Source: an uncultured Salinarchaeum sp.
GTDB taxonomy: Archaea; Halobacteriota; Halobacteria; Halobacteriales; Salinarchaeaceae
Reading direction: 5' to 3'
NCBI GenBank assembly: GCA_964520165.1
Contig: CAZFMU010000007.1
Span: forward strand, 1 to 23,688
Length of the DNA: 23,688 nt
Part shown: positions 1 through 23,688 of the stretch, one piece after another
Layout: every line of letters starts with the position of its first letter
How positions within the stretch are numbered: position 1 is the stretch's first letter
Made by a program: the position numbers and the translations under genes
The notes under the pieces: generated by a model
What the model saw: only the letters and a program-made list of their open reading frames with translations
Told to the model about the DNA's origin: nothing
Database searches by the model: none

Positions 1-1080
1 AACTTACGCCCTTCTCAGGTGTAGCCGCGAAGGCATGCCCGCAACCAAGAGATTTTATTACCTCAAGATAACCTTCTCCATTGCTACCAACAATTTACTT
101 TCCAAGAGCGAGGTTCTAATAGATTCGCATTTAGGTCATTGATGGCTCTGGTGAGCTGCACAGTCTCTTGAGCGGTATTGGTCAGTTACGGTGAATTTCG
201 TGGTTGTAATCAAGCTCGTGGCAGTAACGGGCTACTTGCAGCTATGGTGTAGAACCAACGAGAAAGACTTCAGCAGTAACTCAACATTTCTCGCAGGGTT
301 CAGACGGAAACATCTCAGCAATCGATTAAGTTTTCTTGGAGCAAAGGCAATATGGGGAAATCAATGGGTGTCAGAAACAACCATCATTCGGCTGAATTAT
401 GATGCCTCTGATTGCATTGATATAATATATAATAAACATGATAACATATGAGTAATATCTTATAGCTACGCTCCGATCGGATAGAGCCAAACACCATGCT
501 CTACTGCCAACTTGTGTATTGCCTCTCAACCTACAAATAAAGGAGCTCCTGCTGCCAATGAACTACCCCTGCCTACTCGCCGCCGTTGGGAGCTCCTTGC
601 GGCAGGGGCTTCCTGCTTCCACGACGCGCTTTGCAGGAACAACCGTAGTTCCCACAGGGAGCGCAGTCTCCACAGGCGTTGACGAATCACACTGCGATTT
701 GTTCGCCAATCAGAAATCAAAGGGTTCTGGTGACGTTCCTTCGGAGTGTCCCACTCCTACTGGCTGTGACGGCGGTTGTAACCGTCACCCACCTTCTTGT
801 CGGTGTACGGAATGGCGGTCATGAGTGATGCCGGCACAGGTCTAGTTTTTCGGCTGGCATTATAGCAAATCCACGGTTCAGAGTGAACATGAACTGAAGA
901 CAGCACTGTATCCTCTCCTTACTGTGCTGCTTGTCCGCTTTCGCGAATTGCGCTGCTCGCTGAGGACGGGTGCTTAGCGTCTGCAATCAGCCAAATCGGG
1001 GGTTCTATCCATGAGCTGACCGAACTTCGCTCCGAATTGCCCCCTTGTCTTATCTAAACGCTGCCATATAGAAATCACAG

Positions 1081-3060
1081 TCAGGGATGTGTCTCCAACG
1101 CTAATCCTTGATCGTCGATGTAAAACTGCTCCCCGACGCCGTTGCCTTCCAATTGACTGAAGGCCTGACTGATGATGTGTCGGTCAAAGTCAGTGTTCTG
1201 GGCGACTTCCTCAAGCAACACTGTATCTCGTCCGACTTGGTTGATGTACTCTGATGTTATCCAAGCAACGCAGTCTTCAACAGTTTCAGCTTGGACAGCC
1301 CGCTGGAAAATCGAAATGTTCTCTGTGACGATTGGATCGGAGGAGTCATAGATCACTTCACCGCTCTGTAGGTCAACAAGGCAGACGCTTACATGGCGGC
1401 TGTATCGAGTTCTTGCGAGCTCATCCTCAACCACGTGCTGTTTGACCTCGCTAGTCCATCCAGTTGGTGAGGCGACACCAAGAAGATAAGGCACCTCCGT
1501 CTCATGGGCTTCGCGAACTACTCTATTCACGATATGAAGCAAATCGTCCAGATGTGCCGGCTCGGCGTCGAAACCGTGGCGAGCGTGAGCTTCCAGATGC
1601 GAGTGAACGCTCGCTTCGATAATCATCCGTGGGTGGCGGCTGAGTCCGAGGTATCGCTGTTCAGTCACCTCGTATCGTGCTGTCACATTGATCGGGTGCG
1701 TTTCGAGTGTTCCTCCATCTGCCTCCTCAAGCAGATTCTGCATGCGACCGGCTTCATTGCGGTGCTCGTTGTGTCCGTCCCAGTACTGGGAGGTAATGTC
1801 AACCACCTCTGCAGGTAGCTGGAGTGTCTCAAGTTCGTGCATTGTCGTGTCAAACCGACCGATATAATCCATCTCAAATAACCTGGCGGTTTCCGCCGTC
1901 ACAACGTTCTTTCCCTCAATCCCGCCGGTCGTATCGACAGCAGTTTCAATGTCTTCAAGACGGGTTTCGAGGTCGTCTTGGCGATCCTCAAACCGGTCGC
2001 GGGCATGTGCGATCTCCTCACGCTCTTGGCGGAGGCGATCAATCTCGGCTTGGAGTTCAGACCGCTGTTCCTGAAGCCGTTCAAGTTCGTCGGTTACAAC
2101 GTTCGCAGTCGCTTCGGCCACCGGTTCGTGTTCGGCTTCAAGGGCCTCCTGCCGCGCTGACTCCAACTCATCAATCTTGGCTTCCAGTGTCCTCATGAGC
2201 TCCTCTATCTGAGTAATTGATATATCCAACTGATCAACGCCACCAGTCCCAGAAGTATCAACCTCCTCAAGCGCTTCCCGGAGCGCTGCCGTATCGACTG
2301 ACGGCTGTGCAAGTTGACGTTCAATGCGATCAAGCGCCGCATTGAATTCACGCTGTTGTTGGCCAACTTGCTGTTCCAGGGTAGTTTCGAGGTCAGCTAA
2401 CTCTTCCTGAACGGCTGCTTGAATCTGTTCACGCTTTTCAGTCGCATCGGCCACAGCCCCGATCGCTTCCTCAATCTCCTCAACCATATGCTCAAGCCCG
2501 TGCGTTTCGACGTAGAGAAAAAACCCTTCGCGGATGCGATCACGCCGATCTTCATACCGATCAACAAGGCGCTCAATGACATCCTGTTGTACATCTGGAT
2601 GATCAATGAGAGCATCTATGTTGGCGATCTGGGTTGAAGTATACTCCTGAACAAGCTCATAGACTTCTCCATCCATCCGGCGGATGCGCCGCTCAATCTG
2701 CTCCTTGTCAAGCGCGTCAAACTGCTTGTACCGATCAAACTCAACTACTGCCTCCAACTCGGCGTCAATGAAATCATCCTGCATTGGCGGAGGGACATCG
2801 TCATCCGCATAGAACGACGCCGCAATAAGGAGCCGCGCGAGCCGCAGTGAACTCCGGAAATGATCAACCTCGCCGCTCGTAAGAAACTCAGGGCACTCCT
2901 CAAGAAACTCCCAACGCAACTCCTCCTCGTTGGCTTTGATTTCGTTGTATCGCTCGATACGTGAGCGCTCGGGCATACGCCGGAGCGCGGCCAGATCCTC
3001 CGCAAGGATTCGATCGGCCGTGTGTGTGAGGTCGTCAAGCCACGTCTGGCAGTCTGTCAT
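1081..3060 (-). CDS. Large acidic coiled-coil protein (659 aa) with globular N- and C-terminal regions; function unknown
   Basis: Long uninterrupted ORF with halophile-type acidic composition. ATG verified at 3058-3060. The central ~300 aa is heptad-like and rich in E/R/Q/L. The ATG overlaps the stop of upstream ORF 3057..3644 as ATGA, implying co-transcription. No Walker A or other recognisable catalytic motif. Confidence 0.75.
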   Translation of the reverse strand: MTDCQTWLDDLTHTADRILAEDLAALRRMPERSRIERYNEIKANEEELRWEFLEECPEFLTSGEVDHFRSSLRLARLLIAASFYADDDVPPPMQDDFIDAELEAVVEFDRYKQFDALDKEQIERRIRRMDGEVYELVQEYTSTQIANIDALIDHPDVQQDVIERLVDRYEDRRDRIREGFFLYVETHGLEHMVEEIEEAIGAVADATEKREQIQAAVQEELADLETTLEQQVGQQQREFNAALDRIERQLAQPSVDTAALREALEEVDTSGTGGVDQLDISITQIEELMRTLEAKIDELESARQEALEAEHEPVAEATANVVTDELERLQEQRSELQAEIDRLRQEREEIAHARDRFEDRQDDLETRLEDIETAVDTTGGIEGKNVVTAETARLFEMDYIGRFDTTMHELETLQLPAEVVDITSQYWDGHNEHRNEAGRMQNLLEEADGGTLETHPINVTARYEVTEQRYLGLSRHPRMIIEASVHSHLEAHARHGFDAEPAHLDDLLHIVNRVVREAHETEVPYLLGVASPTGWTSEVKQHVVEDELARTRYSRHVSVCLVDLQSGEVIYDSSDPIVTENISIFQRAVQAETVEDCVAWITSEYINQVGRDTVLLEEVAQNTDFDRHIISQAFSQLEGNGVGEQFYIDDQGLALETHP

Positions 3061-3644
3061 GGGTGGTCTGAAGGACTTTGGCTCGCCGCGTATTCGGCAA
3101 GTTCGGTTTCGAAAAACTCCGCAAGAAACGATGGAGCGGGCGGATAACCGGAGATGCGAATCCGGATGTCGACACCGTCCTCTGTCGTCTGCAATTGGTA
3201 CGACGCCTCCGCGCGCCCTTTTTTTGTGTACAGTTCGTACTCGTTACGACTCGCAGACTGGAGGACAGCCTTCTTCTTCGAGAGCACGTATTCAAGAAAG
3301 GACTCAACCGCATCCGCAGATGCATCGATGCTCTCCTCAACAGTGACCAACTGCGGCTCAACGTCGGCGTCAGCCGGCTCAATCCGGTACGTCTCAATCT
3401 GATCTTCAGGAATCTTCGAGAGGAGTCTCTCGTACAACTGCTCATGATTAACACCAGCGGCAAGACGGACGAGTCCGTCTGGGGTTGTAACTTCCCCGTC
3501 GTCCCAGTTGCTGAACAAGTACTCTGCACGCTTGCGCTCGGCGTCTTCCGTATACTCGACGACGTAAAGATATCGCTCGTCGCGACGATTTTCAACCATA
3601 GTGGGTACTTCGGCTGGGGATGGCGGCCGACTGACCAACACCAT
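3057..3644 (-). CDS. Hypothetical acidic protein (195 aa), first gene of a two-gene operon with 1081..3060
   Basis: ATG verified at 3642-3644. A TATA-like 'gttata' lies about 28-33 nt upstream on the minus strand (plus-strand 3672-3679). The stop overlaps the start of the downstream gene by 4 nt. Halophile-type composition. Confidence 0.7.
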   Translation of the reverse strand: MVLVSRPPSPAEVPTMVENRRDERYLYVVEYTEDAERKRAEYLFSNWDDGEVTTPDGLVRLAAGVNHEQLYERLLSKIPEDQIETYRIEPADADVEPQLVTVEESIDASADAVESFLEYVLSKKKAVLQSASRNEYELYTKKGRAEASYQLQTTEDGVDIRIRISGYPPAPSFLAEFFETELAEYAASQSPSDHP

Positions 3645-3698
3645 TGATGAGTGTCGATCGGCGTCCGAACATCCTATAACACTATTCCTACGTGCAGC

Positions 3699-3729
3699 CT
3701 ATTAATAGTTGTCTCCAATATGGAGACAA
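3699..3729. promoter_or_regulatory. Two adjacent perfect palindromes in a divergent promoter region: ctattaatag (3699-3708) and ttgtctcca-ata-tggagacaa (3709-3729, 9-bp arms)
   Basis: Read directly from the sequence. They lie between the divergent starts at 3644 (minus) and 3805 (plus). The AT-rich context has TATA-like hexamers. Confidence 0.35.
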
Positions 3730-3804
3730 ATATTAGTATACAAAGAGTACAAAACTTTAAGTAAGTCGAGATAGAGACCGCAAACGGGTGGTGCCAACGA
3801 GATC

Positions 3805-4083
3805 ATGAACTTCACACTCTGGCTCGCGATTGTGTTTGGTGTCAACCTCATTCTTGGGGTTGGCCTCATCATCGGGGTCTTCGGCTTCATGGAACGACAT
3901 GTGTCGCTGGGGGCTACTGGTGGCATTGTAGCCGGGACGGGGTTGATTTACGCGCAGGCGACTTTCGGTGAGCAGATGCTGAAAGTATCTGTTTCCGAGA
4001 TGAAGCTGCTTGTGATTGCCGCGTCCGTTGCCGCCGTAATCGGCGTTGTCGGGACGGTACTTGTTTTGAAGCCGAATCTGTAG
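3805..4083 (+). CDS. Small membrane protein (92 aa, two predicted TM helices)
   Basis: ATG verified at 3805. Hydrophobic segments lie at about residues 4-27 and 68-88. It ends 48 nt upstream of, and on the same strand as, the ESCRT-III-like and Vps4-like genes. Confidence 0.6.
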   Translation: MNFTLWLAIVFGVNLILGVGLIIGVFGFMERHVSLGATGGIVAGTGLIYAQATFGEQMLKVSVSEMKLLVIAASVAAVIGVVGTVLVLKPNL

Positions 4084-4101
4084 CAGATAGTAACGGAAAA
4101 G

Positions 4102-4108
4102 AAATATA
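4102..4108 (+). promoter_or_regulatory. TATA-box-like element (aaatata) about 27 nt upstream of the ATG at 4132, suggesting a leaderless or short-leader transcript
   Basis: Archaeal TATA boxes sit about 26-30 nt upstream of the transcription start site. The spacing to the ATG fits a leaderless haloarchaeal mRNA. Confidence 0.35.
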
Positions 4109-4131
4109 CACGAACACAACAATTCAACACT

Positions 4132-4782
4132 ATGGAACTTCGAGACTGGGTCAAAGAACGGTTCGGAACAACTGACACGGAAACGCTTATCGACGAAAGC
4201 GTGTACAGCCGTGATAACCTTCGCAAGGACAAAGCAAAGCTTGAGCAAAGCCTTCGACAGTTGGAAAGCGAGATGGATAAGCACGCAAAAAAGTACGAAA
4301 AGTTGCTTCAGAAAGGCTCCGATGCCGATGAGCTCAGCCGCCAGCAGTACGCGCAGAAGGCGAAATTCGAAAAAAAGAAGTACGAAATCAAGAAGAAAAA
4401 GCACAAGGCCGAAAGTATCAAGCTCGGAACAGTTATCTCAATCGAAGGAATGCGCGAAGTGCTGGCAATGCAAGATGGACAGGACTACGAGCTAGATCGC
4501 CTCTTCGATGGCGACCTTGACGCACAGGAGCTCCAGAGTCAGGTCATGGATGAGATGGCCCAGTTCGGGCTAGAGATTGACGACATGAAGCAGGTTCAGG
4601 AGGCACTTGATATCGAGATCATCGATCAGGATCTCGAAACGGGGGTCTCCGAGGAACTTGAGATTATGGAAGAAATGGCAGCAGGTGATATCTCAGAGGA
4701 ACAGATCGACATTGAAGAGAATGTCGACATTGAAGAGGAAGATATCAATCTTAGCGTCAATCAGCCAAGCCGGACACTCTAA
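4132..4782 (+). CDS. ESCRT-III / Snf7-family-like protein (216 aa)
   Basis: About 210 aa, all alpha-helical. The N-terminal half is basic (KFEKKKYEIKKKKHK) and the C-terminal tail is extremely acidic, which is the ESCRT-III charge asymmetry. Segments resemble Snf7-domain helices (LRKDKAKLEQSLRQLESEMDKHAKKYEKLLQKG; MDEMAQFGLEIDDMKQVQEALD). It is followed after 3 nt by a Vps4-like MIT-AAA ATPase. Confidence 0.6.
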   Translation: MELRDWVKERFGTTDTETLIDESVYSRDNLRKDKAKLEQSLRQLESEMDKHAKKYEKLLQKGSDADELSRQQYAQKAKFEKKKYEIKKKKHKAESIKLGTVISIEGMREVLAMQDGQDYELDRLFDGDLDAQELQSQVMDEMAQFGLEIDDMKQVQEALDIEIIDQDLETGVSEELEIMEEMAAGDISEEQIDIEENVDIEEEDINLSVNQPSRTL

Positions 4783-4785
4783 GTT

Positions 4786-5943
4786 ATGTCCCTTGAGCGG
4801 AGTGCGCAGAGGAAACATTTCGAGTCAGAGTATCAGCGATACCGGTATTTAGCCGAACAAGCACGGTCGGAGGGACACGTAGAGAAGGCAGCCCGGTATT
4901 ATCGCCAGTGTGCAAGCGTACTCACGAACTTAGCGGATCTTGAGTCAAGTTCGCGAATCACGCAAGAACGACTTGAACTCGCGCAGAATCTCGTCACAGC
5001 GGCCGATCAACTTGAGACCGATGGGGAGTTGACAAACGAAACGGTCGATAACGAACAAGAACCGGATCCGAAGACGCCTACAGATGAAGCACCTTCCACT
5101 TCCGAGGATCAACCATCTTCAAGCGACGAGGAGCCCTCAGCTACAGCGTATTTATCTGAGCCTCCGTCGCTTACCTTTACGGATGTAGGCGGCATGATAG
5201 AGTTGAAAGAGACACTCAAGGATCGGGTCATTGATCCTCTTGAGCGTCCAGAGTTGTACGAACAGTACGATTTGGGCGTAGTCAATGGCGTGTTGTTATA
5301 CGGCCCTCCTGGAACTGGGAAAACATACATCACGAAAGCCTTAGCCGGTGAACTTGAGTACAATTACATTGAGGCTCGCGCATCTGATCTCACAAGTTCA
5401 CTTGTTGGCGAGGCCGCTGACAACATGGCCGAGTTGTTCAAAGTCGCTAGAAACCACCAGCCGTGCCTCCTCTTTTTCGACGAGATCGACGCGATTGCCG
5501 CTGAACGGAGTGGCGGTGATCAAAAGACGATGAGCGAGAGCCAGATGATCACCCAGTTTTTGACTGAAATGTCAAATACGAAGGGAGAGGACGTGATTGT
5601 CGTCGGGGCAACCAATCTTCCCGATGATATCGACGGGGCGGCTTGGCGTCGGTTCGACGAGCGTATCAAGGTACCACCACCGGATGCCGCAGCACGAGTG
5701 GCAGTACTACGAATCCATCTTCGTGACCGACCGGTTCTGACCGAGCATATCGATTGGGACCATATCAAAGCGCTCACCGATGGATACTCTTCGAGTGATC
5801 TTGAACTCATCGCGGCAACAGCAGCACGCAAGGCGCTCAAGGAAGCTCGGGAGAACGGTGATGTTGTGCCGATCACTCAGGATCACATCGAAACGGCGAT
5901 TGAAGAGACTGACTCAAGTCTACAGGCATGGAATACGTCCTAA
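4786..5943 (+). CDS. Vps4/CdvC-like AAA+ ATPase with an N-terminal MIT domain
   Basis: The N-terminus (EGHVEKAARYYRQCASVLTNLADL) aligns with the Vps4/CdvC MIT three-helix bundle. An acidic S/T/P linker follows. The single AAA domain has Walker A GPPGTGKT, Walker B LLFFDEID, sensor-1 Asn (GATNLPDDID) and an SRH with arginine fingers (AAWRRFDERIKVPPPD), as in Vps4 (AIRRRFERRIYIPLPD). ATG verified at 4786, 3 nt after the stop of the previous gene. Confidence 0.9.
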   Translation: MSLERSAQRKHFESEYQRYRYLAEQARSEGHVEKAARYYRQCASVLTNLADLESSSRITQERLELAQNLVTAADQLETDGELTNETVDNEQEPDPKTPTDEAPSTSEDQPSSSDEEPSATAYLSEPPSLTFTDVGGMIELKETLKDRVIDPLERPELYEQYDLGVVNGVLLYGPPGTGKTYITKALAGELEYNYIEARASDLTSSLVGEAADNMAELFKVARNHQPCLLFFDEIDAIAAERSGGDQKTMSESQMITQFLTEMSNTKGEDVIVVGATNLPDDIDGAAWRRFDERIKVPPPDAAARVAVLRIHLRDRPVLTEHIDWDHIKALTDGYSSSDLELIAATAARKALKEARENGDVVPITQDHIETAIEETDSSLQAWNTS

Positions 5944-6018
5944 TCATCCACGTCATCAAAACCCAAGTAGTGGTCTCTTCTCGCTGTATATAAACAACGA
6001 AATATAGCCGATGCTGTA

Positions 6019-6735
6019 TTACTGTTTGGCTTCGGTTGTCGCAAGCGCGACAGTAATGTTGTCGCTCCCGCCGTTGTTGTTTGCCTGAGCAATGAGATTA
6101 TCCGCCGCTGCGGACAGTGAGGTCGCATTCGTAACAGTGCGGTAGATCTGCTCATCGCTGACCTCCTCGGAGAGACCGTCAGAACACAGTAGGAGCGTTC
6201 CGGATACCGTATGCTCGTAAAAGTCCGGGTCAATATCTTCATTTGTACCGATCGCCTGCGAGACCACATTCCGCTGTGGATGTGTCTCTGCTTCGGCTTC
6301 GGTAATGTGGCCGGCTTCAACCAGCTGCTGGACAAGCGACTGGTCGGTGGTCACTTGGACAATGTTATCCCCGATATGATAGGCGCGACTATCGCCGACA
6401 TTGGCAATGATGGCCTCCTGCTCATTGATCACAGCCGCCACTAACGTGGTGCCCATCCCACGGTCGCCACCGGCATCTGGATGGCTGCGGACGGCAGTGT
6501 TGGCGGCAGTGATACCGGAAGCGAGGGCTACTTTCCAGTCACCGGTAGTGGTACGAAGCCTTTCCTTGAGCGTAGAGAGCGTCCGTTGACTCGCGACATC
6601 ACCAGCTGCGTGCCCACCCATCCCGTCTGCAACAGCGATTAGACCAACACCGTCAATTTTGACGGCGGTAACAGCGTCCTCGTTGTGTGAGCGCTGTCGT
6701 CCGGTGTCCGTTCGGGTTGCGAAGTGAACGGTCAT
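6019..6735 (-). CDS. PP2C-family (PPM) Ser/Thr protein phosphatase
   Basis: Canonical PPM motifs are present: TDTGRQRSHNED, AVADGMGGHAAGDVAS, DSRAY, LLCSDGL and GGSDNIT. ATG verified at 6733-6735. 238 aa. Confidence 0.9.
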   Translation of the reverse strand: MTVHFATRTDTGRQRSHNEDAVTAVKIDGVGLIAVADGMGGHAAGDVASQRTLSTLKERLRTTTGDWKVALASGITAANTAVRSHPDAGGDRGMGTTLVAAVINEQEAIIANVGDSRAYHIGDNIVQVTTDQSLVQQLVEAGHITEAEAETHPQRNVVSQAIGTNEDIDPDFYEHTVSGTLLLCSDGLSEEVSDEQIYRTVTNATSLSAAADNLIAQANNNGGSDNITVALATTEAKQ

Positions 6736-6826
6736 GATTCGATAGCTGCAGGTATTAACGTGAGTCTGCCTTGTGACTGGAAGTGTGTAACCCGAGTATT
6801 TGATTGAGAATGATCACGATAGTCCA

Positions 6827-7528
6827 TTACTCTTGAGGAAGTGACGCACCACAATACGGACAGAAGGCTGCGTCAGAGCTAATTTCTTCGCCGCACTGTG
6901 GACAGAATTGCTGCGTTGACGACGACTGTGCATTCGCCGCTGCGGCGACTTCCTCCGGGCTCTGTGTCTCAACTCGCCCCGAGTCGGATCCATCGGCGAT
7001 ATCTGAGCGGTTGACAACACTATCTTCGACGGTCGTTGACCGATCGATACTATCGCCCATGACGACATCCCCGTCTCCCCGATGGACAACGTTGTTTTCG
7101 ACTCTAGCTTCCGAGACTGTTTCCAAATGAAATGAGGTCTGATACCCGATCGTGATCGTCGCATCATTCGATACCGTCTGAAGGTGACCTTGTGGAACGT
7201 CATGGGTCGTTCCCTGCGACTCAACGGTCACACCGTTGGAGTTCGCCTGGTTGCGAATTTCAATCGTCTGGTCCTGCGGTACCACGACGACCGGAGCGAG
7301 ACCCTCTTTCTTTCGCGATACCGTCACATCGCCAATACCGAGATCAATGATATCTGAAGGGGTTTCAGCGATAATGGTCGTTCCGTCGCCCGAGTCACGA
7401 TAGAGTTCGATACGTCCGTCTATCGGGAGTTTTCCGCCGTCCCCGGAGGCAACCGACAGATATCCTTTCATACGTATTGTGTGAGTTAATTGGAATTCGT
7501 CGTTCGGTTGAGGTTGTTGGGTAGCCAA
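6827..7528 (-). CDS. FHA-domain (phosphothreonine-binding) protein with a C-terminal Cys4 zinc ribbon
   Basis: The N-terminal region matches the FHA signature: G-R, then S-R (VTVSRKKEG), then N-G (ANSNGVTV). The C-terminus is CPQCG-x10-CPYCG. The track start at 7526-7528 is TTG. An in-frame ATG at 7469-7471 (MKGYLSV...) is the more likely true start. The architecture resembles Sulfolobus ArnA, which also combines a zinc finger with an FHA domain. Confidence 0.75.
   Translation of the reverse strand: MATQQPQPNDEFQLTHTIRMKGYLSVASGDGGKLPIDGRIELYRDSGDGTTIIAETPSDIIDLGIGDVTVSRKKEGLAPVVVVPQDQTIEIRNQANSNGVTVESQGTTHDVPQGHLQTVSNDATITIGYQTSFHLETVSEARVENNVVHRGDGDVVMGDSIDRSTTVEDSVVNRSDIADGSDSGRVETQSPEEVAAAANAQSSSTQQFCPQCGEEISSDAAFCPYCGASLPQE
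7002..7040. repeat. DNA-level copy of a shared C-terminal tail module (encodes ...TTVEDSVVNRSDI...), paralogous to 9019..9047 and more weakly to 8671..8724
   Basis: tctgagcggttgacaacactatcttcgac (7002-7030) matches tctgagcggttaatgacactatcacttac (9019-9047) at 23 of 29 nt. Both lie within different genes. Confidence 0.45.
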
Positions 7529-7613
7529 ACCTGTAATCCGGAATCGTGTCCCATGCGTTGGCCCGTATTGCTAAGACATAGCCACGATGGCATAAAATTC
7601 AGGATACTACACA

Positions 7614-8378
7614 CTAGTTACGAAGGTACAGTCGCCGTACTCGCTCGGCCAGTTGACCGATCCGCTTGCTACGTTGTGGATCCAGCTGGTCAGATGCTAT
7701 CGCAGCAGCTTTGAGTTGCTGCTGTTGGGCCTCTAATTCTGACTGAACGTCCTCGTACGCGTCATCATCAACCGGAGTATCTTTGACAAATGAGTGGACC
7801 TCATCAAGTCGTTTACGACAGGCCTCCGCTGAATCTTCGCAGGCTCGCTCAAGATGTTCGGTTAGGGAGACGGCTAAGTAATCCGCAGAGGCATCCTGGA
7901 GCCGATCAACGGACTCGGTTGCGGCGAGATCGGCCAATCCGTCCTGCGCCATCTTGCGTTCTGTCTGTCGAGTCGCATCGTCAATGACGGTGTGGTAAGT
8001 TTCTTCAATCTCCTCGCGAAGCGTGTCAGAGTCTACTCTGGCTGCGTAGGTTTGCAAGCGATCTAAGGCCCGTTCTCGTTCGTCTGAGCGGTTGCCATCT
8101 TGTGCTACATCACAGTGCACGGAGATGGCTGTTGGGACCACCCCGGGAGCTGACTGGCCAACAAGCTTGTCAAGCTGCGATTGAGCAAGTGTGCGCTCCT
8201 CTTCGTAAGTCGCATCCCTAGCTACACGCGCAAGTGTTCGCCCGATCGCTGCACGCTGTTGATCATCAACCTCAGAGTAGAGGTCGCCAAGACGCTCAAG
8301 AGCCTCTTTGCGATCGGAGGAATACGTCGATTCACGAGCCTGACGCCGCAGTTCACTTACTGAGTCATGAAGAGCCAT
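7614..8378 (-). CDS. Hypothetical alpha-helical repeat protein (255 aa; HEAT/PBS-like repeats)
   Basis: The ORF track extends to 8603, but the first 75 residues are non-acidic and hydrophobic. The first ATG that yields a halophile-type protein (MALHDSVSELRRQ...) is at 8376-8378 and was verified. Helical motifs of the form ALERLGDLY / ALDRLQTYA repeat. Confidence 0.6.
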   Translation of the reverse strand: MALHDSVSELRRQARESTYSSDRKEALERLGDLYSEVDDQQRAAIGRTLARVARDATYEEERTLAQSQLDKLVGQSAPGVVPTAISVHCDVAQDGNRSDERERALDRLQTYAARVDSDTLREEIEETYHTVIDDATRQTERKMAQDGLADLAATESVDRLQDASADYLAVSLTEHLERACEDSAEACRKRLDEVHSFVKDTPVDDDAYEDVQSELEAQQQQLKAAAIASDQLDPQRSKRIGQLAERVRRLYLRN

Positions 8379-8439
8379 TGAACAGTCCCCTTGGTTGGAC
8401 GAACCTATATAATAGAACAGACATATTCTTTGTGGTGGC

Positions 8440-8997
8440 CTACGGTGGGGTCGATTCACCACAGTCCGGACATTGATCTGCCGCAGACGGGAGTTCTGCT
8501 CCACAGAATATGCAGTATTGGTTGTCCTCAGAGTCACGATCGGCAGGAGCATTAGATGTTGAACTCCCGCTATAGCTATTATCCGAGGACACAGTAATCT
8601 CATCCTTGTTGTCGGTGACCGTCATATTAGAAGCAACGCTATCGGTAATGGTGGTTTCCTCGGCTTGAGTATTAATATTCGATTTATTGACGACGCTGTC
8701 CTCAATAACCGTGCTGTGATCGTTCACTGTAGTGTGTTCATCAGTTTTCGTAGTGCTGTTGTCTACTCGCGTGATGTCGGTCTGCTTAACCGTCTTGTCC
8801 TGCTGACCGCTAACGATATCTCCGCTGACGTGAGTTACATCATCTGTAGTCGAGTCGAGAATATTGGCGGCAAGTTTATCCACCGTGTCATTATTACTGT
8901 TGGTCTCAACGGGGGCTGATGGGTCCCCCTCAGAACATTTTGGACATTCAGCTCCTGTATATACCTCGTTGTGTTGTTCGCAGTACGGCATAGTCAC
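8440..8997 (-). CDS. Zinc-ribbon protein with a Thr/Ser/Asp-rich low-complexity core
   Basis: N-terminal C-x15-CPKC and C-terminal CIFCG-x10-CPDCG. The middle is extremely T/S/D/N-rich and carries the shared EDSVVNKSNI tail motif. The track start at 8995-8997 is GTG and overlaps the upstream stop as GTGA. An ATG two codons downstream (8989-8991) is an alternative start. Confidence 0.65.
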   Translation of the reverse strand: MTMPYCEQHNEVYTGAECPKCSEGDPSAPVETNSNNDTVDKLAANILDSTTDDVTHVSGDIVSGQQDKTVKQTDITRVDNSTTKTDEHTTVNDHSTVIEDSVVNKSNINTQAEETTITDSVASNMTVTDNKDEITVSSDNSYSGSSTSNAPADRDSEDNQYCIFCGAELPSAADQCPDCGESTPP

Positions 8998-10157
8998 TCG
9001 TTCGTATTGTCGTCAACGTCTGAGCGGTTAATGACACTATCACTTACTTCCGTGCTCTCGTCGTTTACCTCGGTGCTCTGATCAATTTCGGTTATGCTTT
9101 GATCAACCGCGGCAATTTCAGTCGTGTCGACGGTTTTGTCCTGAGACCCGACAACCACGTCACCGTCAATAGTAGTATCACCTCCAAGCTCATCGAGACT
9201 CGTGATACCGGCGTATCTGAACTCTCCAATCGACGGCGGATCCTTACGTGTCGATTCAATGGCATCCTCGAACATGTTCCGGATGGCAGCGTAGTGATCG
9301 TCAGGGAGCTCGTTGACTGTCCGCCAGGCCCGATCAGCCACTTTTCCATCGCCGGCATCGGTGATGTCAACTGAGTACAAGCCCTGCTCCCAGACCGCGT
9401 CAATATCGAAAACCCAGAGCCCCACGGCATCAATATTACTATTTGATTTGATATGTTCGAATAAGTGTGGGGTCAAGAGCCCGACGCAGTCAGCAATTCG
9501 AATAGAACCGGTCATCGATCGAATGGTAGGATTTACGACCGCTACGTTCGCGCCTAGTGTGATATCTCCCGCAGCACTGACTGAAAATGCAAATAGGTCC
9601 GACGCTTCGATGTCCCCCTCCGAGTACACATCGCCGAGAATAACTGTCCGTGCGTTCGTCCGAAATGCGTCGGTTGCGTGCACCGAGCCGTATACGACAG
9701 TTGGACGCTCGACTGTGATATGCGCTCCAATTAAGTCACCATAGATCGCGACTGGCTGAGCTTCCCAGTCGTCAAAGGTTGATGCAGGAGCCACAATATC
9801 TATTTGCCCCTTTGAAATCACAGAGCCAGCAATACGCGCCCCGAGAGTAGACGCTTCATTAGCCGCCGGGTGAGCCGCCCCGCCGTGCTCAATAGCGACA
9901 CGATCACGGCCGAATATGTCACCGCTGACCTGTACACCGTACTTACAGTCAACTTCGGCGGCATAGATACCGATTGCCTCAGGCGGATTATATACCGACC
10001 CCTTTTCGAGAGTCACTTGCCAGTTGAGTTGGCGAAACGCGTTTTCCCGTGGAACGAGTGCCTCCTCGCACGTTTGATCAGCCTTGACAGTTGCAAAATT
10101 CGTGTTGTCTGTTTCGACTTTGTCCGACGTGATTGCTCCCTGAAGTTTGTCAGGCAC
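8994..10157 (-). CDS. Bactofilin-like beta-helix (polymer-forming cytoskeletal) domain protein with a Thr/Asp-rich tail
   Basis: The central ~170 aa consist of tandem short hydrophobic/Gly repeats of the bactofilin (DUF583) type: VQVSGDIFGRDRVAIEHG, ARIAGSVISKGQIDIV, VAIYGDLIGAHITVE, TVILGDVYSEGDIEASD and FSVSAAGDITLGANVAVV. The GTG start at 10155-10157 overlaps the upstream stop by 8 nt, and there is no in-frame ATG for about 210 codons. The C-terminus carries the shared DSVINRSDV motif. Confidence 0.6.
   Translation of the reverse strand: MPDKLQGAITSDKVETDNTNFATVKADQTCEEALVPRENAFRQLNWQVTLEKGSVYNPPEAIGIYAAEVDCKYGVQVSGDIFGRDRVAIEHGGAAHPAANEASTLGARIAGSVISKGQIDIVAPASTFDDWEAQPVAIYGDLIGAHITVERPTVVYGSVHATDAFRTNARTVILGDVYSEGDIEASDLFAFSVSAAGDITLGANVAVVNPTIRSMTGSIRIADCVGLLTPHLFEHIKSNSNIDAVGLWVFDIDAVWEQGLYSVDITDAGDGKVADRAWRTVNELPDDHYAAIRNMFEDAIESTRKDPPSIGEFRYAGITSLDELGGDTTIDGDVVVGSQDKTVDTTEIAAVDQSITEIDQSTEVNDESTEVSDSVINRSDVDDNTNE
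9019..9047. repeat. Second DNA-level copy of the shared tail module (encodes ...SDSVINRSDV...)
   Basis: See 7002..7040. Confidence 0.45.
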
Positions 10158-11148
10158 GTGCGGTCACCTCCGCGGTGTCCTCGGTTGTTGTAGCGTCTGT
10201 TGTCCTCTGTTTGTGATTGCCTTCTGCCTCAATCTCGTACGTTCGTAGTGCCTCAACAAATCGATCCAACGCGATATCTTCCTCTATAAGAAACTGGGGA
10301 TCGACATATGCACTGTCATCGCGGCTAGCAAGCGCATCACGCACCTCATCCTGTGCAACATACGACCGTACTGCATCAGCCATTTTGCTGTAGCCGTGTA
10401 CGGGATGCTCTCGGAGGTAGTCTCGGTATGGTTGGGAACGAGTTGGGGATTCGACATCATCAGAACGCCCTAAAATGGAATAAACGCGGAGTTCTTCGCC
10501 GTCATCTGTCTCAATGCCAACGACCCAAAAGGGAACTGTTATCTGCGCGGTATCACTCATTGTTGGGAGATCCGTCTGGAGTGACGCAATCGTATCTGCG
10601 GTCGCGGAGCGGTCATCAAGGAACTGATCAATCTGTTCGAAGTAGTTATTCCGCGCAGAGAGAATAGCATCAATACGATCACGATAGGTCTCATTTGTCG
10701 TGTTAGCAAGATTTGACGACTGACTGGCGACTGTTGAACGAGCCTCACGGATGTGATCAAACTCATCGTTAACTGTCTTGAAGGTATCACCGTGGCCGCC
10801 GATCGAATTCAAAAACCGATTTTTTAGACGCTTGATACTCCCGCGGTAGTCATCAAGCACCTCTTTGACGCGGTCTTCGTACTCCTGTCGCTTGCGTTCA
10901 ACCTCTTCTCTAAGTTGATCTTTGAGATCTTCGATTGCCTGACGTTCGGCCGTTGCTTTCTTGTGCTCAACATCACGAATTTGATGTTTGAGTTGTTTGA
11001 CCTCGTCGCTAAGCTGATCAACAGCACTGTTTGTCTCTCGGATTTCGCGTTTGAGATCATCAATCTGATCCGCAACAGCATCGCCTGCGGCCCGTCCGAT
11101 GCGGTGTTCGTCTACGTTTACTGTGACGTCCTGCTTGTCAGACATCAT
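10150..11148 (-). CDS. Hypothetical coiled-coil protein (332 aa)
   Basis: ATG verified at 11146-11148 (MMSDKQ). It overlaps the upstream gene's stop as ATGA. The N-terminal ~100 aa is heptad-like and E/R/K/Q-rich. The C-terminal half is mixed alpha/beta. Confidence 0.7.
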   Translation of the reverse strand: MMSDKQDVTVNVDEHRIGRAAGDAVADQIDDLKREIRETNSAVDQLSDEVKQLKHQIRDVEHKKATAERQAIEDLKDQLREEVERKRQEYEDRVKEVLDDYRGSIKRLKNRFLNSIGGHGDTFKTVNDEFDHIREARSTVASQSSNLANTTNETYRDRIDAILSARNNYFEQIDQFLDDRSATADTIASLQTDLPTMSDTAQITVPFWVVGIETDDGEELRVYSILGRSDDVESPTRSQPYRDYLREHPVHGYSKMADAVRSYVAQDEVRDALASRDDSAYVDPQFLIEEDIALDRFVEALRTYEIEAEGNHKQRTTDATTTEDTAEVTARA

Positions 11149-12692
11149 AGATCACCCAGCTGCTGCTCAATCTTGCGAGCCGTATCATAATCTGACTTGA
11201 TTTCGAAGTAGCGTTGCTCAGCGTCATCTTTGATTTGCTCGTATTGCGTGAGATCGATCATCTTCTGTTCTTTTGTCTGCCGAATCTCCTCGGCCTCCTG
11301 CTCAAGATCTTCAACGCTGTCCATGATCGGATCACGGAATGCATAGTAGAGGCTCCGCCATACCTCGCCGAAAAGTGCGCCACTATCAGCAACCGCAACG
11401 GGATCAACTGATCCGTGGACATCGCAGTAGCCTTGCTGGCCAAGGTCGTCAAGTCGGTTGTACGCACGCCTAAGTTCATCGTCAAGTTCAGGGATAGCTG
11501 CGGCAATGTCATCACGGATCTGGCCGGTGAAGTCCGACTCAGCACCACGATTGAGATCGGAGTCGCTGAGGGCCATGCCGAGACTCCCACTTTCAGCGCT
11601 TAGGATCTCGTCGACAAGATTGAGCTCGTCACGGATCGTCTCGATCCGATCTTCAAGACACTGTGGACAGACCTGCTTTTTCCCTGCAGTAGTGATCTGG
11701 TTGGCGTGATCGTCGTAGTGCGCCTCAACACGCTGTTGATTCGTCCGAAGGCGGGTCACTAGCTCCGTCGTAATCTCTTCCACACGGTCGCGACTCGCCT
11801 GCGCCTGCTCAAGCATATCGCCGCTCACCGCCTGTTCCTCAACGCCACGAATATCATCTACGGTCTCCTCACACTCGTTAAGCTGCTGACGAACCGATAC
11901 CTCTGGAATATCACGAGAAGGAGCCAAGAGCGAGTTACGCGATAGTTGTCTTATACTTTGTGCCACTTGGTTGTTTGCATGAACTGCTGCAGTAATCGTA
12001 TCACGTTCAATATTGCCTGCAACAGCGGCCATCGAATCAATCTGGTTGATGATCGGCTGCTCAAGACGGCGGTGGTCAGTAGCGTCCGGCGCGAACTGGG
12101 TAGCAACCGACGGATCAATGATAGATTCCTTACCGAAGGCCTCGTCATACTGTTGTTTGTAGGCAACAACTTCTTGTTGATTATCAAACAACAGTTCAGA
12201 GTCAATATATGCAAGTTCAAGATTTGTTTTAGGGGCAGTGTTCAGCCCATCGAAGATCATGTGCTGATCCTGGTAAGGGATCAAATAGAGAGGAACCCCT
12301 ATTTGTGAAACGAACGAAACGGTTCCATCTGGCTCGTTCGTCTCAAGCTTCGATCGCTGGGTGAGGATTAGCTCTTTCGCATCTTGATACTTACTAAATG
12401 CGTAGATACCGACACCAAGCGCAGCGACGAGACCTATACTGGCAAGGATCAATGCTTCCCCGGCCAAACCAATAATGATAAGCAGTATACCACCGGCCAC
12501 CCCACCGCCGCCGAGTTGTTGCATGCGCCGCTGTCGGGATTCAGCCTCAGTAATTGTATCCTCATACCGTTTCTGTCGGTCGAAGTAGCTGCCTGCAGCG
12601 TCGGCAAACGCCATGGCAAGTACTTCTGTTCGAGCGCGTTCATGCGGTATCCGTTCCCCAGCGTCTACCATTCCCGGAGCTTGATATGACAT
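11145..12692 (-). CDS. Membrane protein with an N-terminal 2-TM hairpin and a long helical cytoplasmic region (515 aa)
   Basis: The ORF track extends to 12779, but the first ATG giving a halophile-type N-terminus (MSYQAPGMVDAG...) is at 12690-12692 and was verified. Hydrophobic segments: GVAGGILLIIIGLAGEALILASIGLVAALGVGIYAF. It heads a run of four tightly coupled genes with overlapping start/stop codons (12692 to 8440). Confidence 0.7.
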   Translation of the reverse strand: MSYQAPGMVDAGERIPHERARTEVLAMAFADAAGSYFDRQKRYEDTITEAESRQRRMQQLGGGGVAGGILLIIIGLAGEALILASIGLVAALGVGIYAFSKYQDAKELILTQRSKLETNEPDGTVSFVSQIGVPLYLIPYQDQHMIFDGLNTAPKTNLELAYIDSELLFDNQQEVVAYKQQYDEAFGKESIIDPSVATQFAPDATDHRRLEQPIINQIDSMAAVAGNIERDTITAAVHANNQVAQSIRQLSRNSLLAPSRDIPEVSVRQQLNECEETVDDIRGVEEQAVSGDMLEQAQASRDRVEEITTELVTRLRTNQQRVEAHYDDHANQITTAGKKQVCPQCLEDRIETIRDELNLVDEILSAESGSLGMALSDSDLNRGAESDFTGQIRDDIAAAIPELDDELRRAYNRLDDLGQQGYCDVHGSVDPVAVADSGALFGEVWRSLYYAFRDPIMDSVEDLEQEAEEIRQTKEQKMIDLTQYEQIKDDAEQRYFEIKSDYDTARKIEQQLGDL

Positions 12693-12787
12693 TACACAGG
12701 GGAGTAATATCATACAACTCAAATAAATGCTTGGGCGCTGCTGCACCCGCCGCAAGTGCTTTATCACTAACAAAACCATTTCTCATC

Positions 12788-12943
12788 ATGCACGTTCAGG
12801 TGCTTGAATTCGAGTACAACGCTACAGACGCCAAATCAATTGAGACGCGCCTGAATAACTATTTCTCACACCACGAAGTCACAAACGTTGAGGTTGTTGA
12901 TACTGGTGGTCGAATCCTTGTCTTTTGTTTCTCCGCGGAGTGA
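12788..12943 (+). CDS. Possible small acidic protein (51 aa; MHVQVLEFEYNATDAKSIETRLNNYFSHHEVTNVEVVDTGGRILVFCFSAE)
   Basis: ATG at 12788. Halophile-like composition. It occupies a 312-nt gap between two minus-strand genes. There is no homology evidence, so it could equally be non-coding promoter space. Confidence 0.25.
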   Translation: MHVQVLEFEYNATDAKSIETRLNNYFSHHEVTNVEVVDTGGRILVFCFSAE

Positions 12944-13004
12944 ATGCGTTGTGATGCTAAGTGACACGACACGTCTAATTTTCTACCAATATCATGTACG
13001 GCAC

Positions 13005-14837
13005 TTACTCAAGCTGAGTGCCACACTCAATGCAGTACGTCGTACCAGGATCGTTTTGACTCCCACAGTCCGGACAGGTAATCGCTTCTTCGGCCGAGGA
13101 GCCTCTCTCAGAAGATTCGGCTTCACTCTCCGATGGTCCACCGCTCTGCACAATAGTCGTATCGCCACCAGAGGACGCTCCCGAATCGCCACTAACGATG
13201 ACATTATCGGAGGTATCCTCAGCAGCGGCAGCTGCCGCCTCACCCATGTTGTCCATCGCGGATTCGGTAGTCTCCTGCATCCGGTCCATTGAGTCGTCCA
13301 TCATCTCGTTCATCTCTTCGCGGAACTGCTTTTGATCCTTGACGCGCTGGCGTTCCTTTTCGGCACTATTAGCCTCCTGTCGCGCCTTCGCGAGTTCGTC
13401 GCTGTTCTGTGCCCCTAGCGAGTCGAGTTGATCCGCATTGAGGTGTTCGGCCTTGTCCATCTTCGCAAGTTCTGTCAGCGCGTCGGTATCCGTGTCGTCG
13501 AGACTCGCGAGCGTTTGTGCGTCCACGTTGTCGCGGGCACTAAGTCGCTTCTTTTCGACAGCGATATCATGCGACTCCTTTTCCATCTCAAGTTCTTGAT
13601 TGCGAGCCTTCTTGTCGAGTTTTTGCTCGTCTTTTTTCTGCTTGATGTCGAGCAGATCCTCTATTTCGGACACGTCCTGCTGGTGCTCGTCGGACCGCTC
13701 CTTCATCGACTGCTCGTGTTTGATATCGCGTCGATTGACGGCCGACTCCGTCCGATGGGTCTTCAGCTGTTCGTCGTGTTCGACGGTTTCCTGCTCGGCG
13801 TTGTGTGCGTGTCGCCGCTGCTGGTCCTCAAGATCCTGTTCGTGATCAAGTGCCTGGGACTTGATTTCGTGGTCGGCCGCCTGTTCGACCGTCTCGCGAC
13901 GCACCCGCTGTTCGTGTGTGTGTACCGTATCGTCGGTCTCGCGTTCGCGCTCGCGACGGTCAAGTGCCGCCGTCTGGTCAGCCAGTTCTTCTCTCTCCTC
14001 CCGGATATCGAGTTCCTTGTTGCGTTCGCGGAGTTCATCGCGGTCGTCCGCGTAGTCGAACGACAACAGTTCAATGAGTGACAGGCCATTTCGCTGGAAT
14101 GCGTCCTGGCACACTGTCTCGAGTTCGTCGCGAATTCGCTGTCGGACAGCCTGGTTACCATAGAGTTCATCGTGGGAATACTCGTGCAGCGCCGACTCAA
14201 CAGCATTGCGCATGGCCCGTCCGAGATCTTGGTTGAGGGCTCCGGTCGTCAGGGCGTCGCGATCTGCCATCATCGACTCGAAGAACCGTTCGAAGTCGTC
14301 GATCGACACGACGACTTCGAGTGTTGCCGATACAGGATAATCGTTTTGCGTACGAATATCCTCGAAAGTTCGCCGAACCGTCTTCTGTCCTTCGTCAACA
14401 AGGATAATGGTGAGATCGGGGGATCGGCGGAGTTCAACGATACGCTGGGGAAGGCTATCAAGTGTGTGCTGGCCAGGGCCGAGCGTTTCGGTGAGTTCGC
14501 CGTTCTCAAGCAGTAAGGCCCGGGTGCCCTGCTGGATCCGGATACTCTCGGTCCGCGTGAGTTTGCCGAGGAGGCTACCGGCACCGAGTACCTGCTCGTC
14601 AACACGTTTCGCAAACTCATCATCAGCCAGTCGCCAGCCGCCGCTTGTAGGAGCCTTCCCACTACTTTCATGTTCGGCACCTGCGGCAAGTTCCTGGCCA
14701 CAGTTACGACAGAACTGCGCCTCTACGGGGTTTGACTCGCCACAACTCGGGCAAGTGCGTACAAGCGGCTCTCCACATTCCTTGCAGAACTCGGCCTGTG
14801 CTGATACATCGGCGTTGCAGTTTGGACAGTGAGGCAT
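13005..14837 (-). CDS. Flotillin-like protein: N-terminal double zinc ribbon, SPFH/band-7-like domain, long E/R/Q-rich coiled coil, and C-terminal zinc ribbon
   Basis: ATG verified at 14835-14837. The N-terminus has CPNC..CKEC..CPSC..CRNC and the C-terminus CPDCG..CIECG. Residues ~95-250 follow the band-7 pattern: SIRIQQGTRALLLENGELTETLGPGQHTL, then LTIILVDEGQKTV, then TFEDIRTQNDYPVSATLEVVVSIDDFERFF, then a helical segment. About 250 aa of charged coiled coil follow, resembling the flotillin EA-repeat domain. Confidence 0.8.
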   Translation of the reverse strand: MPHCPNCNADVSAQAEFCKECGEPLVRTCPSCGESNPVEAQFCRNCGQELAAGAEHESSGKAPTSGGWRLADDEFAKRVDEQVLGAGSLLGKLTRTESIRIQQGTRALLLENGELTETLGPGQHTLDSLPQRIVELRRSPDLTIILVDEGQKTVRRTFEDIRTQNDYPVSATLEVVVSIDDFERFFESMMADRDALTTGALNQDLGRAMRNAVESALHEYSHDELYGNQAVRQRIRDELETVCQDAFQRNGLSLIELLSFDYADDRDELRERNKELDIREEREELADQTAALDRRERERETDDTVHTHEQRVRRETVEQAADHEIKSQALDHEQDLEDQQRRHAHNAEQETVEHDEQLKTHRTESAVNRRDIKHEQSMKERSDEHQQDVSEIEDLLDIKQKKDEQKLDKKARNQELEMEKESHDIAVEKKRLSARDNVDAQTLASLDDTDTDALTELAKMDKAEHLNADQLDSLGAQNSDELAKARQEANSAEKERQRVKDQKQFREEMNEMMDDSMDRMQETTESAMDNMGEAAAAAAEDTSDNVIVSGDSGASSGGDTTIVQSGGPSESEAESSERGSSAEEAITCPDCGSQNDPGTTYCIECGTQLE

Positions 14838-15145
14838 GGGTACTGGGTGAAAGGGGTATTGCCCTTCCTTTTGATAGCGAGGATGTGGTTACCCCGGAGG
14901 TTCACTAGATGGGGACTGTCCGGGACTCCACAACCACTGAAGGAAGAGCTATGGTATGGTTATTGTTTGACTTGATGTGTTGTTGTTACAAAAACCAGCC
15001 TGATAAAACTTAGCGTCACACGCGATCAATTGGAAGCTCAAGCAGTATCCTGTAAGGCCACGATTGGACGACTTGTGCAACTGAGCAGAGTTCCACGGGA
15101 CCACTTTGCGTAAGATTCAGTAGATCCCTAACAAGATCAGAGGAC

Positions 15146-17353
15146 GTGACCAGGTGGTCGCGTCGGGCAATACTCGGCGGCATTATCGGTGGGACCGGCG
15201 GAGCGATGGGGCTGACCGAACGAGCCCGGGCCCAGTCCGGCCGTCGCAAGTGGCCCTCATTTGCGTGTGACACGCAGAACACGGGGGCAACCCCTGCACG
15301 GCCGCCAGAAACCTCGCCAGCAATAGAGTGGACAGCTGAGGTGAACGGTGCCGTGCTGTCGACAGCGGCGATAGCCGACGAACGGGTGATTGTTGGCGAC
15401 GAAACAGGTGTCCTTCACGCCCTTAACGCGTTGTCGGGAGAGCGGCTGTGGACGTTTGACACCGCAGATCGCATTAGGTCGACACCCACGGTTCGAAACG
15501 GAACAGTTGTCGTTGGGAGCGATGACGGAACGCTCTATGGACTCTCGACGACCGGCGAGCACTACTGGGAGTTCGAAACAGAGGGTCCGATTGTTGCGTC
15601 ACCGGCCCTCGTAGACGGCACTGTTTATGCCGGCAGCTACGATGGAACAGTATATGCTATTGACGTGACCAACGGTGATCCAGTGTGGATGACGGAGACG
15701 GGGGGGCTGATTGCATCGTCCGCAGCGGTGGCCGACGATACAGTGTATCTCGGCAGTAGCGACCAGCAGATGTATGCGCTCGACGCAGCGACGGGAGAGT
15801 CCGTGTGGCAAACCGAGGTGGAGGCTGAGATCGCCGCGTCGCCAGCAGTCAGCGGCGGAACCGTATTTATCAATACCGGGAGCGGGGAAACATATGCATT
15901 CGATGCTCGTTCCGGAAACCAACGGTGGTCCTTCGAGATGGACGGGATGGCCGGCACCTCGCCCGCAGTAATGGACGGGACAGTGTACCTGAGTGAAGGG
16001 CTAACCGGCACACGGGTTCATGCGGTGAGCGTGACGACAGGAACGCATAGGTGGACGGTTAATACCGAAGCGGCGGTTCAGGGCTCGCCGGCGGTCGGAG
16101 GCAAAACTATGTACATTGGTACCGGTGATGGACAGCTGTATGCCATTGGCACGTCCAATGGACAGGTGCGATGGACGATCAATCTTGATGGCCCCATTCA
16201 AGCCGGTCCAGCACTCGTTAATGGTGGGGTCATCGTTGGGACGACGGATGCAACCGTGTACGCCCTGGGAAACGAACAGTTCATGAGTGTCCCGGGCGGC
16301 CCGGGGCTCCCGGGAGGCGTCGGTGCACTGATAACCGCGGGACTCGGTGTCGGCGGCGGGACTTGGTGGTGGTGGCGTCAACGGGGTCGCTCATCTTCCA
16401 CCGACACTTCCAAGCAGTCCCAATCCGATTCTGCGGGGTCGTCAACCACAAGCGGTTCTGAGGCGGCTGCCGATATTACGCCGACCGAGATTCCCGACGA
16501 AATGACAGATCACCCGAAGATTCCTGAGACCGTGCCAGCACCAGCGAAGCGCTCGCTTGAGTATCGCTCGTTCCAGACGAAGACGCAGATCGGGAGTGGT
16601 GGCAATGCTGATGTCTATCGTACGACAACAGCTGACGGAGCCGAACTTGCAGTCAAAGAACCACATGTTACGGGAACGATCCACACAGAGACCGTCGAAC
16701 AGCTCCTCGAAGAGGCCGAGACGTGGGGTCAACTTGATGACCACGACCACATCGTGAAGATAGTCGACTACGGTAGCGATCCAGTACCCTGGATCGCCAT
16801 GGAGTATATGGACGGAGGGACGCTTACGCAACGAGCAGGCAATATGGGCGACCGGCAGGCACTCTGGACAGCAATCGCCGTCACAAAAGCGGTACGACAC
16901 GCCCACCGTCGTGGGGTTGCGCATCTTGATCTCAAGCCAGCGAACATCCTCTTTCGATCAGTCAAGGACAGATGGGACGTTCCCAAGGTCGCCGACTGGG
17001 GCCTTTCGAAGCACCTCTTAGAGCACTCACATAGCATCGAGGGACTCTCGCCACAGTACGCCGCCCCAGAGCAGTTTGATCAGGATCGAGGAGTCGCCGA
17101 TAACGTGACCGATATCTACCAGTTGGGAGCCGTTCTGTACGAACTATTCACTGGGCGACCACCGTTCGAGGGGCGACCGACCGAGATCATGCAGTCAGTA
17201 CTTGCCACCGAACCGCAACCACCGAGTTCTCTCGTAGAAGGGGATCTTCCACCGGCACTCGATGATATCCTTATGAAGGCCCTGGCGACCAGTAAAGGAG
17301 ATCGGTACGACGATATTGTCTACCTCAGAGACGATCTGCGGGATCTGTATTAG
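15146..17353 (+). CDS. Receptor-like Hanks-type Ser/Thr protein kinase: Tat signal, 8-blade PQQ-like beta-propeller ectodomain, single TM, cytoplasmic kinase domain (catalytically intact)
   Basis: GTG start. The N-terminus MTRWSRRAILGG is a twin-arginine motif. Eight repeats of the form V(Y/V)xGSxDGxxYAxDxxxGxxxW are present. A TM helix (GALITAGLGVGGGTWWWW) is followed by an S/T-rich juxtamembrane linker. Kinase motifs: Gly loop GSGGNADVY, the conserved Lys in ELAVKEP, helix-C Glu (EEAETW), catalytic loop HLDLKPANIL, DWG in place of DFG, and APE (YAAPEQ). Confidence 0.9.
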   Translation: MTRWSRRAILGGIIGGTGGAMGLTERARAQSGRRKWPSFACDTQNTGATPARPPETSPAIEWTAEVNGAVLSTAAIADERVIVGDETGVLHALNALSGERLWTFDTADRIRSTPTVRNGTVVVGSDDGTLYGLSTTGEHYWEFETEGPIVASPALVDGTVYAGSYDGTVYAIDVTNGDPVWMTETGGLIASSAAVADDTVYLGSSDQQMYALDAATGESVWQTEVEAEIAASPAVSGGTVFINTGSGETYAFDARSGNQRWSFEMDGMAGTSPAVMDGTVYLSEGLTGTRVHAVSVTTGTHRWTVNTEAAVQGSPAVGGKTMYIGTGDGQLYAIGTSNGQVRWTINLDGPIQAGPALVNGGVIVGTTDATVYALGNEQFMSVPGGPGLPGGVGALITAGLGVGGGTWWWWRQRGRSSSTDTSKQSQSDSAGSSTTSGSEAAADITPTEIPDEMTDHPKIPETVPAPAKRSLEYRSFQTKTQIGSGGNADVYRTTTADGAELAVKEPHVTGTIHTETVEQLLEEAETWGQLDDHDHIVKIVDYGSDPVPWIAMEYMDGGTLTQRAGNMGDRQALWTAIAVTKAVRHAHRRGVAHLDLKPANILFRSVKDRWDVPKVADWGLSKHLLEHSHSIEGLSPQYAAPEQFDQDRGVADNVTDIYQLGAVLYELFTGRPPFEGRPTEIMQSVLATEPQPPSSLVEGDLPPALDDILMKALATSKGDRYDDIVYLRDDLRDLY

Positions 17354-17418
17354 CCATGAGCGGGATGGTGCTGTACTCGGATCGCCCGCTGAACTATCGG
17401 CCGCGGTGGTGGAGATAA

Positions 17419-19614
17419 ATGCAGCTTGATCGCAGTCGTTCACTATCGCGACGAGGGGTCCTCAAAACAGCAGGGGTAGGGGTCACCGCTGCTGCTGTTT
17501 CCACATCGAGTACAGCGGAGTCGCAGTCGTCCTGGTCAACATTCGGTTACGATCCTCAAAATACTGGATATTCCAAGGAGGCAACCGAAGTACACAACCC
17601 CAAGGTGGCGTGGCGATTCGAAACACAACAGAGTGTCAATTCGTCACCGGCCGTGTACGAGGACACGGTTTATACTGGTAGTGGTGATGGACGGGTCTAC
17701 GCAATCGATGCTACGACCGGAGCGAAACGGTGGGACTATCGAACAGCCGGCGGCGTCAGTTCGTCACCGACCATCACCGCTGATACCGTTTATGTCGGGA
17801 GTTCAGACGCCACGGTCTATGCACTCAGTCGGACAGACGGGAGTGAACGCTGGCGGTATCGTACTGGAGCCGGAGTCTTCTCATCACCGACAGTAGTGGA
17901 CGATACCTTGGTTGTTGGGAGTCTTGATGGCGCCGTGTACGCGCTTGATACGGCAAACGGTGAAGTCCGTTGGACCCACGAGACCAACGGTGAGGTGTGG
18001 GCAACACCCGCCGTCGCCGACGGGGTTGTATTCGTCGGCAGCCGGGACCGACAACTATACGCCCTCGCGGTTGACTCGGGGACCAAACAGTGGGACCGAA
18101 CGACCGGGGGTCCGATCGATTCACCGCCGGCGATACGCGGTGATACCGTCTATGTCGGAAGCCTCGATGGCAGCGTATACGCCTTCACTCTTGATGGTCG
18201 GCAACGGTGGACGGCCGAAACAGACGGCAAGTTCGCGTCATCCCCAGCGGTAACAACCGACTCAGTGTACATCGGAAATCGCAACGGCAAGGTGTACGCA
18301 TTCACTGCGGGCGATGGCACCCGGCGGTGGACAGTCGAAACCGGCGGGCGGGTTTTCTCGTCCCCAGCAGTCACCACGGGACGTGTCTATGTGGGAAGCG
18401 GCGATGGAAGGATCTACGCGATTAACGCGACCACCGGGCGCACCAGATGGGATGTCGCAACCGGGGACGGGATCTTTTCCTCTCCGGCCATCGCCGATGC
18501 AACACTGTACATCGGGAGCACCGACGGAAACCTCTACGCAATTGCCGATGCAGCGACTCCATCATCACTCCCTGGCCCTCTCACGCAGCAGGAGTTAGCG
18601 CTCGCGCTCTTGGGTGGAGCCAGCATTGGCGTAGGAGGACTCTGGTGGTTCCGGCGCCGCAGAGGGGGGACCTCCGATGGCCCGGACGCTTCCTCGCCAT
18701 CGAACGGAACGCCACGAGCGACCGCCGCGAATCTGCCGGATCTAGACCCAGCGCCGGCTATCGAGGCAGCGACCTACAATCGGTTCACCGACCGCGAACG
18801 AACGGGGACGCAGGCCGGTATGCACGTCTACCGGGCGACGATCCGAGCGGATGGAGAGTACCGGACCGCGATTCTCCGAGAACCAGCGGTAACCGATACG
18901 CTTGAACTCCGGTCTGTCGGCGCGTTCAGCGAGCGTGTCGAGACGTGGGCGAAACTCGATGATCACAACCACATCGTCTCGGTATACGGTTACGGGCAAG
19001 ATCCCATCCCCTGGGTCGCCCATGAAGCCGTCGACGGGCCGTCACTCAACGCCGTCGTCGGGACAGTTGGCATCCCGCAGGCCGTGTGGATTGCCCTCGG
19101 CGTGACAAAGGCCGTCCGTCACGCACACCAGCGAGGAGTCTACCACGGAGCCTTGCAGCCGGCAGTATGTCAGCTTCGACAAACAGAAGACGCGTGGCCT
19201 GTTCCAAAGATTGCTGGGTGGGAACGCGATCAAAATCCATTCGACAACCGAGCAATCGCCGACCGTCCAATACTGCCGTATGCCGCCCCAGAGCAGCTCC
19301 GGGGGAGCAGATCACCCGACGACGTGACCGATGTGTACCAGCTCGGAGCCGTCTTATACGAACTCTTTACCGGACAACCACCTTTTGAAGGATCCTCACA
19401 AGAAATTAAAGAGGCAATCAAACATGAGTCTCCGACATCGCCGGACGAGGTTGCCGAGTCGGTGCCACCGGCGATCGCGGACCCCCTCCAGACCTGTCTC
19501 GCAAAACGACCAGCCGATCGGTATGACTCAACCGTGTACCTCCGCGATACCCTCAGTGATCTGCTCAAAAACTATCTCGATGTAGGAGACAATACTGTCG
19601 TGCTGGAAAACTAA
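17419..19614 (+). CDS. Receptor-like pseudokinase: Tat signal, 8-blade PQQ-like beta-propeller, single TM, degenerate kinase-like domain
   Basis: ATG verified at 17419. Tat motif SRRGVLK. Same architecture as 15146..17353. The kinase domain has lost the Gly loop (GTQAGMHVY), the conserved Lys (AILREP), the catalytic Asp/Lys/Asn (HGALQPAVCQL in place of HLDLKPANILF) and the Mg-binding Asp (AGWE in place of ADWG). The overall fold markers are kept: DDHNHIV, DPIPWVA, APEQ and DVYQLGAVLYELFTGQPPFEG. Confidence 0.9.
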   Translation: MQLDRSRSLSRRGVLKTAGVGVTAAAVSTSSTAESQSSWSTFGYDPQNTGYSKEATEVHNPKVAWRFETQQSVNSSPAVYEDTVYTGSGDGRVYAIDATTGAKRWDYRTAGGVSSSPTITADTVYVGSSDATVYALSRTDGSERWRYRTGAGVFSSPTVVDDTLVVGSLDGAVYALDTANGEVRWTHETNGEVWATPAVADGVVFVGSRDRQLYALAVDSGTKQWDRTTGGPIDSPPAIRGDTVYVGSLDGSVYAFTLDGRQRWTAETDGKFASSPAVTTDSVYIGNRNGKVYAFTAGDGTRRWTVETGGRVFSSPAVTTGRVYVGSGDGRIYAINATTGRTRWDVATGDGIFSSPAIADATLYIGSTDGNLYAIADAATPSSLPGPLTQQELALALLGGASIGVGGLWWFRRRRGGTSDGPDASSPSNGTPRATAANLPDLDPAPAIEAATYNRFTDRERTGTQAGMHVYRATIRADGEYRTAILREPAVTDTLELRSVGAFSERVETWAKLDDHNHIVSVYGYGQDPIPWVAHEAVDGPSLNAVVGTVGIPQAVWIALGVTKAVRHAHQRGVYHGALQPAVCQLRQTEDAWPVPKIAGWERDQNPFDNRAIADRPILPYAAPEQLRGSRSPDDVTDVYQLGAVLYELFTGQPPFEGSSQEIKEAIKHESPTSPDEVAESVPPAIADPLQTCLAKRPADRYDSTVYLRDTLSDLLKNYLDVGDNTVVLEN

Positions 19615-19644
19615 TTTATAGATCGGTTGAACAGTAGACGTTGT

Positions 19645-20229
19645 ATGGGGACCGGTCAATCATGGGGAGCAGACGGTGCGATATTCGCCGTTGCGACGAT
19701 TATTCTTGTTGGGACATCGGTACTCGCGATGCCCGCACTCGCACAGCAGGATGCAGCGGATGTTGCTGGCGATCTCTCATGTGTCGACGAGAGCCACACG
19801 GAAATGGCAGATCGAATCAGTTCACTCGCAGATCGTGGGACCGAGGAGTTGCCGGCCTCGCTCCAGAGTCGAATCGCTGGCGAGCGCATTGAGATCACGA
19901 TCGGAGACTCGACAAAGTTCACCGCACGCGTTGATCCCAGAGCGAACGTTCAAGAGGTGAGTACTGGCAGTCCAACCAACCCAACACTACTGATTTCGAC
20001 CGATTGTGAAACCATCGACCGAATCGCCCAATCGGCGACACCACAACGCGAACTTGAGGGAAGTGTCAGTAACGGTGCAATCGACATCCACAGCCCGAGT
20101 CCACAGCGCGATGCTGCGGTCTCGTATGGAAGTAAAGCCGTCCAGACGTACCACATCGCAAGCGAGGGAGACACTGGGACGGCCGGTGACGCTGCCGATG
20201 GGTTCAGAAATGGTCTCGTGATGTACTAA
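19645..20229 (+). CDS. Secreted or membrane-anchored hypothetical protein (signal-peptide-like N-terminus; about 195 aa)
   Basis: The track start at 19627 is TTG. The first ATG at 19645 gives MGTGQSWGADGAIFAVATIILVGTSVLAMPALAQQ, which has a hydrophobic core and an AxA-like site. Acidic mature part with 2 Cys. It is GC-rich like the flanking kinase genes, and the next gene starts 2 nt after its stop. Confidence 0.6.
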   Translation: MGTGQSWGADGAIFAVATIILVGTSVLAMPALAQQDAADVAGDLSCVDESHTEMADRISSLADRGTEELPASLQSRIAGERIEITIGDSTKFTARVDPRANVQEVSTGSPTNPTLLISTDCETIDRIAQSATPQRELEGSVSNGAIDIHSPSPQRDAAVSYGSKAVQTYHIASEGDTGTAGDAADGFRNGLVMY

Positions 20230-20230
20230 T

Positions 20231-20803
20231 ATGAGCGCACCGACTACAATGCAGTCCGTTGCAGACCAGTGGGGTATCACCCGGTATCACCTCGGCTTCG
20301 CCGGAGCACTCGGAATCGGTGCAGGGATTCTTCCCCCTGAGGGGGCCGTGACGATTCTCGGTTGGGCCGGCGGGTTCCTCGGCGCGATAACGGGGGCATT
20401 CCTGCTGACCGGGATCGGCGTTGTTGCACTCCGGTCAGCCGACGAGTGGCATCCCCGAGAGCATCTGACCAAAGAGGCGCCGGATACCGGCTTTAAACAA
20501 GCCGTATTCCTAACTATGAGCGGACAGCTATTTGTGCTCGGCACGGCCCTAACAGCCGGGGTACTAATGCGTACAATCGTGGTTCTTGTGGCCCCGTTCA
20601 ATCTGCTCATCTCCGGAGCGGTATTCCGCGATTACGGGCGCCTTGAGGACAATGAGGTTCGGTTCGATCGGTCACGGCCGCAGTATGCGGTATTGGCCCT
20701 CCTGCTTGGAACCGCTGGGGGGCTTTATTACTGGTACCGCCGTGGACGGGCCCGCGGTAATCTTCCGACGGAAGACGACGAGATTGACGAAGAAGCCTCC
20801 TGA
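20231..20803 (+). CDS. Integral membrane protein (about 4 TM, 190 aa), hypothetical
   Basis: ATG verified at 20231. Hydrophobic segments lie at about residues 19-40, 42-66, 91-113 and 115-135 and again after residue 150. The C-terminal tail is acidic. Confidence 0.7.
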   Translation: MSAPTTMQSVADQWGITRYHLGFAGALGIGAGILPPEGAVTILGWAGGFLGAITGAFLLTGIGVVALRSADEWHPREHLTKEAPDTGFKQAVFLTMSGQLFVLGTALTAGVLMRTIVVLVAPFNLLISGAVFRDYGRLEDNEVRFDRSRPQYAVLALLLGTAGGLYYWYRRGRARGNLPTEDDEIDEEAS

Positions 20804-20816
20804 CGGCCGGCGGTTG

Positions 20817-20825
20817 GATTTTTAT
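20817..20825 (+). terminator. Oligo-T tract (ggatttttatc) 16 nt after the stop at 20803, preceded by GC-rich cggccggcgg; archaeal-type terminator candidate for the kinase operon
   Basis: Archaeal termination commonly occurs at runs of five or more T. This is the only such run near the end of the 15146..20803 co-directional gene block. Confidence 0.3.
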
Positions 20826-20926
20826 CGTTATATAATCATACATTCGCGTCTGGAGTGAACAGCTACAAATTCCGACACACGTCGGTGAGAAGCCGCACAA
20901 TGACGCTATACTCTCAGCGAACGTAA

Positions 20927-20934
20927 TTTTATAA
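20927..20934 (+). promoter_or_regulatory. TATA box (ttttataa) centred about 28 nt upstream of the ATG at 20959, suggesting a leaderless transcript
   Basis: The position fits an archaeal BRE/TATA at -26 to -30. AT-rich spacer. Confidence 0.4.
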
Positions 20935-20958
20935 CGTCACGATCCGTGATATTCAGAT

Positions 20959-22476
20959 ATGGCGACAGAGGATGCTGGGGACAGGCGCATTCCATCGATT
21001 GCAGATTCAGTTCCAAATCGGATTGAGGCAGCGTTCGACGATTTTACCGAGGTTGATAAGCTTGGGTCTGGCGGGAATGCAGATGTAACAAAAGTTGAGT
21101 TCGATGGCCGGGGGCCCGACACGGTGGCGATCAAACAGCCACGAATGCAGGGCACACTTGATCAGGAGTCGATCAAACAGTTCGTCGATGAAGCAGAGAC
21201 TTGGAACAAGATTGATGATCACAACCACATTGTCGGCGTCCTTGACTGGAATTCTGAACCGCTGCCGTGGATCGCGCTTGAGTATATGGACGGCGGCGAC
21301 CTGAACACCCGAATCGGCGATCTCTCGATTGCCGAAGCTCTCTGGATCGGAGTGGGGACGGCCAAGGCCGTACGACACGCACACCGACGGGGTGTGGCAC
21401 ATCTCGATCTCAAGCCAGAGAATATTCTCTTTCAGACAACCGAGGCGGACACCTGGGACATCCCCAAGGTGACTGACTGGGGGCTCGCCAAGATGCTCTT
21501 AGATCACTCGAAAAGTGTTGAGGGACTCTCACCGGAATATGCGGCTCCGGAACAGTTTGATGCCGATAGTTACGGAGCCCCAGACGACATGACTGATATT
21601 TACGCGATCGGAGCAGTTGTCTACGCGTCACTGACCGGCAACCCACCGTTTGTTGGGGCCTCCTCGGCGGTCATGCAGGGTGTGCTCACCGAAGCTCCTG
21701 ACCCTCCAAGTGAGACCGTTGATGACCTGCCCGACGGTACCGATGCAGTTATCCTGAAGGCGCTTGCCAAGAACAAGGACGCACGGTACGAGTCGGTGCT
21801 TGACCTCCGTCGGGATCTTGAGACATTGCTTGAACGTGAGTTGGGGACCGCAGATGACGAGGCTGAACTTATCGCTGAGGCAGGCCGATCCGCGAATATC
21901 ACCGACACGACGATCGCGGAGTCTGCCCCAGCCGGTGCCAAGACCGAAACTGAGCATCCGTCAATCACCCTCAGTGACCGTACATACGAGTTTGTGCCGC
22001 CAGGGAGTGCACCGAACGACGCCCTTCGGAATCTTTCGTATCTGAGCCTCGGCATCGGAAGCGCGACAATTATTATTGCGCTATTCAATATCCCGGGCCT
22101 GGTTGGAATCAGCGCGATAGGACCACTGTTAGGAGGAGCGTTCCTGATTCATGGGGCGTCCCAGGCACGAGCGACGGTTCGATCATATTGGGGTGGAATG
22201 AGCCTCTACGGCCTTGCTTTTTTAATTTCGCTCTCGGTTGGTAGTGTACTCGTCATCAGTCTCGTCCTTCTCGGGATATACTGGGCCACACAGGGTGGCG
22301 AGTCGATTGATCACCCGGGATGGGTACCGGACGGACTGCAGACAGTTGCCAATGGAGAACTTGAACTTCCAAGCCCAATTAGCAAGGTGATCAATACGTA
22401 TCGGCGTGATACGACAGACACTACCGATACAGCTGAGCAGTCTGGACCCAGCGAAGGTGAGACACACACGGACTAA
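20959..22476 (+). CDS. Hanks-type Ser/Thr protein kinase (catalytically intact) with a C-terminal multi-TM membrane anchor
   Basis: ATG verified. Motifs: GSGGNADV, VAIKQP, EAETW, HLDLKPENILF, DWG and APEQ, so all catalytic residues are present. An acidic linker is followed by hydrophobic segments (LSYLSLGIGSATIIIALFNIPGLVGISAIGPLLGGAFLIHGA and MSLYGLAFLISLSVGSVLVISLVLLGIYWA) and an acidic T/D-rich tail. Confidence 0.9.
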   Translation: MATEDAGDRRIPSIADSVPNRIEAAFDDFTEVDKLGSGGNADVTKVEFDGRGPDTVAIKQPRMQGTLDQESIKQFVDEAETWNKIDDHNHIVGVLDWNSEPLPWIALEYMDGGDLNTRIGDLSIAEALWIGVGTAKAVRHAHRRGVAHLDLKPENILFQTTEADTWDIPKVTDWGLAKMLLDHSKSVEGLSPEYAAPEQFDADSYGAPDDMTDIYAIGAVVYASLTGNPPFVGASSAVMQGVLTEAPDPPSETVDDLPDGTDAVILKALAKNKDARYESVLDLRRDLETLLERELGTADDEAELIAEAGRSANITDTTIAESAPAGAKTETEHPSITLSDRTYEFVPPGSAPNDALRNLSYLSLGIGSATIIIALFNIPGLVGISAIGPLLGGAFLIHGASQARATVRSYWGGMSLYGLAFLISLSVGSVLVISLVLLGIYWATQGGESIDHPGWVPDGLQTVANGELELPSPISKVINTYRRDTTDTTDTAEQSGPSEGETHTD

Positions 22477-22665
22477 GCATTCTGAGGAGACTACGCTCAA
22501 TATCACCTGAACAAATGACGGAAGATATAATCTATATTAGCTGAAGCAACAGATTATCTCGGTTAAACTCGATATCCAATGGCAGTGTTTATTTCAGCAT
22601 AAATGCCTACACTGTTAATCAACATGAAATTCCCTACATAACTGCTAGTCACCTTTTATCGATAC

Positions 22666-23688
22666 TTACAGATGTTCATTAAGCGCATCTCGGAAATGAA
22701 TAACTGTATCAAACCTTTCTGATGGGTTACTATCCAGCGCCTTTTGAATGACTTCCTCAATACCCGCATCGGAATTCACAGACGGAGTTGAATGTGAGTG
22801 ACTTGGGGGTGATCCGGTTAAAGCCTCATATGTAGTCGCTCCCAGACGGTAAATGTCTGCTTGTTCTATCTTTGGGCTCTCAGTCGCCGTGGGTAACTGG
22901 TACGGGTCACGACGTGGAACAAGTTGATCCAATATCCCACGGAGCGTTACGCGCATGTCGTCATCAACTAGAATGGATTCGGGTGTGAGTGCCTCATATA
23001 CTCCGCCGTACCGCTGAACGTGATGAACAGCGTCGCAAGATTTGATTATCGTTTTGATTACCTGCGTCTCGGTGAACTCATCAACGCGGTCTGACAGCGA
23101 AGCGGAAGTAGCTGGCTCTACGGCTGCCCAAGGTAAGGGTTCTCTACCATGTGCATGGACAGTCAAAAGATCGGGATGGGCGTCCATCTCAGCCCACAGC
23201 CTAATGTGCTCTGAAATCTGATCTATTTGGTCATTTGTGAGTGTCTCCGTCTTTTTTCTTGAGGGCTGAATTACCCAGACAGTCGTATTCTCGGCTGATG
23301 CACTTAGGATCTCAATACCGTCGGTGCTAATAATGCTATCCTCTATATTGATATCATCATATCCGTTGATATCAAGTGTTGGAGATATTCTGGAATTTAC
23401 TGCTGTTTCTTTCCGGGGGTTTCTAGGATTACTCCTAGACCCATTCGCATTATTATCACTATCCGATGATGTCGCGAGCTGATATCCTAAATAGCCCGCA
23501 CCGATGGTTGCCAAACTTCCTCCCGCGAGCACCACTGGATTCGTTGTCAAATTTTTCGCTTGACTGAAAAACAACATAGGGGCGCCTGTACTATTACCAG
23601 GTTCTCTCTGGGTGGTATCTGATTGTTGAGTTCTGGATGTAGTTCCATCAGATCCATCGGGGTGAGACTCAGACGAATCTCCTGTGGT
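22666..23688 (-). CDS. Degenerate kinase-like (pseudokinase) membrane protein in lower-GC sequence; the ORF is open to the window edge and probably partial
   Basis: Recognisable kinase-fold remnants aligned to the neighbouring kinases: RLWAEMDAHPDLLTV, EPLPWAAVEPA and ADIYRLGATTYEALTGSPP. The conserved Lys, the catalytic loop (YEALTPESIL) and DFG (RGI) are all lost. A TM helix (VVLAGGSLATIGAGYLGYQLA) precedes the domain. The first ATG is at 23575-23577, but the reading frame continues without a stop for 37 more S/T/D-rich codons to position 23688. Confidence 0.65.
   Translation of the reverse strand, partial: TTGDSSESHPDGSDGTTSRTQQSDTTQREPGNSTGAPMLFFSQAKNLTTNPVVLAGGSLATIGAGYLGYQLATSSDSDNNANGSRSNPRNPRKETAVNSRISPTLDINGYDDINIEDSIISTDGIEILSASAENTTVWVIQPSRKKTETLTNDQIDQISEHIRLWAEMDAHPDLLTVHAHGREPLPWAAVEPATSASLSDRVDEFTETQVIKTIIKSCDAVHHVQRYGGVYEALTPESILVDDDMRVTLRGILDQLVPRRDPYQLPTATESPKIEQADIYRLGATTYEALTGSPPSHSHSTPSVNSDAGIEEVIQKALDSNPSERFDTVIHFRDALNEHL

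What the first reader, a model, noticed from the sequence alone, without database searches (positions are those of the whole stretch)
4132..5943. ESCRT-III (Snf7-like) plus a Vps4/CdvC-like MIT-AAA ATPase gene pair in a haloarchaeal context
4132..4782 is all-helical with the ESCRT-III N-basic/C-acidic layout. 4786..5943, starting 3 nt later, has a convincing MIT domain and a meiotic-clade AAA domain. Its Walker A/B motifs, sensor-1 Asn and arginine fingers line up with Vps4 and Sulfolobus CdvC. Haloarchaea divide with FtsZ1/FtsZ2 and lack the Cdv machinery. Vps4-like/Snf7-like pairs are reported only sporadically in Euryarchaeota, and their function there is unknown (vesicle formation, membrane repair and virus egress are the usual guesses). 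The putative pore-loop-1 residue that is Trp in Vps4/CdvC (KWLGE) appears here as Leu (SSLVGE). If my alignment is right, the substrate-threading interface is divergent.
Basis: partly seen in the sequence, partly recalled or inferred. Interest (0 to 1): 0.75.

Follow-up and report, generated by a model that had tools for sequence, protein, structure and literature searches.

The report
Known haloarchaeal ESCRT-III/Vps4-like gene pair
This is a real pair of genes for a membrane-remodelling filament protein (ESCRT-III-like) and the ATPase that would recycle it (Vps4-like) in a salt-loving archaeon, but the same family and its gene neighbourhood were already catalogued in 2010 and 2024, so it is a correct identification rather than a discovery.

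Summary
Both ORFs exist as described: 4132..4782 (216 aa, "A") and 4786..5943 (385 aa, "B"), 3 nt apart. Orthologues at 66-69% identity (ESS09464.1, ESS09463.1, ERH02006.1/ERH05445.1) are listed by accession in Makarova et al. 2024 (PMC10936438) as arCOG07402 "ESCRT-III/Snf7 family" and arCOG01307 "Vps4". The window also holds that system's accessory genes: arCOG09748-like, arCOG08177-like, a PP2C phosphatase, Ser/Thr kinases and a weak FHA-like/Zn-ribbon protein.

A misses Pfam Snf7. It links solidly to catalogued haloarchaeal ESCRT-III (hhalign 97.8%) and moderately to verified eukaryotic ESCRT-III (72.7%; PspA 0.6%). B's N-terminal domain is a confident three-helix bundle whose best family is MIT, below threshold. 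B's AAA domain is a sister lineage of the meiotic/Vps4 clade (91/100 NJ bootstraps) and never groups with Cdc48 or PAN.

B is not a canonical Vps4. Pore loop 1 is an invariant SSLVGE, the pore-loop-2 arginines and the Vps4_C region are absent, and the Vps4-like "RRF" motif arose by a deletion inside the family.

Verdict: interpretation supported, already known, function untested; interest low to moderate.

The parts
4132..4782 (+). Protein A, 216 aa. ESCRT-III-like protein and an orthologue of arCOG07402 members. It has an N-terminal W6/F11-G12 motif, a basic helical hairpin (27-114), and an acidic C-terminal half with a conserved helix around residues 173-188.
   Evidence: ORF. 69% identical to ESS09464.1 (P0176), which Makarova 2024 Table S1 lists in arCOG07402. 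hhalign to H. mukohataei arCOG07402 paralogues 97.8%, E = 8.5e-13. hhalign to verified eukaryotic ESCRT-III 72.7%, E = 3.2e-5. AF2 model. Charge.
4786..5943 (+). Protein B, 385 aa. Vps4-like ATPase and an orthologue of arCOG01307 members. It consists of an MIT-like three-helix bundle (aa 1-80), an acidic disordered linker (aa 82-128) and a single classic AAA domain (aa 130-385).
   Evidence: ORF. 66% identical to ESS09463.1 (P0046); P0241 = ERH02006.1/ERH05445.1; all listed as Vps4 in arCOG01307. Pfam AAA 3.3e-37. AF2 model. Tree.
4786..5025 (+). MIT-like N-terminal domain of B (aa 1-80): three helices, H3-28, H32-52 and H56-79.
   Evidence: AF2 pLDDT 80-96 in this region. Pfam MIT is the top family, hit by 13 of 18 members, best E = 6.7e-4, window protein 5.6e-3, below cutoff. 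The profile hits Sulfolobus Vps4/CdvC MIT structures 2v6y (2.7e-3), 4lcb (0.032) and 2w2u (0.036), mixed with TPR hits.
5395..5412 (+). Pore loop 1 of B, S204-S205-L206-V207-G208-E209. It is non-aromatic, and S204-G208 are invariant across the 27 aligned members (E209 nearly so).
   Evidence: Aligned to SMWFGE of p97 D2 and SKLAGE of p97 D1. Invariant columns. H. mukohataei Vps4 has SKYFGE.
5302..5325 (+). Walker A motif of B, GPPGTGKT (aa 173-180).
5647..5652 (+). Arginine fingers R288-R289 of B, in AAWRRFDER. There is a 2-residue deletion relative to R-x-G-R-F-D. R289 is invariant. R288 is Ser in one subgroup.
   Evidence: Basal members P0114/P0120 and outgroups P0101/P0117 keep the undeleted form.
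3805..4083 (+). Small 92-aa protein with three hydrophobic segments. It is the first gene of the apparent TM-A-B operon.
   Evidence: ORF. Also called in public assemblies. Conserved next to A in 5 of 14 loci. An AT-rich divergent intergenic region lies upstream (3645-3804).
3057..3644 (-). arCOG08177-like ESCRT accessory protein. The paper describes this family as an inactivated Cas2-like domain plus a TBP-fold domain.
   Evidence: 38% identity, E = 4e-37 to H. mukohataei WP_223270986/WP_012807457. Family described in PMC10936438.
1081..3060 (-). arCOG09748-like ESCRT accessory protein, 659 aa. The paper describes this family as coiled coil plus a globular domain plus a C-terminal winged helix.
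   Evidence: 32% identity over the full length, E = 7e-103 to H. mukohataei WP_012807456, which directly follows the arCOG08177 gene there as it does here. Present in 13 of 14 related loci. The assignment of WP_012807456 to arCOG09748 is inferred from its position and the paper's description, not read from the table.
6019..6735 (-). PP2C Ser/Thr phosphatase (the STP of the system).
   Evidence: Pfam PP2C 8.5e-16. 48% identity to the PP2C in the H. mukohataei ESCRT locus.
6827..7528 (-). FHA-like N-terminal domain (weak) plus a C-terminal zinc ribbon. The public gene call starts later (214 aa).
   Evidence: Zn_Ribbon_1 5.1e-10. BLASTP E = 9e-6 to the FHA region of arCOG13166 WP_012807434. No Pfam FHA hit. 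Present in 9 of 14 loci; it directly follows B in Halonotius, A07HN63 and H. walsbyi (8 of the 9).
13005..14837 (-). Protein with a double zinc ribbon, an SPFH/Band-7 domain, a long coiled coil and a C-terminal zinc ribbon. It is the last gene of a six-gene module (7614..14837) that co-occurs with the pair in several genera.
   Evidence: Band_7 4.4e-9, above cutoff, and DZR 1.9e-16. Co-occurrence in L009, L012, L014, L015.
15146..17353 (+). Membrane-anchored PQQ beta-propeller plus Ser/Thr kinase (the STK of the system).
   Evidence: Pfam PQQ_2 and Pkinase on the public gene call. 40% identity to the H. mukohataei locus STK. Kinase genes lie near the pair in 9 of 14 loci.
20959..22476 (+). Ser/Thr kinase with C-terminal hydrophobic segments. 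The catalytic motifs are intact.
   Evidence: 39% identity to the H. mukohataei STK. HLDLKPEN and DWG motifs read from the translation.

Best explanation
The two genes are the core of a euryarchaeal ESCRT-like system of the kind catalogued by Makarova et al. (2010, 2024).

Shown here:
- Protein A is homologous to the haloarchaeal arCOG07402 'ESCRT-III/Snf7' proteins.
- Protein B is an orthologue of arCOG01307 'Vps4' members. It has an MIT-like N-terminal bundle, an acidic linker and one classic AAA domain with complete catalytic motifs.
- The pair is always adjacent. It sits with arCOG09748, arCOG08177, PP2C, kinases and an FHA-like protein.

Inferred mechanism:
1. A binds the cytoplasmic face of the membrane through its N-terminal hydrophobic motif (W6, F11-G12) and its basic hairpin, and polymerises.
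2. A's acidic C-terminal half auto-inhibits the core and carries a conserved helix (about residues 173-188) that is recognised by B's MIT-like domain.
3. B assembles into a hexamer and uses ATP to remodel or disassemble the A polymer, which drives membrane deformation or scission.
4. The membrane-anchored kinases, the PP2C and the FHA-like protein make assembly or cargo choice depend on phosphorylation.

Haloarchaea divide with FtsZ, so the likely role is vesicle formation, protein sorting or membrane repair rather than cytokinesis.

B is a divergent, non-canonical Vps4 with an aliphatic pore loop 1, no pore-loop-2 arginines and no Vps4_C region. Its grip on substrate may therefore differ from that of eukaryotic or crenarchaeal Vps4.
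For: Published cataloguing: orthologues are listed by accession, and the system is described.

Synteny: A and B are adjacent in 14/14 loci; arCOG09748-like is present in 13/14, FHA-like/ZnR in 9/14 and STK in 9/14.

Accessory genes match the H. mukohataei reference locus: E = 7e-103, E = 4e-37, and PP2C at 48% identity.

Protein A: hhalign 97.8% to catalogued haloarchaeal ESCRT-III. 72.7% to verified eukaryotic ESCRT-III with alpha1 in register, against 0.3% for the reversed control and 0.6% for PspA. About 30 of the top 50 weak Foldseek hits are ESCRT-III superfamily chains. Helical hairpin model. Charge +4 / -31.

Protein B: MIT is the best family for the N-domain, and the bundle has pLDDT above 90 over most of its length. 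Catalytic motifs are intact and invariant. B lies on the meiotic-clade side of the tree in 91/100 bootstraps and with Cdc48 or PAN in 0/100.

The 3-nt gene junction suggests co-translation.

Against: Protein B: MIT similarity is below threshold and mixed with TPR hits. Pore loop 1 is aliphatic, pore loop 2 lacks the meiotic SRR.K motif, and there is no Vps4_C or beta domain. B is only 27% identical to H. mukohataei Vps4, compared with 38% to Cdc48 D2. The 'RRF' motif is convergent.

The tree is NJ with 25 sequences, so long-branch attraction is possible.

No experiment on any haloarchaeal system was found.
Confidence: 0.72

Rival explanations
1. The locus is a phospho-signalling or conflict (defence) system. 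B would be a general AAA unfoldase, and A a coiled-coil adaptor or substrate with no membrane-remodelling role. On this view the resemblance to ESCRT-III is only that of a generic helical hairpin.
Against: Profile-profile comparison favours ESCRT-III over the controls and places alpha1 in register. MIT is the best match for B's N-domain. The wider arCOG07402/arCOG01307 families include Thermococcales and Thermoplasmata members recognised as Snf7/Vps4. An SPFH protein and TM proteins in the locus point to the membrane. I did not run a PADLOC search.
Confidence: 0.15
2. The pair takes part in cell division, as CdvB/CdvC do in Sulfolobus, working beside or in place of FtsZ.
For: arCOG01307 and arCOG07402 carry 'cell division' in their names. 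CdvB/CdvC are the best-studied archaeal relatives.
Against: No CdvA is present in the locus, and the FHA-like protein here ends in a zinc ribbon rather than the CdvA-like domain. The family is patchily distributed within Halobacteria, and Halonotius aquaticus has two copies. Haloarchaea divide with FtsZ1/FtsZ2 (review PMC7617429). B scores 169 bits against the CdvC equivalog cutoff of 650.
Confidence: 0.06
3. A is a PspA/Vipp1-type stress protein acquired from bacteria, as are the known haloarchaeal PspA homologues.
Against: There is no Pfam PspA_IM30 hit in A or in 67 relatives. hhalign to verified E. coli PspA gives 0.3-1.7%. PspA systems are not normally coupled to an MIT-AAA ATPase.
Confidence: 0.03
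4. B is a proteasome-activating (PAN-like) or Cdc48-like unfoldase that has been mis-assigned to Vps4.
For: The highest NCBIfam and PDB scores are to PAN and to Cdc48/p97 D2. Public annotations call homologues '26S protease regulatory subunit' or 'transitional ER ATPase'. Basal family members keep the R-x-G-R-F-D form of the SRH.
Against: B groups with D1, D2 or PAN in 0/100 bootstraps. The N-domain is a three-helix bundle, not a coiled-coil-OB or double-psi barrel. The C-terminus (…AWNTS) does not look like a HbYX motif (my reading from knowledge of the motif). All family scores are far below the curated cutoffs.
Confidence: 0.03

Closest known systems
Euryarchaeal ESCRT systems of Makarova et al. 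2024 (mBio, PMC10936438): arCOG07402 ESCRT-III + arCOG01307 Vps4 with arCOG09748, arCOG08177, STK and STP ('Main' clade; 'Halo_FHA' adds an FHA protein)
   Same: Orthologues of A and B are listed by accession. The gene order is the same, with ESCRT-III directly upstream of the ATPase. An arCOG08177/arCOG09748 pair, a PP2C and membrane kinases with PQQ propellers are present. An FHA-like protein follows B in many relatives.
   Different: I could not read from the held files which of the paper's Vps4 clades contains the Halonotius-type proteins. The FHA-like protein here ends in a zinc ribbon, not a CdvA-like domain. This locus also carries an SPFH/Zn-ribbon/coiled-coil protein, which the paper reports for Meth_adaptin loci. 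A and B are very divergent from the H. mukohataei Halo_FHA pair (A: BLASTP E = 2e-3; B: 27% identity).
Vps4 / CdvC (eukaryotic and crenarchaeal; meiotic clade of classic AAA ATPases)
   Same: N-terminal three-helix MIT-like domain, flexible linker and a single AAA domain. Walker A/B, sensor 1 and both arginine fingers are present. The gene lies next to an ESCRT-III-like gene. B is the nearest lineage to the meiotic clade in the tree (91/100).
   Different: Pore loop 1 is SSLVGE rather than K-W/Y-x-G-E. Pore loop 2 lacks the SRR.K arginines. There is no beta domain and no Vps4_C helix. B is not nested within the clade (80/100 replicates exclude it). The SRH deletion arose independently. The CdvC equivalog score is 169 against a cutoff of 650.
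ESCRT-III / Snf7 / CHMP / CdvB
   Same: About 200-220 aa and all-helical, with a long alpha1-alpha2 hairpin. There is a hydrophobic N-terminal motif ending in F-G, a 'KG' turn after alpha1, and a basic N-half with an acidic C-half. The gene is coupled to an MIT-AAA ATPase.
   Different: No Pfam Snf7 match. The profile match is limited to alpha1. No canonical MIM1 or MIM2. No winged-helix extension as in CdvB. Polymerisation is untested.
Haloarchaeal tandem-AAA proteins (P0101/P0102 from Halomicroarcula; P0117)
   Same: They are the closest relatives of B's AAA domain (46-50% identity; clade support 100/100). They share the DVGGM…VVNGVLL…PPPD motifs and the C-terminal SS(L/I)xxW motif.
   Different: They have two AAA domains and no MIT-like domain. 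They keep aromatic pore loops (SKYMGE, SKWMGE) and the undeleted RRSGRFD. Their gene context was not examined.

Membership tests
Euryarchaeal ESCRT system (arCOG07402 + arCOG01307, Makarova 2024) | Proteins are orthologous to members listed in the two arCOGs | tested here: met
   P0176 = ESS09464.1 (69% identical to A) is listed in arCOG07402. P0046 = ESS09463.1 (66% identical to B) and P0241 = ERH02006.1/ERH05445.1 are listed in arCOG01307.
Euryarchaeal ESCRT system (arCOG07402 + arCOG01307, Makarova 2024) | ESCRT-III gene directly upstream of the ATPase gene, with conserved adjacency | tested here: met
   3-nt spacer. Adjacent on the same strand in 14/14 genome loci.
Euryarchaeal ESCRT system (arCOG07402 + arCOG01307, Makarova 2024) | arCOG09748 and arCOG08177 proteins encoded in the locus ('Main' clade signature) | tested here: met
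   BLASTP E = 7e-103 and E = 4e-37 to the corresponding adjacent pair in the H. mukohataei reference locus. arCOG08177 identity is supported by Fig. S3 of the paper, which lists WP_012807457.
Euryarchaeal ESCRT system (arCOG07402 + arCOG01307, Makarova 2024) | Associated Ser/Thr kinase and phosphatase | tested here: met
   PP2C 8.5e-16. Four kinase-like genes, two of them with intact motifs.
Halo_FHA subtype | arCOG13166 protein: FHA domain fused to a CdvA-like C-terminal domain | tested here: inconclusive
   6827..7528 gives only E = 9e-6 at 21% identity to the FHA part of WP_012807434. There is no Pfam FHA hit. The C-terminus is a zinc ribbon, not CdvA-like.
ESCRT-III / Snf7 (PF03357) | Match to the Pfam Snf7 model | tested here: not met
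   No hit at E <= 1 for A or at E <= 0.01 for 67 relatives. The catalogued H. mukohataei ESCRT-III proteins fail too, so this test has low power in this group.
ESCRT-III / Snf7 (PF03357) | Profile-profile similarity to bona fide ESCRT-III proteins | tested here: inconclusive
   The 99-sequence haloarchaeal profile against verified Snf7/CHMP4B/CHMP3/CHMP2A/CHMP1B gives 72.7% and E = 3.2e-5, but over only 36 columns (alpha1). Controls are <= 15.2% for single sequences and 0.3% for the reversed alignment.
ESCRT-III / Snf7 (PF03357) | Core fold: alpha1-alpha2 hairpin followed by shorter helices | tested here: inconclusive
ESCRT-III / Snf7 (PF03357) | Basic N-terminal half and acidic C-terminal half | tested here: met
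   Net charge +4 (1-115) and -31 (116-216). Caveat: haloarchaeal proteins are acidic in general.
ESCRT-III / Snf7 (PF03357) | C-terminal MIT-interacting motif (MIM1 or MIM2) | tested here: inconclusive
   There is a conserved acidic helix, consensus SEELELMEEMAAGEIS, with E174, E175 and A184 invariant. It does not fit the MIM1 or MIM2 consensus as I know them.
ESCRT-III / Snf7 (PF03357) | Polymerises on membranes | not testable with these tools
   Needs biochemistry.
Vps4 / CdvC (meiotic-clade AAA) | N-terminal MIT domain | tested here: inconclusive
   Best family and best structural class, but below threshold. Pfam MIT gives 17 bits against a cutoff of 30, and 13 of 18 members hit. Hits to 2v6y, 4lcb and 2w2u are at E = 0.003-0.04. 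The three-helix bundle has pLDDT above 90 over most of its length.
Vps4 / CdvC (meiotic-clade AAA) | Classic AAA catalytic motifs (Walker A/B, sensor 1, two Arg fingers) | tested here: met
   R288 is lost in one subgroup.
Vps4 / CdvC (meiotic-clade AAA) | Aromatic pore loop 1 (K-W/Y/F-x-G-E) | tested here: not met
   SSLVGE, invariant. H. mukohataei Vps4, VPS4B, spastin and katanin all have an aromatic residue here.
Vps4 / CdvC (meiotic-clade AAA) | Pore loop 2 arginine pair (SRR.K) | tested here: not met
   B has SESQMITQ at the position where VPS4B, spastin, katanin and H. mukohataei Vps4 have (A/S)RR (trimmed alignment).
Vps4 / CdvC (meiotic-clade AAA) | Vps4_C region (beta domain and C-terminal helix) | tested here: not met
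   No Pfam Vps4_C hit. The model ends with the fourth lid helix, H365-384. H. mukohataei Vps4 also has no Pfam Vps4_C hit.
Vps4 / CdvC (meiotic-clade AAA) | Phylogenetic placement within the meiotic clade | tested here: inconclusive
   B is sister to the clade, not nested in it. {B lineage + meiotic} gets 91/100, and the meiotic clade excluding B gets 80/100. The tree is NJ with 25 sequences.
Vps4 / CdvC (meiotic-clade AAA) | Reaches the NCBIfam CdvC equivalog cutoff | tested here: not met
   169 bits against a cutoff of 650.
PspA / Vipp1 (IM30) | Sequence or profile similarity to PspA | tested here: not met
   No Pfam PspA_IM30 hit. hhalign 0.3-1.7%.
PAN / Cdc48 unfoldases | AAA domain groups with PAN or with Cdc48 D1/D2 | tested here: not met
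   0/100 bootstraps for each, even though raw similarity scores are highest to these proteins.

The most novel reading that the evidence does not exclude
The B lineage (the MIT-like single-AAA proteins plus the haloarchaeal tandem-AAA proteins) could be a separate, old branch of classic AAA ATPases, sister to the whole meiotic clade. After the tandem-AAA relatives diverged, this family lost the aromatic pore loop 1. Independently, it acquired the Vps4-type SRH deletion. If so, B may not thread ESCRT-III by the canonical aromatic staircase. It might instead remodel its partner in another way, possibly gated by phosphorylation. Together with the co-travelling SPFH/Zn-ribbon module, the locus would then be a phospho-regulated membrane-microdomain or vesicle machine specific to Halobacteria, and not just a diverged copy of Cdv/ESCRT.
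Probability: 0.2. Interest if true: 0.6.

Novelty: already known. Interest (0 to 1): 0.3.

Why it matters
ESCRT systems outside the TACK and Asgard archaea bear on how old ESCRT-based membrane remodelling is, and on what it does in organisms that divide with FtsZ. This locus adds no new kind of system, because the family, its neighbourhood and its likely link to phosphorylation are already in the literature.

Three details may be useful to anyone who takes the system to the bench:
- The ATPase has invariant aliphatic pore loops and lacks other Vps4 hallmarks.
- Its Vps4-like 'RRF' motif is convergent.
- In several genera, an SPFH-containing six-gene module travels with the pair.

The function of every haloarchaeal ESCRT-like system remains untested.

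Tried and rejected
- **Pfam and NCBIfam on A and B.** No Snf7, PspA, MIT or Vps4_C hit at default sensitivity. All AAA family scores are far below their cutoffs.
- **HMMER of A against PDB sequences.** I searched A alone, its 26-sequence profile and a 67-sequence profile. Only chance coiled-coil hits came back.
- **Search of 1.84 billion representatives with the A profile.** It gave 87 hits. Those with source names are haloarchaeal 'hypothetical' proteins, and none of the 67 scanned carries Snf7.
- **Homology search with the H. mukohataei ESCRT-III profile.** 32 close relatives, none annotated as Snf7.
- **Foldseek on model B.** Cdc48, PAN, FtsH and Vps4 are all equally good matches, so it is not discriminating.
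- **afdb50 library.** Unavailable.
- **First reading of the NJ tree.** It gave about 36% support for the link between B and the meiotic clade. That label had been displaced by rerooting, and a direct bipartition count gives 91/100.
- **Pfam FHA on 6827..7528.** No hit.
- **tRNA and Rfam scans of the window.** Nothing found.
- **Sigma-70-type promoter and terminator scan.** At chance level, and not appropriate for archaea anyway.
- **PspA, PAN and Cdc48 readings.** Considered and rejected, as detailed under the rival explanations.


Full report
**1. Observation**

The window contains ORF A at 4132..4782 (+, 216 aa) and ORF B at 4786..5943 (+, 385 aa). The junction reads CTC TAA GTT ATG, so stop and start are 3 nt apart. 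A 92-aa protein with three hydrophobic segments (3805..4083) lies just upstream on the same strand, after an AT-rich divergent intergenic region. The same gene calls appear on three public assemblies. One is a 44,451-bp contig of NCBI MAG assembly GCA_905333215.1.

Both proteins have large haloarchaeal families: 5713 proteins at E <= 1e-10 for B, most of them general AAA proteins, and 203 at E <= 1e-3 for A. The closest named relatives are Halonotius, Halorubrum, Haloquadratum, Halobellus and Halorhabdus. These are real, conserved genes.

**2. Published status**

Makarova et al. 2024 (mBio, PMC10936438) surveyed archaeal ESCRT systems. They describe euryarchaeal Vps4 clades named Main, Halo_FHA, Meth_adaptin, Halo_adaptin and Thermoplasmata.

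- It lists ESS09463.1, ERH02006.1 and ERH05445.1 (A07HN63 and Halonotius J07HN6/J07HN4) in arCOG01307, 'Vps4'.
- An exact look-up shows that my hits P0176 (69% identical to A), P0046 (66% identical to B) and P0241 are those accessions.

The family of this gene pair is therefore already catalogued as ESCRT-III plus Vps4. Liu et al. 2021 (PMC8281802) also used a Halomicrobium mukohataei 'ESCRT-III-like' protein as the euryarchaeal query. I found no experimental study of any haloarchaeal system.

**3. Neighbourhood**

I fetched the paper's Halo_FHA reference locus on H. mukohataei plasmid pHmuk01 and compared it with the window proteins.

| Window gene | Match in the reference locus | Result |
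|---|---|---|
| 1081..3060 (-) | 689-aa protein that follows the arCOG08177 gene (arCOG09748 by position and description) | 32% over the full length, E = 7e-103 |
| 3057..3644 (-) | arCOG08177 protein | 38%, E = 4e-37 |
| 6019..6735 (-) | PP2C | 48% |
| Four kinase-like genes | Locus STK | matches |
| 6827..7528 (-) | FHA part of arCOG13166 | E = 9e-6 |

The last protein ends in a zinc ribbon and has no Pfam FHA hit, so I call it only FHA-like.

The 610-aa protein at 13005..14837 has two N-terminal zinc ribbons, an SPFH/Band-7 domain (E = 4.4e-9, above cutoff), a coiled coil and a C-terminal zinc ribbon. The paper reports this architecture for Meth_adaptin loci.

In 14 related genome loci:
- A and B are adjacent in 14/14.
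- The arCOG09748-like gene is present in 13/14.
- The FHA-like/Zn-ribbon gene is present in 9/14; it directly follows B in 8 of those (Halonotius, A07HN63, H. walsbyi).
- Kinases are present in 9/14.
- The six-gene block 7614..14837, which ends with the SPFH protein, co-occurs with the pair in Halosimplex, Salarchaeum and two Haloarculaceae MAGs.

**4. Is A an ESCRT-III protein?**

Direct sequence tests are negative:
- No Pfam Snf7 or PspA hit for A or for 67 relatives down to about 18% identity.
- No ESCRT-III or PspA chain is found in PDB sequences with A or its profiles.
- The catalogued H. mukohataei ESCRT-III proteins fail the same tests, and their family reaches no Snf7-annotated protein. 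These tests therefore have little power in this group.

Profile-profile comparison is more informative.

| Query profile | Target | hhalign result |
|---|---|---|
| A family | Three H. mukohataei arCOG07402 paralogues | 97.8%, E = 8.5e-13, 154 columns |
| 99-sequence haloarchaeal profile | Eukaryotic ESCRT-III alignment | 72.7%, E = 3.2e-5 |
| 99-sequence haloarchaeal profile | Reversed ESCRT-III alignment | 0.3% |
| 99-sequence haloarchaeal profile | PspA | 0.6% |
| 99-sequence haloarchaeal profile | Unrelated coiled coils from this window | <= 10.8% |

In the ESCRT-III match, residues 28-63 of A align to residues 24-59 of Snf7. That is helix alpha1, ending at the shared 'KG' turn. The match covers only 36 columns.

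Net charge is +4 for residues 1-115 and -31 for 116-216. Invariant residues include W6, F11 and G12 at the N-terminus. To my knowledge this resembles the hydrophobic '…FG' start of many ESCRT-III proteins. A helix around residues 173-188 is also conserved. No canonical MIM is recognisable.

Conclusion for A: it is a member of the haloarchaeal arCOG07402 family. It is probably a very divergent ESCRT-III and not a PspA. The direct evidence is moderate.

**5. Is B a Vps4?**

B's architecture is an N-terminal three-helix bundle (H3-28, H32-52, H56-79; block-mean pLDDT 80-96), a disordered acidic linker (82-128), and one AAA domain whose lid ends at H365-384.

N-terminal domain:
- Pfam MIT is the top family. 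It is hit by 13 of 18 members, with best E = 6.7e-4. The window protein gives 5.6e-3 and 17 bits against a cutoff of 30.
- The profile finds the Sulfolobus Vps4/CdvC MIT structures 2v6y, 4lcb and 2w2u at E = 0.003-0.04, interleaved with TPR proteins.

AAA domain:
- Walker A, Walker B, sensor-1 N277 and R289 are invariant. R288 is Ser in one subgroup.
- Raw similarity does not discriminate between families. NCBIfam gives PAN 189, CDC48 184, FtsH 172 and CdvC 169 bits, all far below their cutoffs.
- The best PDB domains are p97 D2 at 164-172 bits.
- Foldseek gives E = 1e-17 to 5e-20 for p97, Rpt/PAN, FtsH and Vps4 alike.
- By contrast, the best single-domain hit of H. mukohataei Vps4 is yeast Vps4 (164.6 bits, against 125-132 for p97/VAT domains). 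B is only 27% identical to that protein.

I built an NJ tree of 25 AAA domains on 240 trimmed columns, without the SRH indel. The references were verified against the PDB (VPS4B, spastin, katanin, ATAD1, PAN, FtsH) or copied from tool alignments (p97 and VAT D1/D2). Counted as unrooted bipartitions over 100 bootstraps:

| Grouping | Support |
|---|---|
| B family | 100 |
| B family + haloarchaeal tandem-AAA proteins P0101/P0117 | 100 |
| {B lineage + meiotic clade} versus {Cdc48/VAT D1, D2, PAN, FtsH} | 91 |
| Meiotic clade including H. mukohataei Vps4, excluding B | 80 |
| B lineage with D1, with D2, or with PAN | 0 each |

The support labels printed were displaced by rerooting and should be ignored. 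Limits of this tree are the NJ method, sparse sampling and possible long-branch attraction.

Features that depart from Vps4:
- Pore loop 1 is an invariant SSLVGE.
- Pore loop 2 reads SESQMITQ where the meiotic clade and H. mukohataei Vps4 have (A/S)RR.
- There is no Vps4_C hit and no beta domain.

The Vps4-like 'AAWRRFDER' motif is a 2-residue deletion of R-x-G-R-F-D. The basal family members P0114 and P0120 read KRSGRFDER; P0120 is the syntenic orthologue in locus L009. The outgroups read RRSGRFDER (P0101) and LRTGRFD (P0117). The rest of the family is monophyletic in 80/100 replicates. By parsimony, the deletion arose inside the family, independently of the one in the meiotic clade.

Conclusion for B: it is a Vps4-like ATPase by architecture, gene context and nearest clade, but a divergent sister lineage rather than a canonical Vps4 or CdvC.

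**6. Mechanism**

Shown: homology, architecture, intact catalytic motifs, and conserved linkage of the pair with membrane-anchored kinases, a phosphatase and accessory ESCRT proteins.

Inferred:
1. A polymerises on the inner face of the membrane.
2. B's MIT-like domain binds A's acidic C-terminal region.
3. The B hexamer remodels the polymer using ATP.
4. Phosphorylation controls assembly or cargo selection, as Makarova et al. propose for these systems.

Because haloarchaea divide with FtsZ, vesicle formation, sorting or membrane repair is more likely than division. I put about 0.7 on this overall model and about 0.95 on the orthology statement.

**7. Rivals**

- A generic signalling or defence unfoldase with a coiled-coil partner: about 0.15.
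- A role in cell division: about 0.06.
- A PspA-type protein: about 0.03.
- A PAN- or Cdc48-type unfoldase: about 0.03.

**8. Novelty and score**

The finding is a correct identification of a system that is already in the literature and in the arCOG database. The extra details found here are increments:
- invariant aliphatic pore loops;
- no pore-loop-2 arginines;
- a convergent SRH deletion;
- tandem-AAA relatives as the nearest outgroup;
- an SPFH module associated with a Main/Halo-type locus;
- two predicted pseudokinases.

Function is still unknown experimentally, so the system remains a reasonable target, but a specialist would not be surprised by it. Interest is 0.3.

Noticed in passing
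window 17419..19614 (+) and 22666..23577 (-): Two of the four kinase-like proteins look like pseudokinases. The active-looking ones (15146..17353 and 20959..22476) read HLDLKP(A/E)N and DWG. These two read YHGALQPAV / AGW and YEALTPES / LRG, so they have lost the catalytic Asp, Lys and Asn and the DFG Asp. This is read from the translations.
   Followed up: partly
window 7614..14837 (-): A six-gene block co-occurs with the A-B pair in Halosimplex marinum (L012), Salarchaeum (L014), a Haloarculaceae MAG (L015) and partly L009. Its genes are a 254-aa helical protein, a Zn-ribbon protein, a 387-aa protein with no Pfam hit, a 331-aa coiled coil, a 515-aa TM/coiled-coil protein, and a 610-aa ZnR-SPFH-coiled-coil-ZnR protein. 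The 2024 survey reports the SPFH/ZnR/coiled-coil architecture only for Meth_adaptin loci.
   Followed up: partly
P0101, P0102 (Halomicroarcula) and P0117; not in the window: The closest relatives of B's AAA domain outside its family are haloarchaeal proteins with two tandem AAA domains. They have aromatic pore loops, an undeleted RRSGRFD motif and no MIT-like domain. Their gene context and function were not examined.
   Followed up: partly
L005 and L007 (Halonotius aquaticus): One species carries two paralogous A-B loci on different contigs. L007 shares more of the window's neighbours: the small TM protein, the arCOG08177-like gene and the PP2C.
   Followed up: no
window 1..1080: About 1 kb has no convincing ORF, no public gene call, no tRNA and no Rfam match. 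On the source contig, a PemK-type toxin gene lies just beyond the window's left end.
   Followed up: partly
window 15000..19500 versus 3500..12500: G+C is 0.56-0.63 over the two PQQ-propeller kinase genes, but 0.49-0.55 over the ESCRT-like and SPFH parts. The kinase block may have a different history.
   Followed up: no
window 8994..10157 (-): A 387-aa protein has no Pfam or NCBIfam match. It is 52-55% identical in three other genera within the SPFH module. Its function is unknown.
   Followed up: no

What the first reader, a model, noticed from the sequence alone, without database searches (positions are those of the whole stretch)
6019..7528. PP2C phosphatase plus FHA-zinc-ribbon protein: a complete Ser/Thr phospho-signalling toolkit next to the kinases
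Kinase, PP2C and FHA triads are the core of bacterial STK signalling (T6SS PpkA/PppA/Fha and mycobacterial PknB/PstP/FhaA). In Sulfolobus the same triad (ArnA, ArnC/D, PP2A) controls the archaellum. Here the FHA protein also carries a Cys4 zinc ribbon, as ArnA does, and is the penultimate gene of a long minus-strand gene string. The PP2C gene ends the string and is convergent with the Vps4-like gene.
Basis: partly seen in the sequence, partly recalled or inferred. Interest (0 to 1): 0.65.

Follow-up and report, generated by a model that had tools for sequence, protein, structure and literature searches.

The report
Phospho-switch genes of a haloarchaeal ESCRT locus
These two genes encode a real PP2C protein phosphatase and a very divergent FHA (phospho-threonine reader) protein with a zinc ribbon, and together they are the phosphorylation module of a haloarchaeal ESCRT-like membrane-remodelling gene cluster that comparative genomics already described in 2024.

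Summary
The minus-strand gene at 6019-6735 is an intact Stp1/PstP-type PP2C phosphatase with every metal-binding Asp present. The minus-strand gene at 6827-7471 (the ORF runs on to a TTG at 7528) encodes an N-terminal FHA-fold domain, a disordered linker and a C-terminal Cys4 zinc ribbon.

The context is not Arn-like. This is the "Halo_FHA" archaeal ESCRT system of Makarova et al. 2024: Vps4, an ESCRT-III-like protein, arCOG08177/09748, kinases and a phosphatase. In this window the family's FHA and CdvA-like halves are two adjacent genes, and the FHA carries a zinc ribbon instead.

Two things look new. A D-x-S-T-x-V-x-DSVVNRS tail motif is shared by three consecutive proteins. A bactofilin-like beta-helix protein sits in the same operon.

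Verdict: a correct call, a new member of a known kind, of moderate interest.

The parts
6019..6735 (-). PP2C (PPM) Ser/Thr phosphatase, 238 aa. It is soluble and consists of the catalytic domain only. It is the last gene of the minus-strand string.
   Evidence: Pfam PF00481 and PF13672. NCBIfam NF033484 at 243.2 bits against a cutoff of 230. PstP 1txo at E 1.3e-39. E19-D20, D37-G38, D115, D186 and D225 align with the PstP metal ligands.
6827..7471 (-). FHA-linker-zinc-ribbon protein, 214 aa, in the arCOG13166 family. The maximal ORF runs to TTG 7528.
   Evidence: Homologues and gene calls start at ATG 7471. It is 34.7% identical (E 1e-36) to the L001 protein, whose database cluster carries WP_136686774.1. 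Makarova 2024 list that accession as arCOG13166.
7112..7471 (-). FHA-fold domain (residues 1-120), all-beta, 12 strands
6998..7045 (-). Linear motif D-R-S-T-T-V-E-D-S-V-V-N-R-S-D-I (residues 143-158) in the disordered linker. It is also present in the next two upstream proteins but one.
   Evidence: Regex hits occur only in g214, g183 and g387. D150, N154, R155 and S156 are invariant and T146 is at least 90% conserved in 36 homologues. The linker has pLDDT below 50.
6851..6904 (-). Cys4 zinc ribbon (C190, C193, C204, C207)
   Evidence: PF13240 E 5.1e-10 and PF13248 E 4.4e-07. Cysteine positions.
7614..8378 (-). 254-aa helical protein. Its C-terminal roughly 80 residues are the 'CdvA-like' half of arCOG13166.
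   Evidence: Residues 172-253 match the C-terminal half of Haloglomus WP_144263615.1 (36% identity, E 3e-11). The N-terminal half of that protein matches the FHA domain here (E 7e-12).
8440..8991 (-). 183-aa Thr/Ser-rich protein with an N-terminal C-x2-H...C-x2-C knuckle, the DSVVNKS motif and a C-terminal zinc ribbon. It is an FHA-less paralogue of the C-terminal half of FHA-ZnR proteins and a candidate kinase substrate.
   Evidence: T 13.1% and S 12.0%, with Cys at 4/16/19/160/163/174/177. It is similar to the C-half of the L001 FHA-ZnR protein (E 2e-7). Most FHA-ZnR homologues carry the CHCC knuckle themselves.
8994..10157 (-). 387-aa beta-helix (bactofilin-like core) protein with a disordered C-terminal tail that ends in the DSVINRS motif
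10150..11145 (-). 331-aa coiled-coil protein, translationally coupled to its neighbours
   Evidence: Only coiled-coil-type weak Pfam hits. Its coding region overlaps g387's by 8 nt and g515's by 1 nt. Conserved in L010.
11145..12692 (-). 515-aa protein with a hydrophobic (likely membrane) segment and a helical remainder
   Evidence: Gene call in L003. Orthologues in L009 and L010 at 48-51% identity.
13005..14837 (-). SPFH/Band-7 protein (610 aa) with two N-terminal and one C-terminal zinc ribbons. It is the first gene of the string.
   Evidence: PF01145 E 4.4e-9 and DZR E 1.9e-16. Orthologues sit next to the FHA and Vps4 genes in L001, L008, L009 and L010.
4786..5943 (+). Vps4/CdvC-like AAA+ ATPase (385 aa) with a weak MIT-like N-terminus. 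It is convergent with the PP2C gene.
   Evidence: PF00004 E 3.3e-37. NCBIfam CdvC E 1.3e-49, below cutoff. MIT is the top hit for residues 1-101 at E 0.011. It is 53-59% identical to the AAA genes beside the arCOG13166 genes in Halorhabdus amylolytica and Haloglomus irregulare. A Vps4 from each species is in the paper's Vps4 tree list.
4132..4782 (+). 216-aa coiled-coil protein directly upstream of Vps4. It is presumed to be ESCRT-III-like.
   Evidence: Its position and size match the arCOG07402 genes upstream of Vps4 in H. mukohataei. Orthologues occur in every related locus. There is no Snf7 Pfam hit, so the assignment is inferred.
3805..4083 (+). [quoted passage not shown]
   Evidence: Conserved in L001, L002, L008, L009 and L010.
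3057..3644 (-). 195-aa protein, an orthologue of the gene placed like arCOG08177 in related loci
   Evidence: 55-60% identical to the L001, L002, L009 and L010 genes upstream of the arCOG09748-like gene. The gene order matches H. mukohataei.
1081..3060 (-). 659-aa coiled-coil protein, arCOG09748-like ESCRT system protein
   Evidence: 45-51% identical over its full length to the L001, L002 and L009 genes. Haloglomus WP_144263620.1 is listed as arCOG09748, four accession numbers from Vps4, which matches the gene order in L002.
15146..17353 (+). Membrane Hanks-type Ser/Thr kinase with a Tat-like signal and an extracellular PQQ beta-propeller. Its catalytic motifs are intact.
   Evidence: Pkinase E 1.3e-34 and PQQ_2 E 2.1e-52. 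The AVK, HLDLKPAN and DWG motifs are present.
17419..19614 (+). PQQ beta-propeller protein with a pseudokinase domain
   Evidence: Pkinase E 5.4e-13. K is replaced by L, HxD by HGA, LKPxN by LQPAV and DWG by GWE.
20959..22476 (+). Ser/Thr kinase (505 aa) with an N-terminal kinase domain and a hydrophobic C-terminal region. Its catalytic motifs are intact.
   Evidence: Pkinase E 2.3e-33. AIK, HLDLKPEN and DWG are present.
22666..23577 (-). Degenerate kinase-like protein (pseudokinase)
   Evidence: Pkinase E 7.3e-4, below cutoff. The catalytic K, D and DFG equivalents are all missing.

Best explanation
The two genes are the eraser and the presumed reader of a Ser/Thr-phosphorylation switch built into a haloarchaeal ESCRT-like membrane-remodelling system, the Halo_FHA type of Makarova et al. 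2024.

Shown:
- Gene 6019-6735 is a complete Stp1/PstP-type PP2C with all metal ligands.
- Gene 6827-7471 is an arCOG13166-family protein with an FHA fold, a disordered linker and a Cys4 zinc ribbon.
- In sister loci the same FHA domain is fused to a CdvA-like helical domain. Here that domain is the C-terminus of the adjacent upstream gene (7614-8378).
- The surrounding genes are Vps4, a presumed ESCRT-III-like protein, arCOG08177/09748-like proteins, an SPFH-zinc-ribbon protein, two catalytically intact kinases and two pseudokinases. One of each pair carries an extracellular PQQ propeller.
- The gene set recurs in other haloarchaea.

Inferred mechanism:
1. The membrane kinases sense something outside the cell through the PQQ propellers.
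2. They phosphorylate Thr residues in disordered, Thr/Ser-rich tails of system proteins. The best candidates are the shared D-x-S-T-x-V-x-DSVVNRS motif in the FHA protein itself, in the 183-aa zinc-ribbon protein and in the bactofilin-like protein.
3. The FHA domain docks on these phospho-sites using the conserved Ser52/Arg53/Asn79 surface.
4. Through the CdvA-like partner it couples them to ESCRT-III and Vps4.
5. The PP2C removes the phosphates and resets the assembly.
For: PP2C identity and ligands.

FHA fold.

Sequence bridge to canonical FHA:
- The family profile retrieves P0120 and P0122 at E 2.5e-4 and 3.6e-4 in 1.84 billion proteins.
- Both pass PF00498 at about 27 bits against a cutoff of 20.7.

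Family identity:
- The L001 orthologue's cluster carries WP_136686774.1. The L002 relative is WP_144263615.1.

Fission and fusion of the FHA and CdvA-like halves.

Synteny of FHA with PP2C:
- They are adjacent in the window and in L007.
- PP2C follows the FHA-CdvA fusion directly in L002.
- They share a locus in L008 and L009.

Other support:
- Kinases with intact catalytic motifs.
- The Ser, the next Arg and the Asn of the pThr-binding loops are conserved in 100%, 90% and 82% of 114 family sequences.
- The motif is restricted to these proteins and conserved in two unrelated families.
Against: - Pfam FHA fails for this protein and for 25 relatives.
- The canonical phosphate-binding Arg is Glu here and is not conserved in the family. 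The canonical His was never among the residues seen at its position. Canonical pThr binding is therefore unproven.
- AF2 leaves the motif disordered and undocked.
- The conserved Thr of the motif has no conserved +3 residue, which is the usual FHA specificity position.
- PP2C and kinases are not universal. The Halorhabdus amylolytica locus has no PP2C within 10 kb. The Haloplanus pelagicus locus has neither PP2C nor a kinase within 10 kb.
- The ESCRT-III assignment of the 216-aa protein rests on position and orthology, not on a profile hit.
- There is no experimental work on any Halo_FHA system in the searched literature.
Confidence: 0.7

Rival explanations
1. The FHA-fold domain is a degenerate, phosphorylation-independent interaction module, as the FHA-like domains of secretion-system proteins are thought to be. 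It scaffolds the SPFH, CdvA-like and ESCRT proteins regardless of phosphorylation. The kinases and PP2C act on other targets.
For: - The canonical Arg is replaced by Glu, the His is absent, and the Arg position is unconserved across 114 family members.
- PF00498 is not matched. The only weak clan hit among 25 members is Yop-YscD_cpl at E 0.025.
- Some loci have the FHA gene but no PP2C or kinase nearby.
Against: - Ser52 is conserved in 100%, Arg53 in 90% and Asn79 in 82% of the family. These lie in the loops that bind phosphate in canonical FHA domains.
- The loop is strongly basic (S-R-K-K).
- The family is repeatedly linked to kinases and PP2C, including a direct FHA-kinase fusion, P0057, and PP2C immediately downstream in three loci.
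Confidence: 0.25
2. This is an Arn-like transcriptional switch. The zinc-ribbon-FHA protein binds DNA and represses genes until its partner is phosphorylated or dephosphorylated, as ArnA/ArnB do in Sulfolobales.
For: - ArnA also combines a Cys4 ribbon, a long flexible linker and an FHA domain (PMC10470591).
Against: - The domain order is reversed.
- No vWA (ArnB-like) protein is in the window, and there are no archaellum or pilus genes.
- ArnA keeps Arg134, Ser148 and Asn170, whereas the Arg is lost here.
- The same FHA domain is fused to a CdvA-like domain, a kinase or a protease in relatives and sits inside a conserved SPFH/ESCRT gene set.
- All top FHA hits score nearly alike, so ArnA ranking first says little.
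Confidence: 0.06
3. The locus is a conflict or defence, or membrane-damage response, system. Kinase, FHA and PP2C signalling would trigger ESCRT-III/SPFH membrane repair or abortive infection on phage attack.
For: - Family relatives carry TIR-FHA, nSTAND-NTPase-FHA and FHA-trypsin fusions.
- The H. mukohataei locus lies on record NC_013201.1, which from my own recall, not a tool result, is that strain's plasmid.
- PADLOC gives domain-level hits for the PP2C (candidate PDC-M21C), the kinase (PD-T4-6) and the AAA ATPase (IetA).
- Bacterial PspA with SPFH is a membrane-stress system (cited in PMC11188069).
Against: - The PADLOC hits are generic domain similarities. The FHA, CdvA-like, beta-helix and SPFH proteins hit nothing.
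- The locus is chromosomal in Haloplanus pelagicus.
- No nuclease, NADase or other effector is in the window.
Confidence: 0.08

Closest known systems
Halo_FHA archaeal ESCRT system, FHA family arCOG13166 (Makarova et al. 2024, mBio 15:e00335-24; PMC10936438)
   Same: - The FHA family is the same. The orthologue's cluster carries WP_136686774.1 and relative WP_144263615.1 is also in their arCOG13166 list.
- The partners are the same: Vps4, an ESCRT-III-like gene upstream of it, an arCOG08177-like plus arCOG09748-like gene pair, membrane Ser/Thr kinases and a PP2C-type phosphatase.
   Different: - The paper describes the family as FHA fused to a CdvA-like domain. Here the FHA is fused to a DSVVNRS linker plus a zinc ribbon, and the CdvA-like domain sits in the neighbouring gene.
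- The text I could read links SPFH only to the Meth_adaptin type. It does not mention the beta-helix protein, the shared tail motif or the loss of the canonical Arg and His. I could not see their Figure 3B.
ArnA/ArnB with ArnC/ArnD kinases and PP2A (Sulfolobales archaellum and DNA-damage regulation)
   Same: It also uses kinase, phosphatase and FHA logic in an archaeon. ArnA combines an FHA domain with a Cys4 zinc ribbon and a flexible linker. Its FHA domain is among the best structural matches.
   Different: The ribbon is N-terminal in ArnA. ArnA needs the vWA protein ArnB. Its phosphatase is PP2A/PPP-type, not PP2C. Its output is transcription. ArnA keeps the Arg/Ser/Asn triad. None of these holds here.
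Mycobacterial PknB / PstP / FhaA / GarA and corynebacterial OdhI
   Different: Those are bacterial and regulate cell-wall synthesis or the TCA cycle. PstP is membrane-anchored, whereas this PP2C is the catalytic domain only. Those FHA domains keep the canonical Arg and His (own knowledge).
T6SS PpkA / PppA / Fha1 switch
   Same: A kinase, PP2C and FHA triad controls assembly of a membrane-associated machine that is recycled by an AAA+ ATPase. PppA (6jkv) matches the PP2C at E 2e-29.
   Different: The machine, the domain of life and the FHA architecture all differ. The resemblance is an analogy only.
Chlamydia CT664 FHA domain (PDB 3gqs)
   Different: It keeps S-R-x-H and is an unrelated bacterial protein. 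It has no zinc ribbon and no ESCRT context.

Membership tests
PPM/PP2C Ser/Thr phosphatases (Stp1/PstP type) | Profile match above the curated threshold | tested here: met
   PF00481 at 58.8 bits (cutoff 20.3) and PF13672 at 51.2 bits (cutoff 24). NF033484 at 243.2 bits (cutoff 230).
PPM/PP2C Ser/Thr phosphatases (Stp1/PstP type) | Metal-binding acidic residues. In PstP, by the literature numbering I recall, these are D25, D38/G39, D191 and D229, plus third-metal D118. | tested here: met
   In the HMMER alignment to 1txo and 2cm1, E19-D20, D37-G38, D115, D186 and D225 align with them.
PPM/PP2C Ser/Thr phosphatases (Stp1/PstP type) | Mn2+/Mg2+-dependent phospho-Ser/Thr hydrolysis | not testable with these tools
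   This needs an enzyme assay.
FHA domain (Pfam PF00498, SMAD/FHA clan) | Sequence-profile match | tested here: not met
   - No PF00498 hit for this protein at E up to 0.1 or for any of 25 relatives at E up to 10.
- The profile against PDB sequences finds nothing.
- Single-sequence phmmer gives only E 0.054 to 3gqs.
- There is an indirect link. The family profile reaches P0120 and P0122, and both pass PF00498.
FHA domain (Pfam PF00498, SMAD/FHA clan) | Eleven-stranded beta-sandwich FHA fold | tested here: met
   [not shown]
FHA domain (Pfam PF00498, SMAD/FHA clan) | Conserved pThr-binding residues: Arg of G-R, Ser and His of S-x-x-H, Asn of N-G | tested here: inconclusive
   Ser52 (100% of the family), Arg53 (90%) and Asn79-Gly80 are present. 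The G-R position is A35-E36 (E 41%, R 25% in the family). The His position is K55, and no His is among the seven commonest residues there.
FHA domain (Pfam PF00498, SMAD/FHA clan) | Phospho-threonine peptide binding | not testable with these tools
   This needs ITC or fluorescence polarisation with pThr peptides.
arCOG13166 / Halo_FHA ESCRT system (Makarova et al. 2024) | FHA domain homologous to listed arCOG13166 members | tested here: met
   34.7% identity over 245 aa (E 1e-36) to the L001 protein, and 31% (E 7e-12) to the L002 protein. The L001 protein's cluster carries WP_136686774.1 and the L002 protein is WP_144263615.1. Both accessions are in the paper's table.
arCOG13166 / Halo_FHA ESCRT system (Makarova et al. 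2024) | CdvA-like helical domain fused C-terminally to the FHA domain | tested here: not met
   The C-terminus here is a disordered linker plus a zinc ribbon. The CdvA-like segment is in the adjacent gene 7614-8378 (E 3e-11 to the C-half of WP_144263615.1). About 22 of 88 family representatives share the ribbon architecture, including one accession the paper lists.
arCOG13166 / Halo_FHA ESCRT system (Makarova et al. 2024) | Neighbourhood with Vps4 and an upstream ESCRT-III gene | tested here: met
   The AAA ATPase at 4786-5943 has a weak MIT-like N-terminus. It is 53-59% identical to the AAA genes beside the arCOG13166 genes of the two listed species, and a 216-aa coiled-coil gene lies directly upstream. 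Clade membership was not tested with a tree. The ESCRT-III identity is inferred from position and orthology only.
arCOG13166 / Halo_FHA ESCRT system (Makarova et al. 2024) | Optional partners: arCOG08177, arCOG09748, Ser/Thr kinase and phosphatase | tested here: met
   The 195-aa and 659-aa genes are orthologous to the L001 and L002 pairs. The order matches H. mukohataei. Kinases. PP2C.
ArnA/ArnB motility-repression module | N-terminal zinc ribbon plus C-terminal FHA with an Arg/Ser/Asn triad | tested here: not met
   The order is reversed (FHA 1-120, ribbon 190-207) and the Arg is replaced by Glu. The ArnA features are from PMC10470591.
ArnA/ArnB motility-repression module | Partner vWA-domain protein (ArnB) and an archaellum or pili regulon | tested here: not met
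   No vWA hit in any of the 18 larger window ORFs scanned with Pfam.

The most novel reading that the evidence does not exclude
An Arg-less, His-less clade of FHA domains reads a dedicated phospho-code, the conserved tail motif D-x-S-T-x-V-x-D-S-V-V-N-R-S. That motif is shared by the FHA protein itself, a Thr-rich zinc-ribbon protein and a bactofilin-like beta-helix protein. Through it, kinases with extracellular PQQ-propeller sensors would trigger assembly of a combined bactofilin-like, SPFH and ESCRT-III/Vps4 membrane-remodelling machine in haloarchaea, and the PP2C would act as the off-switch. This would be the first defined phospho-degron-like docking motif for an archaeal ESCRT system. 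It would also be a non-canonical mode of FHA-phosphate recognition, with Ser-Arg-Lys-Lys replacing Arg and His.
Probability: 0.15. Interest if true: 0.7.

Novelty: new member of a known kind. Interest (0 to 1): 0.35.

Why it matters
ESCRT systems outside the TACK and Asgard archaea are known only from comparative genomics. Nobody has shown what they do or how they are switched on.

This locus offers a compact, testable set of writer, reader and eraser. It has two active kinases, an FHA protein and a PP2C. It also has obvious candidate substrates and a conserved candidate docking motif.

It shows too that standard annotation misses the FHA domain. RefSeq calls the orthologue only a 'zinc ribbon domain-containing protein'. 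Phospho-signalling in haloarchaea is therefore probably under-counted. One cited paper even states that FHA proteins are conserved only in Crenarchaeota among archaea.

The basic finding is already published, so its value lies in confirmation and refinement rather than discovery.

Tried and rejected
1. Pfam FHA on the protein and on 25 relatives gave no hit. A family profile against PDB sequences gave no hit either. Sequence profiles alone would have wrongly refuted the FHA call. The fold search and intermediate sequences were needed.

2. I considered invariant R25 (the Y-R motif) as the phosphate-binding Arg and rejected it. It aligns with the end of strand beta2 of 3gqs. By my reading of FHA topology, that is the end of the sandwich away from the binding loops. 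I could not inspect the model coordinates to confirm this.

3. Arn-type membership was rejected. There is no vWA partner, the domain order is reversed, and the context is ESCRT.

4. PADLOC defence models gave only generic domain hits.

5. Pfam Snf7 for the 216-aa protein and CdvA for the 254-aa protein gave no hits. Those names rest on orthology and the paper.

6. The supplementary files of the ESCRT paper were searched for a picture of the Halo_FHA locus. The figure is not held as text, so I cannot say whether SPFH or the zinc ribbon is drawn there.

7. I looked for a TATA box upstream of the PP2C start. A TTAATA lies only 18-23 nt from the ATG, which is too close to claim a leaderless promoter, so I make no claim.

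8. The bacterial promoter and terminator scanner was not used because it does not apply to archaea.
Full report
**1. What is at 6019-7528**

The window looks haloarchaeal: its proteins are acidic and GC is about 53%. It is identical in gene content to contig CAJOTU010000002.1 of assembly GCA_905333215.1.

Two minus-strand ORFs fill the interval: 6019..6735 (238 aa) and 6827..7528 (233 aa, TTG start). All 36 close homologues, and the database gene call, begin at the internal ATG at 7471 with M-[RKQ]-[GA]. The real product is therefore 214 aa.

The two genes end a run of eight minus-strand genes:

| Gene | Coordinates | Product |
|---|---|---|
| SPFH-zinc-ribbon | 13005-14837 | 610 aa |
| g515 | 11145-12692 | 515 aa |
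| g331 | 10150-11145 | 331 aa |
| g387 | 8994-10157 | 387 aa |
| g183 | 8440-8991 | 183 aa |
| g254 | 7614-8378 | 254 aa |
| FHA-ZnR (g214) | 6827-7471 | 214 aa |
| PP2C | 6019-6735 | 238 aa |

The four middle genes overlap or nearly abut, with gaps of -1, -8 and +2 nt. The last three are spaced by 61, 142 and 91 nt. The PP2C stop is 75 nt from the stop of the convergent Vps4-like gene.

**2. The PP2C**

- It passes Pfam PP2C and PP2C_2.
- It passes the NCBIfam equivalog for Stp1/IreP phosphatases at 243.2 bits against a cutoff of 230.
- It matches M. tuberculosis PstP at E 1.3e-39 over essentially its full length, and then Stp1, tPphA and PppA.
- In that alignment the RxxNED Asp (D20), D37-G38, D115, D186 and D225 coincide with the PstP metal ligands.

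The protein is the catalytic domain only, with no membrane anchor.

**3. The FHA-zinc-ribbon protein**

The zinc ribbon is unambiguous: PF13240 at E 5e-10, with CPQC...CPYC at residues 190-207.

The FHA domain is not detectable by profile.
- PF00498 misses this protein and all 25 relatives scanned.
- One relative hits the clan member Yop-YscD_cpl at E 0.025.
- A family profile finds nothing among PDB sequences.
- The only sequence hint is phmmer E 0.054 to the FHA domain of Chlamydia CT664, 3gqs.

Structure settles the question.
- With a 36-sequence alignment, AlphaFold gives per-block pLDDT of 86-96 over residues 1-120. The model is an all-beta domain of 12 strands, followed by a disordered linker (125-184) and the ribbon.
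- Foldseek ranks ArnA's FHA domain first, and 28 of its top 30 hits are FHA domains.

There is also a sequence bridge. An exhaustive profile search of 1.84 billion representatives finds only 90 clusters. Two of them, P0120 and P0122, at E 2.5e-4 and 3.6e-4, themselves pass PF00498.

The domain is therefore a genuine but very divergent FHA.

**4. The binding-site residues**

The 3gqs alignment and the spacing to the Ser loop place the canonical Gly-Arg at A35-E36. S-x-x-H falls at S52-R53-K54-K55, and N-G at N79-G80.

Across 114 family sequences:

| Position | Residue frequencies |
|---|---|
| S52 | S 100% |
| D48 | D 98% |
| R53 | R 90% |
| N79 | N 82% |
| R25 | R 93% |
| 36 (canonical Arg) | E 41%, R 25%, otherwise D/K/A/Q/T |
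| 55 (canonical His) | no His among the seven commonest residues |

The conserved R25 aligns with the end of strand beta2, away from the binding loops.

The Ser, the following Arg and the Asn are kept. These contact the phosphate and the peptide in known FHA domains; ArnA's triad is Arg134/Ser148/Asn170. The Arg and the structural His are gone. Phospho-threonine binding is plausible, since the S-R-K-K loop is very basic, but it is unproven.

**5. What system this is**

Makarova et al. 2024 (mBio 15:e00335-24) define a 'Halo_FHA' clade of archaeal ESCRT systems.
- Its core is Vps4 and ESCRT-III plus a distinct FHA family, arCOG13166, described as FHA fused to a CdvA-like domain.
- Some loci also carry arCOG09748, arCOG08177, Ser/Thr kinases and phosphatases.
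- Their H. mukohataei table shows the same parts list, including a 240-aa PTC1-type phosphatase.

A genome scan with the FHA profile found two loci, in Halorhabdus amylolytica (L001) and Haloglomus irregulare (L002).
- An exact look-up places the L001 protein in the cluster that carries WP_136686774.1 and identifies the L002 protein as WP_144263615.1.
- Both accessions are in the paper's arCOG13166 list.
- A Vps4 from each of the two species is in the paper's Vps4 tree list.

The window's proteins are orthologous to the neighbours in L001 and L002:

| Window protein | Identity to L001/L002 |
|---|---|
| Vps4 | 53-59% |
| 216-aa coiled-coil protein | 42-46% |
| 92-aa protein | 50-59% |
| 195-aa protein | 56-57% |
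| 659-aa protein | 45% |

The Vps4 N-terminus has MIT as its best, sub-threshold, Pfam hit at E 0.011.

The family to which the finding belongs is therefore already published as an ESCRT component.

**6. What differs here**

The Haloglomus protein is FHA plus a helical C-terminal domain. Its N-half matches the window's FHA domain (E 7e-12). Its C-half matches residues 172-253 of the upstream 254-aa protein (E 3e-11).

In the window the two halves of arCOG13166 are therefore separate, adjacent genes, and the FHA half carries a linker and a zinc ribbon instead.

Of 88 representatives, about 22 have this ribbon architecture, usually with an extra C-x2-H...C-x2-C knuckle. Most of the rest are 200-250 aa with a helical tail.

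Rarer relatives fuse the domain to a kinase, a trypsin-like protease, a TIR domain or an nSTAND NTPase.

**7. Conservation of the pairing**

- PP2C lies directly downstream of the FHA gene in the window, in L007 and in L002.
- It lies in the same locus in L008 and L009.
- SPFH-ZnR, the 254-aa protein, Vps4, the ESCRT-III-like protein and PQQ-kinases recur in L008 and L009. L007 has a PQQ-kinase beside the pair.
- The pairing is not universal. L001 has no PP2C within 10 kb. The chromosomal Haloplanus pelagicus locus keeps the whole structural gene set with no PP2C or kinase within 10 kb.

**8. Writers and candidate substrates**

Two kinases keep the catalytic Lys, HxD-LKPxN and DWG motifs: 15146-17353, which has a Tat-like signal and a PQQ propeller, and 20959-22476. 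The proteins at 17419-19614 and 22666-23577 have lost all of these motifs and are pseudokinases.

The 183-aa protein is 13% Thr and 12% Ser.

A 14-16-residue motif, D-x-S-T-x-[VI]-x-D-S-V-[VI]-N-[RK]-S, occurs once each in three proteins:
- the FHA protein's linker;
- the 183-aa protein;
- the extreme C-terminal tail of the 387-aa protein.

It occurs nowhere else in the window. It is repeated one to three times in FHA-ZnR homologues and is conserved in the unrelated 387-aa family.

I propose, as inference only, that this motif is the kinase target and FHA docking site. A rival reading is that it forms short beta-helical turns. One orthologue's repeat region gives a weak Bactofilin hit at E 0.035.

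**9. Verdict**

RefSeq names the orthologue only 'zinc ribbon domain-containing protein'.

Its interpretation as a kinase, PP2C and FHA toolkit is right in outline. However, the Arn analogy is superficial, the FHA lacks part of the canonical signature, and the biological frame is the ESCRT system.

Because that system, its FHA family and its link to kinases and phosphatases were published in 2024, this is a new member of a known kind. It adds some unreported details: the split architecture, the Arg/His loss, the shared motif and the beta-helix partner. No experimental study of any such locus turned up.

Noticed in passing
window 6998-7045, 8674-8721, 9015-9062 (all minus strand): A shared linear motif, D-x-S-T-x-[VI]-x-D-S-V-[VI]-N-[RK]-S-[DN]-[IV], sits in disordered regions of three genes in the same string: the FHA-ZnR, 183-aa and 387-aa proteins. 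It occurs nowhere else in the window. It is repeated one to three times in FHA-ZnR homologues and conserved at the C-terminal tail of the 387-aa family. An extra ORF in L008 (2-388) carries it too. Its function is unknown. It is a candidate phospho-docking site.
   Followed up: partly
[not shown]
   Followed up: partly
window 8440-8991 (minus): The 183-aa protein looks like an FHA-less copy of the C-terminal half of FHA-ZnR proteins. It has a C-x2-H-x11-C-x2-C knuckle at its N-terminus, a Thr/Ser-rich linker with the motif, and a zinc ribbon. The window's FHA-ZnR protein is unusual in its subfamily in lacking that knuckle.
   Followed up: partly
window 17419-19614 (+) and 22666-23577 (minus): Two of the four kinase-like genes are pseudokinases. 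The catalytic Lys, the HxD Asp, LKPxN and the DFG-equivalent Asp are all replaced. One of them keeps a full extracellular PQQ propeller and sits directly after an active paralogue.
   Followed up: partly
window 13005-14837 (minus); L001, L008, L009, L010: An SPFH/Band-7 protein with three zinc ribbons is a conserved partner of this ESCRT-type locus in five loci. The text of the 2024 paper that I could read links SPFH only to the Methanobacteriales 'Meth_adaptin' type.
   Followed up: partly
relatives P0065, P0067, P0041, P0057, P0122: The same divergent FHA domain is fused elsewhere to a TIR domain (with or without the CdvA-like tail), a trypsin-like protease, a Hanks kinase and an nSTAND NTPase. 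TIR and STAND fusions hint at a conflict or defence role for some family members.
   Followed up: no
L010 (Haloplanus pelagicus chromosome CP098518.1, 2220284-2241429): The whole structural gene set is conserved here in the same order, but with no PP2C or kinase within 10 kb. The set comprises the arCOG08177/09748-like pair, the 92-aa, ESCRT-III-like and Vps4 genes, and the SPFH, 515, 331, 387, 183 and 254-aa genes. The 261-aa gene after Vps4 matches only the motif-plus-ribbon tail of the FHA-ZnR protein, not its FHA domain, by BLAST.
   Followed up: no
L008 6490-7468: The PP2C homologue in this metagenomic locus aligns only to residues 9-183 and is followed by a fragment matching the C-terminal lobe of the kinases. 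This may be a decayed or chimeric gene.
   Followed up: no
window 7472-7528 (minus): The ORF extends 19 codons upstream of the conserved ATG to a TTG. This extension is absent from all homologues and should not be annotated as coding.
   Followed up: yes

Follow-up and report, generated by a model that had tools for sequence, protein, structure and literature searches.

A conserved haloarchaeal module of membrane, coiled-coil, beta-helix, and zinc-ribbon proteins is encoded together with ESCRT-III and Vps4

The main text and Table S1 of Makarova et al. (2024, mBio; PMC10936438) describe ESCRT systems of haloarchaea. Besides Vps4 and ESCRT-III, these contain Ser/Thr kinases, phosphatases, and an FHA protein. 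For archaeon A07HN63, proteins ESS09462 to ESS09465 are listed there as FHA-CdvA, Vps4, ESCRT-III, and arCOG09748, and ESS09464.1 belongs to arCOG07402 in Table S1. For Natronolimnobius baerhuensis, a Halo_FHA genome, the ESCRT components listed include an SPFH protein. Halobacteria divide using FtsZ (PMC10936438).

We analyzed a stretch of 23,688 nucleotides from an uncultured Salinarchaeum sp. (the window). A preliminary description had identified a string of eight minus-strand genes in it. This string is real and conserved across haloarchaea, and it makes up half of an approximately 18-gene cluster, which occupies most of the window:

1081..3060 (-), arCOG09748-type protein, predicted "ESCRT system protein with C-terminal wHTH", 659 aa, helical/coiled-coil
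3057..3644 (-), arCOG08177-type protein (inactivated Cas2 plus TBP-like domain), 195 aa; 4-nt overlap with the downstream gene
3805..4083 (+), membrane protein, 92 aa, upstream of ESCRT-III, with hydrophobic segments
4132..4782 (+), ESCRT-III/Snf7-type protein (arCOG07402), 216 aa, N-terminal half basic, tail acidic
4786..5943 (+), Vps4-type AAA ATPase, 385 aa, MIT-like N-terminus and one AAA domain
6019..6735 (-), PP2C Ser/Thr phosphatase
6827..7471 (-), FHA-ZnR protein, 214 aa: divergent FHA domain, Thr-rich tail motif, C-terminal zinc ribbon
7614..8378 (-), helical-repeat protein, 254 aa, four ~40-residue repeats ("ER..A...L..L")
8440..8997 (-), Thr-rich zinc-ribbon (ZnR) protein, zinc ribbons at the N- and C-terminus and the shared tail motif
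8994..10157 (-), beta-helix protein, 387 aa, conserved N-terminal motif and disordered Thr-rich tail
10150..11148 (-), coiled-coil protein, 332 aa, N-terminal coiled coil and C-terminal alpha/beta domain
11145..12692 (-), 2TM protein (membrane anchor), 515 aa: N-terminal helix, 2TM hairpin, large cytoplasmic helical domain, CxxC...CxxH site
12788..12943 (+), 51-aa protein, conserved, encoded divergently from the 2TM gene
13005..14837 (-), ZnR-SPFH protein, 610 aa: 2–3 zinc ribbons, SPFH, long charged coiled coil, C-terminal zinc ribbon
15146..17353 (+), receptor-type Ser/Thr kinase with PQQ beta-propeller and TM segment (Pfam), catalytic motifs intact
17419..19614 (+), probable pseudokinase with PQQ beta-propeller, TM segment, and a kinase-like domain (Pfam) that has neither the catalytic Asp nor DFG
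20959..22476 (+), Ser/Thr kinase (Pfam Pkinase, 2.3e-33) with C-terminal hydrophobic, membrane segments

As in the published Halo_FHA systems and the halobacterial "Main" clade (PMC10936438), the Vps4-type ATPase is encoded directly downstream of the arCOG07402 ESCRT-III gene. The window also shares with them genes of the arCOG09748 and arCOG08177 types, a divergent arCOG13166-family FHA domain, membrane Ser/Thr kinases that carry PQQ-type ectodomains, a phosphatase, and an SPFH protein. The ESCRT part belongs to the Halo_FHA/Main type of haloarchaeal ESCRT system, which that paper already describes. A difference is that the fusion partners of the FHA domain in the window are a Thr-rich tail and a zinc ribbon, in place of the CdvA-like domain. 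The locus goes beyond these systems in its 2TM, coiled-coil, beta-helix, Thr-rich ZnR, helical-repeat, and 51-aa genes, and we found no mention of these six in the main text of PMC10936438. For the first four of them, the core, a literature search found no published description. The combination had been thought to be undescribed; this does not hold for the ESCRT, FHA, kinase, and phosphatase part, nor is SPFH new to that setting, but it appears to hold for the core. The apparently undescribed part is this four-gene module, plus the 51-aa, helical-repeat, and soluble ZnR-SPFH proteins.

Like the crenarchaeal CdvA-CdvB-CdvC system, the window encodes an ESCRT-III protein, a Vps4-type ATPase, and a dedicated membrane-targeting partner; unlike that system, it has no CdvA or PRC-barrel protein, and its hosts are Halobacteria. 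In the actinobacterial FhaA/FhaB-PstP-PknA/PknB cluster, genes for FHA proteins, a PP2C phosphatase, and receptor Ser/Thr kinases lie beside genes for morphogenetic membrane proteins. The window likewise encodes FHA, PP2C, and receptor kinases together, but the actinobacterial substrates are unrelated, and that cluster lacks ESCRT, SPFH, and beta-helix components. Among the products of the PspA-YdjG-YdjH-YdjI operon are a zinc-ribbon protein and a membrane protein. As described, this module resembles the window in encoding an ESCRT-III-superfamily protein with an SPFH protein, and differs in having no AAA ATPase, beta-helix protein, or phospho-signaling genes. In Bacillus subtilis, its SPFH protein localizes the ESCRT-III-superfamily protein to the membrane (Scholz et al. 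2021, via PMC10936438).

The order 2TM, coiled-coil, beta-helix, Thr-rich ZnR is invariant in all loci that have these four genes (26–64% identity), and the ZnR gene comes next in every locus that extends beyond the beta-helix gene. The core occurs with the divergent 51-aa gene, the helical-repeat and SPFH genes, and ESCRT-III/Vps4 in several haloarchaeal genera (Haloplanus, Halosimplex, and Salarchaeum) and in metagenomic haloarchaea; the same families recur as a group in at least six independent lineages of haloarchaea. The fully flanked loci are the window, L007 from Halosimplex, L008 and L011 from Haloplanus, L010 from Salarchaeum, L014 from a MAG, and L021 from a metagenome. In each of them, the genes for the SPFH, helical-repeat, and 51-aa proteins and the paired ESCRT-III and Vps4 genes are within 10 kb, in differing arrangements. 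The ZnR-SPFH gene is conserved across the loci compared, and the helical-repeat gene adjoins SPFH or the core in all complete loci. The 51-aa protein has exactly this length in the window and in 11/11 homologs from other loci. In Halosimplex, the entire cluster is inserted between atpI and atpK, so it moved as one piece. A PemK toxin gene is just outside the window's cluster.

The 659-aa gene is found in full-length core-bearing loci, including all of the fully flanked ones except L011, where its expected position is beyond the flank retrieved. Most, but not all, of the fully flanked loci encode homologs of the 92-aa protein (upstream of ESCRT-III in L007, L008, L011, L014, and L021) and of the 195-aa protein (L008, L011, L014, and L021). 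These genes and ESCRT-III/Vps4 travel with the core; they are members of the system and not mere flanking neighbors, as ESCRT-III/Vps4 had been taken to be. Nor are the eight genes the unit: besides this co-travel, PP2C and the full FHA-ZnR protein are rarely present. Among the haloarchaea compared, PP2C is confined to the window's own lineage, and outside the window the full FHA-ZnR protein was detected only in L009 and L014, which are distinct loci. The ranges of the beta-helix and 2TM families are narrow and match each other (42 and 46 clusters). The ESCRT-III family is broader (203 clusters), and Halonotius has ESCRT-III without the module. The distribution is patchy: our scan was positive for 4 of 185,579 species representatives.

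All eight claimed ORFs are present at the coordinates given for them, as are the ATGA junction at 11145-11148 and, if a GTG start is used, the 8-nt overlap at 10150-10157. The GTGA at 8994-8997 is in the sequence, but gene callers start the gene 6 nt downstream, at an ATG, so that a gap of 2 nt remains. The helical-repeat and 2TM ORFs had been over-extended (the likeliest starts are 8378 and 12692), and the run is interrupted between the SPFH and 2TM genes by the 51-aa gene on the opposite strand. Overlaps of 4 nt, like same-strand runs, are ordinary in prokaryotic operons. Alone they carry no weight; the weight for the gene string comes from synteny.

The 216-aa protein had no match in Pfam (including Snf7) or in a PDB profile search. 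We assign it to ESCRT-III because of its orthology to a published arCOG: it is 69% identical to ESS09464.1. ESS09465, the matching neighbor in A07HN63, is listed as arCOG09748. The listing order of ESS09462 to ESS09465 is the gene order that we observe in Halonotius, whose homologs of the 659-aa gene adjoin ESCRT-III. In the 195-aa protein, the motifs YLYVVEY..AERKR.EYL and LSKKKAVLQSA..NEYE.YTKKG agree with the published arCOG08177 alignment. The ATPase (Pfam AAA, 3.3e-37) has Halonotius orthologs at 66–67% identity, and the best match of its N-terminus is the MIT domain of Sulfolobus Vps4 (2v6y, E = 0.027). Its AAA core is nearest to Cdc48 D2, with Cdc48, PAN, and FtsH as close as CdvC, and its match to NCBIfam's CdvC is under the cut-off.

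Pfam bears out the ZnR-SPFH assignment (DZR, 1.9e-16; Band_7, 4.4e-9, 37.1 bits vs. a cut-off of 23.6); we looked for a hydrophobic or transmembrane segment in this protein and found none. The 2TM protein has a single 43-residue hydrophobic stretch, which is modeled as a hairpin. The 332-aa family (14 sequences aligned) gave just coiled-coil noise in Pfam and PDB searches, and the helical-repeat protein, whose repeats are from an alignment of 9 homologs, had no match in Pfam. The Thr-rich ZnR protein is 14% Thr, with CxxC pairs at each end and a weak match to DZR.

The beta-helix protein was proposed to be bactofilin-like, and membership in that family was not borne out: it has no match to Pfam's Bactofilin, its relatives score 20–21 bits (cut-off 27.9), and a Foldseek comparison with BacA (2n3d) gave E = 2.4. 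Like bactofilins and halofilins (PF04519; PMC11459167), this putative polymer has a beta-helical core, disordered tails on either side, and a membrane-associated context, but its beta-helix spans ~170 residues and the Pfam profile has a length of 98. Some of its homologs are labeled "polymer-forming cytoskeletal protein" in their source records.

The beta-helix, ZnR, and FHA-ZnR proteins have in common a Thr-rich tail of ~60 residues. Residues 47–109 of the ZnR protein align with the beta-helix tail at 49% identity (E = 7e-14), and the tail and zinc ribbon of the FHA-ZnR protein match the Thr-rich ZnR protein (E = 4e-9). Most of the scanned loci have 2–3 copies of the tail; ESCRT loci without the module have none. 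T369 never varies, and the neighboring TVEDSV residues (370, 372–375) are at least 90% conserved. The tail is modeled at a pLDDT of ~30. It could be a co-assembly element instead of a phospho-site.

As for the signaling proteins, the PP2C assignment is confirmed (Pfam, 8.5e-16). The FHA-ZnR protein has the claimed zinc ribbon (Pfam Zn_Ribbon_1, 5e-10) but no match to Pfam's FHA; its N-terminal domain is 37% identical to the Halonotius protein in the arCOG13166 position (E = 8e-19). Homologs of the 15146..17353 kinase are close to the core in L009, L021, and L029.

Outside of Halobacteria, synteny persists in a weaker form, on one contig without an assigned taxon and on Thermoplasmatota-type contigs. 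On the former (L029), the core is beside two Ser/Thr kinases, with 2TM-like (E = 3e-45), coiled-coil-like (E = 3.5e-31), beta-helix, and SPFH-like proteins and a TPR protein that bears a tail-like motif. L028 also has a homolog of the coiled-coil protein. L025 (Thermoplasmatota) encodes a beta-helix protein, a TPR protein, a ZnR protein, a Pfam-positive FHA protein followed by PP2C, and, on the opposite strand, a 52-aa look-alike of the 51-aa protein (E = 0.003). The kinases of L029, and the presence of FHA and PP2C alongside the beta-helix gene of L025, support phospho-control. Because the link to kinases, FHA, and PP2C recurs in distant loci, the preliminary description's "scaffold under phosphorylation control" is a reasonable reading. 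We found no ESCRT-III/Vps4 genes within the available, short contigs of L025, L028, and L029. The link to ESCRT may be confined to haloarchaea, or may reflect co-regulation rather than physical coupling.

On balance, and with moderate confidence, we favor a phospho-threonine-regulated membrane scaffold that directs ESCRT-III remodeling. What the analysis establishes is which genes are present, their order and joint inheritance, the folds, and the common tail. The physical interactions and cellular output that we infer are as follows. The 2TM protein would tether a scaffold of coiled-coil and beta-helix proteins to the membrane, next to an SPFH assembly. Receptor kinases would phosphorylate the common Thr-rich tail, and PP2C would remove the phosphates. 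The FHA domain would read the phospho-threonines and thereby switch recruitment of the ESCRT-III polymer to the scaffold, and Vps4 would then recycle the polymer. The outcome would be local membrane remodeling (budding, scission, or repair). It counts against this mechanism that PP2C is not adjacent to the core in other haloarchaeal loci, and neither, in most, are the kinases and FHA.

It is possible, though we think it unlikely, that the SPFH, 2TM, coiled-coil, and beta-helix polymer proteins are instead an autonomous cytoskeletal or membrane-microdomain scaffold controlled by Ser/Thr phosphorylation, as originally proposed. It would act in cell shape, division-site, or envelope organization, with ESCRT-III/Vps4 co-located via common kinases. 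Distant loci with the core, SPFH, and kinases, or with FHA and PP2C, and no ESCRT genes in the contig fit this explanation, but those contigs are short, and haloarchaeal ESCRT genes accompany the core in every fully flanked locus despite rearrangements. This co-travel spans two differently related ESCRT sets as well as the single-piece insertion in Halosimplex. The cytoskeletal labels and sub-threshold Bactofilin matches also favor it, but bactofilin membership is not established.

More doubtful still is a mobile conflict or defense island, with the 2TM protein as a SLATT-like membrane-perforating effector that is restrained by kinase/FHA/PP2C signaling, while ESCRT-III and SPFH limit membrane damage. 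The patchy distribution, the genomic context that differs by genus, the insertion within an A-ATPase operon, and the nearby PemK gene are consistent with this. The 2TM region is weakly similar to SLATT_1 and DUF3040, but the SLATT matches are sub-threshold and limited to the hydrophobic hairpin. PADLOC and PHROGs gave no specific match (just AAA and coiled-coil noise), the cluster has no nuclease, protease, NTPase-sensor, or nucleotide-signal enzyme, and its ESCRT part is orthologous to chromosomal systems of Halonotius.

Finally, that unrelated genes merely happen to lie side by side in a gene-dense region, to which the overlaps and same-strand runs might have pointed, is extremely improbable and is ruled out by synteny, as the families recur jointly across those divergent haloarchaeal lineages and the core is found again in non-halophilic archaea.

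Genes for a 2TM, a coiled-coil, a beta-helix, and a T-rich zinc-ribbon (ZnR) protein are at the core of this cluster. We refer to these four genes as the module and to the first three as the triad. The genes of the window that matter here are:

1081-3060, minus strand: 659-aa protein
3057-3644, minus strand: 195-aa protein
3805-4083, plus strand: 92-aa membrane protein
4132-4782, plus strand: 216-aa ESCRT-III-type protein
4786-5943, plus strand: 385-aa ATPase
6019-14837, minus strand: eight ORFs, for PP2C, FHA-ZnR, helical-repeat, T-rich ZnR, beta-helix, coiled-coil, 2TM, and ZnR-SPFH (610 aa) proteins
12788-12943, plus strand: 51-aa protein

The eight minus-strand ORFs are all present, and the junctions between them read as first described: ATGA at 11145-11148 (...ctATGAtg...), an 8-nt overlap at 10150-10157 that holds with a GTG start, and GTGA at 8994-8997, where public gene callers chose an ATG 6 nt further on. 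Two ORFs were over-extended in the raw list; based on the lengths called on identical public contigs, the most plausible starts are 8378 for the helical-repeat protein (254 aa) and 12692 for the 2TM protein (515 aa). The eight genes do not form one unbroken string but are interrupted by the plus-strand 51-aa ORF in the interval between the SPFH and 2TM genes. This small protein is exactly 51 aa in 11 of the 11 homologues that we extracted from other haloarchaeal loci. A scan for sigma-70 promoters and terminators found fewer sites than in shuffled sequences, and the sigma-70 model is not applicable to archaea.

We used tblastn to compare all of the window's proteins to 22 fetched loci. Every locus that has all four genes of the module has them in one and the same order: 2TM, coiled-coil, beta-helix, T-rich ZnR. 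The loci with full flanks are the window itself and those from Halosimplex marinum (L007), Haloplanus pelagicus (L008), H. litoreus (L011), Salarchaeum (L010), a Haloarculaceae MAG (L014), and a metagenome (L021). In these loci, the genes for the 51-aa, SPFH, and helical-repeat proteins and the pair of 216-aa and AAA genes are all within 10 kb, in differing arrangements. Every one of them but L011, where its place would be beyond the fetched flank, also shows the 659-aa gene, and most, not all, have recognizable homologues of the 92-aa and 195-aa genes. Other parts are patchier: among haloarchaea, PP2C is seen in the window's own lineage only; outside the window, the full FHA-ZnR protein was detected in L009 and L014, and kinases are near the core in L009 and L021. 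In Halosimplex (L007, 1-16038), the A-type ATP synthase operon holds the whole 13-gene cluster, inserted at an unusual site between its atpI and atpK genes, which implies that the cluster moved as a single piece. In haloarchaea, the module is inherited together with the ESCRT genes. On balance, we favor the view that these genes encode a phospho-threonine-regulated membrane scaffold that plugs into an ESCRT-III/Vps4 system of the Halo_FHA/Main type. The scaffold would supply the membrane-targeting or cargo arm of the ESCRT system, whose cellular output might be budding, scission, or repair.

The ESCRT genes match a published type. The 216-aa gene stops 3 nt short of the ATPase gene, and its product (203 homologue clusters) is 69% identical to ESS09464.1 from the archaeon A07HN63, which a table in the survey of archaeal ESCRT systems by Makarova et al. 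2024 (PMC10936438) assigns to arCOG07402, in the ESCRT-III/Snf7 family. Because Pfam's Snf7 did not match the protein, and the ESCRT-III-type alignment, searched as a profile against the PDB, gave a chance match only (E = 0.72), its membership in ESCRT-III rests on orthology. Table S1 of the survey gives ESS09462, 63, 64, and 65 as FHA-CdvA-like, Vps4, ESCRT-III, and arCOG09748 (PMC10936438). Two Halonotius ESCRT loci without the module (L023 and L024) have exactly this gene order, and their proteins are 54-75% identical to the window's. The ATPase has an MIT-like N-terminus and a single AAA domain (Pfam AAA, E = 3.3e-37), and it shares 66-67% identity with the orthologues that occupy the Vps4 position in Halonotius. 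The best PDB match to its N-terminus is the MIT domain of Sulfolobus Vps4 (2v6y), which is weak (E = 0.027); its match to NCBIfam's CdvC (169 bits) is below the cut-off, and its AAA core resembles Cdc48 and PAN as closely as it does CdvC. The 195-aa protein has the motifs of the published alignment of arCOG08177 (inactive Cas2 plus TBP), and we assigned the 659-aa protein by its homology to the Halonotius gene at the position of arCOG09748 (C-terminal wH). By the survey's definition of Halo_FHA/Main systems, the window shares their Vps4-type ATPase (arCOG01307), arCOG07402 directly upstream of it, and the arCOG09748 and arCOG08177 types.

The 92-aa membrane gene is directly upstream of the ESCRT-III-type gene and is kept in L007, L008, L011, L014, and L021. 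Halonotius L024 has a 99-aa gene in the same position (a positional match). We noticed no discussion of the 92-aa gene in the survey's text (PMC10936438).

The preliminary description took the whole combination of genes to be undescribed, which is correct for only a part of it. According to the survey (PMC10936438), arCOG09748, arCOG08177, Ser/Thr kinases, and phosphatases are among the further products of Halo_FHA loci, and one of the ESCRT components that it lists for Natronolimnobius baerhuensis, which represents Halo_FHA, is an SPFH protein. The survey proposes that Halo_FHA systems recognise phosphorylated proteins as cargo; its inference that they sort phosphorylated proteins, or form vesicles, draws only on gene content. 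We found no mention of the 2TM, coiled-coil, beta-helix, T-rich ZnR, helical-repeat, or 51-aa proteins in its text, and a full-text literature search on the relevant domain terms returned no paper that describes such a module. So the kinases, PP2C, FHA, SPFH, ESCRT-III, and Vps4 were already described, and, as far as we found, the conserved module of four to six genes and the tail that its proteins share were not.

This tail is rich in threonine. Residues 321-382 at the C-terminus of the beta-helix protein are 49% identical to residues 47-109 of the ZnR protein (E = 7e-14), and the FHA-ZnR and ZnR proteins have the end of the tail motif and the zinc ribbon in common (E = 4e-9). In a six-frame motif scan, most scanned loci that bear the module had two or three copies of the tail, and the rest had one. 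The beta-helix protein always has it, and the ZnR protein usually does; the third copy is in the FHA-ZnR protein or, in Haloplanus-type loci, in a TM-tail-ZnR protein. The six-frame scan did not find the motif in the module-free Halonotius ESCRT loci. In an alignment of 25 sequences, T369 is invariant, and T370 and E372-V375 of the TVEDSV stretch are at least 90% conserved. Since FHA domains recognise phospho-threonine, in some cases with a preference for Asp at +3, it is plausible that the tails are kinase substrates and FHA ligands. The predicted phospho-threonine is inside the tail ...D.STT.D.STTVEDSVVNRS... and the conserved TTVEDSV-type tail, on two or three proteins per locus, is a candidate for the FHA ligand.

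The FHA domain itself is divergent. Pfam confirms the C-terminal zinc ribbon of the FHA-ZnR protein, and Pfam's FHA (PF00498) did not match the window protein or its homologues in L009, L014, L023, and L024 at E values up to 10. Over its N-terminal 115 residues, the window protein shares 37% identity (E = 8e-19) with the Halonotius terrestris protein whose gene comes right after that of the Vps4-type ATPase; in the sister genome, A07HN63, ESS09462 occupies this position (arCOG13166). Homology to a published divergent FHA family thus supports the proposed FHA identity, although the FHA profile does not; the FHA call for this family is the survey's own (PMC10936438). In Halo_FHA/Main systems, arCOG13166 is reported as FHA fused to a CdvA-like C-terminal domain, whereas the window protein combines FHA with the Thr-rich tail and a zinc ribbon. 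There is no FHA-CdvA-like gene after the window's ATPase. In place of FHA-ZnR, the Haloplanus-type loci (L008, 4154-5020, minus strand; L017, around 97, minus strand) have a protein with N-terminal TM segments followed by the same tail and a zinc ribbon. Therefore, the tail and zinc ribbon form a cassette that is combined with different N-terminal domains.

The PP2C assignment was correct (PF00481, E = 8.5e-16 and 58.8 bits, above threshold; PP2C_2, E = 1.5e-13). The 610-aa protein has a double zinc ribbon (Pfam, E = 1.9e-16) and, at residues 100-280, a Band_7 domain (PF01145, E = 4.4e-9; 37.1 bits vs. a gathering threshold of 23.6). The label "flotillin-like" is justified as to SPFH but not as to the flotillin subtype: the protein has no hydrophobic segment, which means that it lacks the flotillin-type N-terminal membrane hairpin or anchor, and a PDB sequence search found no relative at E = 0.01. 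With this cluster, the recurring partnership of ESCRT-III and SPFH (PspA-YdjI in bacteria, and in methanogens) gains a third architecture.

A beta-helix was confirmed for the protein that had been called bactofilin-like, but "bactofilin" was not. Pfam's Bactofilin (PF04519) did not match the window protein and was reached by just 5 of 25 homologues (best E = 0.042); distant relatives score 20-21 bits, where the cut-off is 27.9; and Foldseek aligned the protein to the bactofilin BacA with E = 2.4. The beta-helix protein has 42 homologue clusters, all of them haloarchaeal, and was found in 4 of 185,579 scanned species representatives. The 2TM protein has 46 clusters and the same taxon range. For the coiled-coil protein, Pfam and a PDB profile search gave coiled-coil noise only.

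To reach beyond Halobacteria, we searched 1.84 billion representative proteins with a beta-helix profile. The 77 matches include full-length non-acidic relatives, one of which, from a Thermoplasmatota MAG, is annotated as "polymer-forming cytoskeletal protein". We then ran HMMs from the haloarchaeal families against the contigs of distant relatives, some of which were cut at the gene or too short to inform. On one contig (L029), a single strand encodes homologues of the 2TM (E = 3e-45) and coiled-coil (E = 3.5e-31) proteins, a beta-helix protein, a TPR protein with a tail-like motif (ADSVMTRSNV), a SHOCT-containing SPFH-like coiled-coil protein, and two Ser/Thr kinases. A Thermoplasmatota contig (L025) has genes for beta-helix, TPR, double zinc-ribbon, and PP2C proteins and for an FHA protein that Pfam does recognize (29.3 bits), as well as for a 52-aa look-alike of the 51-aa protein, on the opposite strand and in the same relative orientation. 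The range of the triad and its partner genes takes in Halobacteria and non-halophilic archaea, Thermoplasmatota among them. The proposed tie between the scaffold and Ser/Thr phospho-signalling is thus supported across phyla, by the kinases in L029 and by FHA and PP2C in L025.

No ESCRT-III or Vps4 genes are visible in L029 or L025, which are short contigs, and the coupling of the module to ESCRT is documented only in haloarchaea. An autonomous cytoskeletal scaffold that is merely co-located with ESCRT could have such a distribution; given the co-inheritance in haloarchaea, we consider this unlikely, but it is the strongest of the alternatives. We tentatively propose that the triad, the SPFH, helical-repeat, and zinc-ribbon proteins, and the shared tail make up an undescribed archaeal membrane scaffold that is switched by kinase, FHA, and PP2C, and that in haloarchaea it is the missing targeting or cargo-selecting arm of ESCRT-III/Vps4. 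This arm would be a functional analogue of CdvA or of ESCRT-0/I/II. The membrane anchor, the coiled-coil protein, and the beta-helix protein are candidates for the target that recruits the ESCRT polymer. The cluster speaks to the question of what ESCRT-III/Vps4 does in Euryarchaeota that divide with FtsZ.

A mobile conflict island with a SLATT-like effector seems less probable still. The SLATT profile (PF18181) matches 4 of 12 homologues of the 2TM protein (best E = 0.0044), and DUF3040, with scores below its cut-off, matches 11 of the 12; neither match extends beyond the hydrophobic hairpin. PADLOC and PHROGs gave nothing specific, just AAA (IetA-like) and coiled-coil matches. A chance juxtaposition is refuted by the synteny, as the gene families recur together across the haloarchaeal loci, and we give it almost no weight.

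The structure model of the 2TM protein (pLDDT 75, pTM 0.33) begins with a helix and also shows a TM hairpin, very long helices, and a small alpha/beta domain. C342, C345, C423, and H426 are near-invariant (a CxxC and a CxxH pair), which suggests a zinc site at 342-345 and 423-426. The Salarchaeum-type loci (L010 and L018) have other residues in place of these pairs.

We also considered a provirus or a vesicle-forming plasmid, and rejected both: there are no integrase, capsid, or replication genes and no PHROG match. Megablast found no plasmid with the block. The window's proteins are strongly acidic. Its ESCRT and scaffold part (1-15000) has a G+C content of about 49-57%, vs. 56-63% for the kinase part (15000-22000). 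Two of the four kinase-like proteins in the window (17419-19614, plus strand; 22666-23577, minus strand) lack the catalytic Asp and DFG (HGALQP / AGW and YEALTP, respectively). Judging from these motifs, they are probably pseudokinases that form pairs with the two active kinases (15146-17353 and 20959-22476). Finally, four of the distant non-halophilic beta-helix relatives (P0213, P0215, P0219, and P0224) have a Cys-rich insert (CxxC...C..H..GxC) after the beta-helix, which the haloarchaeal proteins lack, and one of the four has a zinc ribbon fused at its N-terminus.

Follow-up and report, generated by a model that had tools for sequence, protein, structure and literature searches.

Three proteins encoded in one operon of a haloarchaeal contig, otherwise unrelated to each other, carry the same short segment near their C-termini, and the question is what holds it in common. 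The window, which is the whole stretch of 23,688 nucleotides analysed here, has the segment as DSVVNRSDI (6998-7024), DSVVNKSNI (8674-8700) and DSVINRSDV (9015-9041), all on the minus strand. A first-pass annotation described the motif, considered it conserved at the nucleotide level and proposed that it may be a phospho-dependent docking site for the co-encoded FHA protein. The observation can be partly confirmed and the interpretation is partly supported. Our leading, still tentative, explanation is that the copies are a haloarchaea-specific, disordered, acidic and Ser/Thr-rich module serving as a shared tag for assembly or docking. The features of the locus are presented in Table 1.

Table 1. 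Features of the module locus (positions in the window)
Feature	Position	Strand	Basis or remark
ESCRT-III-like protein	4132-4782 (of 4132..5943)	+	
MIT-AAA, Vps4-like ATPase	4786-5943	+	AAA 128 bits; MIT best N-terminal match, E=0.012
PP2C Ser/Thr phosphatase	6019..6735	-	Last operon gene; Pfam PP2C, 58.8 bits
FHA-fold + module + zinc-ribbon (FHA-ZnR) gene, 214 aa from MKGYL	6827..7471	-	Gene calls; identical public protein P0043
FHA-ZnR, C-terminal zinc ribbon	6848..6904	-	Pfam Zn_Ribbon_1, 39.3 bits (cutoff 25)
Module copy 3, short form, 26 aa GDVVMGDSIDRSTTVEDSVVNRSDIA	6995..7072	-	Within FHA-ZnR
FHA-fold domain, aa 1-120 of 214	7112..7471	-	
Helical HEAT-like protein, 255 aa	7614..8381	-	Orthologues beside module proteins in most related loci
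ZnR2 gene, 183 aa from ATG (alternative GTG at 8997)	8440..8991	-	
ZnR2, C-terminal zinc ribbon CIFCGAELPSAADQCPDCG	8458..8514	-	Pfam DZR, Zn_Ribbon_1 sub-threshold, 17-19 bits
Degenerate second DSV unit, ITDSVASNMTV	8617..8649	-	ZnR2, 18 aa after first unit
Module copy 2, 51 aa GDIVSGQQDKTVKQTDITRVDNSTTKTDEHTTVNDHSTVIEDSVVNKSNIN	8671..8823	-	Within ZnR2
CHCC zinc knuckle CEQHNEVYTGAECPKC	8935..8982	-	ZnR2 N-terminus; present in ZnR2 orthologues
Beta-solenoid protein, 387 aa	8994..10157	-	AF2 beta-helix core, high confidence
Module copy 1, 51 aa GDVVVGSQDKTVDTTEIAAVDQSITEIDQSTEVNDESTEVSDSVINRSDVD	9012..9164	-	Beta-solenoid C-terminal tail, aa 332-382 of 387
Coiled-coil protein, 332 aa	10150..11148	-	Operon partner upstream of beta-solenoid gene, always preceding
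Membrane + coiled-coil protein, 515 aa from MSYQAPG	11145..12692	-	First gene of four-gene unit
Double zinc ribbon + SPFH/Band-7 + coiled coil + C-terminal zinc ribbon	13005..14837	-	Pfam DZR, Band_7
Ser/Thr kinases with PQQ beta-propellers	15146-17353 and 17419-19614 (of 15146..22476)	+	Pfam Pkinase, PQQ
Further Ser/Thr kinase	20959-22476	+	Pfam Pkinase

The module and its carriers

The recurrence of the motif was borne out at the protein level, and the repeat is larger than first described. The consensus is GDVVxGxQxK-(DxSTTxV)n-DSVVNRS[DE][IV]G, which is tripartite: GDVVxGxQxK is followed by DxSTTxV heptads, whose number varies, and these by a near-invariant core TxVxDSVVNRS[DE][IV]G. In BLASTP the beta-solenoid protein and ZnR2 are 49% identical across 63 aa (E=7e-14), FHA-ZnR matches ZnR2 with E=5e-9 in an alignment which includes the zinc ribbon, and FHA-ZnR matches the beta-solenoid protein over 21 aa (E=4e-4). 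The similarity is significant within the window and the module is kept in orthologues. A module HMM run against all six-frame ORFs of the window matches these three ORFs only. The second motif of the earlier description, GD[VI]VxGxQDKTV, is indeed common to ZnR2 and the beta-solenoid protein; the FHA-fold protein, which carries a shortened module, has a truncated version of it, GDVVMGDS.

In the beta-solenoid protein, which has 42 haloarchaeal homologues, the module is a bare tail. The protein had been called bactofilin-like, and membership in the bactofilins (Pfam PF04519) was not supported: there is no Pfam bactofilin match, and Foldseek against the PDB gave weak generic beta-helix matches only (E>0.26), none of them a significant match to a solved bactofilin. 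Some databases name the protein "polymer-forming cytoskeletal" or "DUF342".

ZnR2 consists of an N-terminal CHCC finger, an acidic linker, the module, a degenerate DSV unit, a further linker and a C-terminal zinc ribbon whose CxxC...CxxC pattern is kept in orthologues. A word-indexed search found no homologues of ZnR2, and a profile search recovered about 21 representatives of its architecture. The GTGA overlap with the upstream gene reported earlier is present in the sequence; however, ZnR2 probably starts at the ATG at 8991, 2 nt past the upstream stop, because its orthologues begin MPYC. A CxxHx(8)CPxC finger of the ZnR2 type also sits after the module in most FHA-ZnR orthologues (alignment A2).

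The AF2 pLDDT of the module is approximately 30-45 in both models (about 30 for the beta-solenoid tail, below 50 for the FHA-ZnR copy), next to confidently folded domains. The module is thus predicted to be disordered, and this absence of structure in AF2 is uninformative on function.

Distribution and conservation

The module is kept in 30 beta-solenoid orthologues (alignment A1) and in 33 FHA-ZnR orthologues (A2), while the flanking linkers vary freely. It is a genuine recurrent unit under selection at the protein level. The FHA-ZnR orthologues have one to four DSVVNRS units each; ZnR2 orthologues have one to three DSVV-like units in total, with a spacing of mostly 18-20 aa. Searching 1.84 billion representatives with a profile gave 35 hits; about 33 are true, and all come from hypersaline or haloarchaeal sources. 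The module is confined to haloarchaea. The hits group into five architectures, and a module HMM run within the loci matches these gene families only. The association with zinc ribbons seen in the first annotation is general, 27 of the 28 module proteins other than the beta-solenoid proteins having a ribbon C-terminal to the module. The portable cassette is module, linker and C-terminal zinc ribbon, and it is found on different N-terminal heads: a CHCC finger, an FHA-fold domain, a three-helix membrane anchor (TM protein) or HEAT repeats. In addition, a minimal form terminates a protein with an unidentified domain.

At the nucleotide level the claimed conservation was not borne out as meaningful in the window. 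DNA identity between the two long copies is only 56%, and their identical residues use the same codon in 9 of 27 cases, where codon usage predicts 9.4. Codon tests on the 17-aa core gave P=0.10, 0.51 and 0.80 for the three pairs of copies. The match quoted as 23 of 29 nt (7002-7030 vs 9019-9047) counts to 22 of 29, and the best ungapped match is 25 of 32. Codon sharing at chance with the residues kept means that selection acts on the protein, that is, purifying selection at a stage where synonymous sites are saturated. The recent duplication or gene conversion which had been suggested is not visible in the window. In other genomes the two adjacent copies do undergo conversion, with tracts in three loci (L017, where 58 of 60 nt are identical, L020 and L027).

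The adjacent modules of the beta-solenoid protein and ZnR2, which lie about 340 bp apart, evolve in concert. They are of equal length in 16 of 16 genomes (43, 51, 53 or 67 aa), and this matching, which includes the rare lengths 43, 53 and 67, has a permutation P=2e-5. Pairs from the same genome share 29.4 of 51 residues against 27.2 for shuffled partners (P=0.00075). The third copy, in the FHA-fold or TM protein, is unlike the other two in length. It should be noted that equal lengths and co-variation could also arise neutrally, from conversion over such a short distance. One locus (L019) has no ZnR2 gene, and here the core of the beta-solenoid tail has decayed to EERTVTRSDAD; several contigs are short, so the absence of a gene is local only. 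In P0003 the beta-solenoid protein is naturally fused to the C-terminal half of ZnR2, with the junction at the module.

A proposed common tag for assembly or docking

We infer that the module copies pair with one another or bind one shared receptor. This would gather the different heads at a single site, which would be part of a membrane-associated system. Vps4-like, ESCRT-III-like and SPFH genes are the usual neighbours of the module loci. The clearest candidate pair would be the beta-solenoid tail and the ZnR2 encoded directly downstream, because their modules are always exactly equal in length. These two genes end a four-gene unit which begins with the membrane/coiled-coil and coiled-coil proteins. 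The SPFH/zinc-ribbon protein is present in most related loci; the helical HEAT-like protein has no match in Pfam, NCBIfam or PADLOC and belongs to no known family. Phosphorylation on Ser/Thr probably modulates the tag, since there is an invariant Thr, an FHA-fold protein and, locally, kinases and PP2C (the locus has one PP2C gene and three or four for Ser/Thr kinases). On this reading the module would be a previously undescribed tag, common to three different proteins of one haloarchaeal operon.

A more specific model, which we find unlikely, is close to the original proposal. It postulates that the module is a phospho-Thr ligand, modified by the kinases, bound in trans by the co-encoded FHA-fold protein and reset by PP2C; the FHA-fold domain might also bind its own copy in cis, in an auto-inhibitory manner like GarA/OdhI. 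Two pairs of FHA signature residues, Ser52-Arg53 and Asn79-Gly80, show little or no variation in the family, and the best structural matches of the domain include GarA and DgcB. The FHA-ZnR gene is accompanied by PP2C, and in many cases by PQQ-kinases, also where it lies outside the operon (L012/L013); a PP2C gene adjoins or lies near it also in L014 and L015. The available part of Makarova et al. (2024, mBio 15:e00335-24; bioRxiv 10.1101/2024.02.06.579148) links ESCRT loci of this type to kinases and phosphatases and proposes phosphorylation as central to them. Against this, none of the 33 family members matches Pfam FHA at E<=10, and the family profile recovered no FHA from the PDB. When the motifs are aligned by eye, Ala-Glu replaces the canonical Gly-Arg in the window protein and in 18 of 33 members, and the canonical His is Lys; at the position of the phosphate-binding Arg (Glu36 here) the family has E in 18, R in 14 and Q in 1 of 33 members. 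The Thr almost invariant in all three families would suit a ligand, but it stands four residues ahead of the DSVV Asp, not three as the supposed T-x-x-D spacing requires. The Thr which would give T-x-x-D is variable, as is, outside the beta-solenoid tails, the residue three past the invariant Thr, and extra DSVVNRS units often contain no Thr at all. Furthermore, the module is intact in loci of Haloplanus, Halosimplex and Salarchaeum in which FHA-like, PP2C and kinase genes are all absent within 10 kb, and 0 of 36 FHA-ZnR homologues are named as belonging to these genera. The idea of a docking site thus survives; the FHA protein as its reader is unproven and not specifically supported.

Somewhat less probable again is a structural role, in which the heptads and DSVV units are cryptic rungs of a beta-solenoid or beta-roll which fold only on oligomerisation, so that the module, for example, extends or caps the beta-solenoid protein and the zinc-ribbon proteins co-polymerise. 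Each heptad has one aliphatic residue, units every 18-20 residues correspond to a typical solenoid coil, turn-formers (NR, KD, DG, QG) lie between "SVV" and "S", and the exact length match of paired copies would suit in-register packing. The solenoid-core sequence GSVISKGQI also resembles DSVINRSDV, but hhalign gives no significant alignment between the module and the solenoid core (E=0.28) and AF2 finds no structure in the module. Few units occur per protein, at most three in ZnR2 and four in FHA-ZnR, and L015 and L012/L013 have module proteins with no beta-solenoid gene found in the available flanks. Finally, a functionless low-complexity acidic halophile linker, kept similar only by conversion among nearby paralogous segments, is strongly disfavoured and very improbable: the residues D, E, S, T and V are abundant and conversion tracts are demonstrable, but the window has the purifying selection described above, the core is near-invariant over three gene families and different genera where neighbouring linkers cannot be aligned, and the FHA-ZnR and TM copies are kilobases distant or in other loci.

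Comparison with known systems

For the module as a proposed common tag, parallels are found in the MIT-interacting motifs of ESCRT-III, the viral late domains and the adaptin-appendage-binding motifs, which are short, conserved and located in disordered tails of several accessory proteins of one machine. The similarity is in concept only: the module has no known receptor, is unrelated in sequence, is longer (17-51 aa) and is based on repeats.

GarA/OdhI and Bdellovibrio DgcB likewise have an FHA fold in one chain with a Ser/Thr-rich disordered segment, with Ser/Thr kinases and PP2C adjoining. Their tails bind the FHA domain once phosphorylated, as titles of PDB entries also state. Unlike these, the window protein has its segment C-terminally, followed by zinc fingers, and has it in common with at least two other proteins; its canonical Arg and His are replaced and it matches no FHA sequence profile.

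The gene content and order match the euryarchaeal "Main"-clade ESCRT loci in the available description of Makarova et al. (2024): a Vps4-like MIT-AAA preceded by an ESCRT-III-like gene, Ser/Thr kinases (some with PQQ) and PP2C. Judged by described position and size, a long coiled-coil protein and a 195-aa protein fit arCOG09748 and arCOG08177, and the SPFH/zinc-ribbon protein resembles one given there for Meth_adaptin loci. The four-gene unit, the FHA-fold/zinc-ribbon family and the shared module are not among the features in that part of the account; its FHA family arCOG13166 is fused to a CdvA-like domain and not to module and zinc ribbon. The beta-helical core of the host protein is a feature shared with bactofilins (PF04519) and halofilins (Curtis et al., 2024, PNAS; PMC11459167).

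The adjacent copies behave like other paralogous segments that evolve in concert by gene conversion: they have indels and lineage-specific substitutions in common and, in some genomes, near-identical DNA tracts. The window differs in that it retains no footprint of conversion, and there the similarity is held by selection at the protein level.

The shared module

Three proteins encoded in the operon carry a common module, which consists of a GDVVxGxQxK segment, a run of DxSTTxV heptads and finally a core, TxVxDSVVNRS[DE][IV]G. The first-pass annotation had described a shorter motif in the same proteins, and its three nonapeptides are found where they had been placed; the shared unit is larger than was reported, with two long copies and a short form. 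By BLASTP the beta-solenoid protein and ZnR2 are 49% identical over 63 residues (E=7e-14), while FHA-ZnR matches ZnR2 with E=5e-9 and the beta-solenoid protein with E=4e-4. An HMM of the module matches only these three among all six-frame ORFs of the window, and in other loci its matches are confined to the corresponding gene families. With significant alignments and such specific HMM matches the similarity is real and not low-complexity noise. In both AlphaFold2 models, which are single chains built with orthologue alignments, the module has a pLDDT of ~30-45 and the flanking domains fold confidently; the module is therefore predicted to be disordered on its own.

The copies had also been claimed to be conserved at the nucleotide level as a result of recent duplication or gene conversion. 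The stretch quoted in favour of this is identical at 22 of 29 nt rather than 23, and the best ungapped match (25/32) has an identity comparable to that of chance repeats in the same list. The DNA identity of the two long copies is 56%, and they use the same codon at 9 of 27 identical, degenerate residues, where local codon usage would lead one to expect 9.4; pairwise codon tests of the three cores, 17 residues each, gave P=0.10, 0.51 and 0.80. Codon sharing in this window is at chance level, without the excess expected from gene conversion, and the claim of recent copying is not borne out here. With synonymous sites saturated, it is selection and not recent copying that holds the protein sequence.

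Features of the window, with module copies and zinc ribbons listed under their host proteins
Feature	Coordinates	Strand	Remark
Coiled-coil protein	1081-3060		659 aa
Protein	3057-3644		195 aa
ESCRT-III-like gene and MIT-AAA, Vps4-like ATPase	4132-5943	plus	ATPase at 4786-5943
PP2C phosphatase	6019-6735	minus
FHA-ZnR	6827-7471	minus	214 aa; N-terminal beta domain, C-terminal zinc ribbon
zinc ribbon	6848-6904
module, short form	6995-7072	minus	26 residues
DSVVNRSDI	6998-7024	minus
FHA-fold domain	7112-7471	minus
Helical protein	7614-8381	minus	255 aa; longest ORF 7614-8603
ZnR2	8440-8991	minus	small protein, two zinc-binding motifs
zinc ribbon	8458-8514
module	8671-8823	minus	51 residues
DSVVNKSNI	8674-8700	minus
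Beta-solenoid protein	8994-10157	minus	387 aa
module	9012-9164	minus	51 residues, tail
DSVINRSDV	9015-9041	minus
Coiled-coil protein	10150-11148	minus
Membrane and coiled-coil protein	11145-12692	minus
Conserved small gene	12788-12943	plus	51 aa
Double-zinc-ribbon/SPFH protein	13005-14837	minus	zinc ribbon at C-terminus
Ser/Thr kinases	15146-22476		three, two with PQQ propellers
PQQ-propeller kinase pair	15146-19614	plus	tandem paralogues; third kinase from 20959
Weak kinase-like ORF	22666-23577	minus	fourth of the cluster

Conservation and architectures

The beta-solenoid protein is confidently predicted to form a beta-helix. It had been labelled bactofilin-like; the Pfam bactofilin profile (DUF583) gives no match at E<=0.1, and a Foldseek search of the PDB returned only weak, assorted beta-helix matches (best E=0.26), none significant and no bactofilin among them, and the protein is therefore named for its fold here. 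All of its 42 homologues are haloarchaeal or come from hypersaline metagenomes, the named sources being Haloplanus, Halosimplex, Salarchaeum, Halobaculum and Haloarculaceae. The tail module is kept in every aligned orthologue (alignment A1), which disposes of the possibility that orthologues lack it.

FHA-ZnR has 36 homologues, and the module is conserved in the 33 that were aligned (A2), with 1-4 DSVVNRS units in each. In most of these the module is followed by a CxxHx(8)CPxC finger, which also opens ZnR2, and then by the zinc ribbon. A word-indexed search for homologues of ZnR2 was empty; the family surfaced only in a profile search. When the module profile was run against 1.84 billion representative proteins, only 35 matches passed E<=0.001, and two of these are repeat proteins unrelated to the family. 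About 21 matches have the ZnR2 type of architecture (CHCC finger, module, ribbon), five are beta-solenoid tails, four have three membrane helices before module and ribbon, three are FHA-fold proteins, one combines HEAT repeats, module and ribbon, and one is a fragment. A minimal module also ends an additional, unrelated protein in the related locus L015. The HEAT-repeat protein (P0106) was considered as a fusion involving the 255-aa helical protein of the operon, and was rejected as such because BLASTP found no relationship.

In 27 of the 28 matches other than beta-solenoid tails the module is followed by a variable linker and then, towards the C-terminus, by a zinc ribbon. The ribbon of the FHA-fold protein scores 39.3 bits with Zn_Ribbon_1 (cutoff 25); that of ZnR2 has its four Cys and scores 17-19 bits, below the Pfam Zn_Ribbon_1 and DZR cutoffs. 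The CxxC...CxxC pattern is retained in the orthologues of both proteins, and zinc ribbons may be a second shared element of the system.

The operon and its neighbourhood

The genes from ~6.0 to 12.7 kb form a tightly packed minus-strand operon. If the helical protein were read from its longest ORF (329 aa, from 8603), it would share 164 nt with ZnR2. The start in orthologues and in public gene calls, MALHDS or ALHDS (254-255 aa, ~8381), leaves no such overlap. Scans of the operon proteins with Pfam, NCBIfam and PADLOC found no defence system or named family and yielded just zinc-ribbon, PP2C, AAA and coiled-coil noise. A search of the region for promoters and terminators with bacterial consensus sequences was uninformative.

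The AAA domain of the Vps4-like ATPase scores 128 bits, and the nearest solved structures by sequence are those of Cdc48/p97 (D2 domains; E ~1e-88). For its N-terminus MIT is the best match, below threshold (E=0.012), and the 216-aa coiled-coil protein encoded upstream has no match to the Snf7 profile. The order of the two genes is that of the Haloplanus loci, and Haloplanus natans is listed with Vps4 and ESCRT-III by Makarova et al. (2024; mBio 15:e00335-24). According to the same catalogue, euryarchaeal ESCRT loci of the "Main" type associate with kinases and phosphatases, and the neighbourhood in the window resembles this type in gene content. By size, order and coiled-coil content the 659-aa and 195-aa proteins are candidates for arCOG09748 and arCOG08177 as described there.

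The kinase cluster beside the ESCRT-like locus is unusually dense. The SPFH protein, like the FHA-fold protein and ZnR2, is terminated by a short zinc ribbon (Pfam Zn_Ribbon_1/DZR), and its N-terminus is a double ribbon of the same kind. A conserved 51-aa gene, MHVQVLEFEYNATDAKSIETRLNNYFSHHEVTNVEVVDTGGRILVFCFSAE, separates the SPFH gene from the first gene of the operon and has orthologues of the same size and position in L001, L003, L008 and L016-L018.

About 20 related loci, many of them short, were compared. Scans gave only four loci from genome contigs and nine from metagenomes, so that co-occurrence statistics rest on these ~20 loci. Four genes form a constant unit, those for the membrane/coiled-coil protein, the coiled-coil protein, the beta-solenoid protein and ZnR2, and the unit usually has Vps4-like, ESCRT-III-like, SPFH and helical-protein genes as neighbours. 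FHA-ZnR is encoded in the window, L007, L014, L015 and L016, and also in L012 and L013, where its gene is accompanied by those of a PP2C and a giant PQQ-kinase, without the rest of the system. This kinase (L012 406-6444, L013 3-3047) is ~2012 aa long and combines PQQ propellers and PKD domains with a kinase domain; its gene adjoins both others, with no ESCRT-like genes nearby within the available flanks. In Haloplanus (L001, L004) a protein of the membrane-anchored type takes the place of FHA-ZnR as the third carrier of the module.

Concerted evolution of the paired copies

In every genome where both copies are complete, the modules of the beta-solenoid protein and ZnR2 are identical in length (16/16; permutation P=2e-5, the two Haloplanus loci not being independent). 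The matching extends to rare lengths: 43 in Haloplanus, 53 in L020, where both copies have a "DV" insert, and 67 in L017, where they have extra heptads in common. Pairs from the same genome share 29.4 of 51 residues as against 27.2 in shuffled pairs (P=0.00075). Gene conversion between the two copies, which left no footprint in the window, is evident elsewhere in the family: L017 has a 58/60-nt identical tract and an excess of shared codons (P=0.0066), L020 has a similar excess (P=0.0078), and in L027 17 identical residues in a row are common to both copies.

In a metagenomic protein, P0003, the beta-solenoid runs on from the module into the C-terminal half of ZnR2, with DSVV unit, linker and zinc ribbon and without the CHCC finger; this fusion looks like the expected product of a recombinational deletion between the two copies. 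In L019, which has no ZnR2 gene, the tail of the beta-solenoid protein (4338-5552) keeps the heptads and has lost the DSVVNRS core, reading EERTVTRSDAD. This is the only such loss seen among the loci.

Possible functions of the module

We favour, tentatively and with a confidence that stops short of even, a model in which the module is a common assembly or docking module joining different heads to the beta-solenoid, probably at the membrane beside the ESCRT-like and SPFH machinery. The copies would either pair mutually or bind one common receptor, for which the helical HEAT-like protein, the SPFH protein, the appendage-like arCOG08177-type protein and the FHA-fold domain are candidates. The model is favoured by a conserved segment within disordered, variable sequence, by several host proteins, by copies which are interchangeable since conversion is tolerated, by length-matched partners and by the decay of the core in the one locus where the partner is missing.

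The first-pass annotation had proposed that the module is a phospho-Thr ligand of the co-encoded FHA protein. Docking survives from this proposal; the FHA domain as reader of the phosphate has become unlikely. The domain does have the eleven-stranded beta-sandwich of the FHA fold, and its top 44 Foldseek matches in the PDB are all FHA domains. By sequence, the window protein does not match Pfam PF00498 or related profiles at E<=0.1, none of the 33 FHA-ZnR members matches an FHA family at E<=10, and a search of the PDB with the family profile brought up no FHA chain at E<=10. When the signature residues were assigned by eye from motif order and spacing, Ser52-Arg53 and Asn79 were invariant (33/33) and Gly80 was present in 30/33; the canonical Gly-Arg is Ala35-Glu36 in the window protein and the canonical His is Lys55. 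The phosphate-binding Arg position is E in 18 members, R in 14 and Q in one, and the family falls into two types here, (A/V)-E-T with VSRKK and A-R-(K/R/T) with VSR(L/P/R)x. In the Glu type the missing Arg may be made up for by extra lysines.

The spacing also fits the suggested T-x-x-D ligand poorly. The near-invariant Thr lies four residues before the Asp, the Thr which would give T-x-x-D is variable, and extra DSVVNRS units often have no Thr; what remains is a Glu three residues after the conserved Thr in most beta-solenoid tails, this position being variable in ZnR2 and FHA-ZnR. Finally, no FHA-like, PP2C or kinase genes are present within 10 kb in the Haloplanus, Halosimplex (L003) and Salarchaeum (L006) loci, and their modules retain every conserved residue. 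Phospho-control of the module as such is plausible in view of the invariant Thr, the Ser/Thr-rich heptads, the kinases and PP2C in many loci and the FHA fold.

A cryptic beta-solenoid or beta-roll would account for DSVV units every 18-20 residues and for the single aliphatic residue per heptad; neither hhalign nor AlphaFold2 lends it support, and we regard it as rather improbable. The statement that the module is a duplicated solenoid rung was dropped as a demonstrated fact because hhalign against the beta-solenoid core was not significant. That such a segment should be a neutral linker is hardly credible.

Significance and relation to known systems

To our knowledge the euryarchaeal ESCRT-like loci have been catalogued only recently and their accessory proteins all lack a known role. 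A tag common to several of these proteins is a concrete experimental handle: it leads to predictions of which of them form an assembly, its peptide can serve in pull-downs, and through its candidate phosphorylation sites the kinases and phosphatase of the locus would be connected to the machinery. The two adjacent copies, exactly equal in length in one genome after another, are a clean natural case of a putative interaction segment evolving in concert. The type of locus is already known; descriptions of the module, the zinc-ribbon cassette, the FHA-fold/ribbon family and the four-gene unit were not found in the accessible literature, where a search with the motif strings gave nothing.

A shared docking motif evolving in concert is a familiar kind of thing. 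If the tag is a docking code, it would show a way in which adaptors are brought to archaeal ESCRT-associated systems with neither ubiquitin nor the eukaryotic motifs. In the most far-reaching version, a speculation which we think improbable as a whole, the module would be an archaeal recruitment code: a length-matched, self-pairing disordered tag, switched by multisite Ser/Thr phosphorylation, that zips zinc-ribbon adaptors to a scaffold of the beta-solenoid protein wherever ESCRT-III/Vps4/SPFH membrane remodelling takes place. The heads of these adaptors would be of the FHA-fold, membrane-anchored, HEAT or CHCC-finger kind. Without any relationship in sequence, such a code would be the functional prokaryotic counterpart of the motif-based recruitment of adaptors in eukaryotic trafficking.

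Follow-up and report, generated by a model that had tools for sequence, protein, structure and literature searches.

A zinc-ribbon-flanked SPFH protein encoded in a haloarchaeal ESCRT-III/Vps4 locus

SPFH proteins and ESCRT loci described previously

SPFH scaffolds, like ESCRT-III polymers, are a universal membrane-organising system, and members of the SPFH/Band_7 superfamily typically, though not universally, carry an N-terminal transmembrane (TM) helix or hydrophobic hairpin. To our knowledge, a coupling of the two systems is experimentally established only for YdjI and PspA of Bacillus and is indicated by genome context in a few methanogens.

[quoted passage not shown] Its gene belongs to the operon pspA-ydjGHI, in which YdjG carries two zinc ribbons, and its class is represented by Band_7_1 (PF13421), the COG4260-type SPFH domain with a C-terminal zinc ribbon. 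In archaea, a protein composed of an SPFH domain, a coiled coil and a zinc ribbon (for example, Methanosalsum zhilinae WP_013898576.1) is encoded in the Meth_adaptin ESCRT loci, for which a lid or cage role resembling that of HflK/C was proposed with reference to the link between YdjI and PspA (Makarova et al. 2024, PMC10936438). The same study describes the Halo_FHA ESCRT locus, which comprises Vps4 (arCOG01307), ESCRT-III (arCOG07402) and arCOG13166, with arCOG09748/08177, STK and STP as optional components. As far as the available text of that study extends, mention of the SPFH–coiled coil–zinc ribbon architecture is limited to the methanogen clade, and an SPFH protein is not mentioned for the Halo_FHA loci. 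A further reference structure is the flotillin cage, which is built in the order of SPFH domain, 186-aa charged helical wall, cap helix, beta-barrel and C-terminal domain.

The stretch of 23,688 nucleotides analysed here, hereafter the window, derives from an uncultured Salinarchaeum sp. (GCA_964520165.1 CAZFMU010000007.1:1-23688) and encodes a protein that resembles the Meth_adaptin protein in combining an SPFH domain, a coiled coil and a zinc ribbon inside a euryarchaeal Vps4/ESCRT-III locus. A comparison by published description reveals a difference in that the Methanosalsum protein begins with the SPFH domain at residue 1 (Table S3) and lacks an N-terminal double ribbon, whereas the window protein has one. 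The loci also differ, as adaptin-appendage, GOLD and ProX genes are found in the Meth_adaptin locus, whereas the window contains genes for arCOG13166, arCOG09748, kinases and a PP2C phosphatase.

Like YdjI, the window protein is a TM-less SPFH protein with a C-terminal zinc ribbon, encoded near an ESCRT-III-superfamily gene and genes for membrane proteins. However, YdjI contains neither a long coiled coil nor N-terminal ribbons, both of which are present in the window protein, and the ESCRT side consists of PspA in the case of YdjI and of an archaeal Snf7-type ESCRT-III protein, a Vps4 ATPase and kinases in the case of the window. In Pfam, no match of the window protein to PF13421 is obtained at E ≤ 1, and when its family is aligned by hhalign with seven proteins that combine DZR and PF13421, the zinc ribbons alone align. 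The window protein may work like YdjI; membership of the YdjI family does not follow from this likeness.

Domain architecture and predicted fold of the SPFH protein

The gene at 13005..14837 (minus strand, ATG start), as defined by ORF, Pfam, alignment and AlphaFold analyses, encodes a 610-aa protein in which a double zinc ribbon, an SPFH domain, a charged helix of ~275 aa, a conserved Ser/Thr/Gly tail and a further zinc ribbon follow one another. The N-terminal double ribbon (residues 1-50, 14688..14837) contains four CxxC motifs (Cys 4/7, 18/21, 29/32 and 43/46), and residues 4-47 match DZR (PF12773) with an E-value of 1.9e-16 and 60 bits against a cut-off of 27. The C-terminal ribbon (residues 586-610, 13008..13082) has the form CxxC-x10-CxxC (Cys 588/591 and 602/605) and lies within a second set of zinc-ribbon matches in Pfam (residues 582-606). 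All 12 ribbon cysteines are conserved at 90% or more in an alignment of 27 family sequences, and C243 is the sole cysteine outside the ribbons. In the AlphaFold model, the pLDDT is ~77 for the N-terminal and ~87 for the C-terminal ribbon. These results bear out the initial annotation, which had proposed a double ribbon with four CxxC motifs at one end of the protein and a CxxC pair at the other.

The SPFH core (residues 98-263, 14049..14546) is supported by both profile and structure. Residues 100-280 match Band_7 (PF01145) with an E-value of 4.4e-9 and 37.1 bits (gathering score, 23.6), which by the curated threshold places the protein in the SPFH/Band_7 superfamily, and PF01145 matches are also precomputed for many members of its family. 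The core is modelled with a pLDDT of 75-88, and all 48 Foldseek matches in the PDB at E ≤ 1e-3 are SPFH proteins, including HflK/C, prohibitin, flotillin, stomatin, erlin and vault, with QmcA complexes also among the best. The E-values for SPFH cage formers range from 3e-9 to 1e-3 (2.9e-9 for HflK/C, 7vhq) at a sequence identity of 12-18%, and isolated SPFH domains superpose on the model core with an rmsd of 2.8-4 Å. At the level of the predicted model, the SPFH alpha/beta fold is confirmed, as had been proposed from the sequence. Searches with the protein in NCBIfam returned zinc-ribbon fragments and nothing else, and a sequence search of the PDB returned noise matches alone.

Between the ribbons and the SPFH core, alignments reveal a 'W-R-x(3-6)-F-A-x-R' motif with a linker (residues 66-97, 14547..14642). 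A76 and R78 of this segment are invariant in the haloarchaeal family, its W and R do not vary in an alignment of the distant family (A2), and the motif is present in 96 of 126 distant representatives. On the other side of the core, the model secondary structure, composition and conservation delimit a long, highly charged helical region (residues 267-541, 13215..14039), which is conserved along its whole length and in which D and E account for 0.28, K and R for 0.16 and Q for 0.09 of residues 281-540. AlphaFold places helices at residues 267-352, 370-436 and 480-541; the single-chain model has an overall pTM of 0.35, and its helices contain breaks. The helical region runs into a nearly invariant tail motif, 'AAEDTSDNVIVS…GDTTIVQ(S/G)G' (residues 538-566, 13140..13226), whose conserved columns in the family alignment are A538-N545, V546 and G558-T561. 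The pLDDT of the motif is below 50 in the monomer model, and similar motifs are found in three proteins encoded nearby. The tail motif is a candidate for a beta strand formed only in the oligomer or for a cluster of phosphorylation sites.

The order of these parts resembles that of the flotillin cage, in that the SPFH domain precedes, in turn, a long charged non-heptad helix, a further helix, a short strand-like motif and a C-terminal domain, and by analogy with flotillin, the charged region is predicted to supply the helices that make up the wall and cap in an oligomeric barrel. A ring or cage assembly is likewise suggested by the structural relatives of the protein, the prediction made here being of a single chain. 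However, the window protein differs from flotillin in that it has zinc ribbons at both ends and lacks a TM helix, a hairpin and an acylation site, and no flotillin-specific Pfam family is present among its matches at E ≤ 1. The flotillin-like organisation that had initially been suggested is therefore retained for the order of parts and not for membership of the flotillin family proper. Vault protein, like the window protein, is predicted to be soluble, but the window protein lacks the vault repeat domains.

The highest Kyte-Doolittle mean over 19 residues is 0.68, which is well below the threshold of 1.6, and no TM segment or hydrophobic hairpin is detected in the SPFH protein, which consequently has no membrane anchor of its own. 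The absence of a TM segment agrees with the initial annotation, which had named missing profile support for the SPFH fold and a predicted TM segment or hairpin as evidence that would speak against it; neither was found.

A full HMMER scan yields 223 clusters (at 50% identity) below an E-value of 1e-30, and at least 46 full-length homologues share 38-60% identity with the protein. Among the 126 full-length proteins within the best 148 matches examined, 84 contain both sets of ribbons and 125 lack a TM or hydrophobic segment. Judged by sequence, the TM-less ribbon-flanked architecture is the norm of a large family, hitherto uncharacterised, that comprises over 200 clusters. The flanking ribbons, which had at first been regarded as unusual, are thus usual within the family, and the combination of an SPFH domain with a zinc ribbon had already been described for YdjI and the methanogen ESCRT clade. 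A distant profile search with the N-terminal part retrieves zinc-ribbon matches alone, with proteins that contain DZR and Band_7_1 among them. One relative without N-terminal ribbons, P0238, was considered as a protein of the Meth_adaptin type and rejected, as its locus contains TPR/HEAT genes and no Vps4; this protein is TM-less, ribbon-poor and outside an ESCRT gene context.

Gene neighbourhood and linkage to the ESCRT locus

The SPFH gene is located ~7 kb from an ESCRT-III/Vps4 gene pair on the opposite strand. The Vps4-like single-domain AAA ATPase (4786..5943, plus strand) is recognised by the Pfam AAA and AAA_lid_3 families and is 57% identical to the AAA protein of locus L002, whose 90%-identity cluster contains WP_229124354.1 of the published Vps4 tree set. 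The adjacent 216-aa protein (4132..4782, plus strand) is assigned to the ESCRT-III/Snf7 family (arCOG07402) because it shares 69% identity with ESS09464.1, a protein that is listed under arCOG07402 and adjoins the Vps4 protein ESS09463. Its AlphaFold model consists of a long helical hairpin and short helices. The best E-value in a fold search is 0.15, with true ESCRT-III structures appearing as weak matches at E 3-5, and hhalign comparisons of its family with bacterial 216-aa and 197-aa proteins yield at best a weak signal (E 0.008 and 0.21, respectively). Upstream of this gene lies a conserved gene for a small hydrophobic protein of 92 aa (3805..4080, plus strand; tblastn and gene call), with tblastn matches to genes of 92-94 aa in three other loci (L001, L002 and L004).

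Further ESCRT-locus components are encoded on the minus strand. A 659-aa arCOG09748-like protein (1081..3060) is composed of helical, coiled-coil, globular and wH parts; the published tables assign WP_229124351 of Halapricum and ESS09465 of A07HN63 to arCOG09748. The neighbouring 195-aa protein (3057..3644) is 56-62% identical to the products of genes that neighbour arCOG09748 homologues, and its synteny with the published tables suggests that it is arCOG08177, a Cas2-like and TBP-like ESCRT component. A PP2C Ser/Thr phosphatase (6019..6735; PF00481, E 8.5e-16) is followed by an arCOG13166-like protein (6827..7471), which is 40% identical to an L002 protein whose 90% cluster contains WP_229124358.1, listed as arCOG13166. 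Next to it, a 254-aa helical-repeat protein that is HEAT-like (7614..8378; tblastn positions and gene call) has the homologue WP_229124357, which is named HEAT repeat protein in UniRef. In seven loci, the HEAT-like gene is the direct neighbour of the SPFH gene, on its downstream side in six (L002, L004, L009, L010, L011 and L012) and on its upstream side in one (L003). The labels arCOG13166-like, HEAT-like and ESCRT-III-like are taken from published tables or source names, and Pfam searches with these three window proteins and the 387-aa protein described below return no FHA, HEAT, Snf7 or bactofilin match.

The remaining genes between the HEAT-like and SPFH genes encode a Ser/Thr-rich protein of ~183 aa with a C-terminal zinc ribbon (8440..8997, minus strand), a repetitive beta-rich 387-aa protein with a 'GGDTTIDGDVVVG…DSVINRS' tail and no Pfam match (8994..10157, minus strand), a 332-aa coiled-coil protein (10150..11148, minus strand; ORF, Pfam and tblastn) and a 515-aa protein (11145..12692, minus strand; hydrophobicity and the gene call of the source MAG). 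The gene at 10150..11148 overlaps both of its neighbours and forms an operon with them. The 515-aa protein has a long helical cytoplasmic part and a hydrophobic stretch of 43 aa (residues 88-130 of the long ORF), which is consistent with a 2-TM hairpin. A conserved 51-aa ORF (12788..12943, plus strand) lies between this gene and the SPFH gene. The gene calls of the source contigs include it, and tblastn aligns it with 51-aa genes in the corresponding position of L001, L003 and L004. With this convergent ORF behind it, the SPFH gene appears to be monocistronic in the window. Two PQQ beta-propeller Ser/Thr kinases (15146..19614, plus strand; Pfam) are encoded divergently from the SPFH gene, and a 505-aa membrane Ser/Thr kinase, recognised by Pfam and its TM segments, is encoded farther along (20959..22476, plus strand). 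In total, the window contains four kinase or kinase-like genes and one PP2C gene.

Nine haloarchaeal loci, namely eight fetched loci and the window, were compared. In all nine, genes for a Vps4-like AAA ATPase, an ESCRT-III/Snf7-family protein, an arCOG09748-like protein and a HEAT-like protein are located within about 10 kb of the SPFH gene, and this linkage is kept despite module rearrangements, inversions and strand changes. The locus is syntenic across several genera; Ser/Thr kinases and the arCOG13166-like protein are present in subsets of the nine loci, and PP2C in this window only. In Halapricum, the SPFH gene (WP_229124356) has the published Vps4 (WP_229124354) on one side and the published arCOG13166 (WP_229124358) on the other. 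The window genes are 40-69% identical to proteins in clusters with WP_229124354, ESS09464, WP_229124358 and WP_229124351/ESS09465, and by these sequence comparisons, the SPFH gene has as its context the Halo_FHA ESCRT locus described by Makarova et al. (2024), which the initial annotation had overlooked. Same-clade ESCRT-III/Vps4 loci without the SPFH protein are found in Halonotius terrestris and Halomicrobium mukohataei; the SPFH protein is therefore an accessory rather than a core component.

Distant relatives with the same architecture directly follow Snf7-like genes, Vps4-like AAA genes and a membrane protein gene, and they also adjoin arCOG09748-like genes. Vps4_C exceeds the gathering score in the Vps4-like AAA proteins encoded beside them. 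These loci, which come from metagenomic sequences, are apparently bacterial, as indicated by neighbouring ECF sigma, SLT/LysM and CsgG/LpoB genes.

A possible membrane-docked scaffold and alternative roles

In light of the fold, the lack of a membrane anchor and the conserved linkage, the SPFH protein is, on balance, probably a cytoplasmic, partner-anchored scaffold of a phosphorylation-controlled ESCRT-III/Vps4 membrane-remodelling system of haloarchaea. By analogy with flotillin, HflK/C, prohibitin and stomatin, copies would join laterally through their SPFH domains and ~275-aa charged helices to form a ring or truncated-cone cage, in which the conserved 'DNVIV…DTTIVQ' tail would close the structure as a beta layer, with the C-terminal zinc ribbon at the apex. 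As a TM segment and a hairpin are both lacking, docking of the cage rim on the membrane is proposed to be mediated by the N-terminal double zinc ribbon together with the W-R…FAxR segment, with the 2-TM protein (11145..12692) and/or the small membrane proteins of the locus as targets. The docked assembly would mark a membrane patch and recruit or confine the ESCRT-III-family protein and its arCOG09748, arCOG13166 and HEAT partners, which Vps4 would then remodel. Assembly may be gated by phosphorylation through the kinases, PP2C and an FHA-type reader, possibly on the Ser/Thr-rich tail.

The initial annotation had also suggested that a partner such as the 2-TM protein supplies the membrane anchor. 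Anchoring by a partner has an experimental precedent in YdjI/SamI, and the 2-TM protein is a plausible candidate, as clear homologues are present in six of the nine haloarchaeal loci. It is not universal, however: a very divergent version (E about 1e-4) is encoded in L002, a homologue was undetected in L009 and L010, and in some other loci a different membrane protein is encoded directly upstream of the SPFH gene.

What the loci of the whole extended family share is kinases, FHA, PP2C and zinc-ribbon proteins rather than Vps4, which suggests a different emphasis, namely that the SPFH protein is a platform or membrane-perturbing effector scaffold in a Ser/Thr-kinase/FHA stress-sensing or conflict (defence-like) module, with ESCRT-III/Vps4 as one interchangeable output. 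Low-GC bacterial-looking loci encode STK–FGE-sulfatase fusions, FhaA-like FHA proteins, a caspase-domain protein, DUF4384 and a CsgG/LpoB-like protein; in several of the kinase/FHA/FGE-sulfatase/caspase loci, no AAA ATPase is detected within 13-20 kb, and one locus (L026) additionally contains a subtilase and FHA. The number of kinase genes in the window points in the same direction, and the window kinases match PADLOC kinase models such as PD-T4-6. However, these matches are those of a generic Pkinase. The PADLOC scan returned zero families for the SPFH protein, the matches of its neighbours are generic kinase or weak coiled-coil matches, and plasmid and phage collections contain no homologue beyond generic zinc ribbons; an origin of the SPFH gene in a mobile element or defence island was rejected, as nothing supporting it was found. 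The constant presence of ESCRT-III and Vps4 in the syntenic haloarchaeal locus also argues against an interchangeable output, and we regard this role as rather unlikely to be the principal one, although it is mutually compatible with that of a partner-anchored ESCRT scaffold.

That the protein is a stand-alone flotillin-like microdomain scaffold whose ESCRT neighbourhood is coincidental appears quite doubtful. Such a role would agree with the apparently monocistronic gene, with the generally autonomous behaviour of SPFH scaffolds, and with P0238 and a Nanohalobium homologue, the latter lacking both ribbons and an ESCRT context. However, the same four to five ESCRT-locus genes are kept within 10 kb in nine of nine loci with changing order and strand, distant relatives adjoin Snf7-like/Vps4-like or arCOG09748-like genes, and membrane binding in the manner of flotillin is impossible without a TM segment or hairpin. 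The prominence of HflK/C, prohibitin and QmcA complexes among the structural matches, together with the AAA protein of the locus, could also indicate a regulator of a membrane protease or channel, as in HflK/C–FtsH, prohibitin–m-AAA and stomatin–NfeD. This role is highly improbable and was rejected: no NfeD, FtsH-type protease or Lon domain is present in the 19 window proteins scanned with Pfam, the window AAA protein lacks a peptidase domain and has a close homologue in the published Vps4 set, and the TM anchor used by such complexes is absent from the SPFH protein.

Beyond the partner-anchored scaffold, it is conceivable, if unlikely, that the family as a whole serves as coat or corral in an ancient ESCRT-III/Vps4 machine for budding or repair that is gated by phosphorylation and shared by haloarchaea and some bacteria. 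In this machine, an anchor-free cage would dock via its ribbons on small membrane receptors, surround cargo or a damaged patch and pass it to ESCRT-III. In a more exotic variant, two soluble half-cages would be joined by their N-terminal ribbons to form a closed, vault-like particle.

The genome context described here extends the coupling of SPFH proteins and ESCRT to a second archaeal ESCRT clade, the haloarchaea, and the ribbon-flanked family recurs beside Snf7-like/Vps4-like and kinase/FHA genes in bacterial-looking loci. If the coat or corral reading is true, the family would be a prokaryotic functional counterpart of ESCRT-0 or of flotillin-type sorting platforms. If the mechanism proposed for the partner-anchored scaffold is true, it would bear on how early the partnership of SPFH proteins and ESCRT arose and would provide a concrete, testable model for the targeting of prokaryotic ESCRT-III to sites on the membrane, for the role of zinc ribbons in these loci and for the control of the process by phosphorylation.

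Domain architecture and predicted fold

The gene at 13005..14837 (minus strand) encodes a 610-aa protein (N-terminus MPHCPNC), in which Pfam places a double zinc ribbon (PF12773) at residues 4-47 (E 1.9e-16), a Band_7/SPFH domain (PF01145) at residues 100-280 (37.1 bits; gathering score 23.6) and a second region of zinc-ribbon matches at residues 582-606. The ribbons, which presumably bind zinc, contain four N-terminal CxxC pairs (Cys 4/7, 18/21, 29/32 and 43/46) and two C-terminal pairs (Cys 588/591 and 602/605). The best 19-residue hydropathy window scores 0.68, and therefore no transmembrane (TM) segment or hairpin is assigned to the protein. The SPFH core with ribbons at both ends and without a membrane segment, as proposed in the initial annotation, is thus recovered by profile, model and hydropathy.

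An AlphaFold2 model computed from a 27-sequence family alignment (mean pLDDT 69, pTM 0.35) shows the zinc ribbons as compact units (pLDDT about 77-87) and residues 98-263 as a confident alpha/beta core (pLDDT 75-88), followed by long helices (267-352, 370-436 and 480-541) and a disordered tail (540-582); at this pTM, the domain-to-domain geometry is unreliable. All 48 PDB matches of the model at E<=1e-3 in Foldseek are SPFH proteins, including HflK/C (7vhq, 2.9e-9), prohibitin, flotillin, stomatin, erlin, QmcA and major vault protein, at 12-18% identity and with no one subfamily favoured. Because the sequence and the fold agree, the protein is assigned to the SPFH superfamily. Neither a flotillin-specific Pfam family nor PF13421 is among its matches at E<=1, and its hhalign alignment with proteins combining a double zinc ribbon and Band_7_1 is confined to the ribbons, which places it outside the flotillin and YdjI families. 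The combination of a double zinc ribbon with a YdjI-type Band_7_1 domain exists in other proteins.

In the flotillin cage, SPFH1/2 are followed by a 186-residue charged, non-heptad helical wall, a cap helix, a strand that builds a parallel beta-barrel and a C-terminal domain (PMC11260169), an order of parts that the SPFH protein mirrors. The tail “EDTSDNVIVS…GDTTIVQ” is nearly invariant in the family alignment, and this analogy suggests that it could become a strand only in the oligomer.

A family of ribbon-flanked SPFH proteins

A first homologue search recovers at least 46 clusters, all full length and at 38-60% identity, from Haloplanus, Salarchaeum, Halosimplex, Halapricum, Haloarculaceae MAGs and one Nanohalobium; in the 27-sequence alignment, each of the 12 ribbon cysteines reaches at least 90% conservation. 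An exhaustive HMMER search of 1.84 billion representatives yields 223 clusters (50% identity) below an E-value of 1e-30 and 1284 below 1e-10. Among the best 148 matches, examined after leaving out two already-known ones, 126 are full length. At least three N-terminal and at least two C-terminal CxxC pairs are present in 84 of these 126 relatives, the N-terminal set alone in 28 and the C-terminal set alone in 12, so that the earlier view of flanking ribbons as unusual does not hold. A hydrophobic segment is absent from 125 of the 126, the composition is non-halophilic in 125, and a W-x-R…FAxR motif lies between the ribbons and the SPFH core in 96. These counts identify the ribbon-flanked SPFH architecture as the defining trait of a large unnamed family, which reaches well beyond haloarchaea.

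A 482-aa homologue (37% identity) in a Candidatus Nanohalobium MAG (locus L005, 10001..11449) contains neither zinc-ribbon set and is not part of an ESCRT-type locus; it could be explained by a transfer between host and DPANN symbiont in which the docking modules were lost. A copy 45% identical, followed by a HEAT-like gene, is present on a 2.4-kb contig (L012) binned as “uncultured Salinivenus sp.”, a bacterial MAG (Salinibacter relative), which reflects either a binning error or transfer inside hypersaline communities.

Gene neighbourhood and ESCRT assignment

The window belongs to a MAG contig (GCA_905333215.1). Downstream of the SPFH gene, on the same strand, are genes for a 515-aa protein (11145..12692), a 332-aa coiled-coil protein, a 387-aa protein without a Pfam match (8994..10157), a Zn-ribbon protein of roughly 183 aa (8440..8997), a 254-aa helical-repeat (HEAT-like) protein (7614..8378), a 214-aa Zn-ribbon protein (6827..7471) and a PP2C phosphatase. 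Beyond the phosphatase, genes for a 92-aa hydrophobic protein and a 216-aa protein precede that of a Vps4-like AAA ATPase; further on, the opposite strand encodes proteins of 195 and 659 aa. The upstream side of the SPFH gene is occupied by four genes for kinases or kinase-like proteins, of which two carry fused PQQ propellers. The 43-residue hydrophobic stretch of the 515-aa protein is consistent with a 2-TM hairpin. The mechanical ORF of this gene is 11145..12779 (start 12779, 544 aa); the start at 12692 chosen in the initial annotation is likely, since homologues align from residue 30 only and the source annotation gives 515 aa.

Several further features are observed in the window. The cytoplasmic part of the 2-TM protein contains a CPxC…CxxH pair. 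Between its gene and the SPFH gene lies a 51-aa ORF (MHVQVLEFEYNATDAKSIETRLNNYF…; 12788..12943, plus strand), convergent with the latter and divergent from the former, which has no Pfam match, is a gene call in the source contigs and is conserved in Haloplanus, Salarchaeum and Halosimplex loci, where its counterparts (35-49% identity) occupy the equivalent position. The strongly hydrophobic 92-aa protein (3805..4080, plus strand), encoded directly upstream of the ESCRT-III-family gene, is conserved in three other loci (38-58% identity) and could serve the system as a membrane receptor; ORF 3757..4404, which overlaps it on the minus strand, is probably spurious. Short Asp/Ser/Thr/Val motifs are common to four minus-strand products: “GD(V/I)V.G.QDKTV … DSV(V/I)N(R/K)S(D/N)” occurs in those of 6827..7471, 8440..8997 and 8994..10157, and the SPFH tail (13140..13226) has the version “DNVIVS…GGDTTIVQ”, of which “GGDTTI” recurs in the 387-aa protein. 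They may be co-assembling strands or phospho-sites. A dense kinase block (15146..23577) comprises two paralogous PQQ-propeller Ser/Thr kinases, a 505-aa membrane kinase, two small TM proteins (19627..20229 and 20231..20803) and, on the opposite strand, a weakly kinase-like 303-aa ORF. The G+C content is about 0.49-0.55 in the left half and increases to about 0.56-0.63 over the region of roughly 13-22 kb.

The window proteins were compared by tblastn with eight further distinct loci, giving nine haloarchaeal loci with the window. Each of the nine contains the 659-aa, 216-aa, AAA, HEAT-like and SPFH genes, with varying order and strand of modules; the 2-TM/coiled-coil/387-aa trio is clear in six, and its Halapricum version is very divergent. 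Exact-sequence look-ups connect these genes to Makarova et al. 2024 (PMC10936438), in which the Halapricum AAA protein WP_229124354 belongs to the Vps4 tree set, WP_229124351 is arCOG09748 and WP_229124358, to which the 214-aa Zn-ribbon protein is homologous, carries the label arCOG13166 (“FHA fused to CdvA-like”). The Halapricum SPFH protein (WP_229124356) is encoded between the Vps4-set/arCOG09748 genes and the arCOG13166 gene. The 216-aa protein is 69% identical to ESS09464, listed in the same work as arCOG07402 (ESCRT-III/Snf7 family) and flanked by Vps4 (ESS09463), arCOG09748 (ESS09465) and arCOG13166 (ESS09462). In light of these accessions, the window is assigned as an expanded “Halo_FHA” ESCRT locus. 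Our model of the 216-aa protein, a long helical hairpin followed by short helices, weakly backs its ESCRT-III assignment, but its fold search was non-specific. The FHA, HEAT and arCOG08177 labels of window genes derive from published tables, source names or synteny, and Pfam searches return no FHA or HEAT match for the genes concerned. The SPFH gene is absent from minimal loci of the same clade in Halonotius terrestris and, in Table S2 of PMC10936438, Halomicrobium mukohataei, which makes it an accessory of the expanded subtype.

The taxonomy of the distant relatives is suggested by neighbouring genes only. In the high-GC loci (L017, L021, L022 and, in part, L026), the genes run in one direction, beginning with those for a kinase whose C-terminus is arCOG09748-like and a helical protein of 216 aa. 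Next come an AAA ATPase, a 197-aa protein that matches Snf7 weakly (E 0.025) and a second AAA, in which Vps4_C exceeds its gathering score. They are followed by a membrane protein, the double-ribbon–SPFH–helix–Zn-ribbon protein, a Zn-ribbon–FGE-sulfatase protein and a double-ribbon kinase; an adjacent ECF sigma gene suggests that these loci are bacterial. In L017 (1481..13984), L021 and L022, two Snf7-like small helical proteins alternate with two Vps4-like AAA ATPases, which may represent a bacterial ESCRT-III/Vps4-type operon that keeps Snf7-like genes. In the low-GC loci (L018, L019, L027, L029, L030, L037 and L038), the genes immediately upstream of the SPFH–Zn-ribbon gene encode a protein of 184 aa and an arCOG09748-like protein of 397 aa. 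Kinase, FHA, FGE-sulfatase, CsgG/LpoB-like, caspase and SLT/LysM genes are also present, whereas 13-20 kb of sequence yield no AAA ATPase. The C-terminus of the 397-aa protein contains a “CPTGW” motif as in arCOG09748 proteins (L018, 3663..10694; L030, 778..18955; L038), in bacterial-looking surroundings with STK–FGE-sulfatase, FhaA-like FHA, DUF4384 and giant beta-propeller proteins. One ribbon-poor relative lies among TPR/HEAT genes. A HEAT-repeat gene directly downstream of the SPFH gene is observed in haloarchaeal loci (window, 7614..8378; Halapricum, 11766..12536) and with a very distant ribbon-poor relative (L041, 11890..14520) in a locus without ESCRT genes, and SPFH–HEAT may be the tightest conserved pair.

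Putative role of the SPFH protein

By analogy with known SPFH assemblies, we lean modestly towards a ring or cage, anchored by a partner and gated by phosphorylation, which would organise a site on the membrane for ESCRT-III/Vps4. In the oligomerisation, membrane docking and interactions that we infer, the SPFH proteins would assemble into a ring or cage held at the membrane through a partner, the cage would organise the site where ESCRT-III/Vps4 act, and phosphorylation would gate SPFH–ESCRT assembly. The N-terminal ribbons would lie at the rim, where other SPFH proteins have their TM anchor, which would make them a natural docking module; the C-terminal ribbon would lie at the apex. The anchor could be the 2-TM protein, as the initial annotation suggested, the 92-aa protein or, in other loci, the membrane protein encoded directly upstream of the SPFH gene.

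The theme invariant across the family is Ser/Thr phospho-signalling with Zn-ribbon proteins, and ESCRT-III plus Vps4 accompany it in the haloarchaeal set and one bacterial set. That the SPFH gene serves a kinase/FHA stress or conflict module, with ESCRT as an optional part, is an improbable reading of its role, an autonomous scaffold is rather less probable again, and a protease regulator is very hard to credit.

For the favoured ESCRT-associated cage, the strongest functional precedent is B. subtilis YdjI/SamI, and the working mode of YdjI would be the most similar. The closest resemblance is to the SPFH–CC–ZnR component of the Meth_adaptin clade, for which Makarova et al. (PMC10936438) proposed a lid- or cage-like role; however, the window protein has an extra N-terminal double ribbon and belongs to the Halo_FHA clade, with a different locus composition. 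The text of PMC10936438, figures aside, contains no mention of an SPFH protein in Halo_FHA loci. Earlier literature already anticipates a link between SPFH proteins and ESCRT; the new elements are how widely the ribbon-flanked, TM-less SPFH family extends and that its members recur next to Snf7/Vps4-like and kinase genes in bacterial-looking loci.

Follow-up and report, generated by a model that had tools for sequence, protein, structure and literature searches.

We propose that two adjacent genes, A and B, in a 23,688-nucleotide stretch of DNA from an uncultured Salinarchaeum sp. (the window) encode a heteromeric receptor Ser/Thr kinase in which one subunit is catalytic and the other has a scaffolding or allosteric role, a reading to which we assign a probability of roughly 60%. 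The two products share a common layout, namely a twin-arginine signal, an eight-bladed BamB/PQQ-type propeller, a Gly-rich transmembrane (TM) helix and a C-terminal Hanks kinase domain, and paralogous co-encoded receptors of which exactly one is catalytically competent were found in all ten tandem pairs that we compared. In the proposed mechanism, A and B would be paralogous single-pass receptors, each with its propeller outside the cell, a Ser/Thr/Pro-rich disordered juxtamembrane linker and a cytoplasmic Hanks-type kinase domain. The two would form a hetero-oligomer in which A is the catalytic subunit and the pseudokinase domain of B activates A allosterically, serves it as a scaffold and/or accepts phosphate from it. 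The two unlike propellers, type I and type II, would bind a ligand or partner outside the cell, among which may be two small co-encoded membrane/secreted proteins. The output would be Ser/Thr phosphorylation of cytoplasmic targets, likely in the adjacent ESCRT-like module of an AAA ATPase, a helical hairpin and zinc ribbons, and these phosphates would be removed by the neighbouring PP2C. The physical association of A with B, the allosteric or scaffolding role of B, the ligand and the substrates are elements that we infer. Ser/Thr signalling in archaea is still little understood, and outside sensing through Hanks kinases is nearly blank; if the proposal is true, the conserved pairing of a live with a dead receptor would match, in prokaryotes, a kinase/pseudokinase logic found so far mainly in animals and plants, and this logic would have arisen independently on a PknB-like kinase scaffold with a BamB-like ectodomain.

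Table 1. Features of the window discussed in the text, in order of position.
Feature	Position	Strand	Basis or detail
Coiled-coil protein of the conserved module, 659 aa	1081..3060	-	Orthologs
Helical-hairpin protein, 216 aa, basic N-half and acidic C-half, ESCRT-III-like candidate	4132..4782	+	Directly 5' of the AAA gene
Single-domain classic AAA ATPase, 385 aa, Vps4/CdvC-like candidate	4786..5943	+	PF00004, 128 bits
PP2C Ser/Thr phosphatase, 238 aa	6019..6735	-	PF00481, 58.8 bits
Conserved-module protein, 233 aa, C-terminal zinc ribbon	6827..7528	-	PF13240, 39 bits; orthologs
Protein of 610 aa: double zinc ribbon, SPFH/Band7, acidic coiled coil, C-terminal zinc ribbon	13005..14837	-	
Gene A, active receptor-like Ser/Thr kinase, type I propeller, 735 aa	15146..17353	+	ORF; Pfam PQQ_2 and Pkinase
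A, twin-arginine signal; SRRAIL aa 5-10, ARA/QS aa 27-31	15146..15238	+	Motif; RR kept in orthologs
A, propeller ectodomain, 8-bladed BamB/PQQ_2-type, aa 36-377	15251..16276	+	PF13360, PF13570; colinear with the B model
A, Gly-rich TM helix GVGALITAGLGVGGGTWWWW then RQRGR	16316..16390	+	Helix aa 391-410
A, Hanks kinase domain, aa 476-735	16571..17350	+	K504, E523, D595, K597, N600, D617, APE 640-642
A-B intergenic region, 65 nt	17354..17418	+	GGTGGAG ~6 nt ahead of the ATG of B
Gene B, receptor-like pseudokinase, type II propeller, 731 aa	17419..19614	+	ORF; Pfam; AlphaFold2
B, twin-arginine signal; SRRGVLK aa 10-16	17419..17529	+	TIGR01409 and motif
B, propeller ectodomain, 8-bladed, aa 39-378	17533..18552	+	AlphaFold2; Foldseek
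B, TM helix LALALLGGASIGVGGLWWF then RRRRG	18595..18666	+	Helix aa 393-411
B, pseudokinase domain, aa ~450-720	18766..19578	+	R487, R506, A578, Q580, V583, G600; APE, alphaF and DRY kept
Accessory gene 1, ~194-200 aa; N-terminal signal/anchor and ~160-aa external domain	19627..20229	+	Homologs; predicted topology
Accessory gene 2, 190-aa polytopic membrane protein	20231..20803	+	Homologs; TM scan
Third kinase, 505 aa; active family kinase domain N-terminal, membrane anchor C-terminal	20959..22476	+	
C-terminal part of a 737-aa PQQ receptor-like protein, strongly eroded pseudokinase; gene exits the window	22666..23688	-	

The preliminary description of this DNA had placed two adjoining co-directional genes 65 nt apart, and both ORFs were recovered at exactly those positions on one strand (Table 1). 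A terminator scan of the 65-nt gap returned no terminator-like site, and A and B would be co-transcribed. Their ORF translations align colinearly at 38% identity, and the GC3 of B equals that of A (0.609 vs 0.615). Pfam, motif reading and an AlphaFold2 model of B bore out the Tat signal, eight blades, TM helix and kinase domain that had been assigned to both proteins. In A and B alike, an [ST]RRxFLK-like motif precedes a hydrophobic stretch; the TIGR01409 model is passed by B (18.0 vs a cutoff of 16.7 bits) and gave no match on A. All four subgroups of the family keep the RR motif as well as the Gly-rich TM helix and the Arg cluster after it, the TM consensus being GLGGGGxW...RR, and export of both proteins is predicted from these features to be Tat-dependent.

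Propeller profiles were likewise found in both ectodomains (PQQ_2 and Beta-prop_ACSF4; PF13360 at 178-189 bits). The model of B resolves eight four-stranded blades at pLDDT 95-98, and because A aligns colinearly with B at 38% identity and carries the repeat motif, A is predicted to have eight blades as well. Foldseek matched the B propeller to the eight-bladed Cake8 (TM 0.95), to BamB (0.78-0.85) and to YxaL (~0.83), all normalised to the target. The ectodomains thus have the same fold as the eight-bladed PQQ-like propellers of BamB and YxaL, with the TIGR03300 BamB model reaching 194-207 bits, below its cutoff of 285; however, archaea lack both an outer membrane and a BAM complex, and here the propeller would be the sensor part of a kinase. 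"PQQ" in A and B denotes a BamB-like scaffold propeller rather than a quinone-binding enzyme. A PQQ-dependent dehydrogenase was rejected on scores of 87.6 and 97 bits against a cutoff of 480 (TIGR03075) and of 42 and 47 against 833 (TIGR03074). By sequence type, a leave-one-out test placed the A propeller in type I with a margin of +91 bits, and the B propeller was typed as II by 113 bits.

Both kinase domains exceed the Pfam cutoff of 31.7 bits for Pkinase (PF00069), A with 120.3 bits and B with 49.4, and the closest match to the A domain is 4eqm (E 2e-28), followed by PknB. The first gene had been described as catalytically complete, and A indeed carries the whole set: the G-loop reads G483-S-G-G-N-A488, with Ala replacing the third Gly, the beta3 K504 and alphaC E523 are present, and the catalytic loop H593-L-D595-L-K597-P-A-N600 is followed by D617-W-G and A640-P-E642. 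Because this loop has HLD in place of HRD, A is a non-RD kinase, and non-RD active kinases are also typical of plant pattern-recognition receptors. For the second gene, loss of the Lys, the catalytic Asp/Lys/Asn and the Mg-binding Asp had been claimed together with retention of the fold motifs, and each of these losses was confirmed. In B the G-loop is GTQAGM, the VAIK Lys is replaced by R487, the catalytic loop H576-G-A578-L-Q580-P-A-V583 has exchanged Asp for Ala, Lys for Gln and Asn for Val, and DWG has become G600-W-E, while APE, the alphaF segment TDVYQLGAVLYELFTG and DRY are kept. The alphaC Glu is also replaced, by R506, a further loss absent from the preliminary list.

An HMMER alignment of B to PknB revealed no Lys or Asp at shifted positions. 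With the kinase fold kept and the VAIK Lys, HRD Asp and DFG Asp all gone, B falls within the definition of a pseudokinase, and AlphaFold2 models its kinase fold as intact and bilobal at pLDDT 85-97 (whole-protein mean 83.8). Positions invariant in active and degenerate copies alike include the His of HRD, the Asp of alphaF, and the Glu of APE together with the Arg that it pairs with. With substitutions at the ATP-anchoring Lys, the alphaC Glu, the catalytic Asp and the two Mg-binding positions, B is predicted to be incapable of canonical phosphotransfer. Some kinases predicted to be dead still show activity or nucleotide binding, and B could be an enzyme with a non-canonical mechanism that uses relocated catalytic residues (cf. 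WNK, CASK) or performs another nucleotide-dependent reaction, as its intact fold and the constraint on degenerate domains in related pairs would allow. We nevertheless consider this quite improbable, in that all five key residues are replaced, both metal ligands included, the extended G-loop GTQAGMHV offers no compensating Lys, and the degenerate subgroups differ from one another (the catalytic Asp is A, G, H or N, and DFG is DWW, SWG or GWE) with no alternative catalytic constellation conserved among them.

The relation between A and B was then considered across ten tandem pairs from Halobacteria, namely the window, Haloglomus irregulare (L008), Halobellus salinisoli (L007) and the loci L067, L068, L069, L071, L072, L074 and L075. 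All ten are co-directional, with the type I propeller gene upstream and the type II gene downstream; typing margins range from 63 to 211 bits, and neighbour-joining (NJ) recovers propeller clades with 82% bootstrap for type I and 50% for type II. Exactly one member of each pair has K/D/N/D (10/10), the degenerate member being type II in five pairs, A/B included, and type I in five. In each pair with a degenerate type I member (5/5) the stop codon of the first gene overlaps the start codon of the second by 1-4 nt, which fits the expectation for co-translated subunits. The same live/dead pairing in ten related gene pairs suggests that both proteins form one signalling unit, and because either member can be degenerate we argue that selection acts on the pair as a whole rather than on one particular gene. 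As the ten pairs make up two sequence-related groups of five, the independent events are few, probably two to four. Degenerate copies group together in the kinase-domain NJ tree (58% bootstrap), a clustering that may be long-branch attraction, and by HMM score each degenerate kinase is nearer the active partner type of its own lineage.

Kinase-domain dN/dS was 0.196 and 0.193 for degenerate members of orthologous pairs and 0.124 and 0.068 for their active partners, which shows that the degenerate domains in these pairs are under purifying selection. Since B has no ortholog above 45% identity, the case for selection on B itself draws on the related pairs, its intact 731-codon ORF and the fold model. 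The view that B is a functionless decaying duplicate, a pseudogene in progress, could appeal to the absence of any catalytic residue; it is effectively refuted by an ORF that is intact over 731 codons despite only 38% identity to A, by equal GC3, by a confident fold model with invariant structural core residues, by a dN/dS of ~0.19 in orthologous degenerate domains and by recurrence in ten pairs. The earlier interpretation of B as a selected pseudokinase rather than a product of decay therefore holds, given 10/10 pairs, a dN/dS of ~0.2 in related pairs and the intact fold model. A dead subunit that varies by lineage also amounts to a natural experiment on why one catalytic site suffices, and the pair hypotheses can be tested experimentally because the cultured Halobellus salinisoli and Haloglomus irregulare carry the pair.

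The interpretation of the locus as an active/dead pair stood in that the live/dead tandem recurs in 10/10 cases, but the system is more than a pair, with four degenerate receptors and a four-gene cassette. Of the PQQ receptor-like proteins encoded in the genome, one is active and four are degenerate (B and three more eroded ones). To these comes the third kinase, which scores 116 bits for Pkinase, reads GSGGNADV / AIK / HLDLKPEN / DWG and has TM helices at 369-437. As degenerate receptors outnumber the active one four to one, a model of strictly 1:1 heterodimers may fall short. Homologs of accessory gene 1, at 32-46% identity, flank pairs in L007, L008, L067, L068, L069 and L071, and its product matched no Pfam or NCBIfam family; homologs of accessory gene 2, at 37-47%, occur in L007, L008, L067, L068 and L069. 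Both accessory genes were found beside PQQ-kinase pairs only; together with A and B, these genes for two small membrane/secreted proteins make up a conserved cassette of four. B might instead act alone, either as a decoy or ligand sink competing with A or as an independent sensor scaffold recruiting the 505-aa or other family kinases. The three additional degenerate receptors and the separate active membrane kinase would make a 1:1 match to A unnecessary, and the type I and type II propellers, only 38% identical, may bind different ligands; adjacency, the fixed I-to-II order, one active member in 10/10 pairs and the codon overlap in five are nonetheless unexpected for an independent decoy, and the variation in which member is degenerate marks the pair as the selected unit, so that we regard a solo role for B as unlikely.

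A module of AAA, hairpin, PP2C and zinc-ribbon genes recurs beside family kinases and often neighbours the pair. AAA ATPase orthologs, 53-67% identical, are present in 10 or more haloarchaeal loci; the protein aligned to the CdvC model over residues 11-366 with 169 bits (cutoff 650), scored 189 bits with the PAN model (cutoff 500) and had Cdc48/p97 D2 domains as its top PDB sequence matches. For the 216-aa protein we obtained no Pfam, NCBIfam or PDB sequence match, and AlphaFold2 gives a helical hairpin with basic/acidic polarity. PP2C orthologs adjoin pairs in L007, L068 and L074, and the phosphatase is probably the reset enzyme of the module. Orthologs of the 659-aa coiled-coil protein, at 45-57% identity, are found in L007, L013, L019, L033, L039, L042, L046-L050, L067 and L068, and the gene for the 610-aa SPFH protein, which is divergently oriented from A, has an ortholog at 48.6% identity in L033, the module as found in Halorhabdus. 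Coupling between pair and module is not obligatory, as in Haloglomus the cassette (L008) and the module (L039) lie on different contigs.

An alternative is that the locus is a Ser/Thr-kinase anti-phage system resembling PD-T4-6, MADS or BREX-PglW, with B as a degenerate sensor of phage components. PADLOC matched the kinase domains to PD-T4-6 (159 bits) and mad6 (140 bits) and the AAA protein to IetA (147 bits), and NCBIfam returned MADS6 at 98.8 bits and PglW at 53.7. These matches, however, span the generic kinase or AAA domain alone, with MADS6 and PglW below cutoffs of 460 and 990, and the window holds no methyltransferase, protease (IetS) or other defence-system partner. The module is also syntenic and conserved over many genera, unlike a variable defence island. 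Kinases of the PD-T4-6, MADS and BREX PglW type act intracellularly, whereas the ectodomains of A and B are predicted to be exported, and a defence role therefore appears highly improbable to us.

Judging from its sequences, the module resembles published archaeal ESCRT loci, its Vps4 and ESCRT-III proteins being candidates. It shares with the "Main" and "Halo_FHA" loci, as outlined by Makarova et al. (2024, PMC11188069), a ~385-aa AAA gene right after a ~216-aa hairpin gene, membrane Ser/Thr kinases, PP2C, zinc-ribbon and SPFH proteins. The same study notes that haloarchaeal Vps4/ESCRT-III loci contain Ser/Thr kinases as well as phosphatases (PMC11188069), and the window has both, with A and the third kinase (plus the pseudokinase B) on one side and PP2C on the other. 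A distant syntenic module in Thermococci (L057) agrees with the taxon range of the "Main" clade as given in that study (PMC11188069). No FHA domain, the signature of Halo_FHA (arCOG13166), was detected at E<=0.01 in the window ORFs scanned with Pfam, a divergent FHA being possible, and the main text of PMC11188069 gives no account of receptor kinases with PQQ propellers, of tandem pairs or of pseudokinases at ESCRT loci. The genomic tie to a Vps4-like, ESCRT-III-like and PP2C module offers a concrete, testable input pathway for the archaeal ESCRT systems for which comparative genomics has proposed a link to phosphorylation. More tentatively, and as a possibility on which we would not rely, A and B may constitute an obligate two-subunit receptor kinase of Halobacteria, with type I and type II Tat-exported propellers, for which one catalytic domain is enough and either subunit is inactivated according to lineage. 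Through it, a cue from outside the cell or from the envelope would govern the phosphorylation that controls ESCRT-like (Vps4 / ESCRT-III / SPFH) membrane remodelling, with reset by PP2C and with a broader, hitherto unrecognised set of archaeal receptor pseudokinases, the Y[ED]xL[ST]x[ED]S class, as extra co-receptors.

Hanks kinases joined to beta-propeller sensors are also represented by PknD of M. tuberculosis (NHL propeller), AfsK of Streptomyces and RqkA of Deinococcus (PQQ repeats); the A/B kinase domain is closest to the PknB type, and the AfsK model matches the PQQ part of A and B. The order of domains is reversed, however, with an N-terminal, RR-exported propeller and a C-terminal kinase in A and B, a type I topology as in eukaryotic receptor kinases. 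The AfsK, PknB_PASTA and PknD equivalogs were rejected for A and B on scores of 176/201 against 1300, 167/94 against 450 and 46/34 against 839, together with the reversed order. To our knowledge, no obligatory pseudokinase partner has been described for PknD, AfsK or RqkA. EGFR or HER2/HER3 and plant receptor-like kinases with a co-receptor or pseudokinase share single-pass topology, paralogous ectodomains and a selected dead partner, and by this analogy A and B may heterodimerise in a HER2/HER3-like manner; the haloarchaeal pair differs in its PknB-like prokaryotic kinases, BamB-like propeller ectodomain, predicted Tat export and a dead paralog that varies by lineage. The actinobacterial ActPs1 is likewise a prokaryotic pseudokinase fused to PQQ-type repeats (PQQ_2), with the pseudokinase N-terminal, the PQQ domain C-terminal and the G-helix missing in many members (PMC12599244). 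B, in contrast, is archaeal, has the opposite domain order, keeps the alphaF-alphaI core and stands in tandem with an active paralog. In the literature searched we found no description of haloarchaeal pseudokinase receptors; the propeller-receptor kinase architecture itself is widespread and already generically annotated in haloarchaeal genomes.

The 737-aa receptor at the edge of the window carries YEALTPES where HxDLKPxN would be expected. Its eroded-pseudokinase class has 45 representatives in the library (E<=1e-30), and catalytic residues are kept in none of the 44 inspected, revealing a strongly eroded family of receptor pseudokinases of a kind that standard domain models miss.

Pfam and motif reading identified the same architecture in both members of a tandem, an upstream receptor-like kinase (A) and a downstream receptor-like pseudokinase (B). 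The two open reading frames were recovered exactly where the preliminary description had placed them, on a common strand and separated by 65 nt. Each carries a propeller (PQQ_2 / Beta-prop_ACSF4) and a Pkinase domain, the latter scoring 120 bits in A and 49 bits in B against a cutoff of 31.7. Twin-arginine motifs stand at both N-termini, SRRAIL for A and SRRGVLK for B, with B alone passing the TIGR01409 cutoff, and in each protein an Arg cluster follows a Gly-rich TM helix. The two proteins are 38% identical and colinear end to end, with GC3 values of 0.615 (A) and 0.609 (B). The TM helices (16316..16375 and 18595..18651) and the family consensus show unusual Gly content, with a conserved GLGGGGxW(W) followed by RRRR, a glycine-zipper-like pattern that could mediate helix-helix packing between subunits.

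Coordinates of genes in the window and of related receptors in L002, a further assembly of the same locus
Feature	Position	Strand	Product
A	15146..17353	+	735 aa
B	17419..19614	+	731 aa
Accessory gene 1	19627..20229		~194-200 aa, with signal or anchor
Accessory gene 2	20231..20803		190-aa polytopic membrane protein
Module, coiled-coil protein	1081..3060		659 aa
Module, 195-aa protein	3057..3644		195 aa
Module, helical-hairpin protein	4132..4782	+	216 aa
Module, AAA ATPase	4786..5943	+	385 aa
Module, PP2C phosphatase	6019..6735		
Module, zinc-ribbon protein	6827..7528		
Five co-directional ORFs	7614..12779	-	254, 185, 387, 332, 544 aa
Module, SPFH / zinc-ribbon protein	13005..14837	-	610 aa
Module, membrane-anchored active kinase	20959..22476	+	505 aa
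Three eroded receptors	window 22666..23688; L002:15248-17461, 17743-19884, 20336->	- (window)	737, 713, about 760 aa

Kinase motifs were assigned from the A-B alignment and an alignment of each protein to PknB-type structures. A retains every catalytic residue, as first described, and reads as a non-RD kinase because HLD stands in place of HRD. B lacks the Lys, the catalytic Asp, Lys and Asn and the Mg-binding Asp, again as described; with these positions replaced, we think it improbable that B catalyses by a non-canonical route. The fold-defining motifs said to persist in B are indeed present, namely APE, the alphaF motif TDVYQLGAVLYELFTG and the DRY Arg.

Kinase motifs of A and B
Motif	A	B
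G-loop	G483-S-G-G-N-A488	GTQAGM
beta3 Lys	K504	R487
alphaC Glu	E523	R506
Catalytic loop	H593-L-D595-L-K597-P-A-N600	H576-G-A578-L-Q580-P-A-V583
DFG	D617-W-G	G600-W-E
APE	640-642	623-625, kept

An AlphaFold2 model of B, built from a family alignment of 40 sequences (mean pLDDT 83.8), predicts a bilobal kinase fold at residues ~450-720 (pLDDT mostly 85-97) and, in agreement with the blade count originally proposed, an eight-bladed propeller at residues ~45-378 (pLDDT 95-98), with disorder restricted to the signal peptide, the TM/linker region and the activation loop. Foldseek matched the B ectodomain to the designed 8-blade protein Cake8 (TM 0.95, normalised to target) and also to BamB (about 0.8) and YxaL, and scores of the A and B propellers against NCBIfam quinoprotein dehydrogenase models fell far under the cutoffs. 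The 'PQQ' assignment therefore denotes a scaffold propeller and not a cofactor site.

To assess selection we calculated dN/dS per domain on related orthologous pairs with DNA available; B itself is not among these pairs because it has no ortholog above 45% identity, database searches having returned no relative beyond that level. The degenerate kinase domains of P0025/P0027 and L008_2/P0022 gave dN/dS values of 0.196 and 0.193, compared with 0.124 and 0.068 for their active partners (P0004/P0005 and L008_1/P0123), and are therefore constrained, though less tightly than the active domains, by a factor of 1.6-2.8. Propeller values were alike in both members (0.17-0.29), and saturation (pS about 0.8) was reached in the more divergent pairs. 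Six assemblies of the window's locus (L001-L006) differ at only 0-1 positions per gene in A and B, so population SNPs are uninformative on selection. For B itself, constraint is indicated by the intact reading frame, the A-like GC3, the predicted fold and an invariant structural core, made up of the His of HRD, the Asp of alphaF and the Glu of APE plus the Arg that partners it. Together with the dN/dS of ~0.2 in related pairs, this upholds the initial view that B is selected rather than decaying, and we give almost no credence to gene decay.

Database searches with B and A revealed a large family centred on Halobacteria, whose active members share the signature GxGGNADV / A[IVL]K / HLDLKPxN / DWG / YAAPEQ / TD[IV]YQLG. 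A residue census of 85 proteins with the family kinase C-terminal to at least 350 residues found K/D/N/D intact in 69 and at least one residue missing in 16, two of which are only partly aligned; B and P0051 have the lowest catalytic count (0/4 each). Gene-context look-ups and a reference-genome scan yielded ten co-directional tandem pairs, those of the window, L008 (Haloglomus irregulare), L072, L075, L069, L007 (Halobellus salinisoli), L068, L067, L071 and L074. Their propellers fall into two sequence types, recovered at 82% (I) and 50% (II) NJ bootstrap in a 48-sequence tree and separated by 63-211 bits when scored against active-only type profiles; A belongs to type I by 91 bits (leave-one-out) and B to type II by 113 bits, and one active singleton, P0033, has a propeller of neither type. 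Type I lies upstream and type II downstream in 10/10 pairs, and the full catalytic set is present in exactly one member of every pair. The degenerate member is type II in the window, L008, L072, L075 and L069, and type I in L007, L068, L067, L071 and L074, where the genes overlap by 1-4 nt (5/5 pairs). On these assignments, which member is degenerate depends on the lineage. We favor, with a probability of roughly 0.6, a reading in which A and B form a heteromeric receptor kinase with A as the catalytic subunit and B as its allosteric partner or scaffold; that B instead serves as a decoy or scaffold independently appears rather unlikely.

In a kinase-domain NJ tree the degenerate copies grouped together at 58% bootstrap, a single clade that we set aside as unreliable given its long branches and likely long-branch attraction. 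We replaced the tree with HMM scores against active-only profiles and with discrete characters, which do not fully separate one loss from several. Each degenerate kinase scored 13-52 bits nearer the active partner type of its own lineage, and two characters, DWG preceded by Ser and the alphaH-alphaI Arg followed by DRYDS, unite the active IIa, the degenerate IIb and B, and Ib against Ia and the outgroups. Tentatively, the most parsimonious history would have the window/Haloglomus group losing catalysis inside the type II lineage and the Halobellus-group type I genes first gaining a kinase domain of type II character, with gene conversion from the adjoining gene as the probable route, and then losing catalysis. 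Separate losses in the type II and type I lineages would thus suggest at least two independent events.

Three more PQQ receptor-like proteins are encoded downstream in the window's genome, and the C-terminal part of the 737-aa protein ends within the window. Each has an RR signal, a PQQ propeller and a TM helix, and its kinase-like domain is complete yet heavily eroded, without beta3 Lys or G-loop, with YEALTPES or YTALSPAG replacing HxDLKPxN and no kinase called by Pfam. With A active and B and these three degenerate, the locus therefore has four degenerate receptors to one active. At E<=1e-30 the eroded class has 45 representatives among the 1.84 billion proteins of the library searched, with the signature Y[ED]xL[ST]x[ED]S where HxDLKPxN would stand; catalytic residues are kept in 0/44 members inspected. 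The eroded pseudokinase gene at 22666..23577 (minus strand) has a GC3 of 0.43, compared with 0.55-0.63 for A, B and most neighbours, and overall GC drops in two places, 22-23 kb and 1-1000, to about 0.485, which may reflect a different origin or expression class.

Two small accessory genes adjoin pairs, occur nowhere else among the fetched loci and complete a four-gene cassette. In pairs with a degenerate type I member (L007, L067, L068, L071, L074), the membrane-protein gene (~190-270 aa) immediately precedes the pair; in those with a degenerate type II member (window, L008, L069, L072, L075), it comes downstream of the pair, after the ~200-aa gene. Right behind the B stop, in the stretch 19615..19648, a TTTATA ~25 nt ahead of the start codon (ATG, 19645) of the ~194-aa accessory gene resembles a haloarchaeal TATA box for a leaderless transcript, and the accessory genes may have their own promoter. 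A scan with bacterial-type promoter and terminator models, which are not applicable to archaeal promoters, gave hits at chance level.

A conserved module borders the cassette in both the window and Halobellus-type loci. Copies of the module beside family kinases recur in Halonotius, Haloquadratum, Halorhabdus, Haloglomus and Halovenus, with a distant counterpart in Thermococci. Cassette and module are on separate contigs in Haloglomus (L008 and L039), and their link is therefore frequent and not obligatory. Makarova et al. (2024, PMC11188069) describe Vps4 and ESCRT-III loci with Ser/Thr kinase and phosphatase genes over the same taxon range. In the 216-aa module protein the N-terminal half is basic, the C-terminal half is acidic and a long helical hairpin is predicted; its gene lies 3 nt upstream of a classic AAA ATPase gene, an arrangement that resembles the ESCRT-III and Vps4/CdvC genes of published haloarchaeal ESCRT loci and makes both proteins candidates for these roles. 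Matches of the AAA ATPase to the NCBIfam CdvC and PAN models fall under both cutoffs, and its NCBIfam and PDB matches do not separate CdvC, PAN and Cdc48. The 216-aa protein is 70-77% identical in many metagenomes and 67-75% in Halonotius species; the best match of the receptor kinases outside the window population is about 45-50%. By this measure, evolution is much faster in the sensor genes than in the core module.

In the proposed heteromeric receptor, an external cue would be detected by the type I and type II propellers, perhaps jointly with the two accessory proteins; association would involve the Gly-rich TM helices as well as the kinase and pseudokinase domains; A would phosphorylate targets, with B as allosteric partner or scaffold; and PP2C would reset the system, the most likely output being the adjoining AAA/hairpin module. 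An anti-phage defence system is a very improbable alternative, as PADLOC matched generic domains only.

Bacteria are known to have Hanks kinases linked to propellers and pseudokinases linked to PQQ domains (PMC12599244), and kinase genes near archaeal ESCRT loci are already noted in PMC11188069. A literature search of incomplete coverage returned no account of five features: a type I receptor topology combined with an RR signal; a conserved I/II tandem in which exactly one kinase is live; loss of activity in one member or the other according to lineage; a cassette of these four genes; and a class of eroded receptor pseudokinases. No paper among the top-ranked matches combined pseudokinase and haloarchaeal terms.

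In the 505-aa module kinase the topology is the opposite: the active family kinase is N-terminal, and at least two TM helices lie towards the C-terminal end (aa 369-437). In Halonotius (L046-L050), the AAA/hairpin module is accompanied by orthologs of this kinase and not by PQQ pairs. The SPFH gene is divergent from A and encodes an N-terminal double zinc ribbon, SPFH/Band7, about 300 aa of very acidic coiled coil (D+E 23%) and, at the C-terminus, a further zinc ribbon; an ortholog, 48.6% identical, occurs in the Halorhabdus amylolytica module (L033). Pfam returned only weak zinc-ribbon and coiled-coil matches for the five ORFs between the zinc-ribbon and SPFH genes, and only the 332-aa protein has a counterpart in another module, a weak one in L033 (29.7%).

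What the first reader, a model, noticed from the sequence alone, without database searches (positions are those of the whole stretch)
20959..23688. Second kinase/pseudokinase pairing, convergent, with different membrane topologies
20959..22476 is an intact kinase whose membrane anchor is C-terminal, with 3-4 TM helices after the catalytic domain. The convergent 22666..>23688 gene is a heavily degenerate kinase-like domain, preceded by a TM helix and an S/T-rich linker that continue off the window. Its composition is clearly lower in GC than the PQQ-kinase block. There are thus four kinase-fold proteins, two active and two dead, within 9 kb, each with a different way of attaching to the membrane.
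Basis: seen in the sequence. Interest (0 to 1): 0.6.

Follow-up and report, generated by a model that had tools for sequence, protein, structure and literature searches.

The report
Haloarchaeal receptor kinase and pseudokinase array
The two convergent genes are a working membrane protein kinase and the tail of a 737-residue sensor protein with a dead kinase domain, and that sensor belongs to a conserved, apparently undescribed family found in uncultured salt-loving archaea.

Summary
20959..22476 encodes an intact Hanks-type Ser/Thr kinase (K505) with a C-terminal 3-4-helix membrane block. 22666..23688(-) is the 3' part of a kinase-fold gene that has lost every catalytic motif.

A 99.9% identical contig supplies the rest of that gene (K737, 737 aa). 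It has a twin-arginine signal, a PQQ-type beta-propeller, a stalk, one TM helix and a pseudokinase. That is the same architecture as the two upstream PQQ-kinases, so "four different membrane attachments" is wrong.

The locus is an array of seven kinase-fold genes, three active and four dead. K737 belongs to a conserved family of 45 clusters at 50% identity. All 55 relatives checked carry Y..L...S instead of H.D.K..N; LRG for DWG and Trp for the beta-3 Ala are conserved in at least 90% of a 23-sequence alignment. The family turned up only in low-GC hypersaline metagenomes.

In those metagenomes the genes sit directly after a conserved 195-aa/659-aa gene pair of a Vps4-like ATPase/PP2C module, and next to K747-type active kinases. 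That module also lies in this window.

The K505|K737 boundary is most likely a junction of two modules (GC 0.56-0.60 versus 0.48), not a dedicated pair. A non-catalytic co-receptor role for K737 is inferred, not shown.

The parts
20959..22476 (+). K505: an intact, non-RD Hanks-type Ser/Thr kinase of 505 aa with a C-terminal membrane anchor
   Evidence: Pfam Pkinase E 2.3e-33. PknB E 2e-31. All catalytic motifs present.
21046..21834 (+). K505 catalytic domain (aa 30-292)
   Evidence: Extent of the Pfam and PDB alignments. Motifs GSGGNADV / VAIK / HLDLKPEN / DWG / APE.
22030..22299 (+). K505 C-terminal hydrophobic block (aa 358-447), 3-4 predicted TM helices, followed by an acidic T/D-rich tail
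   Evidence: Uncharged stretches 358-403 and 409-447, with Kyte-Doolittle peaks of 2.1-2.6. No homologue of this module was found.
22477..22665 (.). 189-bp AT-rich (GC 0.37) convergent spacer. It is the compositional seam between the two modules.
22666..23688 (-). 3' part (aa 398-737 plus the stop codon) of K737, a 737-aa receptor-like pseudokinase. The 5' part (RR signal and PQQ propeller) lies beyond the window end.
   Evidence: The frame is open to the window end. The full gene is on L001 11708..13921(-), a contig 99.945% identical to the window. Pfam PQQ_2 E 2.8e-50.
22669..23370 (-). K737 pseudokinase domain (aa 504-737). It has a kinase fold, all catalytic motifs lost, Trp at the beta-3 Ala position, a shortened activation segment and no alpha-G helix.
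23371..23463 (-). Cytoplasmic juxtamembrane linker (aa 473-503). It is polar, rich in Ser and Asn.
23464..23553 (-). Uncharged G/A-rich segment holding the single TM helix (aa 443-472, core PVVLAGGSLATIGAGYLGYQLA). The G.GY..Y motif is conserved in the family.
23554..23688 (-). Extracellular S/T/D-rich stalk (aa 398-442) joining the propeller to the TM helix
15146..17353 (+). K735: an active PQQ-propeller receptor kinase, first gene of the array
   Evidence: Its best full-length relative is Haloglomus L017_708_3008, 46% identity.
17419..19614 (+). K731: a 'shallow' pseudokinase of the same architecture (VAIK is AILR, HxDxKxxN is HGALQPAV, DWG is GWE)
   Evidence: Its TAT signal passes the NCBIfam cut-off. 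A likely counterpart, L017_3124_5454 (42% identity), follows an intact kinase in Haloglomus.
19645..20803 (+). Two small genes (194 aa with an N-terminal hydrophobic segment, and a 190-aa multi-TM protein) that travel with K735/K731
   Evidence: 37% and 44% identical to the two genes in the same position in Haloglomus L017.
1081..7471 (.). Conserved companion module. It comprises a 659-aa coiled-coil protein (1081..3060 -), a 195-aa protein (3057..3644 -), a 216-aa helical protein (4132..4782 +), a Vps4/CdvC-like AAA ATPase (4786..5943 +), a PP2C phosphatase (6019..6735 -) and a zinc-ribbon protein with an FHA-like N-terminus (6827..7471 -).
   Evidence: Pfam AAA and PP2C. CdvC model E 1.3e-49, below cut-off. 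MIT E 0.011. Synteny with kinases and pseudokinases in 9 genome loci and 8 metagenome loci.

Best explanation
What is shown:
- The finding straddles the middle of a roughly 17-kb array of seven kinase-fold membrane proteins in an uncultured haloarchaeon.
- K505 is a catalytically intact, non-RD Hanks-type Ser/Thr kinase. Its cytoplasmic catalytic domain is tethered by 3-4 C-terminal TM helices, and it has no sensor domain.
- The convergent gene K737 is a type-I receptor. It has a twin-arginine signal, an extracellular PQQ-type beta-propeller, an S/T/D-rich stalk, one G/A-rich TM helix, a polar juxtamembrane linker and a cytoplasmic pseudokinase.
- K737 belongs to a conserved family derived from the haloarchaeal PQQ-kinases.
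- In all 55 family ORFs checked, Y..L...S replaces H.D.K..N. In the 23-sequence family alignment, LRG replaces DWG and Trp replaces the beta-3 Ala at 90% conservation or more, and HHV.RYG is near-invariant.
- In K737 and its two paralogues in this array the G-loop is gone, the beta-3 Lys is hydrophobic and the activation segment is shortened. K737 itself also has no alpha-G helix in its model.

What is inferred:
- K737 does not bind ATP or phosphorylate anything.
- It acts as a ligand-sensing, non-catalytic co-receptor or scaffold. It would pair through its kinase-like domain and/or its small-residue TM helix with an active paralogue.
- The partner is most probably the K747-type PQQ kinase that accompanies this family wherever longer contigs are available.
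- K737 either modulates that kinase allosterically or offers its S/T-rich linker as a phospho-docking site. The PP2C phosphatase in the same island would reset the signal.
- The output is probably the conserved Vps4-like ATPase / coiled-coil module, behind which these pseudokinase genes normally sit.
- The K505|K737 tail-to-tail adjacency is a junction between two modules: K735-K731-194-190(-K505) at GC 0.56-0.60, and K737-K713-K760-K747 at GC 0.48-0.56. It is not a dedicated pair.
For: Architecture:
- L001 is 99.945% identical to the window and extends it. The full K737 has the RR motif MNRRQFV and Pfam PQQ_2 at E 2.8e-50.

Kinase fold and descent:
-.
- Both families share the haloarchaeal motifs W...D.H and PLPW.

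Loss of catalysis across the whole family:
- 55 of 55 family ORFs lack the catalytic Asp. By comparison, 67 of 73 complete ORFs of the active family are intact.

Selection rather than decay:
- 45 clusters at E<=1e-30.
- 19 invariant and 20 near-invariant columns at 30-45% pairwise identity.
- A confident fold.
- Population variants in the domain are 5 synonymous to 3 non-synonymous.

Modularity:
- 24 of 39 members have PQQ propellers; the rest have other ectodomains.
- 31 of 39 have RR motifs, and a G-rich TM segment ending in G.GY..Y recurs through the family; Tyr463 of K737 is conserved in at least 90% of the 39 aligned members.

Clustering:
- 21 of 37 family-bearing metagenome contigs carry a second kinase-fold gene, although most are under 8 kb.
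- In 8 contigs the order is 195aa, then 659aa, then pseudokinase(s). L091 shows PP2C | ZnR <- AAA <- 216 | 195 -> 659 -> P -> P <- A.
- K747's best full-length relatives (40-46% identity) are exactly the active kinases adjacent to family members.
- K760(+) and K747(-) are convergent and 4 bp apart, like the P/A pair in L091, which is 8 bp apart.

The module seam:
- GC and GC3 values.
- Conservation of the K735-K731-194-190 block in Haloglomus.
- K505 has only domain-level relatives.
Against: - No direct evidence of any physical or functional interaction. Every functional step rests on gene neighbourhood and on analogy with PknB dimers, the MviN pseudokinase and eukaryotic receptor pseudokinases.
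- ATP binding was not modelled. The Trp-in-pocket argument comes from alignment register only.
- In this genome the pseudokinases do not sit behind the 659-aa gene. Nothing kinase-like lies there, so the local wiring may differ from that of the relatives.
- K505 is physically the nearest active kinase to K737. An analogous N-kinase plus C-terminal-TM protein sits next to a family member in L081.
- The host taxon is unknown, and the family was not found in any GTDB species representative. Expression and function therefore cannot be tied to any known physiology.
- The ESCRT-like identity of the companion module is not established.
Confidence: 0.6

Rival explanations
1. K505 and K737 form a dedicated kinase/pseudokinase pair. 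K737's propeller would supply the sensor that K505 lacks, and K505 would supply catalysis.
For: - The genes are immediately adjacent and convergent, with a 189-bp spacer.
- K505 has no ectodomain.
- In L081 an N-terminal-kinase plus C-terminal-multi-TM protein lies directly upstream of a family member.
Against: - K505's membrane module has no relatives in any fetched locus.
- Most neighbours of family members are other family members or K747-type PQQ kinases.
- There is a GC/GC3 step across the spacer.
- K505 lies downstream of a block (K735-K731-194-190) that is conserved elsewhere without any such pseudokinase.
Confidence: 0.15
2. K737's kinase-like domain keeps a non-canonical activity, such as nucleotide binding or catalysis through relocated residues. 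The new invariant residues (HH..R, Y125, D148, E169) would supply it.
For: The domain has many newly fixed polar residues. Precedents exist among 'pseudokinases' (WNK, SelO, SidJ; reviewed in PMC12599244).
Against: - The G-loop, beta-3 Lys, alpha-C Glu, HRD Asp, Asn and DFG Asp are all lost together.
- Trp replaces the adenine-contacting beta-3 Ala in at least 90% of members.
- In K737 the activation segment is shortened and alpha-G is absent.
Confidence: 0.1
3. K737 is a decaying duplicate with no function in its kinase-like part.
For: - Pfam does not recognise the domain above its cut-off.
- The gene sits in a compositionally mosaic island with IS and toxin-antitoxin remnants.
- Eight of the 23 population variants fall in this domain.
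Against: - The ORFs are intact in all 12 contigs.
- A family of 45 clusters shares 39 invariant or near-invariant columns.
- The replacement motifs are the same in 55 of 55 members.
- pLDDT is 93, and the variants are mostly synonymous.
Confidence: 0.04
4. The island is an anti-virus defence locus. Its kinases would work like PD-T4-6, MADS or BREX PglW, and its AAA ATPase like IetA.
For: PADLOC hits: PD-T4-6 at E 1e-46, mad6 at 2.6e-42 and IetA at 2.7e-43. Toxin-antitoxin genes and transposase remnants lie at both ends of the contig.
Against: - The hits cover only the generic kinase or AAA cores. The matching NCBIfam models (MAD6, IteA) score far below their curated cut-offs.
- No partner genes such as IetS, methyltransferases or PglX/Z are present.
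- Tat-exported extracellular sensor domains do not fit cytoplasmic detection of infection.
Confidence: 0.06

Closest known systems
Bacterial receptor Ser/Thr kinases of the PknB/PknD type (M. tuberculosis)
   Same: - They are the closest solved relatives by sequence and fold: K505 at E 2e-31, the family profile at E 1.2e-21, Foldseek at E 5.8e-14.
- They are single-pass membrane proteins that couple an extracellular sensor (a beta-propeller in PknD) to a cytoplasmic Hanks-type domain.
   Different: - The domain order is reversed: sensor first and kinase last, which requires Tat or Sec export of the N-terminal propeller.
- The organism is an archaeon.
- All active members here are non-RD (HLD).
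- K737 has lost catalysis.
PQQ-repeat kinases AfsK (Streptomyces) and RqkA/DR2518 (Deinococcus)
   Same: A Hanks-type kinase is fused to a PQQ-type beta-propeller. The propellers match the C-terminal part of the NCBIfam AfsK model, for example at E 8.5e-35 for K737. PQQ-repeat STKs were noted in PMC1262709.
   Different: - Those proteins have the kinase N-terminal and the propeller C-terminal.
- They have no RR signal and no TM helix between the domains.
- They are active enzymes.
- PQQ binding is reported for RqkA and is untested here.
ActPs1 bacterial pseudokinases (reviewed in PMC12599244)
   Same: All three catalytic motifs are degenerate. The G-helix is missing, as it is in the K737 model. 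They are associated with a PQQ_2 domain.
   Different: - They are actinobacterial, and the PQQ domain is C-terminal to the pseudokinase.
- No sequence-family relationship was tested.
- The signature motifs here (VW.., HHV.RYG..Y..L...S, LRG..D) are those of the family described here.
MviN/MurJ pseudokinase domain of M. tuberculosis, and eukaryotic receptor pseudokinases (HER3, plant BIR2-type)
   Same: A membrane-tethered dead kinase domain acts as a scaffold or allosteric partner. In MviN, bulky aromatic residues fill the ATP pocket (PMC12599244), like the conserved Trp here. That a receptor pseudokinase signals through an active paralogue is my own knowledge.
   Different: The relationship is analogy only. 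No interaction, phosphorylation or FHA recruitment was demonstrated here.
STK/STP-associated archaeal ESCRT-like loci ('Main' and 'Halo_FHA' clades; Makarova et al. 2024, PMC11188069)
   Same: Haloarchaeal loci that combine a Vps4-like ATPase, an upstream helical ESCRT-III-like gene, membrane Ser/Thr kinases and a PP2C phosphatase. An SPFH plus Zn-ribbon protein is described there for a different (Meth_adaptin) clade. The window holds the same kinds of gene, in a conserved order.
   Different: - The parts of the paper I read do not mention pseudokinase receptors or PQQ-propeller kinases in these two clades.
- Membership of this locus is not established: MIT, ESCRT-III and FHA all tested inconclusive.

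Membership tests
Catalytically competent Hanks-type Ser/Thr kinase (Pfam PF00069), applied to K505 | Scores above the Pfam gathering threshold across the whole domain | tested here: met
   116.1 bits against 31.7, profile positions 2-251 of 263.
Catalytically competent Hanks-type Ser/Thr kinase (Pfam PF00069), applied to K505 | G-loop, beta-3 Lys, alpha-C Glu, catalytic Asp/Lys/Asn, DFG-type Asp and APE all present | tested here: met
   GSGGNADV / VAIK / EAE / HLDLKPEN / DWG / APE. It is non-RD, with HLD instead of HRD.
Catalytically competent Hanks-type Ser/Thr kinase (Pfam PF00069), applied to K505 | Phosphotransfer activity | not testable with these tools
   Needs an in vitro kinase assay.
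Protein-kinase fold, applied to the K737 C-terminal domain | Bilobal kinase fold, homologous to known kinases | tested here: met
   hhalign 100%, E 7e-44. Family profile against PknB E 1.2e-21. Model pLDDT 93 and Foldseek PknB E 5.8e-14.
Active protein kinase, applied to the K737 C-terminal domain | Catalytic Lys, Asp, Asn and Asp, and the Pfam threshold | tested here: not met
   Lys is Ile, Asp is Ala, Asn is Ser, DFG-Asp is Leu, and the G-loop is absent. Pfam gives 18.9 bits, below 31.7, and no hit on the full-length protein.
Pseudokinase (a conserved, non-catalytic kinase-fold family) | The kinase fold lacks catalytic residues, and the replacement residues are conserved across a family | tested here: met
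   55 of 55 members lack the catalytic Asp. There are 19 invariant and 20 near-invariant columns, and 45 clusters at E<=1e-30.
Pseudokinase (a conserved, non-catalytic kinase-fold family) | No nucleotide binding or catalysis | not testable with these tools
   Inferred from motif loss and from Trp at the beta-3 Ala position.
PQQ-repeat receptor kinases (AfsK / RqkA / ActPs1 type) | A PQQ-type beta-propeller in the same polypeptide | tested here: met
   PQQ_2 E 2.8e-50, Beta-prop_ACSF4 2.1e-49, PQQ 2.9e-25 on the full K737.
PQQ-repeat receptor kinases (AfsK / RqkA / ActPs1 type) | Kinase N-terminal, propeller C-terminal | tested here: not met
   The order is reversed in K737, K735, K731, K713, K760 and K747.
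PQQ-repeat receptor kinases (AfsK / RqkA / ActPs1 type) | Binds the PQQ cofactor | not testable with these tools
   The 'PQQ' Pfam names describe a repeat type, not cofactor binding.
Twin-arginine (Tat) exported protein | An N-terminal RR motif followed by a hydrophobic region | tested here: inconclusive
   RR motifs lie near the N-terminus of all six propeller proteins and of 31 of 39 family members. Only K731 passes the NCBIfam TAT_signal cut-off, 18.0 against 16.7.
Archaeal ESCRT-like locus with STK/STP (Makarova et al. 2024) | A Vps4/CdvC ATPase with a MIT domain | tested here: inconclusive
   The CdvC model aligns 6-340 of 370 at E 1.3e-49, but scores 169 bits against a cut-off of 650. 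PAN and CDC48 score similarly. MIT is the top Pfam hit of the N-terminus at E 0.011, below cut-off.
Archaeal ESCRT-like locus with STK/STP (Makarova et al. 2024) | An ESCRT-III-family gene directly upstream of the ATPase | tested here: inconclusive
   The 216-aa protein has a basic N-half and an acidic tail, with a predicted helical hairpin at 27-64 and 67-115, but pLDDT is only 60. Foldseek gave no significant hit; CdvB2, Vipp1 and CHMP appear only at E 0.8-5. Sequence and profile searches were negative.
Archaeal ESCRT-like locus with STK/STP (Makarova et al. 2024) | An FHA-domain protein (Halo_FHA signature) | tested here: inconclusive
   The N-terminus of the Zn-ribbon protein at 6827..7471 has FHA-like motifs (LG..D.TVSR ... 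N..N ... IG). Pfam and PDB profile searches are negative.
Archaeal ESCRT-like locus with STK/STP (Makarova et al. 2024) | A membrane Ser/Thr kinase and a PP2C phosphatase in the locus | tested here: met
   PP2C E 8.5e-16 and the kinases. Synteny is conserved in 9 genome loci and 8 metagenome loci.

The most novel reading that the evidence does not exclude
The dead-kinase receptors are the sensory input layer of an archaeal Vps4/ESCRT-III-like membrane-remodelling machine. Diverse Tat-exported ectodomains (propellers and others) would read the outside of the cell. Their pseudokinase domains would assemble with a shared K747-type kinase. Phosphorylation, reversed by the PP2C, would then recruit an FHA-like adaptor and the coiled-coil/ATPase module to trigger vesicle formation or protein sorting. 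That would be an archaeal analogue of the coupling between receptor pseudokinases and ESCRT in eukaryotes.
Probability: 0.15. Interest if true: 0.8.

Novelty: new variant of a known kind. Interest (0 to 1): 0.5.

Why it matters
Conserved pseudokinase families have recently been catalogued for bacteria (PMC12599244). I found no description of an archaeal receptor-type pseudokinase family in the library I could search.

This family has a clear signature, a modular extracellular sensor and a fixed genomic position: behind a conserved coiled-coil gene of a Vps4-like ATPase/PP2C module, and next to one particular clade of active kinases. That gives concrete, testable partners for asking how dead kinases signal in archaea.

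It also bears on how phosphorylation connects to the ESCRT-like systems that Makarova et al. (2024) linked to Ser/Thr kinases in haloarchaea.

For annotation, it shows that three "PQQ repeat proteins" in this locus carry a kinase-fold domain that Pfam misses.

Tried and rejected
- **Word-index protein searches.** The 303-aa fragment and the K505 C-terminal module each returned nothing, not even themselves. The family profile returned only 8 short fragments. The tool was not informative here, so absence of hits is weak evidence.
- **GTDB species representatives.** A scan with the family profile found no member. The 62 loci fetched with the active-kinase profile contain none either.
- **Plasmid and phage collections.** The plasmid collection gave only distant (21-28% identity) ordinary kinases in protein mode. 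At DNA level only a 120-bp stretch (559..682) matching annotated TnpB/transposase genes was found. The phage collection was not searched.
- **Host organism.** A literature search for the assembly and run accessions found nothing. The contig has no tRNA or Rfam family. Walking to both contig ends found only IS and toxin-antitoxin genes, an ABC transporter and DUFs.
- **Remnant of a pseudokinase gene downstream of the 659-aa gene in this genome.** None found.
- **Defence-system reading.** PADLOC and NCBIfam hits are generic kinase or AAA similarity below curated cut-offs. Rejected as the main explanation.
- **FHA, ESCRT-III and MIT assignments for the companion module.** All inconclusive.
- **Kwon et al. 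2019 (pseudokinases across the tree of life).** The paper could not be read, so prior mention of archaeal families there is not excluded.

Full report
**1. What is at the coordinates**

20959..22476(+) encodes a 505-aa protein, here called K505.
- Residues 30-292 are a textbook Hanks-type kinase domain: Pfam Pkinase E 2.3e-33 and M. tuberculosis PknB E 2e-31.
- All motifs are intact: GSGGNADV, VAIK, the alpha-C Glu, HLDLKPEN (non-RD), DWG and APE.
- After an acidic linker come two long uncharged hydrophobic stretches (aa 358-403 and 409-447), enough for 3-4 TM helices, then an acidic T/D-rich tail.
- This membrane module has no detectable relative.

After a 189-bp AT-rich spacer (GC 0.37) comes the convergent frame 22666..23688(-).
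- It is open to the window end. The ATG at 23577 that the ORF lister reports is an internal Met.
- The last 234 residues align with K505 at 27% identity, E 1e-19.
- Every catalytic element is gone:
  - the G-loop is ISTDGIEI;
  - VAIK is VWVI;
  - the alpha-C Glu is His;
  - HLDLKPEN is YEALTPES;
  - DWG is LRG;
  - APE is LPT;
  - the activation segment and the beta-7/8 insert are shortened.

**2. The missing N-terminus**

The exact K505 protein is encoded on 12 public contigs.
- L001 (GCA_905333455.1) is 99.945% identical to window 10959..23688 and continues 8.8 kb further.
- There the convergent gene is 737 aa (K737). It has MNRRQFV plus a hydrophobic region, a PQQ-type beta-propeller (PQQ_2 E 2.8e-50) and an S/T/D-rich stalk.
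- The uncharged segment NLTTNPVVLAGGSLATIGAGYLGYQLATSS (aa 443-472) follows, then a polar linker and the dead kinase domain.
- This is the same plan as K735 (15146..17353) and K731 (17419..19614). So three of the four kinase-fold proteins in the window attach to the membrane in the same way, and only K505 differs.

Beyond K737 lie three more genes of the same plan.

| Gene | Strand | State |
|---|---|---|
| K713 | - | dead |
| K760 | + | dead |
| K747 | - | active; convergent with K760, 4 bp apart |

- The array then ends. After it come small ORFs, a DUF7342/TumE pair, an ABC transporter with GC3 0.80 and a transposase.
- The total is seven kinase-fold genes in about 17 kb: three intact (K735, K505, K747), one "shallow" pseudokinase (K731) and three "deep" ones (K737, K713, K760).

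**3. Is the dead domain really a kinase fold, and is it under selection?**

An exhaustive HMMER search with window 22669..23370(-) found 45 cluster representatives at E<=1e-30, 208 at E<=1e-10 and 4,982 at E<=1e-3.

Homology and fold:
- A 23-sequence alignment of the close group (A1) has 19 invariant and 20 near-invariant columns at 30-45% pairwise identity.
- Its profile hits PknB in the PDB at E 1.2e-21.
- It aligns with the active paralogues at probability 100%, E 7e-44.
- The AlphaFold model of the window's domain has pLDDT 93.2 and pTM 0.89. Its best Foldseek match in the PDB is PknB at E 5.8e-14.
- The model has the usual N-lobe strands and the alpha-C, D, E, F, H and I helices, but no alpha-G helix.

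The family signature in the alignment is VW(V/I) in beta-3, then W...D.H..L, PLPW, C.A(V/I)HH(V/I).RYG..Y..L...S, LRG..D, Y..P, (V/I)YR.G and P.DR.ET.LH.RD.
- Trp sits where the adenine-contacting Ala of VAIK is.
- The beta-3 Lys is hydrophobic in K737 and its two paralogues (Ile, Ala, Val).
- All 55 family ORFs in the fetched loci have Y..L...S in place of H.D.K..N, and none has the catalytic Asp. By comparison, 67 of 73 complete ORFs of the active family are intact.

Population data:
- Among 12 near-identical contigs there are 23 variable sites in 32.5 kb.
- Eight of them fall in 400 bp of this domain, as a haplotype-like block: 5 synonymous, 3 non-synonymous.

Together this rules out a decaying relic. 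K737 is a member of a conserved pseudokinase family descended from the haloarchaeal PQQ-kinases; both share the W...D.H and PLPW motifs.

**4. Family anatomy and distribution**

- Of 39 full-length representatives, 24 carry PQQ propellers. The rest have other ectodomains (Laminin_G_3, PKD or unassigned). Pfam sees the kinase domain in only 22.
- 31 of 39 have an RR motif near the N-terminus. A G/A-rich uncharged segment ending in G.GY..Y recurs through the family, usually followed by basic residues and a 40-70-residue linker with 17-39% Ser+Thr.
- No member was found in 185,579 GTDB species representatives, nor in the 62 loci around related active kinases, nor on haloarchaeal plasmids.
- A metagenome scan gave 42 loci from hypersaline and soda-lake samples, with GC 0.43-0.54.

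The host of the window is therefore an uncultured haloarchaeon. The evidence for this:
- Halobacteria-type DUFs (DUF7575, DUF7577, DUF7342, DUF7972);
- acidic proteins and RR signals;
- nearest active kinases at 58% identity (kinase-domain alignment) in Haloarculaceae, Halorhabdus and Haloplanus;
- a short stretch (559..682) 92-93% identical to annotated TnpB/transposase genes on Haloarcula and Halorientalis plasmids.

**5. Gene neighbourhood: the main lead to function**

- 21 of 37 family-bearing metagenome contigs carry a second kinase-fold gene, although most are under 8 kb.
- The genes on the left of the window form a module. It comprises the 659-aa coiled-coil protein, a 195-aa protein, a 216-aa helical protein, an AAA ATPase, PP2C, a Zn-ribbon protein and an SPFH plus Zn-ribbon protein.
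- That module recurs next to kinases in Halorhabdus amylolytica, Haloglomus irregulare, several Halonotius species, and the Halovenus and A07HR60 MAGs.
- In eight metagenome contigs the order is 195aa, then 659aa, then pseudokinase (then a second pseudokinase), on the same strand, and in three of them (L085, L090, L091) the ORFs overlap.
- L091 shows the whole unit: PP2C | ZnR <- AAA <- 216 | 195 -> 659 -> P -> P <- A.
- The active kinases beside the pseudokinases in those contigs are the best full-length relatives of K747, at 40-46% identity. The tight convergent P/A arrangement is the one seen for K760/K747 here.
- By contrast, K735-K731-194aa-190aa is a four-gene block conserved in Haloglomus irregulare (46, 42, 37 and 44% identity), with an intact kinase followed by a degenerate one, and no deep pseudokinase nearby.
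- K505 has only domain-level relatives.

The GC figures agree with this split.

| Genes | GC | GC3 |
|---|---|---|
| K735 through the 190-aa gene | 0.57-0.60 | 0.56-0.63 |
| K505 | 0.56 | 0.57 |
| K737 | 0.48 | 0.43 |
| K760 | 0.49 | 0.45 |
| K713 | 0.53 | 0.53 |
| K747 | 0.56 | 0.56 |

I therefore read the K505|K737 spacer as a seam between two modules, not as the centre of a functional pair.

**6. The companion module**

- The ATPase aligns end to end with the CdvC (Vps4) model at E 1.3e-49, but below its cut-off. It scores similarly against PAN and CDC48-D2.
- The best Pfam hit of its N-terminus is MIT, at E 0.011.
- The 216-aa gene directly upstream has a Lys-rich N-half and an acidic tail and a predicted long helical hairpin. 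The model is poor (pLDDT 60) and no fold or sequence search is significant.
- The Zn-ribbon protein has an N-terminal domain with FHA-like motifs. In one locus (L023) the same domain is fused to a kinase. Searches for FHA are negative or weak.
- Makarova et al. (PMC11188069) describe haloarchaeal "Main" and "Halo_FHA" ESCRT-like loci with Vps4, an upstream ESCRT-III gene, membrane STKs and an STP. They propose sorting of phosphorylated proteins.
- The resemblance is strong at the level of gene content, but membership is not established.

**7. Mechanism**

Shown: the architecture, the fold, the loss of catalytic residues across the family, the conservation and the synteny.

Inferred:
- K737 is exported by Tat and sits with its propeller outside and its pseudokinase inside.
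- It cannot bind ATP, because the G-loop is lost and Trp occupies the adenine pocket position. This parallels the aromatic-filled pocket of the MviN pseudokinase.
- It signals by association with an active paralogue, most likely the K747 type. The association would use the conserved N-lobe surface and/or the small-residue TM helix.
- It would act either as an allosteric regulator or as a phospho-acceptor scaffold through its S/T-rich linker.
- PP2C would reverse the signal, and the Vps4-like module is a probable downstream target.
- K505 lacks a sensor and may be a further catalytic subunit of the K735/K731 module.

Rivals are a dedicated K505-K737 pair, non-canonical catalysis, decay, and a defence island. 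They are listed in the Rival explanations section with their evidence. None is favoured by the data.

**8. Novelty and verdict**

Already known:
- PQQ-repeat kinases;
- bacterial pseudokinase families, including one with a PQQ domain and no G-helix;
- the link between STK/STP genes and ESCRT-like loci in haloarchaea.

I found no prior description of the following. The search was limited, and Kwon et al. 2019 could not be read.
- An archaeal receptor-type pseudokinase family with this signature.
- Its restriction to uncultured low-GC hypersaline lineages.
- Its fixed position behind the 659-aa gene and beside K747-type kinases.

I class it as a new variant of a known kind, of moderate interest.

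Noticed in passing
window 1081..7471 and 13005..14837; also L008, L014, L016, L029, L034-L039, L085-L091, L095-L097: A conserved module accompanies the kinases and pseudokinases in many haloarchaeal genomes and metagenome contigs. It comprises a 659-aa coiled-coil protein, a 195-aa protein, a 216-aa helical protein, a Vps4/CdvC-like AAA ATPase with a weak MIT match, PP2C, a Zn-ribbon protein and an SPFH plus Zn-ribbon protein. It resembles the STK/STP-linked ESCRT-like loci of Makarova et al. 2024.
   Followed up: partly
window 22868..23266: Eight of the 23 variable sites found among 12 near-identical contigs (32.5 kb) fall in 400 bp of the K737 pseudokinase domain. They form a shared haplotype (5 synonymous, 3 non-synonymous). 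This looks like a recombination or gene-conversion tract rather than scattered mutation.
   Followed up: partly
window 15146..20803; L017 708..6887: K735 (intact), K731 (degenerate), the 194-aa gene and the 190-aa gene form a four-gene block. It is conserved in Haloglomus irregulare in the same order, with the same intact-then-degenerate kinase pattern.
   Followed up: partly
window 6827..7471 (aa 1-118); L023 3471..3824: [quoted passage not shown] In one MAG it is fused to the N-terminus of a kinase. Pfam and PDB profile searches do not recognise it.
   Followed up: partly
window 559..682 (ORF 519..824): A 120-bp stretch is 92-93% identical to annotated TnpB/transposase genes on Haloarcula and Halorientalis plasmids. 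It is an IS200/IS605-type remnant about 0.4 kb downstream of the 659-aa gene, where relatives carry pseudokinase genes. It has no Rfam family.
   Followed up: partly
L114 1972..6045 against the rest of the 44-kb contig: The composition is strongly mosaic. GC3 ranges from 0.43 (K737) to 0.80-0.82 (a DUF6498 protein and an ABC transporter). A DDE transposase lies near one contig end and a PemK toxin at the other. The whole contig looks like a mobile or recombination-prone island.
   Followed up: no
L001 11708..13921(-), aa ~360-380 of K737, and many family members (P0003, P0004, P0008, P0013, P0016, P0018, P0023, P0033, P0036, P0045): A conserved motif, GSS(E/D)(D/G)SRV..G.LGHH(H), directly follows the PQQ propeller and precedes the stalk. 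Its function is unknown. The His cluster might bind a metal.
   Followed up: no
N-termini of K735, K731 (window 15146.., 17419..) and of K737, K713, K760, K747 (L001): All six propeller receptors start with twin-arginine motifs. If these are real Tat signals, Tat would export a folded propeller while a 270-300-residue domain stays in the cytoplasm behind a stop-transfer helix. That is an unusual class of Tat substrate.
   Followed up: partly
L017_7341_9089, L032_1673_2995, L037_13458_16490: Several haloarchaeal kinases of the active family have Arg instead of the beta-3 Lys (VALR) while all other motifs are intact. They may form a distinct atypical subgroup.
   Followed up: no
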